The position numbers were made by a program, and so were the translations under genes. DNA of 32,000 bases from Microcystis aeruginosa NIES-2549 (GTDB taxonomy: Bacteria; Cyanobacteriota; Cyanobacteriia; Cyanobacteriales; Microcystaceae), in assembly GCF_000981785.2 (NCBI RefSeq), contig NZ_CP011304.1, positions 1,410,001 through 1,442,000 of the forward strand. The letters are read 5' to 3'. Numbering within the stretch: position 1 is the first letter of the stretch; every line of letters starts with the position of its first letter. The notes beneath the pieces were generated by a model. The model was not told the DNA's origin and did no database searches. It saw only the letters and a list, made by a program, of their open reading frames with translations. Below are positions 1 to 32,000 of this stretch, piece by piece.

Positions 1-309
1 GTCTGTCTCTATAAGGGTTTCATTCCTTATAACCCCGTCCATTGCATAAGACAAACCGAAGAACCGAAATTCGGTTCCTTGTTGAATAAGGGAAAGGGCT
101 GTACTCAATGGACGTTGTGCTTGTTTCCAATATTGCTCAGATGACAATTGATCGATTACTTCTTCATTCTCATCGCTATAATACACATTATAAAAATATT
201 CCGCATCCTTAAGTTTTGTAGATAAACTTATCAGCGTATCCCAAGCCAGATTTAAAAAATCAATGCCAGAGGATTTAAAATCATCTCCAGTCGGTACATC
301 TATAATCAT
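1..309 (-). CDS. hypothetical protein, first 103 codons only (gene runs off the left window edge)
   Basis: The reverse-complement frame from ATG (309..307) stays open to position 1 (MIIDVPTGDDFKSSGIDFLNLAWDTLISLSTKLKDAEYFYNVYYSDENEEVIDQLSSEQYWKQAQRPLSTALSLIQQGTEF...). It is absent from the ORF track because it has no stop in the window. No family recognised. Confidence 0.35.
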   Translation of the reverse strand, partial: MIIDVPTGDDFKSSGIDFLNLAWDTLISLSTKLKDAEYFYNVYYSDENEEVIDQLSSEQYWKQAQRPLSTALSLIQQGTEFRFFGLSYAMDGVIRNETLIETD

Positions 310-440
310 AATTTTTCGTACTCACTTTTATCATTTCATTTAAGGCGATTTATTGGTAAATGAGATTGTGTGGCTTTTCATCCCGCTCAAAATGATAGCG
401 AACTTTTTTATTGTGTGGCTTGTACCCGAACTAAACTTGA

Positions 441-707
441 CTATACTTTGTGAGCCTCCGCATAAATCCGTAAAGCGGCGGACATTTTTTGTTCACAATC
501 CTCGCCCTGTGATTGAAACCAAGCTAGGGTTTCGGGATCTACTTGAACAAGAACATTTACTTTCTCTACAGGTTTCCACCACCGCGATTTACTAAAAAAC
601 TCCTCGGTTAAGGGCGGAATATCGGATGTGTCGATTTCCTCTTCTGTAAGAGCGTCAACTTTCTCCCAATTCGTCTCGGAGGTATTGTTCATATCGTTTT
701 CGTTCAT
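441..707 (-). CDS. brnA: BrnA-family antitoxin (type II TA)
   Basis: The translation MNENDMNNTSETNWEKVDALTEEEIDTSDIPPLTEEFF...AALRIYAEAHK matches the usual BrnA layout and lies immediately downstream of, and overlapping, brnT. The start is chosen at the internal Met; the track ORF extends to 773. Confidence 0.65.
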   Translation of the reverse strand: MNENDMNNTSETNWEKVDALTEEEIDTSDIPPLTEEFFSKSRWWKPVEKVNVLVQVDPETLAWFQSQGEDCEQKMSAALRIYAEAHKV

Positions 708-948
708 AGGGTAAAGCTTTACGAAGTGAAATAATACGAATTGTATCTCTACTCGGTTCTGTAAAAACGACAACTACCACTCGGCCATCGAGCGTACCGA
801 TTCCTATCAATCGATCTTCGCCATAATTTTCTCGTTCGTCAAGGGAAACTCGAATGGGATGTTCAAATATCCGCTGCGCGTCCGCGAAGTCTAGATCGTG
901 CTTGATGATATTCGCTCGGTTCTTTTGTCGATCCCACTCGAATTTCAT
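655..948 (-). CDS. brnT: BrnT-family toxin (DUF497 ribonuclease toxin)
   Basis: 97 aa. MKFEWDRQKNRANIIKHDLDFADAQRIFEHP...GEDRLIGIGTLDGRVVVVVFTE is the characteristic FEWDxxKxxxNxxKH signature of BrnT. Confidence 0.8.
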   Translation of the reverse strand: MKFEWDRQKNRANIIKHDLDFADAQRIFEHPIRVSLDERENYGEDRLIGIGTLDGRVVVVVFTEPSRDTIRIISLRKALPYERKRYEQYLRDELGES

Positions 949-1087
949 ATTTTTATTTTATCGAGTTGTCATTCCGTATATCGAAAAAAATCCTATAATT
1001 GTCGAAAATTCGATCGTTAGAGGGGTCATCTTGATCGAAATCAAAAGAAATCTTTCGCCTCGATCGAAATGACCCATAACCGGTCAA

Positions 1088-3697
1088 CTAACTCAAAACA
1101 CCAGAAGGAATCCCTAAGATATCCTCAATTTTAGGTAAATCTTCTAGGGGAATTACCCGGCCTTCATCCTCAAAACCAGCGATTTCATTAAAGTTCAAAT
1201 AGCGGTATAAATCGCCAGCAAAAGGATTAATTTTCTCGGTGACAATTGCCAGGTATTCCTCGACGGTGGGAATGCGTCCCAGTAGCGCACAAACTGCCGC
1301 TAATTCGGCGGAACCGAGATAGACTCGCGCATCTTTTCCCATGCGATTATTGAAGTTACGAGTCGAGGTAGAAAATACCGTCGCTCTGTCTTCAACCCGC
1401 GCTTGATTACCCATACAAAGGGAACATCCAGGCATCTCGGTACGCGCCCCAGAAGCGGCAAAAATGCCGTACATTCCCTCCTCGCGCAATTGTTTTTCAT
1501 CCATGCGGGTGGGGGGACAAATCCACAGTTTAGCCTTAGCAACTCCTGCACCTTCTAATATCTTAGCGGCGGCGCGATAATGACCAATATTAGTCATACA
1601 AGAACCGATGAACACCTCATCAATTTTATCCCCGGCGCATTCCGACATTAACTTGATATTATCGGGGTCATTGGGTGCGGCAACAATTGGTTCTTTAATC
1701 TCGTTTAAGTTGACGGTGATAATATCCGCATATTCGGCATCCTTATCAGCCTCCATCAGGACGGGATTAGCTAACCATTGTTCCATTTTTGCTACCCGAC
1801 GCAGGATAGTTTTAGCATCACTATAACCCCGGGCCGCCATATTCTTTAACAGGGCTACATTAGAGCGTAAATATTCCGCCACTGTCTCGGTACTTAACTT
1901 AATCGTACAACCAGCGCAGGAACGTTCCGCCGTGGCATCGGTTAACTCAAAAGCCTGTTCTAATTTCAAATCCGGCAGCCCTTCCATCTCCATAATGCGA
2001 CCGTTAAAAACATTTTTTTTGTTCTGTTTTTCCACGGTTAATTTACCCTCTTGGATGGCAACGTAGGGAATAGCATTAACAATATCGCGCAGAGTTACAC
2101 CTGGTTGTAATTCCCCCGTAAAACGCACTAAAACCGATTCCGGCATATCCAAAGGCATTACTCCCAAAGCGGCGGCAAATGCCACTAAACCCGACCCCGC
2201 AGGAAAGGAAATTCCCAGGGGAAAACGAGTATGAGAATCGCCTCCAGTCCCCACCGTATCCGGCAACAACATCCGATTTAACCAGGAATGAATAATGCCA
2301 TCTCCCGGACGTAAAGCGACCCCACCCCGGGTAGAGAAAAAGTCCGGTAATTGGTGATGAGTTTGAATATCAACCGGTTTCGGATAGGCTGCCGTGTGAC
2401 AGAAACTCTGCATGACTAAATCGGCGCTAAAACCTAAACAGGCTAACTCTTTTAACTCGTCTCTGGTCATCGGGCCGGTGGTATCCTGAGACCCTACCGT
2501 GGTCATAATCGGGTCACAGGAAGTACCCGGCCGCACCCCGGGTAAACCGCAAGCTTTGCCGACCATTTTTTGCGCTAGGGTGTAACCTTTACCCGTGTCA
2601 TTAGGCATAGTGGGACGGGTAAATAGGGTACTAGCCTCAAGTCCCAAGGCGTGACGGGTTTTATCGGTGAGACTGCGACCGATTAATAGGGGAATACGAC
2701 CGCCGGCCCGCACTTCATCCAGAATTGTCTCAGGTTTGAGGCTAAAAGTGCTAATAGTTGCGCCCGCTTCGTTGGTGATTTTGCCTTCGTAGGGATAGAT
2801 TTTAATCACATCCCCCGTGTTCATTTGGCTAACATCGCATTCAATCGGTAAAGCACCGGAATCCTCGGCAGTATTAAAGAAGATAGGGGCGATTTTACTG
2901 CCTAAAATATAGCCACCAGCACGTTTATTAGGTACAAAGGGAATATCATCGCCAATATGCCAGAGAACCGAGTTAATCGCCGATTTTCGGCTGGAACCAG
3001 TCCCAACCACATCCCCCACATAGGCGACCGGATGGCCTAATTTTTTCAATTCGGCAATGGTTTCTAAGGACCCGGGTTGACGGGTTTCTAACATTACCAA
3101 GGCATGAAGGGGAATATCGGGCCGGGTGGTGGCATGGGGGGCGGGAGATAGGTCATCTGTATTGGTTTCCCCAGGTACTTTGAAAACGGTGACGGTAATT
3201 TCTTTAGCAAGTTTCGGTTTAGCGATAAACCAAGCGCCATTGGCCCAAGCATCGATAACCTGTTTAGCATAGGGATTGGTGTCGGATAATTCCAAAACCT
3301 CGTTAAATGCGTCGAATACCAGCAGGGTTTTACTTAAAGCGCTGGCAGCAGCGGCGGCGATATTAATATCTCTGGATTTCAGCAGTTCAATCAGAGAATG
3401 AACGTTATAACCGCCGACCATGGTTCCCAGTAAGCTAACCGCACCCTGGGGGGAGATAACGTTAGATTTTATTTCACCTTTGGCAATTCCTGTTAAAAAT
3501 CCCGCTTTAACGTAGGCCGCTTCGTCAACTCCGGGGGGAACACGGTCACGCAGCAGGGTCAGCAATTCTCCTTTGAGTTCTTCGGACGGATTTTTGAGTA
3601 TTTCGCATAATTCCGCCGTTTGTTGAGCATTGAGGGGAAGGGGAGGGATACCTAATTTCGCTCGGTCGGCAACGTGCTGATGATAGGCTTCTAACAT
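1088..3697 (-). CDS. acnB: bifunctional aconitate hydratase 2 / 2-methylisocitrate dehydratase
   Basis: 869 aa with an AcnB-type N-terminus ([34 protein letters not shown]-like). Fe-S cluster Cys contexts are present ([19 protein letters not shown]). The length is typical for AcnB. Confidence 0.95.
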
Positions 3698-3856
3698 AGG
3701 TCTATTGTCTCCTAGTCTTCACTTGTGACGGTTTCTTCCTAGGTTACTGGATTTTTGCTGGTCTCGGAATTTCTAGGTTAGCGAGAGATGACTTTATTGT
3801 GCGATTTCCATAAAATGAGAAAATAGCGATCGATTGACTATATTGAGGCTTAGATA

Positions 3857-4534
3857 ATGGCTATCACCGATTCTGATCTAGATTTAGCACAATATATCGA
3901 CCATTCTCTCCTCATCCCCACCGCCACCAGTGAACAATTAGAGGCTTACTGTCAACAGGCTGATCAATATCATTTTCCCACCGTCTGCGTTTATCCCGCC
4001 GCCGTTAAGCAAGCTGTGCAGTTACTCCACGGCAAAAAAACTTTAGTTTCTACCGTGATTGGTTTTCCCGCAGGGGCCACTACCTCCGCAGTTAAACGTT
4101 ATGAGGCTTTAGAAGCTGTAGATAATGGCGCTAAGGAGTTAGATGTGGTTATTAATCTCGGTTGGCTAAAAGATGGGAAATCTGAGCAATTATTCCAAGA
4201 AATTGCTAGTATTTGTCAGGAAACCGGCCAGACGGTAAAAGCGATTCTGGAAACCTCGCAACTAACGGACACCGAGAAACGTTTAGCGGCAGAAATTTGC
4301 ATGGATGCAGGAGTGAGTTATCTAAAAACCAGTACCGGCTGGTTTGGCGGTGCAACGGTTAGCGATGTCAAGTTTCTCAAGGAAATTAGCAAAGGCCGGG
4401 TAGGAATTAAAGCATCCGGCGGAATTCGCACCCTAGAACAAGCGCTCGCTCTTATCCGGGCCGGAGCCACCCGTCTGGGAACTTCCCGCGGTGTCGATTT
4501 AGTCCGTCAGCAAAAGGCCGCCTTTGAGGAGTAA
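3857..4534 (+). CDS. deoC: deoxyribose-phosphate aldolase
   Basis: 225 aa. IDHSLL at the N-terminus, the DVVINLG motif and the Schiff-base Lys context YLKTSTGW are typical of class I DERA. Confidence 0.9.
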
Positions 4535-4573
4535 AATGCAGTGGGCTGCCCGCGCATTTAAATTGCTTGTTGA

Positions 4574-4640
4574 GTAGGTTGATTCATGAATCAACCTACA
4601 AAGCACTATGTTTTGACAAATTTTCAGCTATATATTTCCG
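4574..4640. repeat. REP-like dispersed element with a perfect 26-bp palindrome (GTAGGTTGATTCATGAATCAACCTAC) plus a conserved ~40-bp tail
   Basis: Perfect palindrome at 4574..4599. The same palindrome and tail (AAAGC..ATGTTTTGA.AAATTTTCAG) recur at 31936..32000. A one-base-longer variant lies at 6398..6425. Confidence 0.8.
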
Positions 4641-4779
4641 AGAAATCGACTAAAAACGTTACCAGATAAGGATTTGAGAGAATGACATAAGAGAGAATCA
4701 AACGACCCCAGGGTAAGAGGGGGTGAGGAAGATTCAGCTAATCTAATAATAGGCGGTTAAAATGCCTCTTAGCTGACGG

Positions 4780-5604
4780 ATGACATTCAATAAAAATAAG
4801 GGGGTTTATTTGCCGATAATTCGCTGTGGTAATCGAGAATTTAGAGATATTCAAGGGATTGTTTTTGATAAGGACGGTACGCTAGAGGATTCGCGAGCTT
4901 TCTGGTACGATCGAGCTATAGCCCGGATACAAGCCATTGAATCGCGAATCCCTGGTTTAGAGTCTTTATTAACTAAAACTTTCGGTATTGGGGCAAATAG
5001 TCTCAATCCTGCCGGTTTAATGGCAGTGGGCAGCCGCAGAGATAATCATATCGCCGCTGCCGGTTGTATTGCTTCCACCGGCCGGGATTGGTTAACGGCA
5101 ATGGCGATCGCAAAAGCATCCTTCCAAGCGGCCGATGAAAAGGTTCCCCCCCGCTTAAATCCCCTCTATCCCCAATGTTTAGAAGTAATTCGTTATCTGC
5201 ACGCGGCCGGTTTACAATTGGCGATTCTTTCCTCCGATACCACAGCACGAGTTGAGCAATTTGTCAAGGAAAATCACCTATTAAATTATATCAAAATTGC
5301 CCGAGGCTGCGATCGAGGTTTAAGTAAACCAGATCCCTTATTATTGCAAGAAACCTGTCAAGCTTTGGGGACCGCAGTGGACAAAACCCTGATGGTGGGG
5401 GACACTAGGGCCGATTGGGAAATGGCTAAACAGGCAAAATCAGCAGCTGCGATCGCAATTAGTTGGCAACCAGAAACCCATCAAGATTTACAATTAGCTG
5501 ATGTGGTCATTAGAGAACTTGCTGCCATCTCGGTTATCAGCTTCTCAAGGCAAGAGGCAACAGGCAAAAGGCAAAAGAAAGAATCTGGCAATTCTCCCAC
5601 CTAA
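4780..5604 (+). CDS. HAD-superfamily hydrolase
   Basis: HAD motifs I (VFDKDGTL), II (LAILSSD), III (SKPDP) and IV (MVGDTRADWEMA) are present. The C-terminal tail is encoded by simple GGCAAAAG-type repeats. Confidence 0.8.
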   Translation: MTFNKNKGVYLPIIRCGNREFRDIQGIVFDKDGTLEDSRAFWYDRAIARIQAIESRIPGLESLLTKTFGIGANSLNPAGLMAVGSRRDNHIAAAGCIASTGRDWLTAMAIAKASFQAADEKVPPRLNPLYPQCLEVIRYLHAAGLQLAILSSDTTARVEQFVKENHLLNYIKIARGCDRGLSKPDPLLLQETCQALGTAVDKTLMVGDTRADWEMAKQAKSAAAIAISWQPETHQDLQLADVVIRELAAISVISFSRQEATGKRQKKESGNSPT

Positions 5605-5666
5605 AAAGATGGATAGTTATCAGTTATCATTTTAGCTTTCAGCCATCAGCCATCAGCTTTTTTCTC

Positions 5667-5720
5667 CCCCACACCCCACACCCCACACCCCATACCCCAC
5701 ACCCCACACCCCACACCCCA
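5667..5720. repeat. heptanucleotide tandem repeat (CCCCACA)n, about 7.5 copies with one CCCCATA variant
   Basis: Read directly from the sequence. It ends 17 bp upstream of the hisG ATG. The minus strand reads (GGGGTGT)n. Confidence 0.9.
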
Positions 5721-5736
5721 ATTCATAATTCCCTCT

Positions 5737-6384
5737 ATGCTAACAATTGCCTTACCGAAGGGTGCTTTACTAAACGAAAGTATCCAAATATTTCAGAAAA
5801 TTGGCTTAGATTTTAGTGCCTTTCTTGACTCAAAAAATCGCCAACTACAGATTACCGACCCCACTAACCAAGCGAAAGCGTTATTAGTCAGAGCCACAGA
5901 TGTACCAGTTTATGTAGAATACGGTCAGGCACAATTAGGCATCGCCGGTTATGATGTTTTATTGGAAAAATCTCCCGATGTGGCTAATTTAATTGACCTA
6001 AAATTTGGTTATTGTCGGATGTCGGTAGCTGTCCCTGCTGATAGTCCCTATCAAAGTCCTCTAGACATTCCCCATCACGGTAAAGTCGCCTCAAAATTTG
6101 TCAATTGTGCTAAGGATTATTTTCGTCGTTTAGATATTCCCGTCGAGATTATACCTCTCTATGGTTCCGTAGAATTAGGCCCGATTACGGGGATGTCAGA
6201 AGCGATAGTTGACCTAGTTTCCACCGGTCGAACTTTACGCGAAAATGGTTTAGTAGAAATTGCCGAATTATTTGCTAGTAGCGCTCGATTAATCGCCCAT
6301 CCCCTCAGCTATCGACTAAATCGTGATCAGATTTATAACTGGGTAGAAAAGCTCAGTTTAACGAATCAGCACCCCCCTTATTAA
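5737..6384 (+). CDS. hisG: ATP phosphoribosyltransferase, short (HisZ-dependent) form
   Basis: 215 aa. [19 protein letters not shown]..., [19 protein letters not shown] and [13 protein letters not shown] are canonical HisG(S) blocks. Confidence 0.9.
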
Positions 6385-6397
6385 GCGGGTATCAAGG

Positions 6398-6505
6398 GTA
6401 GGGTTGATTCATGAATCAACCCTACCTTGAATCAACCCTACCTTAAATCAACCCTACCTTAAATCAACCCTACCTTAAATCAACCCTACCTTGAATCAAC
6501 CCTAG
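6398..6505. repeat. REP-like palindrome followed by a 16-bp tandem array ((G/A)AATCAACCCTACCTT, about 5.8 copies)
   Basis: Palindrome GTAGGGTTGATTCATGAATCAACCCTAC at 6398..6425, 14 bp after the hisG stop. Its right arm is reiterated with a 16-bp period from 6413 to about 6505. Confidence 0.85.
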
Positions 6506-6580
6506 GGATCAAGGGGTGATCAAAGGCAAAATCTATCTTATATTTAATTAGAACCATTGACTTATTTCCCCCTAACCTAA

Positions 6581-7729
6581 TTATTTCAATAGCAAACCAA
6601 TAAGCGCACCAGCCAGAATTAACCAAGTAGAATTAACCTGAAAACGTAGTAAAAGAATAGCGGAGACAAGAGATAAAATGATAGCCAATAAATTAAAAGG
6701 TAAATTCCCGTAGGGTTGTAACCAAGTAGCTAGAGCTAAATTAAAAATAACTGCTACCATTAAAGCCACAGCACTAGCATTAATTGCATCTAAAAAAGCA
6801 CCCGCCCAAGCGGACTCTCTCAGTTTAGGAATAAGAGGATTAAGTAATAAAACAAAGATAAAAGAAGGAAAAAAAATCGCTAGAGTCGCCACAATTGCCC
6901 CCGATACTCCTAATATTTGATAACCGATAAAAGTGGCTGTGGATAACACTGGACCGGGGGTAAATTGACCCACAGCAATAGCATCTAATAATTGTTGCTG
7001 GGTTAACCATCCTCTCCCCTGCACTAAATCCCCCTCTAAAAAGGCAACTAACACATAACCACTACCAAATAAAACACTACCCACCTTGAGGAAAAATAGC
7101 CCTAATCCTGTTAATGTTGGTGGGATGTTGCTAGGATTAGCAACCGCCGTCGCACCGCCTATTCCTGCCACAATCAGGGGAAAAGTAGCGAATTTTTTTA
7201 GGATAAACATTCCGATAATTCCGCCTAACAGTAAAGCGATAACTTCATTTAACCCTAAGATTAATAATCCGATAACTCCCAATCCGATGAAGAGTAATTG
7301 ACGGGTTTTCAGTGCCTTTTTGCCTAAGCGCCAGAGTGCCTGAAAAATCACCGCAATTACTACCGGTTTAATCCCCGCAAAAATCGGAGCCACATCCGGT
7401 AAAGTCCCGTAGGTAGTATAAATCCAAGCTAGAAAACCCGTAATTAACACCGCAGGAGTAATAAAACAAACCCCCGTGATTATTAAACCCGCTAAACCAC
7501 CAAAAATATAACCGATATGAATAGCCATTTCCGTGGAATTAGGACCAGGAATCAGATTAGTTGCCCCCACCAAATCGAGAAATCGCTCCTTAGTCATCCA
7601 ACCGCGACGCTTAACCACTTCTTCCTCCATTAAAGCGATATGGGCAGCCGGACCACCAAAACCGATAAGGCCGATTTTGAGAAATAAAAGGGCAAGTTGT
7701 GAGAGATTGGGAGGCGATGAAGTCAGCAT
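6581..7729 (-). CDS. chrA: chromate transporter (CHR family, two-domain)
   Basis: 382 aa polytopic membrane protein. FLKIGLIGFGGPAAHIALMEEEVV at the N-terminus and a second FLKVGSVLFGSGYVLVAFL half are typical of duplicated CHR domains. Confidence 0.85.
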   Translation of the reverse strand: MLTSSPPNLSQLALLFLKIGLIGFGGPAAHIALMEEEVVKRRGWMTKERFLDLVGATNLIPGPNSTEMAIHIGYIFGGLAGLIITGVCFITPAVLITGFLAWIYTTYGTLPDVAPIFAGIKPVVIAVIFQALWRLGKKALKTRQLLFIGLGVIGLLILGLNEVIALLLGGIIGMFILKKFATFPLIVAGIGGATAVANPSNIPPTLTGLGLFFLKVGSVLFGSGYVLVAFLEGDLVQGRGWLTQQQLLDAIAVGQFTPGPVLSTATFIGYQILGVSGAIVATLAIFFPSFIFVLLLNPLIPKLRESAWAGAFLDAINASAVALMVAVIFNLALATWLQPYGNLPFNLLAIILSLVSAILLLRFQVNSTWLILAGALIGLLLK

Positions 7730-7830
7730 TTTCTGATTACCAATAGTTTTTCTAGAATCAAGTTTATATCCAAAAGAATAAGCTTAAGCTAAATTCTTGG
7801 CTAGATATCGTCACTGCTAAAATTCCATAA

Positions 7831-7864
7831 TTGCAAAAGTGTTTTATACAAACTCAATCATAAA
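7831..7864. repeat. left copy of a 34-bp direct repeat (TTGCAAAAGTGTTTTATACAAACTCAATCATAAA)
   Basis: Matches 26881..26914 in the same orientation at 32 of 34 positions. Confidence 0.8.
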
Positions 7865-8021
7865 TATTTAAGGCTCCCGGTCAAGTAAATTTGATACAAA
7901 AAAAGTTAAGAAAACTTTATAAATAATATTGATTAGTTTATTTATAATAAGCCCCATTAATACCAACTGAAACCATAATCAACCATAAACAATAATCAAT
8001 TATCAGAATCGATGCTAATCT

Positions 8022-9152
8022 ATGCAAAAAAACTCTATGGACAGCTTGCCGCCCAAGACTAACCAGTTTTCAGATACCCAAGAGCCAGCAGCGAGTCCAA
8101 CTCAGCGCCAAGCAGTGCCGGTCAATTATGAGTACAGCCTCAATCTGCCGGAATTACTCAACCAGCTTGACCTCTCAGTGTTGATTTCCACCTACCAAGC
8201 GGGACGAGTGGCCAGCATTGGCACTTATCAAGGACAAATGCGGGTGAGTTTCGCCCATTTTGACCAAGCAATGGGTTTAACCCGAACCGCTACCGGAATT
8301 GCTGTGGGCGCTCGTCAGGCAATTTGGAATTTACCCGCTAATCGAGAGATTGCCCCCCAGATTAAACCAGAAGGGGAACAGGATATCGCTTTTTTAGCTC
8401 GTTCCTCTCACCTCACCGGTCTGATTATGGGTCATGATTTGGCCTTTGGCAGTAATCGCCTTTGGGTGGTCAATACCCTATTTAACTGTCTGGCAACCAT
8501 CGAAGGAAATTGGAGTTTTCTCCCCCAGTGGAAACCGCCCTTTATTACCGAGTTGGTCCCCGGGGACCGCTGCCACCTCAATGGCTTGGCTATGGCTGAA
8601 AATAGCGGCACTCCCGCCTATGTGACGGCATTGGGGGAAACCAACGAGGAAAGCCTCTGGCGAGAGAATAAGGCCCAAGGGGGATGCTTGATTGATGTGC
8701 CGAGGGGAGAGGTGATTCTGCGGGGTTTAGCTATGCCCCATTCTCCCCGTCTTTACCAGGGTAATCTCTATTTTCTCAATTCCGGTTATGGAACCTTGAA
8801 CCGTTGGCATCCCCAAACTGGCAGCACGGAAATCATCGCCGAATTGCCCGGTTTTACCCGGGGTTTGGACTGTTGGGAAGGTCACGCCTTTGTCGGGTTG
8901 TCCCAAGTACGGGAAACGGCGGTTTTTGGCGGTTTACCCCTGGATGAGCGGCGTAATCAATTGCGGTGCGGGTTGGCTATTGTCAACCTGGCTACCAGTC
9001 AACTGGTGGCAACTTTTTGGTTCAATAGCGGCGTGGAGGAGGTTTTTGCCGTCTCCGTCCTACCGGGCTACCGCAACCCGGCGCTAATTGGACCAGATAC
9101 CGACCTCGATGGCTCTCAATCCGTCTGGATGGTGCCTTCTTTGGCGACTTAA
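8022..9152 (+). CDS. TIGR03032/DUF4915-family conserved protein of unknown function
   Basis: 376 aa. The blocks ISTYQAG, WVVNTLFNCLATI, WKPPFITELVPGDRCHLNGLA, YVTALGETN and MPHSPRLYQGNLYFLNSG match my recollection of that family's invariant motifs. This call is from memory, not from a search. Confidence 0.65.
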   Translation: MQKNSMDSLPPKTNQFSDTQEPAASPTQRQAVPVNYEYSLNLPELLNQLDLSVLISTYQAGRVASIGTYQGQMRVSFAHFDQAMGLTRTATGIAVGARQAIWNLPANREIAPQIKPEGEQDIAFLARSSHLTGLIMGHDLAFGSNRLWVVNTLFNCLATIEGNWSFLPQWKPPFITELVPGDRCHLNGLAMAENSGTPAYVTALGETNEESLWRENKAQGGCLIDVPRGEVILRGLAMPHSPRLYQGNLYFLNSGYGTLNRWHPQTGSTEIIAELPGFTRGLDCWEGHAFVGLSQVRETAVFGGLPLDERRNQLRCGLAIVNLATSQLVATFWFNSGVEEVFAVSVLPGYRNPALIGPDTDLDGSQSVWMVPSLAT

Positions 9153-9308
9153 GTAGGGAGGCACAATTATTTGTAGGATGGGTTAGCGGTAGCGTAACAT
9201 GAGCAGGCGTTGGGTTTCATGCTTCAACCCAACCTACGTTCATCTTATATTTAATTCCACCCACCCACTTAATTGTTTAATTTTTACTCTTTAATTCAGG
9301 AAAAAATC

Positions 9309-9407
9309 ATGTCAACTCCTTTTTTAGTTAAGGATATCTTCCCCGGTTTAGGTAGCTCCTCCCCCGGCAGTCTGACGGCATTATATAGTTTTACCAATAA
9401 ATGTTAG
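9309..9407 (+). pseudogene. 32-codon remnant resembling the N-terminus of an ELWxxDGT-repeat surface protein
   Basis: MSTPFLVKDIFPGLGSSSPGSLTALYSFTNKC*. The LVKDI.PG.GSS.P..LT motif is the usual start of ELWxxDGT repeat proteins. Here the reading frame stops after 32 codons, just upstream of the first Rpn gene. Confidence 0.35.
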
Positions 9408-9531
9408 AACAAAGATGTAGATGTAGGTTGCTCTAATGGGAAGTTTTGTGACGACAAGTAGCATTGATGATATTTATGGGGAATAATAGATTTAGATGAG
9501 TGCCTAACTTTCCAATTGGTAGCGACTTGCC

Positions 9532-10515
9532 ATGAACCAAACAACCGCCAATTATGATGAACCCTGGAAAGAAGCATTAAGCGAGTATTTTGAAGCGTTT
9601 TTATACTTCTTTTTTCCCGAAGTTCACCAACTAATTGATTGGACAAAAACTCCCGAATCCCTAGAAAAAGAACTCAAACGGATTACCGCTTCAGCAAAGA
9701 CAAAAAAACGTTTTGCTGACAAACTTTATAAGGCTTGGCTACTTGAGGGACAAGAAGTCTGGATTTTGATTCATATTGAAATTCAAAGCCAGTACGAAGA
9801 AAATTTCCCTCAGAGGATGTATATTTATAACTATCGGGCCTTTGATTTGTATCAGAAACCGGTTATCAGTCTCGCTATATTAGGAGATGAACGAGTAAAT
9901 TGGCGACCAGATTCCTATAATTATACTATCGCTGGTTGTGAAGTCAGCCTCAAATTCCCAACGGTTAAATTACTGGACTATGAGGAAAACTGGTCAGAAC
10001 TAGAAACAAGTAGCAATCCCTTTGCTATAATAGTCATGGCACACCTGAAAACAAAAGCGACTACTGGGAAGCTGCCACAACGGGAACAGTGGAAGTGGAA
10101 GTTAATCAGGGGATTATATGAAAAGGAGTTCGAGAGAGAACAGATAATTAAACTGTTTGAAATCATCGACAATATGATGACTTTATCCACTGAATTGCAG
10201 TCAAGTTTAGAAAGTAAAATCAAACAATTTGAGGAGGAAAGAACCATGCCTTTAATGAGTAATATGGAGTTACGAGGAATCGAACGCGGTAAAGAAATTG
10301 GCAAGGAAATTGGCAAGGAAATTGGGGTGCTAGAAAAAAGCCGCGATGACATAAAAACAGTTTTAACTGTGCGGTTTGGAGAGATTTCTTCAGAAATTGA
10401 AGAGATAATCGGCAAAATGACTAACCCTACTATCTTAGAAGAGCTACTAAAATTAGCAGCTACCGCTAATTCTCTCGCAGAATTTCAGCAGTCTTTGGCT
10501 AAAATCAATATCTAG
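9532..10515 (+). CDS. Rpn-family (YhgA-like) PD-(D/E)xK recombination-promoting nuclease / putative transposase, tail type C1 (DUF4351-like)
   Basis: 327 aa. YDEPWKEALSEYFEAFLYFFFPEVH...FADKLYKAWL...VWILIHIEIQSQ is the typical cyanobacterial Rpn N-terminal nuclease core. The C-terminus RFGEISSEIEEIIGKMTNPTILEELLKLAATANSLAEF looks DUF4351-like. Confidence 0.8.
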   Translation: MNQTTANYDEPWKEALSEYFEAFLYFFFPEVHQLIDWTKTPESLEKELKRITASAKTKKRFADKLYKAWLLEGQEVWILIHIEIQSQYEENFPQRMYIYNYRAFDLYQKPVISLAILGDERVNWRPDSYNYTIAGCEVSLKFPTVKLLDYEENWSELETSSNPFAIIVMAHLKTKATTGKLPQREQWKWKLIRGLYEKEFEREQIIKLFEIIDNMMTLSTELQSSLESKIKQFEEERTMPLMSNMELRGIERGKEIGKEIGKEIGVLEKSRDDIKTVLTVRFGEISSEIEEIIGKMTNPTILEELLKLAATANSLAEFQQSLAKINI

Positions 10516-10542
10516 AAAACGGGTTTCTTTGAGAACCTATTT

Positions 10543-10575
10543 AGAAACCGGGTTTCTTCGAGAAACCCGGTTTCT
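10543..10575. terminator. perfect 15-bp-stem hairpin (AGAAACCGGGTTTCT tcg AGAAACCCGGTTTCT) between convergent genes; putative bidirectional terminator or dispersed hairpin repeat
   Basis: The arms are exact reverse complements. It lies between the Rpn stop (10515) and the vapC stop (10583). There is no flanking T-run, so a terminator function is only inferred. Confidence 0.4.
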
Positions 10576-10582
10576 GGACTTA

Positions 10583-10987
10583 TTAACGAATAAAATTAAT
10601 CTGACAAATATTAAGAGGAATAATCGGTTCAAATTCTTTTCGGTCAGAAGTAAGTAAAATTCCTTTTTCTTGATTGGCTAAAGTCAAAGCAAAACAATCA
10701 GCTAAAGAAATGCGCTTAATTAGTGCCTTATATTGGCTTACTTGTCGCCAAAACTTGCTACTTAAATCAAAGCGAGTTTTTATGTTAATATCACTTAATT
10801 CTTGAATTAGTTTTTCTGTTTCTGATTCTCCTATATCGCGATAAAAATTATAGTAAACTTCGCAAAGATTAACAACATGAATCATTTTGTTATTATTTTG
10901 ATTAGTGATGGTTTCTCTGACAAGATCCGCTCCTGTTTCATTACGAACAAAAGCAATTACAGCACAAGCATCTAAAATGATATTCAT
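10583..10987 (-). CDS. vapC: PIN-domain toxin VapC
   Basis: 134 aa with PIN acidic residues in the expected contexts (IILDACAVIA, NLCEVYY, SLADCFAL, LLTSDRKEF). ATGA start/stop overlap with the upstream antitoxin. Confidence 0.85.
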   Translation of the reverse strand: MNIILDACAVIAFVRNETGADLVRETITNQNNNKMIHVVNLCEVYYNFYRDIGESETEKLIQELSDINIKTRFDLSSKFWRQVSQYKALIKRISLADCFALTLANQEKGILLTSDRKEFEPIIPLNICQINFIR

Positions 10988-11244
10988 CTATTACGCTCCT
11001 CCCAATCAATTTCTGCTTGTTTTTGTTGGGCAAAATCTTCACTACTGGTGGGTGCATGAGCATATTTACCTTGTAATGATTTAATTAACTGTTGTCTTTC
11101 TTCTTCTGATTTAGGTTTAATTTGAGGCAAAAAATTTTGCTCGATTAACTCTCTAATTTGCAATAATTGTTCGCCAGAAAGATTAGCTAATGATTCAATT
11201 ATTTGTTGACGTATTGCTGTAGCATTCATGATTATTACTGACAA
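10984..11244 (-). CDS. putative VapB-type antitoxin
   Basis: 86 aa, small and acidic. It is translationally coupled to vapC by a 4-bp overlap (10984..10987). The family is not firmly recognised. Confidence 0.6.
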   Translation of the reverse strand: MSVIIMNATAIRQQIIESLANLSGEQLLQIRELIEQNFLPQIKPKSEEERQQLIKSLQGKYAHAPTSSEDFAQQKQAEIDWEERNR

Positions 11245-11499
11245 TTAAGTATAAAAAGTTACTATGGTTACAATCTATCACAAAAAATGCTAATTGGCCA
11301 GCAAACCTCTAAAATTAAGCAAATAACTGCCTCGCTTTGACGTTAGCGATCGCATCTTCGCAATAACTGAGAAAACGGGTTTCTTAGAAAACGGGTTTCT
11401 TTGAGAAACCCGTTTTCTGTTAATTTTTGTTATATCCCCCTTGAAAAATTCGGGATTCTTTGCACAAAATAGTCGAAGTCATCCTTTGCGGTCAATGTC

Positions 11500-11823
11500 A
11501 TGACTTCTACCCTGTTGCCGATTTTTCCTGCTGTTGACGATGTTTTGTTCAATTTTGCTCAATCTGATGGCTTGAGTCAAGCTAATCAGGTGAATAGTGT
11601 GAGAAATCAGCGTTTAACCGCTACCGTAGTTTTCCTCGATGCTGGTGTTAGCGATTATCAAAGTCTCCAAGCTGGGGTAATTCCAGAAGTCGCCACTGTT
11701 ATTCTCTCTCCCAACGAAGACGGAATCGAACAAATATCCGCTTTTTTACAACAAAATCCCCAGATTACCACCACCACCTCTATTATTAAATCGGTGCGTT
11801 ACGCTATCGCGCTTCACCCCTAA
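11500..11823 (+). pseudogene. truncated 5' fragment of a DUF4347-domain giant protein gene (duplicate copy)
   Basis: MTSTLLPIFPAVDDVLFNFAQSDG...VVFLDAGVSDYQSLQAGV parallels 14182... Homology is lost at about 11780, where unrelated sequence leads into the second Rpn gene. Confidence 0.7.
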
Positions 11824-11842
11824 GAGTAAGCGGACAACTCAA

Positions 11843-12829
11843 ATGAACCAACCAACCGCCAATTATGATGAACCCTGGAAAGAAGCATTAAGCGAGTATT
11901 TTGAAGCGTTTTTATGCTTCTTTTTTCCCGAAGTTCACCAAGTAATTGATTGGACAAAAATTCCCGAATCCCTAGAAAAAGAACTGAAACGTATTACCGC
12001 TTCAGCTAAGACAAAAAAACGTTTCGCAGACAAACTCTATAAAGTTTGGTTACTCAGGGGTGAAGAAGTCTGGATTTTGATTCATATTGAAATTCAAAGC
12101 CAGTACGAAGAAAATTTCCCTCAGAGGATGTATATTTATAACTATCGGGCCTTTGATTTGTATCAGAAACCGGTTATCAGTCTCGCTATATTAGGAGATG
12201 AACGAGTAAATTGGCGACCAGATTCCTATAATTATACTATCGCTGGTTGTGAAGTCAGCCTCAAATTCCCAACGGTTAAATTACTGGACTATGAGGAAAA
12301 CTGGTCAGAACTAGAAACAAGTAGCAATCCCTTTGCTATAATAGTCATGGCACACCTGAAAACAAAAGCGACTACTGGGAAGCTGCCACAACGGGAACAG
12401 TGGAAGTGGAAGTTAATCAGGGGATTGTATGAAAAGGAGTTCGAGAGAGAACAGATAATTAAACTGTTTGAAATCATCGACAATATGATGACTTTATCCA
12501 CTGAATTGCAGTCAAGTTTAGAAAGTAAAATCAAACAATTTGAGGAGGAAAGAACCATGCCTTTAATGAGTAATATGGAGTTACGAGGAATCGAACGCGG
12601 TAAAGAAATTGGCAAGGAAATTGGCAAGGAAATTGGAGCGTTAGAAAATGCTCGTGATTTTGTGAAAAAAGTTTTGGAAAACCGACTAGGCGATATTCCT
12701 GGAGATATTGGACAATGTCTCAATGATGCTTCAGTTATTTCGGTTTTAGAAGAGATGTTAAAAGCCGCACTTATAGTAAATTCTTTTGAGGAGTGTAGGA
12801 AGTCTTTTAGTATCATCATAAATAAGTAG
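11843..12829 (+). CDS. Rpn-family PD-(D/E)xK nuclease / putative transposase, tail type C2
   Basis: 328 aa. The N-terminal ~265 aa are near-identical to the 9532 copy. The tail after the KEIG repeat is unrelated (ALENARDFVKKVLENRLGDIPGDIGQCLNDASVISVLEEMLKAALIVNSFEEC). Confidence 0.8.
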   Translation: MNQPTANYDEPWKEALSEYFEAFLCFFFPEVHQVIDWTKIPESLEKELKRITASAKTKKRFADKLYKVWLLRGEEVWILIHIEIQSQYEENFPQRMYIYNYRAFDLYQKPVISLAILGDERVNWRPDSYNYTIAGCEVSLKFPTVKLLDYEENWSELETSSNPFAIIVMAHLKTKATTGKLPQREQWKWKLIRGLYEKEFEREQIIKLFEIIDNMMTLSTELQSSLESKIKQFEEERTMPLMSNMELRGIERGKEIGKEIGKEIGALENARDFVKKVLENRLGDIPGDIGQCLNDASVISVLEEMLKAALIVNSFEECRKSFSIIINK

Positions 12830-13197
12830 TGTGGGTAATACCTACCTTACTTAGTAAACTGTTTGAAATCATCGACAATATGATGACTTTATCCCCTGAA
12901 TTACAGTCAAGTTTAGAGAGTAAAATCAAACAATTTGAGGAGGAAAGAACCATGCCTTTAATGAGTAATATGGAGTTACGAGGAATAGAACGCGGTAAGG
13001 AAATTGGAGCGTTAGAAAAAAGCCGCGATGACATAAAAACAGTTTTAACTGTGCGGTTTGGACAAATTTCTTCAGAAATTGAAGAGATAATCGGCAAAAT
13101 GACTAACTCGACTATCTTAGAAGAGCTACTAAAATTAGCAGCTACTGCTAATTCTCTCGCAGAATTTAAGCAGTCTTTGGCTAAAATCAATATCTAG
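12829..13197 (+). CDS. orphan Rpn C-terminal (C1-type, DUF4351-like) fragment; possibly a stand-alone small protein from ATG 12880
   Basis: Homologous to the last ~120 codons of the 9532 gene (KLFEIIDNMMTLSPELQ...LAEFKQSLAKINI). The frame is open, with in-frame ATG ATG at 12880..12885. It begins about 25 bp after the stop of the second Rpn gene. Confidence 0.55.
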   Translation: MWVIPTLLSKLFEIIDNMMTLSPELQSSLESKIKQFEEERTMPLMSNMELRGIERGKEIGALEKSRDDIKTVLTVRFGQISSEIEEIIGKMTNSTILEELLKLAATANSLAEFKQSLAKINI

Positions 13198-13224
13198 AAA
13201 ACGGGTTTCTTTGAGAACCTATTT

Positions 13225-13257
13225 AGAAACCGGGTTTCTTCGAGAAACCCGGTTTCT
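13225..13257. terminator. duplicate of the 15-bp-stem hairpin at 10543..10575
   Basis: Identical sequence at offset +2682, between the orphan Rpn tail and the second vapC. Confidence 0.4.
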
Positions 13258-13264
13258 GGACTTA

Positions 13265-13669
13265 TTAACGAATAAAATTAATCTGACAAATATTAAGAGG
13301 AATAATCGGTTCAAATTCTTTTCGGTCAGAAGTAAGTAAAATTCCTTTTTCTTGATTGGCTAAAGTCAAAGCAAAACAATCAGCTAAAGAAATGCGCTTA
13401 ATTAGTGCCTTATATTGGCTTACTTGTCGCCAAAACTTGCTACTTAAATCAAAGCGAGTTTTTATGTTAATATCACTTAATTCTTGAATTAGTTTTTCTG
13501 TTTCTGATTCTCCTATATCGCGATAAAAATTATAGTAAACTTCGCAAAGATTAACAACATGAATCATTTTGTTATTATTTTGATTAGTGATGGTTTCTCT
13601 GACAAGATCCGCTCCTGTTTCATTACGAACAAAAGCAATTACAGCACAAGCATCTAAAATGATATTCAT
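13265..13669 (-). CDS. vapC: PIN-domain toxin VapC (second copy, identical protein)
   Basis: Protein identical to 10583..10987. Confidence 0.85.
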   Translation of the reverse strand: MNIILDACAVIAFVRNETGADLVRETITNQNNNKMIHVVNLCEVYYNFYRDIGESETEKLIQELSDINIKTRFDLSSKFWRQVSQYKALIKRISLADCFALTLANQEKGILLTSDRKEFEPIIPLNICQINFIR

Positions 13670-13926
13670 CTATTACGCTCCTCCCAATCAATTTCTGCTT
13701 GTTTTTGTTGGGCAAAATCTTCACTACTGGTGGGTGCATGAGCATATTTACCTTGTAATGATTTAATTAACTGTTGTCTTTCTTCTTCTGATTTAGGTTT
13801 AATTTGAGGCAAAAAATTTTGCTCGATTAACTCTCTAATTTGCAATAATTGTTCGCCAGAAAGATTAGCTAATGATTCAATTATTTGTTGACGTATTGCT
13901 GTAGCATTCATGATTATTACTGACAA
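13666..13926 (-). CDS. putative VapB-type antitoxin (second copy, identical protein)
   Basis: Protein identical to 10984..11244, with the same 4-bp overlap with vapC. Confidence 0.6.
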   Translation of the reverse strand: MSVIIMNATAIRQQIIESLANLSGEQLLQIRELIEQNFLPQIKPKSEEERQQLIKSLQGKYAHAPTSSEDFAQQKQAEIDWEERNR

Positions 13927-14181
13927 TTAAGTATAAAAAGTTACTATGGTTACAATCTATCACAAAAAATGCTAATTGGCCAGCAAACCTCTAAAATTAA
14001 GCAAATAACTGCCTCGCTTTGACGTTAGCGATCGCATCTTCGCAATAACTGAGAAAATGGGTTTCTCCTTTAAGTAAGAAACCCGGTTTCTTGTATAAAT
14101 GTTAATTTTTGTTATATCCCCCTTGAAAAATTCGGGATTCTTTGCACAAAATAGTCGCATTAATCTTTTGCAGTCAGTGTC

Positions 14182-14601
14182 ATGACTTCTACCCTTTTGC
14201 CGAGCCTTTCTGCTGTTGACGATGTTTTGTTCAATTTTGCTCAATCTGATGGCTTTGTTCAAGCTAATCAGGTGGATAGTGCGAGAAATCAGCGTTTAAC
14301 CGCTACCGTAGTTTTCCTCGATGCTGGTGTTAGCGATTATCAAAGTCTCCAAGCTGGAGTAATTTCAGAAGTCGCCACCGTTATTCTCACTCCCAATCAA
14401 GACGGAATCGAACAAATATCCGCTTTTTTACAACGAAATCCCCAGATTACCACCATTCACCTGGTTTCCCATGGTGCGCCGGGATGCTTATATTTAGGGA
14501 ATTGTCAACTTAATTTAACAAATATTTACGATTATCGCCAACAGTTACAGAATTGGGCGAAGATTAATCATATTCTACGGCGTTGTCAAATTGAAAGATG
14601 A
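14182..14601 (+). pseudogene. DUF4347-domain N-terminal fragment of the giant exoprotein gene
   Basis: VVFLDAGVSDYQSLQAGV...IHLVSHGAPGCLYLGNCQLNL is the DUF4347 core. The frame terminates at 14601, inside a small inverted-repeat element, where the domain would normally continue. Confidence 0.7.
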
Positions 14602-14679
14602 TCAGAATCAGCTGGGAACTGAAATCACTTTGATAGCAAGGATTGCATTGCATCTTTCATATTCTGATCTGACAACGCC
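14579..14679. repeat. ~101-bp inverted-repeat (MITE-like?) element at the break in the DUF4347 gene
   Basis: Terminal IR GGCGTTGTCA (14579..14588) pairs with TGACAACGCC (14670..14679). It extends to GATCAGAAT/ATTCTGATC if an 11-nt indel is allowed. Confidence 0.3.
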
Positions 14680-14766
14680 AATCCTTATGAACTCTGAGAT
14701 TGATATTCTCAATCTTAATTGAGATGACTATATTTGTCTTGTAGCAAGGTTTAATACGTTTCTGCC

Positions 14767-16455
14767 ATGGATACCTACTCCCCCGCCTTACGCTCTGCTG
14801 TTGCTGATGTTCTCCAATCCCTAGGGGATTTTGCCGCTGATCCTCTCTTTGCGGAAAAGTTTAAGCTAGTTTTTGGCACGGAGATTACGCCACGACGGTT
14901 CCGTGCGTTAACGTCCCCCGGAAATCTGCCGGAAGTTGAAATCCTAGCGGATGGGATTTTAGACGGCGCGGTAGGGGCTTTTTCGGCCCAGACAGGCAAG
15001 ATCTATCTGTCGGAGTCGGTGGTTAATGGGGATGCGGGGCGCTTGCGGGCGGTGTTGTTAGAGGAGATTGGGCATTATTTGGATTTGGTGGTTAACGCTC
15101 AGGATACAACCGGGGATGAGGGTGAGTTGTTTTCGGCGCTGGTGCGGGGTGTTGAGATTGGCAGTGGGGAATTGCGTCGCCTACAGACAGAGGATGATTG
15201 GGCGGTCATTACCATTGATGAGCAGTTGGTCGCAGTAGAGCAGGCGACAACTAATCTGGGTTTAAGGCAAGGATATGGCTATCGAGATGATTCCGTCACG
15301 ACATCAGACTCCGGCGATATCTGGATTTTTTCGACCACCGGTCAGGGAAATAGTAATCATTACGTCCAAGTGTCCTCTACCGCAACGAACGTTGATCTGG
15401 TACTAGACCTTTATAATCACTCTACCGGCCAGCTTTTAGTTCGCGCAGACGATTATGGCTCAAATTATAATTTAGAGGGCATTTCCCTTGCAGATCTTCC
15501 TGCTGGAACCTATTCTGCTGTTGTTTATAACTATTACGGTGCTAACATTGGTTGGCCAGGCTCGGCTGGCTACCGACTAGAGATTAATGCGCCCCAGTCG
15601 GATTTGTGGCCTGTACCGTTGGAGTTGATTATTTCCACGACGCCGGGGAACTCGACCCAAGCCACCCAGATCACCTCGACTAATACTCTCTATATCGACG
15701 GCGCTTGGCAGAATATCGGCAGTGGCAGTACGGTATCGGGCTTTTGGAGCCGTTTACTTCTGAATGGAACCCAGATTGCTTCTTGGAATAACCTTGCGTT
15801 TAGCGCTGGCGACTTTGACTACTTCACCGACTTCGCTCTTGGCCCTCTAGCACCGGGCAACTATACCCTGACCTTACAGGTTGACTCTACCAATGCGGTT
15901 TTTGAGAGTGACGAGTCGAATAACACATATTCTCGCACGTTTACAGTCACAGCACCGAGTATTCCTCAAGATGGATACGAATCCAATAACACCCTCGCGA
16001 CGGCAAGAAATCTCGGAACCCTGAGCGGATTAAGCGCCCTGCAAAATCTGACCATTCACAGTTCTACAGATACCGACTTTTTCCGCTTTACCACGGCGGG
16101 AACCTCCACCGATGAACACTATATCGCCGCTTTCTTTAATGGCGCTCAGGGGATTATTGATCTTAATTTCTTTGACAGCGCCGGTAACTTTCTGTTCTAT
16201 GCTCTGGGAGAAGGGTCTGGCTACAACTATGTTCCCCTAGGCGGTTTACCGGCGGGGACCTACGTTGTCCAGTTGGGGAGTTATGCTGGGCAGACCAGTC
16301 CTGGTTATTTACTGGAATTTAATCTGCCAGTGGCTTTTACGACTACAGGTGATCGCCTAGAAACCAGTGGCAATTCTAATAGACCTCTCCATAATTTAAT
16401 TAAATCACAATATATAGGATATAATAAAACAAATAGTAACTCAAAAAAGCCATGA
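14767..16455 (+). CDS. 5' portion of the giant exoprotein (conserved EEIGH module, 2 PPC domains, CARDB domain), truncated by IS insertion at 16380/16381
   Basis: AVLLEEIGHYLD...TGDEGELFSALV is the module that commonly follows DUF4347. The CARDB-like region (about 15607..15952) carries ESDESNNT. PPC motifs are present (TDTDFFRFTTAG...GTYVVQL). The last 25 codons are IS-encoded. Confidence 0.8.
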   Translation: MDTYSPALRSAVADVLQSLGDFAADPLFAEKFKLVFGTEITPRRFRALTSPGNLPEVEILADGILDGAVGAFSAQTGKIYLSESVVNGDAGRLRAVLLEEIGHYLDLVVNAQDTTGDEGELFSALVRGVEIGSGELRRLQTEDDWAVITIDEQLVAVEQATTNLGLRQGYGYRDDSVTTSDSGDIWIFSTTGQGNSNHYVQVSSTATNVDLVLDLYNHSTGQLLVRADDYGSNYNLEGISLADLPAGTYSAVVYNYYGANIGWPGSAGYRLEINAPQSDLWPVPLELIISTTPGNSTQATQITSTNTLYIDGAWQNIGSGSTVSGFWSRLLLNGTQIASWNNLAFSAGDFDYFTDFALGPLAPGNYTLTLQVDSTNAVFESDESNNTYSRTFTVTAPSIPQDGYESNNTLATARNLGTLSGLSALQNLTIHSSTDTDFFRFTTAGTSTDEHYIAAFFNGAQGIIDLNFFDSAGNFLFYALGEGSGYNYVPLGGLPAGTYVVQLGSYAGQTSPGYLLEFNLPVAFTTTGDRLETSGNSNRPLHNLIKSQYIGYNKTNSNSKKP

Positions 16456-17526
16456 AAAACTACACTTGGGAATACATTCAAAAATATCCGAAACAAACTA
16501 AAAGACTATTAGGAATTGACTACCAACAACTAGAACAACTGATGGCACTTGGAAAACTTATACATCGGAAAAACCAATCAGAAATCGAAAAAACCAAAAT
16601 TAGGATTAATCAACCAGGAAGCGGAACACCTCCTAAATTATCAGAAGAGGAACAAATTGTTCTAATGTTGGTTTATTTAAGACATCATCTAAGCTTTCAA
16701 ATCTTAGGACTAATATTTCAAGTGAGTGAATCAACGGCTCATAATATCTTTACCTATTGGCAAAAACTTTTTGAAGGAGAGTTACCGCCAAGTTTGTTAG
16801 AACAAATAAAGAAGTGCCAAGAAGAGGAAATAATAATTGAACAATTAAGGGATTATGAGTTGATTGTCGATAGCGCAGAACAGCCCGTGGAGAGGCCGAC
16901 CGATTATCAAGAACAAAAAATATATTATTCGGGAAAGCAAAAAAGACATACTTTAAAAAGTCAATTTATTGTCTTGCCAAAAGCTGAAGATATTGTTGAT
17001 GTAGTTATTGGTCAACCTGGTCCGACGAGCGACATAAAAATCTGTCGGCAAACTTTAAGCAAATTCGATTCTCAACAAACTTTTATTGGAGATAAAGCTT
17101 ACCTAGGAGAAAATCAAATCAGAACTCCTGATAAAAAACCTAAGAATGGAGAATTAACCGAGAATCAAATTAAAGAAAATAAAGTTTTATCATCTCGGCG
17201 AATTTTTGTTGAGCATTTAATTCGAGTTGTCAAAGTATTTAAAGTAGTTCAAGAAAGATTTAGATTAAATAAAAGTCGATATAAATCGGTTTTACTGACC
17301 GTTTGTGGCTTAGTAAGGTTGAGAATTAGTGCGCTAATTTTAGAAGTAATAGAAGGGGAGCAATCAGGGGAAGTAATTGACGTTATAATTAGCCATAGTT
17401 TTCCGTCAAAATTGGATTTTGTCTCTTCAAACCCTGATTAATCGGTTTTGAGAGCTAATTTTGACTCTTGGTCTAATCTGCCTCTCTTCCTTGCTGTGAC
17501 TGACTTATAAATTTTTGGAGAGGTCT
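16381..17526 (+). mobile_element. 1146-bp insertion sequence of the IS5/PIF-Harbinger-like (DDE_Tnp_4) type
   Basis: Terminal IRs AGACCTCTCC (16381..16390) and GGAGAGGTCT (17517..17526), with about 17 of 22 positions matching when extended. Flanking AAT duplication at 16378..16380 and 17527..17529. One transposase ORF inside. Confidence 0.85.
16452..17441 (+). CDS. IS transposase (N-terminal HTH plus DDE_Tnp_4 catalytic domain)
   Basis: 329 aa. Candidate DDE residues lie in LIVDSAEQPVERP, FIGDKAYLG and RIFVEHLIRVVK. The YSGKQKRHTLK block is typical of this family. Confidence 0.85.
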   Translation: MKNYTWEYIQKYPKQTKRLLGIDYQQLEQLMALGKLIHRKNQSEIEKTKIRINQPGSGTPPKLSEEEQIVLMLVYLRHHLSFQILGLIFQVSESTAHNIFTYWQKLFEGELPPSLLEQIKKCQEEEIIIEQLRDYELIVDSAEQPVERPTDYQEQKIYYSGKQKRHTLKSQFIVLPKAEDIVDVVIGQPGPTSDIKICRQTLSKFDSQQTFIGDKAYLGENQIRTPDKKPKNGELTENQIKENKVLSSRRIFVEHLIRVVKVFKVVQERFRLNKSRYKSVLLTVCGLVRLRISALILEVIEGEQSGEVIDVIISHSFPSKLDFVSSNPD

Positions 17527-20500
17527 AATAATTTTGGAACAACGCCAACGTCCTTGGGAACCGTTGCGGGCTTTAAGCGGGAAAATGATCTGTCTATCCA
17601 TACCCCCACGGATCAGGATTGGTTTTCTTTTACGATTACAGGGCAGACTAACAATAATCATTACATCGCCATTGATTTTAATAACACCCAGGGGAATTTA
17701 GATTTAGCCCTCTATGATAACCAAGGTCGTCTGATTACCTACGAGGCCAATAACACCGACGGGGAGTATATATCCCTCTGGGGACTGCCCCAAGGTACCT
17801 ACCGAGCGGCGGTTTACAGTTGGCTTGGGCAAACGAATGAATATGATTTAATTATCAACGCGCCCGGAACGACTTCGGGGATTCAGAGCGACAGCTTTGA
17901 AAGCAATAACACCCGAAGCGCCGCTAAGGCCTTAAAGAATTTTGGTTGGAGTTCTGAGAGCGGCTACAAAGAGTGGAATAATCTTTCCATCCACACGGCC
18001 AGCGATGAGGATTGGTTTAGTTTTGACCTCAAGCAAACCGGTGTCGAGGGGCATTTTGTCGGCATTGCGCTGGATAATATCCAAGGGGATTTGGATATTG
18101 AGCTTTACAACAGCGCCGGTAACAAAATTGGGGAATCCAAGGGAACCCGTAATTTTGAGTCTATCAGTCTAGCGGGCCGGGGAACGGGTACTTATTTTGT
18201 GCGGGTGTTAGGTTTTAATAGTGCCGTCAATCCCAATTATTCCCTAGTCGTCAATACCCCTGGGGATGATATTTTTGAAGCCAATAATACGCGGGCAGTG
18301 GCGAAGGATTTAAGCAATCTCCGCACGTCTCCCCTCAAAACCTGGCAAAATCTGTCTATTACCGCCGGTGATAATGATTGGTTTAAGTTCAATTTACCGA
18401 GTCGGGGAACGGCTAATGATTTTGTCAGCGTTACCTTCGATCACAGTTTGGGGGATGTTGACCTAGAGCTTTATAACAGTAGCGGTACCCGTATCCTCAG
18501 TTCGGCAGGAACGTCTAATAGCGAGCGTATTTCCCTGGAGGGGCAGACTAGCGGCGATTACTTTGTGCGGGTGTTGGGTTATAACAACGCCACTAACCCC
18601 AACTACGACCTCACCATTAGCGCACCTTTAGCCAACGGGGCGGATAGCTTTGAGTCGAATAATAGTTTTTCGACGGCCTATAACCTGAATAATCAAATTG
18701 CGCCCTCCCAACAGGGGCGGCAGGTGGTCACCTTGGGGACTGATCCCGAGGAGTTTCTCTCGATTCACAACGGTAGTGATGTGGATTGGTTTAAGTTCAC
18801 GATCGCCGGCGCCGGTCAGCAGGGACATTATGCGGCCATTAGTTTTGACCACACCCTGGGGGATCTAGATCTACAGCTTTACAATAGCTCTAACACCCTA
18901 CTCAAAACCTCGGAGGGGGTCGCCAACGCCCATTCGGTGGACTTAAAGGGATTGAGTGCCGGGACTTATTATTTGCGGGTTTATGGTCACAATGGGGAGG
19001 TCAATCCGAGCTATACCTTGACAGTGGACGCGCCCTTTGCTGGGGTAACGGCGGACTGGGGGGAAGGCTCCGATAATAACAACGCGATCAGTCGGGCGAC
19101 CAACTTGGGCAAGCTTGACCGTCAGTTTAATCGGGACAATTTATCGATTACCGCCAACGACACGGACTGGTTCCGCTTCGAGATTGACGCTAAGGGCGGG
19201 GTATCTGACGCGGCGGGTATTACTTTCAACCACCAGCAGGGGGATTTGGACATTGAGCTTTACGCTTCTGATGGGACGACCCTTCTGGATTCTTCCCAGG
19301 GAGTAGGGAACACGGAGAGCATTTCCCTCAATGGCCGCAACGCGGAGGTCTATTTCCTCAAGGTCTATGGCTATGGCGGGGCGACAAATTCAGAATATAG
19401 TGTGGCCATCAGCGCCCCGGTGAATGCGGCGGGGGATTGGGCGGATCGGCTGGCGGCCAATAACACGGCGGCGACGGCGCGGGATCTGAGGACGGTGCAG
19501 GGTTTACAAACGTGGGAGCCGTTCTCGATTCACACGGCGACGGATGTGGATTGGTTTAAGTTCACGACTTTGGCGACGGCCAGCGCCACGGATTATCTAC
19601 AAATTGACTTTGACCATACCCTGGGGGATTTGGAGCTTGAGCTTTACGCTGCCAATGGCACGACTCTGTTAGGCAAGTCGGAAACCACCAATAATTTTGA
19701 GCGCTTGAATTTGGTTAACACCAGTAATCAACCCCTAGGGGCGGGAACTTATCTGGTGAAGGTGACGGGTTATAACGGCGCGATTAATCCCAGTTATCAG
19801 CTTTCCCTCAACGCGCCCGATCCTAGTGTCAGTAAGGCGGATTGGGCGGAGGCGAATAATACCCGCGCCACGGCGACGGATCTTCAGACAATTGACGGGT
19901 CTCGTCTGTTTTCGGGGCTATCCATCCATCAGGGCGGCGATGAGGATTGGTTTAAGTTTACGACCATTGGTACGGGTCTTGCGGGTCAGGAGGTGAGCAT
20001 CGCCTTCGATCACCAGTTGGGGAATCTTCAGTTGCAACTCTACCGGGAAGGTCAATCCACGCCGGTGTTAACCTCTGACACCCAGGGCGATCGGGAGTCG
20101 GTGTCTTTGGCTGGGTTAGCGGCGGGAACCTATGTGGTGCGGGTTTACGGGGCCACCGGTTCGGTGACGAATCCGGAGTATTCCCTCTCGATCAACGCGC
20201 CCCAAACCCCGGAGGCGGATTGGCTGGATAAGCGTAGTCAGCCGAACAATACCCTAACGCTGGCCTATGATCTGCGGAATATTGACGGTAGTGTGGCCCT
20301 CAGCGGCCTCTCGATTCACACCACGACGGATGAGGATTGGTTTAAGGTACAGGTCAAGCAACGCACCGCCGCTAATCAGTTTGTCAACCTTGATTTTAAT
20401 CACCAAGAGGGGGATCTGCGCCTCGAACTCTTTAACGCATCGGGGACTAAATTAAGGGAGTCCAATACCGATAAAAACTCGGAGCAGGTTTCCCTTGCGA

Positions 20501-23500
20501 ACCTCGACCCCGGCGCTTACTACGTCAAAGTGTCCGGCGCCGTCAATCCCAACTACAGCCTCACGGTGCAGGGGATTCCTGACTTGGTAGCCGACGCTTT
20601 GGAAGGCGCGACCAATGGCCCGAAGGATGCTTATCAGTTGCGGGATTTGGCGGTTAGCGGTGGGAAAAACCTATTTCCAACCCCTACATACACCTATACG
20701 AGTCCCTACACCGGTAGGACGCAAACTTTTTATAGCGAAGCAGCTTGGACTGCCGCAATGATTACAGATAGAGATTATCACGAAGGATTATCCCGAAATC
20801 AAAAACGAGTAGAACAAAGACGGACATCCTCCGTACAAGCTTCTCCCCAAAGTAGCCGTACACCCCAACAAAGCTCTTCCCCCCGAACGGTAACACTTTC
20901 CCGCGATGAAGTGGGGATACTCGTTCAACTGGCCAGCCGAACTAATAATCCTCGTGCTTCTATACTTAGGTGGCTAAATATAGAGTCTCTGAATCAAATA
21001 AAAATAAAATCTTTAGGACAAAATCTAACAAGCATCCCCGATCTTTCCATCGACACCGCCACTGATCAAGACTGGTTCAGATTCACATTATCGGGTCAAG
21101 GGCAAGACGGACAATATGTCGGTTTAAACTTCGATAACTCTTTAGGAAACTTACAACTCGAACTCTTTGAAGTCTTTAACACCGACACCAATACCACCGA
21201 GAGCCAATACCGAACCTTCCTAGTCGATCGCACTGGGGGCAACAGTGGCAATCAACAGATCAACCTCGCCGGATTAGCCAAAGGGGATTACCTAGTACGA
21301 GTCAGTGGCGTTAACGGTGCGACCAACCCGAACTATAACGTGGTCTTTAACGCTCCCCCTGTTCTAGACACCGCCGGGGATTGGACAGAAGCCACCACCG
21401 ACAACACCGCCAGCAAACCCTACGACCTCAAAACCGTCGAAGGCGTAACCTCCCTCAGCGCCCTCTCCATCCACACCGCCAGCGATCGAGACTGGTTCCA
21501 ATTCAAAACCACCAGCGTCGGCAAAGCCGGTCATAACCTCCGCATCGACTTCAACCACGCCCTCGGCGACCTCGATCTCGTCCTCTATAACCAAGACGGC
21601 ACCACTGTGCAGGGACGATCCGAAACCACCGAAAACTACGAAGAAATTAGCCTCGACGGCCTCGCCGCCGGTACTTATCAAGTCCAAGTCCTCGGCTACC
21701 AAAACGCCACCAACCCCAACTACACCCTCACCCTCAGCGCCCCCAACGGCACTCAAACCCCCATCCTCTCCGACTACCTCGAAACCAACAACAGCGCCGC
21801 CACCGCCACCGACCTCGATCGCATCAGTAACCTCCGTAGTATCCCTGGACTCACCATCCATCAAGGAGACAACGACTGGTTTAAATTCACCACCACCCAA
21901 ACCAGCACCGCCGCCAACTTCCTCAGCGTCGAATTTGAACACGCCCAGGGCGACCTACAACTAGAACTCTATCGGGCCAGCAACCTGACCACCCCCTACA
22001 AAACCGCCAACCTCTCCAGCGCCACCAATAACCGAGAAACCCTTTCCCTCGCCGGAGAAATCGCCGGCACCTACTACGCGCGGGTCATCGGCAACAGCAA
22101 CGCCACCAACAACTACCAGTTCTACATCGACGCGCCCACCAACGCCGCCAACACCAAAAACGAATGGACGATCTTCGTCTATATGACCGGCAGTGACCTC
22201 GCTGAATCCGCCTTCAACGACATCAACGAGATGGAACTGGCCGCCGCCTCCCTGCCCAGTAACGTCAAAATCGCCGTCTTCTGGGATCAAACCGCCAACC
22301 GACCCTACGCCACCGCCAATCAAACCGCTTGGGGAACCGCCGGCTGGGCCATTCTCCAACCCGACACCGATTTAGAGCGCGTCGCCACCCCCTTCACCCT
22401 CCTAGACGAGAAAAACTCCGGCGATCCCGCTACCCTGACGGAATTTATCAACCTCGCCAAATCCGCCGCCCCGGCCAATAACTACGGACTGATCCTGTGG
22501 AACCACGGCAACGGCGAACTCGGAGGCTTTAACGTCGATAACGAAGGCACCTCCGCCAATACCGGTGCCGATCGCCTCTACAGTACCGAACTCGACACCG
22601 CCCTCCAAAACGTCAAAAACGCCGATCCCAGCTTCTCCCTCAAACTGTTGGCTTTTGATGCCTGTTTAATGGCTATGGCGGAAGTTGCCTATATGGTACG
22701 CAACCACGCCGAAATTTTTGTCGCCTCTCAGGAAGCCGCCGAAGACACCGGCTACGACTACACCACCGCCTTCGCCGCCCTGATCAATAACCCCGGCGAA
22801 GTCAAAGCCATCGATCTGGCCAATAGCCTCATCGCCAGCTACCAACAACAACACCAAGGCGACCGTCGGGGTTGGGATACCCTCTCCGCCACCAGCACCT
22901 CTGCCCTCAACACCCTCGTCACCAGCGTCAAAACCTTTACCGACGCCGCCGTCGCCCTCACCAGTAATGCCACTTGGGACGCGATCAAAGATGCCCGCGA
23001 TTTCGCCAACAGCTTCTACCCCGCCCCCTACTACCGGGATTTAGGTCAGTTCCTCCAAGCCGTCGCCACCAGCGCCAACAGCAATCTTCCCGCCAATCTC
23101 AAAACCGCCGCCAATAACGCCCTCACCGCCCTGCGTAACCTAGTGGTGGATAAAACCGCCGACCAACGCAACGTTCAGGGTCTCTCGGTCTATTTTCCCG
23201 ACAGCGGGGCGATCGATGCCGGTTACCTCGGCCGCAACTCGCAATTCCTCAACGCCACCGGCTGGACAAATTTCCTCAACGCCTTTACCACCCGCGGCAG
23301 TAGCACCCGCAACCCCCTCCTACAGGATTGGGCCGAAGGCAACGACGTGGCCGCCCGCGCCTTTAACCTCAACACCTTAACCGGTAGCGGCCATCGCTTT
23401 ACGAACCTCAGCCTTCCCAACGCCGCCGATCAAGACTATTACCGCTTTAACCTTTCCCAAGCCGGTGCCACCAGCAACACCCTCACTGTTTCCTTCACCC

Positions 23501-26427
23501 CCCAAAGCGGCCAAAGCCTAGCGGTTTCCCTCTTCGACCCCGATAACCGGACCACGGCGCTGAAAACCGCCACCGCCAGCAACGGGCAAGCCAGCTTTAA
23601 CCTATCGGGATTAGCGGCCAATAAAGAATATCTATTACTGGTCAACAGTCCCACGACGACCGGCCAACCCATTCCCAACTACACCCTCGCCATTAACGCC
23701 CCCGGTGCTGTCCAAAACAGCAACGATTGGGCCAGGGGCAATAATACCGCCGCCAAAGCGGTCGATCTCGGCACTATCATTCAAAACAACTGGTTTACCG
23801 GCTTACAAGTCGATTCCACCACTCCCGATTGGTTTAAATTCAACCTGCCCAAGGTGAGTCAACTGGTTCCCCTATCCGTCACTGTTCACATTGCTGGCAA
23901 TGCTACCGCCACCGCCCAACTGTTTGACCCCAGTAACCTCAATACCCCCCTGGCTACCCAAACTGGCGCTGGTTCCCTGCAACTCACCACCCCGACTCCA
24001 GAACCCGGTAAGGTCTATCAACTTCGAGTTAGTCAACCCTCCGGCCAACTGGCGATCGCATACTCCATCGCCATTGAACCCGTCCTAGTGGCGTTGCCGA
24101 CAGGGACTACCCTAGCAATTTCTGCCACCAGTGCCAGTCAAACCGAGGGCAACAGTGGCAGCAAGGCCTTTACCTTCACCGTCACTCGTGCGGATAACAC
24201 CACCGGAAGCAATAACGTCAACTGGGCAGTTACCGGCACTGGCACTTTTCCCGCTAACGCTGCCGATTTTGTCGGAGGAGTGTTACCCAGTGGGGTAGTG
24301 AGTTTTGCCCCGGGAGAAACCAGTAAGGTAATTACTGTTGACGTTCAGGGAGATACAACGGTAGAACTGAACGAAAACTTTACCGTCACCCTCTCCAATG
24401 CCACCAACGGCGCTACCATTACCACTGCTACTGCCACTGGAGCCATTCAAAATGATGATACCAGTGTCACCCCAATCGAAGCTTTTGGTAACACCAAATT
24501 AGTCCAAGACACAACTAATAACCTCTACGCACAAATTGGCAATAATAACCCCATCGCCATCAAAAATGGTGCCACTCAGATTACCACAAATATCTACCCT
24601 GGTTGGCAAACTCTAGCAGCAGAAACCGTCAACGGAGTCAATCAAATTTTATGGAAATATAACGATGGTAATTATCTCCACTTGTGGAGTTTAGATAGTA
24701 ACTGGAATTGGCAATCTTCAAGCGGATGGTGGGGATTAAACTCAACTGAAGCTTTTACCCAAGAAACCAACTTCCAACAAGACTTTAACGGTGATGGAAT
24801 CATTGGTTCACCCTACACCACAATTGAAGCTTTTGGTAACACCAAATTAGTCCAAGACACAACTAACAAACTTTACACCCAAATTGGCAATAATAACCCC
24901 ACTGCTATTAAAAATGGAGGGACTCAGATTACCACAAATATCTACCCTGGTTGGCAAACTCTAGCAGCAGAAACCGTCAACGGAGTCAATCAAATTTTAT
25001 GGAAATATAACGATAGTAATCATCTCCACTTGTGGACTTTAGATAGTAACTGGAATTGGCAATCTTCCACCGGATGGTGGGGATTAAACTCCCCAGAAGC
25101 ATTCACCCAAGAAACCAACTTCCAACAAGACTTTAACGGTGATGGAATCATTGGTTCACCCTACACCCCAATCGAAACCTTTGGTAACACCAAATTAGTC
25201 CAAGACGCGACTAATAACCTCTATGCTCAAATTGGCGATAATAACCCCACTGCTATTAAAAATGGAGGGACTCAGATTACCACAAATATCTACCCTGGTT
25301 GGCAAACTCTAGCAGCAGAAACCGTCAACGGAGTCAATCAAATTTTATGGAAATATAACGATAGTAATCATCTCCACTTGTGGAGTTTAGATAGTAACTG
25401 GAATTGGCAATCTTCAAGCGGATGGTGGGGATTAAACTCATCGGAAGCTTTTACTCAAGAAACCAACTTTCAACAAGACTTTAACGGTGATGGAATCATT
25501 GGTTCACCCTACACCCCAATCGAAACCTTTGGTAACACCAAATTAGTCCAAGACGCGACTAATAACCTCTACGCACAAATTGGCAATAACAACCCCACTG
25601 CTATTAAAAATGGGGGGACTCAGATTACCACAAATATCTACCCTGGTTGGCAAACCTTAGCAGCAGAAACCGTCAACGGAGTCAATCAAATTTTATGGAA
25701 ATATAACGATAGTAATCATCTCCACTTGTGGACTTTAGATAGTAACTGGAATTGGCAATCTTCAAACGGATGGTGGGGATTAAACTCATCGGAAGCATTC
25801 ACCCAAGAAACCAACTTCCAACAAGACTTTAATGGTGATAATCAGATTGGTAATCCCTCCCTAGGTATTCTAGCGGTTTCTGCTAACGTCCCAGAACCGA
25901 TTATCGGGTCATCAAACGATGATATTCTCACCGGTACTCTGGACAATGATATTCTAGTTGGTGACTTAGGTAACGATAGCCTCAATGGTGCTGCTGGAAT
26001 CGATACTTTAACCGGTGGGGTGGGGACAGACATCTTCATCTTCCAGTTTAGTCAGTCCACCTCGACAGCCCTAGACCGAGTTACGGATTTTGCTATTGGT
26101 ACTGATAAAATTGACCTGCTTAGTCAATCTGGTGCGGCAATTAATGCCCCGGTCGCTTTTACCCGGGCAACAGATAGTACCACGACCAATATTAACACCA
26201 TGGTTACTAACGTCTTTACCGATGCTAATGGGGCAACAGCCGGAAATCAAGCTCTCGGAATTAACAGTGCTGTTTTAGTGCGGGACAATAGTTCTTCTAC
26301 TTACCTAATTATCAACGACGGTACGGCGGGTTTCCAAAGTGCTAATGATTTGGTGATTAATCTCACCGGGTTAACGGGTACTTTACCGGCGCTCGGCACT
26401 ATTGCGGTCAATAGTTTCTTTGTCTAA
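17515..26427 (+). CDS. 3' portion (2970 codons) of the giant modular exoprotein: 11 PPC, C11 peptidase, 2 PPC, Calx-beta, 4 Trp-rich repeats, RTX, bluetail-like C-terminus
   Basis: A single open frame in the same phase as 14767... Native coding resumes at 17527, right after the IS. The TTG 'start' at 17515 lies inside the IS inverted repeat. Domain calls are listed in the sub-features. Confidence 0.85.
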   Translation: MERSNNFGTTPTSLGTVAGFKRENDLSIHTPTDQDWFSFTITGQTNNNHYIAIDFNNTQGNLDLALYDNQGRLITYEANNTDGEYISLWGLPQGTYRAAVYSWLGQTNEYDLIINAPGTTSGIQSDSFESNNTRSAAKALKNFGWSSESGYKEWNNLSIHTASDEDWFSFDLKQTGVEGHFVGIALDNIQGDLDIELYNSAGNKIGESKGTRNFESISLAGRGTGTYFVRVLGFNSAVNPNYSLVVNTPGDDIFEANNTRAVAKDLSNLRTSPLKTWQNLSITAGDNDWFKFNLPSRGTANDFVSVTFDHSLGDVDLELYNSSGTRILSSAGTSNSERISLEGQTSGDYFVRVLGYNNATNPNYDLTISAPLANGADSFESNNSFSTAYNLNNQIAPSQQGRQVVTLGTDPEEFLSIHNGSDVDWFKFTIAGAGQQGHYAAISFDHTLGDLDLQLYNSSNTLLKTSEGVANAHSVDLKGLSAGTYYLRVYGHNGEVNPSYTLTVDAPFAGVTADWGEGSDNNNAISRATNLGKLDRQFNRDNLSITANDTDWFRFEIDAKGGVSDAAGITFNHQQGDLDIELYASDGTTLLDSSQGVGNTESISLNGRNAEVYFLKVYGYGGATNSEYSVAISAPVNAAGDWADRLAANNTAATARDLRTVQGLQTWEPFSIHTATDVDWFKFTTLATASATDYLQIDFDHTLGDLELELYAANGTTLLGKSETTNNFERLNLVNTSNQPLGAGTYLVKVTGYNGAINPSYQLSLNAPDPSVSKADWAEANNTRATATDLQTIDGSRLFSGLSIHQGGDEDWFKFTTIGTGLAGQEVSIAFDHQLGNLQLQLYREGQSTPVLTSDTQGDRESVSLAGLAAGTYVVRVYGATGSVTNPEYSLSINAPQTPEADWLDKRSQPNNTLTLAYDLRNIDGSVALSGLSIHTTTDEDWFKVQVKQRTAANQFVNLDFNHQEGDLRLELFNASGTKLRESNTDKNSEQVSLANLDPGAYYVKVSGAVNPNYSLTVQGIPDLVADALEGATNGPKDAYQLRDLAVSGGKNLFPTPTYTYTSPYTGRTQTFYSEAAWTAAMITDRDYHEGLSRNQKRVEQRRTSSVQASPQSSRTPQQSSSPRTVTLSRDEVGILVQLASRTNNPRASILRWLNIESLNQIKIKSLGQNLTSIPDLSIDTATDQDWFRFTLSGQGQDGQYVGLNFDNSLGNLQLELFEVFNTDTNTTESQYRTFLVDRTGGNSGNQQINLAGLAKGDYLVRVSGVNGATNPNYNVVFNAPPVLDTAGDWTEATTDNTASKPYDLKTVEGVTSLSALSIHTASDRDWFQFKTTSVGKAGHNLRIDFNHALGDLDLVLYNQDGTTVQGRSETTENYEEISLDGLAAGTYQVQVLGYQNATNPNYTLTLSAPNGTQTPILSDYLETNNSAATATDLDRISNLRSIPGLTIHQGDNDWFKFTTTQTSTAANFLSVEFEHAQGDLQLELYRASNLTTPYKTANLSSATNNRETLSLAGEIAGTYYARVIGNSNATNNYQFYIDAPTNAANTKNEWTIFVYMTGSDLAESAFNDINEMELAAASLPSNVKIAVFWDQTANRPYATANQTAWGTAGWAILQPDTDLERVATPFTLLDEKNSGDPATLTEFINLAKSAAPANNYGLILWNHGNGELGGFNVDNEGTSANTGADRLYSTELDTALQNVKNADPSFSLKLLAFDACLMAMAEVAYMVRNHAEIFVASQEAAEDTGYDYTTAFAALINNPGEVKAIDLANSLIASYQQQHQGDRRGWDTLSATSTSALNTLVTSVKTFTDAAVALTSNATWDAIKDARDFANSFYPAPYYRDLGQFLQAVATSANSNLPANLKTAANNALTALRNLVVDKTADQRNVQGLSVYFPDSGAIDAGYLGRNSQFLNATGWTNFLNAFTTRGSSTRNPLLQDWAEGNDVAARAFNLNTLTGSGHRFTNLSLPNAADQDYYRFNLSQAGATSNTLTVSFTPQSGQSLAVSLFDPDNRTTALKTATASNGQASFNLSGLAANKEYLLLVNSPTTTGQPIPNYTLAINAPGAVQNSNDWARGNNTAAKAVDLGTIIQNNWFTGLQVDSTTPDWFKFNLPKVSQLVPLSVTVHIAGNATATAQLFDPSNLNTPLATQTGAGSLQLTTPTPEPGKVYQLRVSQPSGQLAIAYSIAIEPVLVALPTGTTLAISATSASQTEGNSGSKAFTFTVTRADNTTGSNNVNWAVTGTGTFPANAADFVGGVLPSGVVSFAPGETSKVITVDVQGDTTVELNENFTVTLSNATNGATITTATATGAIQNDDTSVTPIEAFGNTKLVQDTTNNLYAQIGNNNPIAIKNGATQITTNIYPGWQTLAAETVNGVNQILWKYNDGNYLHLWSLDSNWNWQSSSGWWGLNSTEAFTQETNFQQDFNGDGIIGSPYTTIEAFGNTKLVQDTTNKLYTQIGNNNPTAIKNGGTQITTNIYPGWQTLAAETVNGVNQILWKYNDSNHLHLWTLDSNWNWQSSTGWWGLNSPEAFTQETNFQQDFNGDGIIGSPYTPIETFGNTKLVQDATNNLYAQIGDNNPTAIKNGGTQITTNIYPGWQTLAAETVNGVNQILWKYNDSNHLHLWSLDSNWNWQSSSGWWGLNSSEAFTQETNFQQDFNGDGIIGSPYTPIETFGNTKLVQDATNNLYAQIGNNNPTAIKNGGTQITTNIYPGWQTLAAETVNGVNQILWKYNDSNHLHLWTLDSNWNWQSSNGWWGLNSSEAFTQETNFQQDFNGDNQIGNPSLGILAVSANVPEPIIGSSNDDILTGTLDNDILVGDLGNDSLNGAAGIDTLTGGVGTDIFIFQFSQSTSTALDRVTDFAIGTDKIDLLSQSGAAINAPVAFTRATDSTTTNINTMVTNVFTDANGATAGNQALGINSAVLVRDNSSSTYLIINDGTAGFQSANDLVINLTGLTGTLPALGTIAVNSFFV
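17527..22150 (+). other. array of 11 pre-peptidase C-terminal (PPC, PF04151-like) domains, period about 125-135 aa
   Basis: Each unit repeats the pattern E.NN....A..L ... LSIH...D.DWF.F ... GDLD(L/I)ELY ... GTY.V.V.GY....NP.Y.L....P. I counted 11 D-W-F motifs before the protease domain. Confidence 0.75.
22159..23210 (+). other. clostripain-like cysteine peptidase domain (MEROPS family C11)
   Basis: EWTIFVYMTGSDL start. Catalytic His context LILWNHGNG (His codon 22504..22506) and Cys context LLAFDACLMAMAEV (Cys codon 22663..22665) match the C11 His/Cys dyad motifs. Confidence 0.8.
23320..24085 (+). other. two further divergent PPC-like domains
   Basis: ADQDYYRFNLSQ...NYTLAINAP and TTPDWFKFNLPK...AYSIAIEP. 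Confidence 0.6.
24112..24459 (+). other. Calx-beta domain
   Basis: SASQTEGNSGSKAFTFTVTRAD...ADF....VSFAPGETSKVITVDVQGDTTVELNENFTVTLSNATNGATI...IQNDD. Confidence 0.75.
24475..25866 (+). repeat. four tandem 348-bp (116-aa) near-identical repeats encoding a Trp-rich module ending in DFNGDGIIG
   Basis: Unit starts ATCGAA/ATTGAA at 24475, 24823, 25171 and 25519 (exact 348-bp period). The units differ by only a few substitutions. They may correspond to the Trp-rich Synechocystis C-terminal domain (W_rich_C), a call made from memory. Confidence 0.9.
25906..26040 (+). other. five RTX (hemolysin-type Ca2+-binding) nonapeptide repeats
   Basis: GSSNDDILT GTLDNDILV GDLGNDSLN GAAGIDTLT GGVGTDIFI. Confidence 0.8.
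26041..26424 (+). other. C-terminal bluetail-like domain (cyanobacterial C-terminal domain that follows RTX repeats)
   Basis: DRVTDFAIGTDKIDL...STYLIINDGTAGFQSANDLVINLTGLTG...FFV*. The family name is recalled, not searched. Confidence 0.5.
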
Positions 26428-26435
26428 ATTGATGG

Positions 26436-26456
26436 GGGGATTAATTCTCCCCTTTT
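26436..26456 (+). terminator. weak rho-independent terminator candidate after the giant gene
   Basis: GGGGA (26436..26440), a 7-nt loop, then TCCCC (26448..26452) followed by TTTT (26453..26456), starting 9 bp after the stop codon. The stem is short. Confidence 0.35.
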
Positions 26457-26492
26457 AATTGTCTTTGATGATGAAAGTGAGGTAATCGTGCA

Positions 26493-26831
26493 ATGGATAC
26501 CCGATTAAAATATCAAGGTATTATTAAGACTGTTCTCCAGAATCATGCTAACTATCGTACTACTTTACCTGATGGCTACACTTCTCAGGTTATATTTGAT
26601 GATGAACGAGGACATTATCTAGTTTTAGATTTCGGTTGGAGTGGTAATAAGTATCTCCATGCAACGCCAATTCACCTTAGCTTGGTTGTCGATAAAGTCT
26701 GGATTCAATGTGATGAAACGGAGGAAGGTATAGCTACTGATTTGATGGAGGCAGGTATTTCCAAAGAAGATATAGTCCTGGGTTTTCGTTATCCTAAAGT
26801 ACGCAAATATACGCGATTTGCTGTGGCTTAG
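26493..26831 (+). CDS. xisI: XisI-family protein (fdxN-element excision controlling factor family)
   Basis: 112 aa. DDERGHYLVLDFGWSG...IHLSLVVDKVWIQCDETEEGIATDLMEAGISKEDIVLGFRYP is the canonical XisI pattern. No xisH partner is adjacent. Confidence 0.85.
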   Translation: MDTRLKYQGIIKTVLQNHANYRTTLPDGYTSQVIFDDERGHYLVLDFGWSGNKYLHATPIHLSLVVDKVWIQCDETEEGIATDLMEAGISKEDIVLGFRYPKVRKYTRFAVA

Positions 26832-26880
26832 TGACCAAAAATGTTGAATCTATACATAAAACTTTATACACAAGCTTAAA

Positions 26881-26914
26881 TTACAAAAGTGTTTTATACA
26901 AACTCAATTATAAA
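26881..26914. repeat. right copy of the 34-bp direct repeat (TTACAAAAGTGTTTTATACAAACTCAATTATAAA)
   Basis: 32 of 34 positions identical to 7831..7864, same orientation, 19,050 bp apart. Confidence 0.8.
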
Positions 26915-26956
26915 CAAAGTAATGCAATTGATAATTTAATTGACATTATCGTACTT

Positions 26957-27736
26957 TTAACCCTGAAATATATGATAGCGATGATAGTTTAAAAAATCCA
27001 AATCTGGTGAAAAGCGAGCGGGAACATTTAAAGTTTTACCGCGATAGTTGATAAAATTTAGTGCTAACGTCTCGCTACCTTGATCCTGAGCCTTTTTTTC
27101 GATCTCATGGCCAATAATTAATCTTAAATCCTCATCGAAACTAATTAAACCTCGATCGAAAGCAGTATCATGAGTACGAGCTAGGCACAGGCCATTATGA
27201 GGGTTTAAACGCTGTTCGGGAAATTGACTCCAGGGTAATATATGACTAGCTGTTAGTAACAGAGGAATGGGATTTCCTGTAATACAGCAACGATAGTTAT
27301 ATAGGGCTAAAATTGTCTTTCTAAAAAAGTTTTGTCCGATTCTAACTTTTCTGATTGCCTCGTTTTCTGTTTTGATATTTTCCGAAAAATCAAGTCTAGT
27401 AAAATCCTCTTGCTGTTCGTTGATAACTCCTAAAAGAACTTGTAATTTTTCCTCACTTTCTAGGGCTAATTCTGTCCAGTTATCCTCGAACTCCTGCCAG
27501 ATTTGTCGATCAGCTTTACTGATACCTTTTAACCCCTGTACTCCTCGCAATTGATGCCTGGGATCGAGAGAACCAAAATTACATAATTTCATCACCAGGG
27601 CCGATGGTGTTCGCTGTAACTTTTGAGCGACTTCGATAATAACAGGATTATTGGTGTGGAATTGTCCATAGGGAAATTTATAGTATAAATTGAGAGCGAT
27701 CAGCAGCTCATCCCTTGTCCATAAATTCTTAGTCAT
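26957..27736 (-). CDS. HNH endonuclease (COG3183-like predicted restriction endonuclease)
   Basis: 259 aa. The C-terminal region reads CCITGNPIPLLLTASHILPWSQFPEQRLNPHNGLCLARTHDTAFDRGLISFDEDL (HNH_2-type). The N-terminal W.RDELLIALNLYYK module is typical of this group. Confidence 0.75.
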   Translation of the reverse strand: MTKNLWTRDELLIALNLYYKFPYGQFHTNNPVIIEVAQKLQRTPSALVMKLCNFGSLDPRHQLRGVQGLKGISKADRQIWQEFEDNWTELALESEEKLQVLLGVINEQQEDFTRLDFSENIKTENEAIRKVRIGQNFFRKTILALYNYRCCITGNPIPLLLTASHILPWSQFPEQRLNPHNGLCLARTHDTAFDRGLISFDEDLRLIIGHEIEKKAQDQGSETLALNFINYRGKTLNVPARFSPDLDFLNYHRYHIFQG

Positions 27737-27776
27737 AACCCCTAAAAAATACCACCATCAGCCCTCAAATTACTGC

Positions 27777-28862
27777 TCAAATCAAATCGGGAAAAACTTC
27801 GCGCACTGCTGGATGAATTAAGCGATGATTGGCGACATTTAACCCCTTAGCGAGGGAAACATCTTGATCCAAGGCTTTTAACCCATGGTCGGCTAATTTA
27901 ATAACGTAGGGTAGGGTACTATTATTTAAAGCTTGGGTTGCCGTCCAGGGTACTGCTCCAGGCATATTAGGCACTCCATAATGTACTACTCCCGACTCCA
28001 AGTAAGTCGGTTGACTGTGGGAAGTGGCCCGCAGGGTTTCCACGCAGCCGCCTTGGTCCACTGCCACATCGACAATTACAGAACCAGGGTTCATTTTGGC
28101 GACTAAAGAGCGATAAACCAGCGTCGGCGCTCGTTTTCCTAAGACTAGCACTGCCCCAATCAATAAATCGGCCCTAGGAACCACATTTTCTAATTGTGCC
28201 GAGCTGCTATAAAGCAATTCTACCCGCGAACCGAATAAAGTCTCTAAATAGGCCAAGCGCTCGACGTTAATATCTAAAATAGTTACTTTTGCCCCCATAC
28301 CGATGGCAATTCTGGCCGCTTCCGTACCCACCACACCACCGCCAAGGATAACCACTTGTCCAGGACTCACCCCGGGGAAACCCCCCAGTAAAACTCCCCT
28401 ACCTCCCTGTTGTTTTTCCAGATAGCGGGCCCCAAATTGCACCGAAAGACGACCGGCAATAACACTCATGGGAGTTAAGAGAGGCAAACGACCATCGGCA
28501 AGCTCGACCGTTTCATAGGCGATCGCAGTTGTTCCCGACTCGATTAATGCTTCCGTTAAATAGCGCTCGGCCGCTAGGTGTAAATAGGTGAATAGGAGAG
28601 CTTCCTTGTTTAAAAAGCCGTATTCTGCCTTAAGCGGCTCTTTTACCTTGACAACTAGCGGTTTATCCCAAACTTGGGCCGCTTTTTCCACAATTTTGGC
28701 CCCAGCTTTTTGGTAATCCTCATCGCTGAATCCAGCACCCAATCCGGCGGCCGTTTCCACAAATACCCTGTGACCGCGATCATTGAGTACACGCACACTA
28801 CTAGGACTTAAACCGACGCGAAACTCTTGATCTTTAATCTCTTTGGGAACACCTATTTCCAT
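27777..28862 (-). CDS. ald: alanine dehydrogenase
   Basis: 361 aa. MEIGVPKEIKDQEFRVGLSPSSV start, NAD fold VVILGGGVVGTEAARIA and VDVAVDQGGC are typical of Ald. Confidence 0.9.
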   Translation of the reverse strand: MEIGVPKEIKDQEFRVGLSPSSVRVLNDRGHRVFVETAAGLGAGFSDEDYQKAGAKIVEKAAQVWDKPLVVKVKEPLKAEYGFLNKEALLFTYLHLAAERYLTEALIESGTTAIAYETVELADGRLPLLTPMSVIAGRLSVQFGARYLEKQQGGRGVLLGGFPGVSPGQVVILGGGVVGTEAARIAIGMGAKVTILDINVERLAYLETLFGSRVELLYSSSAQLENVVPRADLLIGAVLVLGKRAPTLVYRSLVAKMNPGSVIVDVAVDQGGCVETLRATSHSQPTYLESGVVHYGVPNMPGAVPWTATQALNNSTLPYVIKLADHGLKALDQDVSLAKGLNVANHRLIHPAVREVFPDLI

Positions 28863-28945
28863 AGTTTGCTTCTGGGGGACTATTTCTAACTACTTTAGCC
28901 TGTTAGTCCTAGTCTGCCAGTTATCAGGCATACTATTGGGGAATT

Positions 28946-29248
28946 TTAGCAACTTTTTTGGTATTCTTCCAGCAAATCGATTAAATCTATCTGACATTTG
29001 CTGGGTAACAAATCCGCTAGAGAAACTTGCAGATGACCACCTCCGAGGGTGACTTTTATCTCACGCAGGATAGACATGACTGCATTCTCGCTTAAGCTGT
29101 CGTTTTCGAGTAAAGGGAAGACTTTTTCGGCAACGACGCTGTGTAAATGGGCCTCCCGGAGATAGAGATGCCATTTAGCCACGTCAATGTAGATATTGTC
29201 GCCGATTTGGGCCGCCAGATTTTCGATGTCCTGAGTTGTGTTAGCCAT
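28946..29248 (-). CDS. conserved cyanobacterial hypothetical protein (DUF3181-like)
   Basis: 100 aa. IENLAAQIGDNIYIDVAKWHLYLREAHLH resembles DUF3181 proteins (recollection only). 8-bp overlap with the upstream 2TM gene suggests an operon. Confidence 0.5.
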   Translation of the reverse strand: MANTTQDIENLAAQIGDNIYIDVAKWHLYLREAHLHSVVAEKVFPLLENDSLSENAVMSILREIKVTLGGGHLQVSLADLLPSKCQIDLIDLLEEYQKSC

Positions 29249-29495
29249 GGGATGTTACCGAGTAGTTAGCGATCGCCGCTATATAAATCAAATGTCCCAC
29301 CAATAGGATAGCCCAAATTCCCGTGAACAGATTTAACCAAGTCCAATCGGAGAATTTAATGATATGAAAGAACCACAACCCTGAATTAATCGCTAAAAAA
29401 CCCGCCACATGAACGGCGAAATTCATGCGATCATCTAAACGTCGGAAAGCGGGATCGTTTTTGCGGTCGGGTTGACGGGGCCAACGGGGAGGCAT
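29241..29495 (-). CDS. 2TM-domain small membrane protein
   Basis: 84 aa with two predicted hydrophobic helices (FAVHVAGFLAINSGLWFFHI; LNLFTGIWAILLVGHLIYIAAI) after a basic N-terminus. Confidence 0.55.
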   Translation of the reverse strand: MPPRWPRQPDRKNDPAFRRLDDRMNFAVHVAGFLAINSGLWFFHIIKFSDWTWLNLFTGIWAILLVGHLIYIAAIANYSVTSHG

Positions 29496-29603
29496 AAGCA
29501 GTGATCATTTATCAATTATCAGTTATCAGTGTACCGTTTTTTTTAGCTAAGTTAAGTTGCCAGAGTGCCTATCCTCACCAAGAAGTTAATTTTGTCCTAT
29601 TAC

Positions 29604-31472
29604 TTATCTACTGGTGGCGATTTCCACTTCGGGTAAGATTTCTAAAGATAAACGGGTTCTGACAGTGCCAGAAAGACGTTTAAGCAGTTGTGGGCGTAAA
29701 TCGCGCAGAATATAAATTAATTCGTCTCCTGTGCGCCATTCTTCCCCTTCTGTTACTACCTGTAGGGAATTATCACGACGCAATAGTAGGGGCAGCAGTT
29801 CGCCATTTTCGATTAATTTAGTTAATCTGGTCTGTTGTTCGCTCAAATCATCGGCCTTAAAGATAGTTTTACCCAATTTAATCTGATTATCGTCTAAATA
29901 CTGATTCCATTCCTTGACCGAAAAACTAGGCAGAAAAACCTGATTAACCTTATTTTTATCTGGGTTAGGGGTTCCCGCAAAGGCAGCCAACACCCGGGGG
30001 GGATGAAACTCCTCGCCGGCTCTTTGGGCTAAAACCAGATTAACCTCGCTATTATTAGTCAAAACTAGAAAAGTCCCCATGGATTCGATGCCAGCTTCTT
30101 GTAGTATTTTTGTATCAAGTGCGCTACTCTGCAGCACCGTCAAACCCTCTTCTTTTGCTTGCTGACAGGCTGCGGCATCCGTATCGATTAAAACCACGGT
30201 TTCCCCTTGTTCTTGGAATAAACAACCGATTAAGCGACCTAGGGGATTACAACCGACGATTACTGCCCCTGTTGCCGCAGAAGAAGTGATTTTTAGCCCT
30301 TTTGCCACCCAACGCGCCGTTAATCCCTGAATAAAAACGGTCATTAAAATTGTTAAAAAGACTAAAGCTTTGATCGCTTCACCGCCATTAATACCGGCAC
30401 GGGTGAGTAAAATGGCAAATAAAGAAGCTACAGAGGCGGAAACGATTCCCCTAGGGGCAACCCAAGCGATAAATAGCTTATGTCGCCAATTTAGGTCACT
30501 TTTTAGGGTACACAGAGCCACACTCAGGGGACGTACCACCAACATCAAGACTAACACCGTCAGGACGCTGCCCCAACCCAACGCGATGACACTGGCGATC
30601 GAAAGATCCGCCGCTAGTAAAATAAACAGTACCGACACGCAAAGAGTGGTTAATTGACCTTTAAAACGCCTTAATAACCGCTCATCGGGAACGGCCGCCG
30701 CTTTTAGCACGATTCCCGCCATTACTACCGCCATTAACCCCGATTCACTGCGGCTAAATTGTGATAAACCAAATAATCCCCAGACTCCGGCTAAAACCAC
30801 GAGATTCTTTAACTCAAAAGTCAGAAAATTGCAAGTTTTTATAATAAAACTTAACAATCCGCCTCCAGCAATGCCGATCGCCGCCCCGATGCCTAAACGC
30901 AGGGTTAAACCGGTGATGATTTCCATGGGGCGGGCATGACTATCAATAATCGTATTTAGCACCACTACGGCTAAAATTGCGCCCACAGGGTCGATTAATA
31001 CCCCTTCTCCTTCCAAAAGCGTCGCCACCCGCCGATCTACGGCTACTTGCTTCAGCAAAGGCCCGATCACTGTCGGACCAGTTACCACCACTAAAGAAGC
31101 GTAAAGAAATGCGATCGGCCAGGGAAATTCCCCCAACCAGTGGGCCGCCATACCGCCACCAATGAGAGTGATGGAAGTACCGAGGGTGACAAGATTGCGT
31201 AAACTGCCAGAAACTCGCCCTAATTCCCGTCCGCTCAGGCTTAAACCGCCTTCAAATAGGATAATCGCCACAGAGAGAGCAACAAGGACTTCTAAGCCAA
31301 TTCCCAGACTTTGTGGGTGTAGAATTTCCCAACCATCGGACCCTAAAGCAATCCCAAAAATGAGCAGGAAGACAATACTGGGAACTTTCAGGTATTCGGC
31401 AATGACTTGGGCTGTAATCCCCGCCACCACAGTGATGACAATTTGCAGGGTAAGGGCGAAAGATGGATCCAT
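29604..31472 (-). CDS. cation:proton antiporter (Na+/H+ exchanger membrane domain plus C-terminal RCK/TrkA-N and TrkA-C-like domains)
   Basis: 622 aa with about 12 hydrophobic segments, followed by a Rossmann-like VIVGCNPLGRLIGCLFQEQGETVVLIDTD. Confidence 0.85.
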   Translation of the reverse strand: MDPSFALTLQIVITVVAGITAQVIAEYLKVPSIVFLLIFGIALGSDGWEILHPQSLGIGLEVLVALSVAIILFEGGLSLSGRELGRVSGSLRNLVTLGTSITLIGGGMAAHWLGEFPWPIAFLYASLVVVTGPTVIGPLLKQVAVDRRVATLLEGEGVLIDPVGAILAVVVLNTIIDSHARPMEIITGLTLRLGIGAAIGIAGGGLLSFIIKTCNFLTFELKNLVVLAGVWGLFGLSQFSRSESGLMAVVMAGIVLKAAAVPDERLLRRFKGQLTTLCVSVLFILLAADLSIASVIALGWGSVLTVLVLMLVVRPLSVALCTLKSDLNWRHKLFIAWVAPRGIVSASVASLFAILLTRAGINGGEAIKALVFLTILMTVFIQGLTARWVAKGLKITSSAATGAVIVGCNPLGRLIGCLFQEQGETVVLIDTDAAACQQAKEEGLTVLQSSALDTKILQEAGIESMGTFLVLTNNSEVNLVLAQRAGEEFHPPRVLAAFAGTPNPDKNKVNQVFLPSFSVKEWNQYLDDNQIKLGKTIFKADDLSEQQTRLTKLIENGELLPLLLRRDNSLQVVTEGEEWRTGDELIYILRDLRPQLLKRLSGTVRTRLSLEILPEVEIATSR

Positions 31473-31585
31473 GTTTAGCGATCGGTTATCGGCTATCGAG
31501 GCGGGGTTATAGTTGGGGTTTAATCATTCTAATTATAGTTTTGATTCCCGCTCTGGCCCGGTCGGGAGGAAATAAGCATATTCCA

Positions 31586-31617
31586 GAAAACGGGTTTCTC
31601 AAAGAAACCCGTTTTCT
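31586..31617. repeat. GAAAACGGGTTTC-family palindromic hairpin repeat
   Basis: AGAAAACGGGTTTCTC aa AGAAACCCGTTTTCT. Related copies at 10515..10577, 11371..11418, 13197..13259 and 14053..14100. Confidence 0.75.
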
Positions 31618-31935
31618 AAGCTGGTTTTGGTGGGTAAAATGTATTCTAAGATGCAGTCTTGCGGGCGAGTGAGTGGAACGAACCACTCCAGACACAAAGG
31701 ACACAAAGATCGCTACTATATAAGTTAAACTTATCACACAAAGAATAAGAGAGACAACTGATTTCAATTAAGAAGCGTTTTATCGGTCTAACTAGCTGGT
31801 TATAATTAAATTGAAGATAGATACCCCCTTAATCCTAGGGCTGATTCATTCTCCGAATCTAATTCTTTTTTTTGCTACCTTTAATCGCTTATGAGGTAAG
31901 CTAGGGAGCAGGGGAGTACAGGTTTTTGCTCTCAT

Positions 31936-32000
31936 AGTAGGTTGATTCATGAATCAACCTACAAAGCGCGATGTTTTGAAAAATTTTCAGATATTTATTC
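31936..32000. repeat. second copy of the REP-like element seen at 4574..4640
   Basis: The same 26-bp perfect palindrome (31936..31961) and tail, running to the window end. Confidence 0.8.

Follow-up and report, generated by a model that had tools for sequence, protein, structure and literature searches.

Directly downstream of an Rpn-like nuclease gene of Microcystis lies a small open module that repeats the 3′ part of such a gene and carries the tail of a paralogue. The explanation that fits best overall, and which we consider probable, is that this orphan is a displaced antitoxin module of the RpnS type, resembling ypaA of E. coli, heterologous to the gene upstream of it and spread together with the tail of that gene, here called C2. 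The window, by which we mean the whole 32,000-nt stretch of DNA analysed, holds two full-length Rpn/YhgA-like genes, Rpn1 with a C1-type tail and Rpn2 with a C2-type tail, and the orphan follows the second of these (Table 1).

Table 1. Coordinates of the Rpn-like genes, the orphan module and neighbouring features in the window
Feature	Position	Strand	Details
Rpn1, Rpn/YhgA-like, C1-type tail, KEIG x3	9532-10515	+	ORF, 327 aa
Candidate internal ribosome-binding site and ATG of M239, Rpn1	10231-10248	+	GAGGAGG 10231-10237; ATG 10246-10248
KEIG x3 four-residue (12-nt) repeats, Rpn1	10291-10326	+
C1 tail of Rpn1, DUF4351-like	10327-10515	+	62 aa + stop; alignment; hhalign to genuine DUF4351 protein 98.2%
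PIN-domain (VapC-like) gene	10583-10987	-	PF01850 E 5e-12
86-aa partner upstream of PIN gene	10984-11244	-	second identical pair 13265-13926
Truncated DUF4347 N-fragment, 5′ flank ("U2") of Rpn2	11500-11823	+	PF14252 E 1e-10
Rpn2, Rpn/YhgA-like, C2-type tail, KEIG x3	11843-12829	+	ORF, 328 aa; tail 12638-12829
Left copy of 153-nt direct repeat	12460-12612	+	KLFEIIDNMM...ELRGIERG
Equivalent SD + ATG, Rpn2	12542-12559	+	ATG 12557
KEIG x3, Rpn2	12602-12637	+
Spacer, conserved C2/orphan junction	12830-12854	+	25 nt
Orphan S module	12855-13197	+	repeat copy 12855-13007, KEIG x1, C1 tail, stop
Equivalent SD + ATG, orphan	12937-12954	+	SD 12937-12943; ATG 12952
KEIG x1, orphan	12997-13008	+
Rest of duplicated block: second PIN pair and DUF4347 5′ part	13198-14455	.	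colinear with 10516-11773

Two Rpn-like genes and a stranded tail

The cores of Rpn1 and Rpn2 are nearly identical, as the first-pass annotation of this DNA had noted, with one mismatch in 561 nt between 9765-10325 and 12076-12636 (at 10116/12427). The many SNPs it placed in the first 230 bp or so are also there, at 18 positions in the first 233 nt, and 5′ of the two ATGs the sequences are unrelated (78/100 mismatches). The tails had likewise been called unrelated, and here we disagree. C1 and C2 align colinearly and without gaps at 54% nucleotide and 35% amino acid identity (22/62) and occupy the same columns of the family alignment, which supports the proposal that they are alternative versions of one domain slot, apparently a single DUF4351-like domain. 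Homologues carry at least four tail types with many repeat numbers, KEIG ranging from 1 to 8 units with duplication of ELRGIERG also seen, and the C3 tail is a mosaic with a C2-like start and a C1-like end.

An open copy of the C1 tail had been reported about 25 bp after the stop of the C2-type gene, and this is what we find. Lying in the same orientation as Rpn2, the orphan frame is open from 12829 (GTG) or 12856 to its stop, and the candidate products are 105 aa from the ATG at 12880 or 81 aa from that at 12952. Its tail (12994-13197) is identical to that of Rpn1 (10312-10515) at 194 of 204 positions (95%). The direct repeat said to be shared by Rpn2 and the orphan is present, 153 nt in length and well above chance expectation, and the copy at 12855-13007 matches both 12460-12612 and 10149-10301 at 148 of 153 positions (97% each). 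All of this supports the earlier view of the orphan as a displaced tail. A promoter/terminator scan told us little, returning neither a terminator-like site between the Rpn2 stop and the orphan nor a sigma-70-like promoter just 5′ of the orphan. The overlap of the GTG at 12829 with the Rpn2 stop (TAGTG) suggested a coupled start, an idea we rejected because this GTG is not conserved, locus L008 having GGG in its place.

Two finer points of the first reading did not hold. The orphan had been described as chimeric at its junction, yet full-length C1 genes (L014) can have GGAGCGTTAGAAAAAAGCCGCGATG too, and other orphans (L007, L008) share the variant GGGGTGCTAG with Rpn1; the junction sequence reads as an ordinary C1 allele. 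Deletion of C2 across the repeat had been predicted to recreate exactly the gene at 9532, but the recombinant would be 10 tail substitutions away from Rpn1, and possibly different in repeat number too, the orphan having a single KEIG and Rpn1 three.

What had been overlooked is a duplication that reaches beyond the orphan: 10149-11773 is repeated at 12855-14455, with the orphan at the start of the second copy. Besides the tail, this block contains a PIN/VapC-type pair and a DUF4347 N-fragment. Inside it, 10516-11375 and 13198-14057 are identical (860 nt, 0 mismatches), and beyond this stretch identity is about 93%, the homology of the DUF4347 fragment to 14182-14455 stopping at about 11773. 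The U2-type flank which this fragment provides also precedes Rpn-like genes in L003, L007, L008 and L051. The PIN pair is bordered by a 33-nt palindromic element. PADLOC gave no match for the Rpn-like or PIN genes.

Family assignment and a candidate internal start

Membership of the Rpn/YhgA-like family with DUF4351-type tails, as first annotated, is supported, with the window proteins forming a divergent branch. Rpn1 is detected by PF04754 (E 0.011) and TIGR01784 (E 5e-4) under the cut-offs of both, and the two window proteins score 15.7 and 17.1 bits against the former (cut-off 21) and 19.9 and 21.4 bits against the latter (cut-off 52.1). Among close relatives, 17 of 32 score at E<=0.05, none reported better than 8e-4; in a set of 102 relatives, 11 match PF04754 at E<=1e-3, the best at 3.6e-7. 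Comparison of the 102-sequence family profile with E. coli RpnA/B/C/E by hhalign gave E 3e-5 and a probability of 73% over 242 colinear columns, from residue 21 to 298. Significance was reached only with this profile, a shallow family profile giving no significant hhalign result against RpnE alone or the four E. coli Rpn. The sequence case for homology to genuine Rpn is thus moderate. The 102 relatives all have D63, H81 and R95, and nearly all have E83 and Q85; D63...E83-x-Q85 aligns with D63...E82-H-Q84-S of E. coli, so that the sequence contains the acidic/ExQ core motif of a PD-(D/E)XK-type fold. In the full-length predicted model (pLDDT 82) strands-helix-strand elements surround this motif; a Foldseek search against the PDB returned no significant match, the best being restriction-type nucleases at a non-significant E of 0.25. 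In the orphan model (pLDDT 78.6) the repeat lies on a long helix (30-60), after which come three short ones, and the same search gave nothing significant, so the models speak neither for nor against the Rpn assignment. In the RpnAS crystal structure a long first helix forms part of a compact helical bundle. A profile search of PDB sequences gave chance matches only and no Rpn structure.

For the tails, PF14261 matches the window orphan at E 0.16, under threshold, and does not match the C2 tail. The relative P0118 matches over the entire model at 4.7e-4, and 17 of the 102 relatives match at E<=1e-3 (best 2.9e-15). A neighbouring, genuine DUF4351 protein (L010:6970-7947) aligns with the family over its full length (hhalign, 98.2%), the window tail falling on its DUF4351 domain. 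The gene family is large, with 8795 clusters at 50% identity, and most window-like members are labelled "hypothetical".

An in-frame ATGATG at 10174, 12485 and 12880 had been put forward as an internal start. The doublets do occupy equivalent positions in the three units, but as starts they are probably wrong; the ATG of M239, which follows GAGGAGG at a spacing of 8 nt, is probably the better candidate. This GAGGAGG is kept in 78 of 80 units across genera, even though GAA makes up 75% of Glu codons there, and E234, E235, M239 and P240 are invariant. The internal-start Met of E. coli lies 3 residues off M239 in the profile alignment. RpnS is reported to carry repeats of four residues, in numbers that vary between strains, beginning 8-20 residues beyond the initiating Met (Zhong et al. 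2023, PMC10400941); those of the window family begin 15 residues past M239, within that range. An independent orphan in Calothrix begins at the equivalent GAGGAGG SD and ATG. The window orphan copy begins not at the SD but 32 codons 5′ of the likely start. A seeming partial copy in Anabaenopsis (L038) proved to be a run of masked N and not an orphan.

A conserved junction and its possible meaning

The junction of C2 stop, 25-nt spacer and KLFEII was found in 12 further copies in six other Microcystis assemblies and at 25 places in metagenome contigs, and is near-identical throughout these 13 genome-derived places (the window included) and 25 metagenome places. Its presence in independent assemblies, complete genomes included, means that it is not an assembly artefact. 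Every C2 tail in the genome-derived loci is followed by it. The tails stranded behind it are C1, C3, C4 or C2, and they retain the 3′ context typical of their own tail type. Diversity of the C2 tail is very low (pS 0.018 vs 0.08-0.11 for C1), which fits a recent spread. Recombination across the repeat, as the first-pass annotation anticipated, is real at the population level: the locus adjoining a DUF4915 gene is a plain C1 gene in the window (Rpn1) and carries C2 with a C1 orphan in L007, and the reciprocal product, tandem C2 units, is seen in L021 and L089. Arrays of up to three full genes plus an orphan also occur (L004).

We propose to place Rpn1 and Rpn2 in the Rpn "gene-within-a-gene" family of toxin-antitoxin systems, as members of a cyanobacterial branch. 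The toxin would be the conserved PD-(D/E)XK-like nuclease at the N-terminus, and the 3′ part, from the SD and M239 ATG to the stop, would also encode a small RpnS-like antitoxin or oligomerisation module made up of the variable-number four-residue repeat and the DUF4351-like tail. A 3′ cassette, consisting of the C2 tail and 25 nt of foreign flank, may once have recombined into an Rpn-like gene, with a homologous crossover on its left and an illegitimate join on its right, just 5′ of KLFEII, and the resident S module would therefore have been stranded downstream with its own SD and ATG retained. The C2 unit would then lie between two conserved "mid" copies and could therefore be copied to paralogous loci by homologous recombination or gene conversion, each transfer stranding the local tail. 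Unequal exchange between the "mid" copies would be expected to duplicate or delete the C2 unit, deletion bringing nuclease core and stranded tail together again. The orphan of the window would be an example of such a stranded module, probably co-transcribed with Rpn2, and its translation could yield an RpnSs-like protein of 81 aa (or 105 aa). A bolder version makes the C2 unit (tail, 25-nt flank and "mid") a self-spreading 3′ replacement cassette, which travels through the paralogous Rpn-like loci of Microcystis by gene conversion, gives each nuclease core a new antitoxin specificity and always leaves the old module as a separate, translated gene. We think this improbable; were it true, the cell would gather "unpartnered" antitoxins while each full-length paralogue kept a unique tail/repeat code, and an intragenic toxin-antitoxin family would have a built-in means of diversifying and insulating itself without a lethal intermediate.

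It should also be considered that the orphan may be a non-functional relic of one recombination accident, hitchhiking with the C2 gene, unexpressed and unselected, and looking intact through its youth and through gene conversion from functional paralogues. We regard this as unlikely, if worth serious attention. Intact orphans make up 24 of the 33 complete ones (73%), and this in strains with C1 tails about 0.1 apart in pS, which is not what a relic would predict; on the other side, five are truncated and four have altered ends, whereas the tail is broken in 0 of 26 full-length genes, so constraint is less than strict. All intact orphans retain the SD and ATG, and a second nuclease-less class, from which core residues 67-156 are deleted, keeps an open S part in 10 of 11 cases, both of which count against a relic. 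The pN/pS of C1 tails is 0.59 in orphans and 0.62 within genes, a comparison that cannot discriminate selection on the orphans because the two exchange sequence; such similarity is expected if variation is imported by conversion, and gene conversion from functional genes could explain it as easily as selection. The relic reading also draws on the orphan having no promoter-like site of its own and on its E. coli counterpart ypaA being annotated as a pseudogene in RefSeq, although the YpaA protein is detected in E. coli despite that annotation (PMC10400941). Its further argument is that tail type and repeat number are matched by no resident full-length gene. The S-only modules of other genomes likewise lack a resident full-length match, with the duplicated C2 unit of L021 as the one exception. 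No partner toxin can therefore be named for the window orphan, and we doubt that it acts as the immunity module of the C1 copy, as had been suggested, since the orphan has KEIG x1 against x3 in Rpn1 and a one-repeat difference abolishes neutralisation in E. coli (PMC10400941).

Orphans and nuclease-less copies might instead be silent cassettes for tail switching, like pilS or Rhs orphans, with recombination, perhaps promoted by the Rpn nuclease, changing the expressed tail and repeat number. The four or more tail types with their many repeat numbers, the mosaic C3 tail, the L004 array, the differing states of orthologous loci and the tandem expansion in L021 and L089 would all suit such a scheme, and a role for RpnL in setting off recombination of this kind is a speculation of Zhong et al. 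(PMC10400941). We nevertheless give it little credence, as there is no sign of high-frequency change within one strain, C2 deletion is one-way unless C2 is re-imported, and the variation is between strains, for which ordinary recombination over evolutionary time suffices. Hardly credible at all is the idea that the Rpn-like genes are transposase-like mobile elements, their duplicates and partial copies being products and scars of transposition. The database annotation "putative transposase" suggests it, as do the several copies per genome, whose contexts differ and whose homology has a sharp onset at the ATG. Terminal inverted repeats and target duplications are absent, however, the homology boundaries are those of the coding sequence, the copies in arrays stand head-to-tail with spacers of about 30 nt, and Zhong et al. 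found no evidence for autonomous transposition of rpn genes (PMC10400941).

These findings flag a large and poorly annotated family in a bloom-forming cyanobacterium as probable toxin-antitoxin or defence genes. To our knowledge, the characterisation of Rpn "antitoxin within toxin" systems dates from no earlier than 2023 and is limited to E. coli and a few bacteria besides. How the hypervariable Rpn tails diversify is a question raised by Zhong et al. themselves. Microcystis offers a natural series of intermediates, namely the multi-locus junction, four stranded types, tandem and deleted forms, nuclease-less copies, and genomes in which each full-length paralogue has its own tail/repeat combination, so that a recombination route to new specificities becomes directly testable.

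Comparison with known systems

With the Rpn systems (PF04754/COG5464) the window genes share the N-terminal D...ExQ core, a helical linker, the internal SD and Met, the repeats and a helical C-terminus, and both are multi-copy and arrayed in genomes. The repeats differ, being KEIG in the window branch and KGIE in RpnC, and the window proteins score below the family cut-offs. The paralogous DUF4351 family of L010:6970-7947 has a tail in the same position and four-residue repeats (GIEQ/GIER) in the same place, whereas the window tails miss the PF14261 threshold.

The resemblance to Rhs/CdiA loci that had been pointed out holds for the recombination geometry. In both, the arrival of a 3′ cassette pushes the resident 3′ end aside; this end remains downstream and keeps a conserved stretch permitting homologous recombination (here the 153-nt repeat, 97%). 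It fails for the roles of the parts. In Rhs/CdiA the variable C-terminus is the toxin and orphans come with their own immunity gene, whereas in the window the variable tail is the putative antitoxin or oligomerisation module and the toxin would be the conserved N-terminal nuclease. The window also has no evident secretion or delivery context and no separate immunity gene; the individual tails have no partner genes, and what follows is the PIN pair on the opposite strand.

The closest parallel is rpnE-ypaA. The E. coli work, which the first-pass annotation had summarised correctly, describes stand-alone rpnSs genes directly 3′ of rpnE (ypaA) and of rpnC, the loss of rpnSs through fusion with an rpn N-domain, and rpn arrays arising by tandem duplication (Zhong et al. 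2023, PMC10400941). In both systems a small same-strand ORF follows the rpn stop closely, after 12 nt in E. coli K-12, where ypaA starts at a duplicated SD, and after 25 nt in the window; in both it repeats the 3′ part of rpn, including the internal ribosome-binding site and start, and the count of four-residue repeats is not the same in the two copies. The published loss by fusion is the same recombination that had been predicted for the window. The E. coli copy, however, groups with the S part of the gene directly upstream and is therefore a local duplication, and the window orphan does not, its tail being 35% identical in amino acids to the upstream C2 and 95% identical to that of the paralogue. 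The Microcystis copy also starts 32 codons before its likely start rather than at the SD, one junction recurs at several loci per genome with four stranded types behind it, and the family is so divergent that Pfam/NCBIfam thresholds fail. The earlier statement that such an exchange had not been described therefore needs narrowing, as 3′ rpnSs genes and their loss by fusion are published (PMC10400941), while literature searches on cyanobacterial Rpn orphans found nothing. Only the cyanobacterial, heterologous-tail version is new, and it extends known biology without adding a new principle.

Two Rpn-like genes and a stranded tail within a larger duplication

The best protein matches to the window are M. 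aeruginosa and M. flos-aquae proteins at 92-95% identity. Base-by-base comparison of its two Rpn-like genes, Rpn1 and Rpn2, found a single mismatch in 561 nt between 9765-10325 and 12076-12636, 18 mismatches in the first 233 nt, and no relation between the DNA lying 5' of the two start codons. Past three KEIG repeats in each gene the tails diverge. A spacer of 25 nt separates the Rpn2 stop from the orphan, a stranded tail module in which the gene is repeated from KLFEIIDNMM onward in a frame open to 13197; its first section, 12855-13007, is identical to each of the two gene copies at 148 of 153 positions, its 3' end is a C1 tail (194/204 identity to the Rpn1 tail), and it carries one KEIG unit compared with three in either gene. 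The coordinates and counts of the first-pass annotation for the genes and orphan were right; it had overlooked that the orphan is the opening of a larger tandem duplication, in which 10149-11773 is colinear with 12855-14455. Besides the tail, the block includes a PIN/VapC-type pair encoded on the opposite strand (PIN gene to PF01850, E 5e-12) and the initial 274 nt of a DUF4347 gene. Its two 860-nt stretches 10516-11375 and 13198-14057 are 100% identical, with flanks 93-97% identical. This mosaic of identical and diverged tracts is the expected product of repeated gene conversion between paralogous copies, and suggests that conversion was recent.

A 33-nt palindromic element, AGAAACCGGGTTTCTTCGAGAAACCCGGTTTCT, lies on both sides of each PIN gene pair and also directly follows C1 tails; it may act as a bidirectional terminator or represent a REP/MITE-like repeat of Microcystis. 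Elsewhere in the window, three ORFs look like parts of one giant repetitive protein gene, apparently split by a DDE transposase gene, and an HNH-type restriction-endonuclease-like protein is encoded further on.

The two tails had been called unrelated, which did not hold: C1 and C2 align without gaps at 54% nucleotide and 35% amino acid identity, occupy the identical 62-63 columns in an alignment of 32 family members, and have conserved positions in common (L278/R281 of the VL..R[LF]G motif, L302 and the NS..EF end). Nor is the start of the orphan tail peculiar to a chimera, as GGAGCGTTAGAAAA followed by AAGCCGCGATG is present too in full-length C1 genes of other strains, and the Rpn1 variant occurs in other orphans. 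A recombinant across the repeat would thus be a C1-type gene, as proposed, but not exactly Rpn1.

Locations of the features compared
Feature	Location	Details
Rpn1	9532-10515	same strand as Rpn2; 327 aa; C1 tail
Rpn2	11843-12829	same strand as Rpn1; 328 aa; C2 tail
Orphan	12855-13197	stranded tail module
Candidate internal start, Rpn1	GAGGAGG 10231-10237; ATG 10246	
Candidate internal start, Rpn2	GAGGAGG 12542-12548; ATG 12557	
Candidate internal start, orphan	GAGGAGG 12937-12943; ATG 12952	
Palindromic element	10541-10576; 11384-11419; 13223-13258; about 14050-14084	
ORFs resembling parts of one giant gene	14182-14601; 14767-16455; 17515-26427	first DUF4347; last 2970 aa
DDE transposase gene	16452-17441	DDE_Tnp_4 E 2e-29
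HNH-type gene	26957-27736 (-)	PADLOC HNH model E 9e-93
Junction carriers	M. ichthyoblabe FBCC-A1114; M. aeruginosa LEGE 91341; Microcystis sp. M015S2; BLCC-F210; GCA_977017055; one ENA assembly	three loci in the first, four in the second
Head-to-tail arrays	L004 5973-9418; L009 7217-10426	
Second Rpn-like family	L010 6970-7950; also L006, L012-L015, L018, L020-L022, L042	5' of the gene
Calothrix MAG partial copy	L030 4526-4780	
Nuclease-less copies	L007 11899-12642; L009 7217-7970; L010 8997-9770; L042; L049; L051; L053; L063; L064; L066	
M. ichthyoblabe FBCC-A1114 loci	L003, L004, L008, L010, L011, L022	
ypaA, E. coli K-12	L080 5817-6002	annotated pseudogene in RefSeq

Family assignment and a candidate internal start

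In the known systems the long Rpn protein acts as a DNA endonuclease and is toxic; a second product, RpnS, corresponds to its variable C-terminal domain, is translated from a start inside the gene that has a ribosome-binding site of its own, and serves as the cognate antitoxin (Zhong et al. 2023, PMC10400941). The window proteins score under the curated cut-offs of PF04754 and TIGR01784, and no significant match came from a PDB sequence search or from Foldseek with good models. The family profile matched 8795 clusters among 1.84 billion representatives. Among 102 diverse relatives, 11 match PF04754 (best E 3.6e-7) and 17 match DUF4351/PF14261 (best E 2.9e-15), while a profile of these relatives is colinear with E. 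coli RpnA/B/C/E from residue 21 to 298 (E 3e-5, probability 73%), aligning D63...E83-I-Q85-S of the family with the E. coli invariant D63...E82-H-Q84-S. An end-to-end alignment (98.2%, E 2.8e-14) also links the family to a neighbouring Microcystis protein with a genuine DUF4351 tail (E 5e-20) and GIEQ/GIER repeats at the KEIG-equivalent place. With moderate confidence, the profile evidence places Rpn1 and Rpn2, themselves under curated thresholds, in the Rpn/YhgA-like family, as a divergent branch whose tails are of DUF4351 type.

That neighbouring protein represents a second Rpn-like family, about 23% identical and with GIEQ/GIER repeats and a genuine DUF4351 tail, which lies directly 5' of many copies. 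A 686-nt contig (L025) of an assembly assigned to Nocardioides allogilvus encodes a 90-95% identical Microcystis-type gene fragment, probably contamination of the actinobacterial assembly.

An internal start at ATGATG (M214-M215) had been suggested, but the ATG of M239, with GAGGAGG 8 nt upstream, is the better candidate; the orphan contains both as sequence signals alone. GAGGAGG is kept in 78 of 80 units (Microcystis, Calothrix, Tolypothrix, Cronbergia, Geminocystis and others) although GAA makes up 75% of Glu codons there, and the closer family shows no variation at E234, E235, M239 or P240. In the alignment, the Met at which E. coli initiates lies three residues off M239, and the first repeat follows M239 by 15 residues, the reported range for RpnS being 8-20. 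Homologues have between 1 and 8 KEIG units, some with an extra ELRGIERG duplication. A Calothrix MAG contains an independent partial copy, again downstream, that starts at the M239-equivalent Shine-Dalgarno (SD) sequence and ATG; its tail is heterologous, and the copy includes an in-frame TAA.

Spread of one junction among Microcystis loci

Nearly identical copies of the junction consisting of the C2 stop, 25 nt and AAACTGTTTGAAATC recur at 13 places in genome-derived loci, of which one is that of the window and the remaining 12 are distributed over six other assemblies, and the junction is present at 25 further places on 24 JGI metagenome contigs. Every C2 tail in the genome-derived loci leads into it, and C2 precedes it in all metagenome contigs extending far enough 5' except one (L082), where C2 is reduced to its last ~20 nt. 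What lies behind the junction varies (C1, a C1 variant, C3, C4 or C2 itself), and these stranded tails retain their type-typical 3' context, a C4 orphan, for example, being followed after 30 nt by the next array gene as with other C4 tails. C2 is almost invariant (pS 0.018) compared with C1 (0.08-0.11). The simplest reading of these sequences is that the junction arose once and then spread. Because a copy of 'mid', a conserved segment, lies on either side of the C2 unit, the unit could be copied into any paralogue by ordinary homologous recombination, which would strand the resident tail; unequal exchange between the 'mid' copies would duplicate or delete the unit. Each of these two products has been found: the tandem form core-mid-C2-mid-C2-mid-Cx occurs in two loci (L021 and L089), and strains differ in presence or absence of the unit at the locus beside a DUF4915 gene.

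Loci that share a flank differ in content, and the recombination predicted by the first-pass annotation is therefore visible as between-strain polymorphism. With the same 5' flank, the locus adjoining a DUF4915 gene is occupied in the window by a plain C1 gene and in L007 by a C2 gene plus a C1 orphan (KEIG x1), and the Rpn2 5' flank, a truncated DUF4347 fragment, is common to L003, L007, L008 and L051, whose gene contents differ. Head-to-tail arrays reach three full genes plus an orphan, with constant 24-nt spacers after C4 tails (TAGTCTCAGTAAYTTTCTTCTCCA ATG).

Function of the orphans and comparison with known systems

Of 33 complete orphans 24 are intact, five are truncated and four have altered last residues; SD and ATG are kept in all. 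In a second class, nuclease-less gene copies, a recurrent deletion removes core residues 67-156 (including the D...ExQ motif) and leaves in their place about 40 nt of TCAGTTA-like repeat, which breaks the frame; the S part, the RpnS-like 3' section, is open in 10 of 11. We count in favour of function the intact majority, the kept start signals, the absence of a terminator-like structure between Rpn2 and the orphan, the expressed E. coli counterpart and these nuclease-less copies; against it stand the damaged copies, the lack of an evident partner and equal pN/pS in orphans and in-gene copies (C1 tail 0.59 and 0.62; 'mid' 0.21 and 0.26), which gene conversion would yield without selection on the orphan.

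Four-residue repeats lie on a helix of the Rpn C-terminal domain and differ in number between strains, and one repeat added to RpnC_S or RpnC_L alone abolishes neutralisation (PMC10400941). If this E. coli rule applies, the window orphan (C1, KEIG x1) would not neutralise Rpn1 (C1, KEIG x3), and the earlier suggestion of immunity for the C1 copy is weakened because of this mismatch. In the complete genome of M. ichthyoblabe FBCC-A1114, peptide-pattern scanning, an inventory that may be incomplete, found eight full-length genes, all with different tail/repeat combinations, as if the paralogues were kept mutually insulated, and no full-length gene found there matches any of the five S-only modules. 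Our confidence is high in the anatomy and evolutionary reading of these loci, moderate in an Rpn-type toxin-antitoxin mechanism for Rpn1 and Rpn2, and low in any specific role of the orphan.

Separate RpnS genes, in some species annotated DUF4351, are known: ypaA just 3' of rpnE, its protein detected, and a copy 3' of rpnC. They group with the S section of the gene they follow and can be lost either by deletion or when the rpn N-domain fuses to the downstream copy, while rpn arrays originate by tandem duplication, not transposition (PMC10400941). At the K-12 locus, ypaA starts with a duplicated AAGGAGAGATTAATG 12 nt past the rpnE stop and has one four-residue unit more than the in-gene copy; that its product was detected (PMC10400941) despite the pseudogene label cautions against dismissing such orphans by annotation alone.

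The previously proposed Rhs/CdiA analogy stands for the recombination geometry only, the variable part in Microcystis being a putative antitoxin domain rather than a toxin, with no paired immunity gene. The closest known arrangement is rpnE-ypaA, alike in position, orientation, internal start signals and a difference in repeat number. In contrast to it, the tail left stranded in Microcystis is heterologous to the gene upstream of it, displaced and not duplicated, a single junction has propagated to several loci per genome and has four kinds of tail stranded behind it, and the genes form a divergent cyanobacterial branch. These loci introduce no new principle; their value is as a natural archive of the diversification of intragenic toxin-antitoxin tails.
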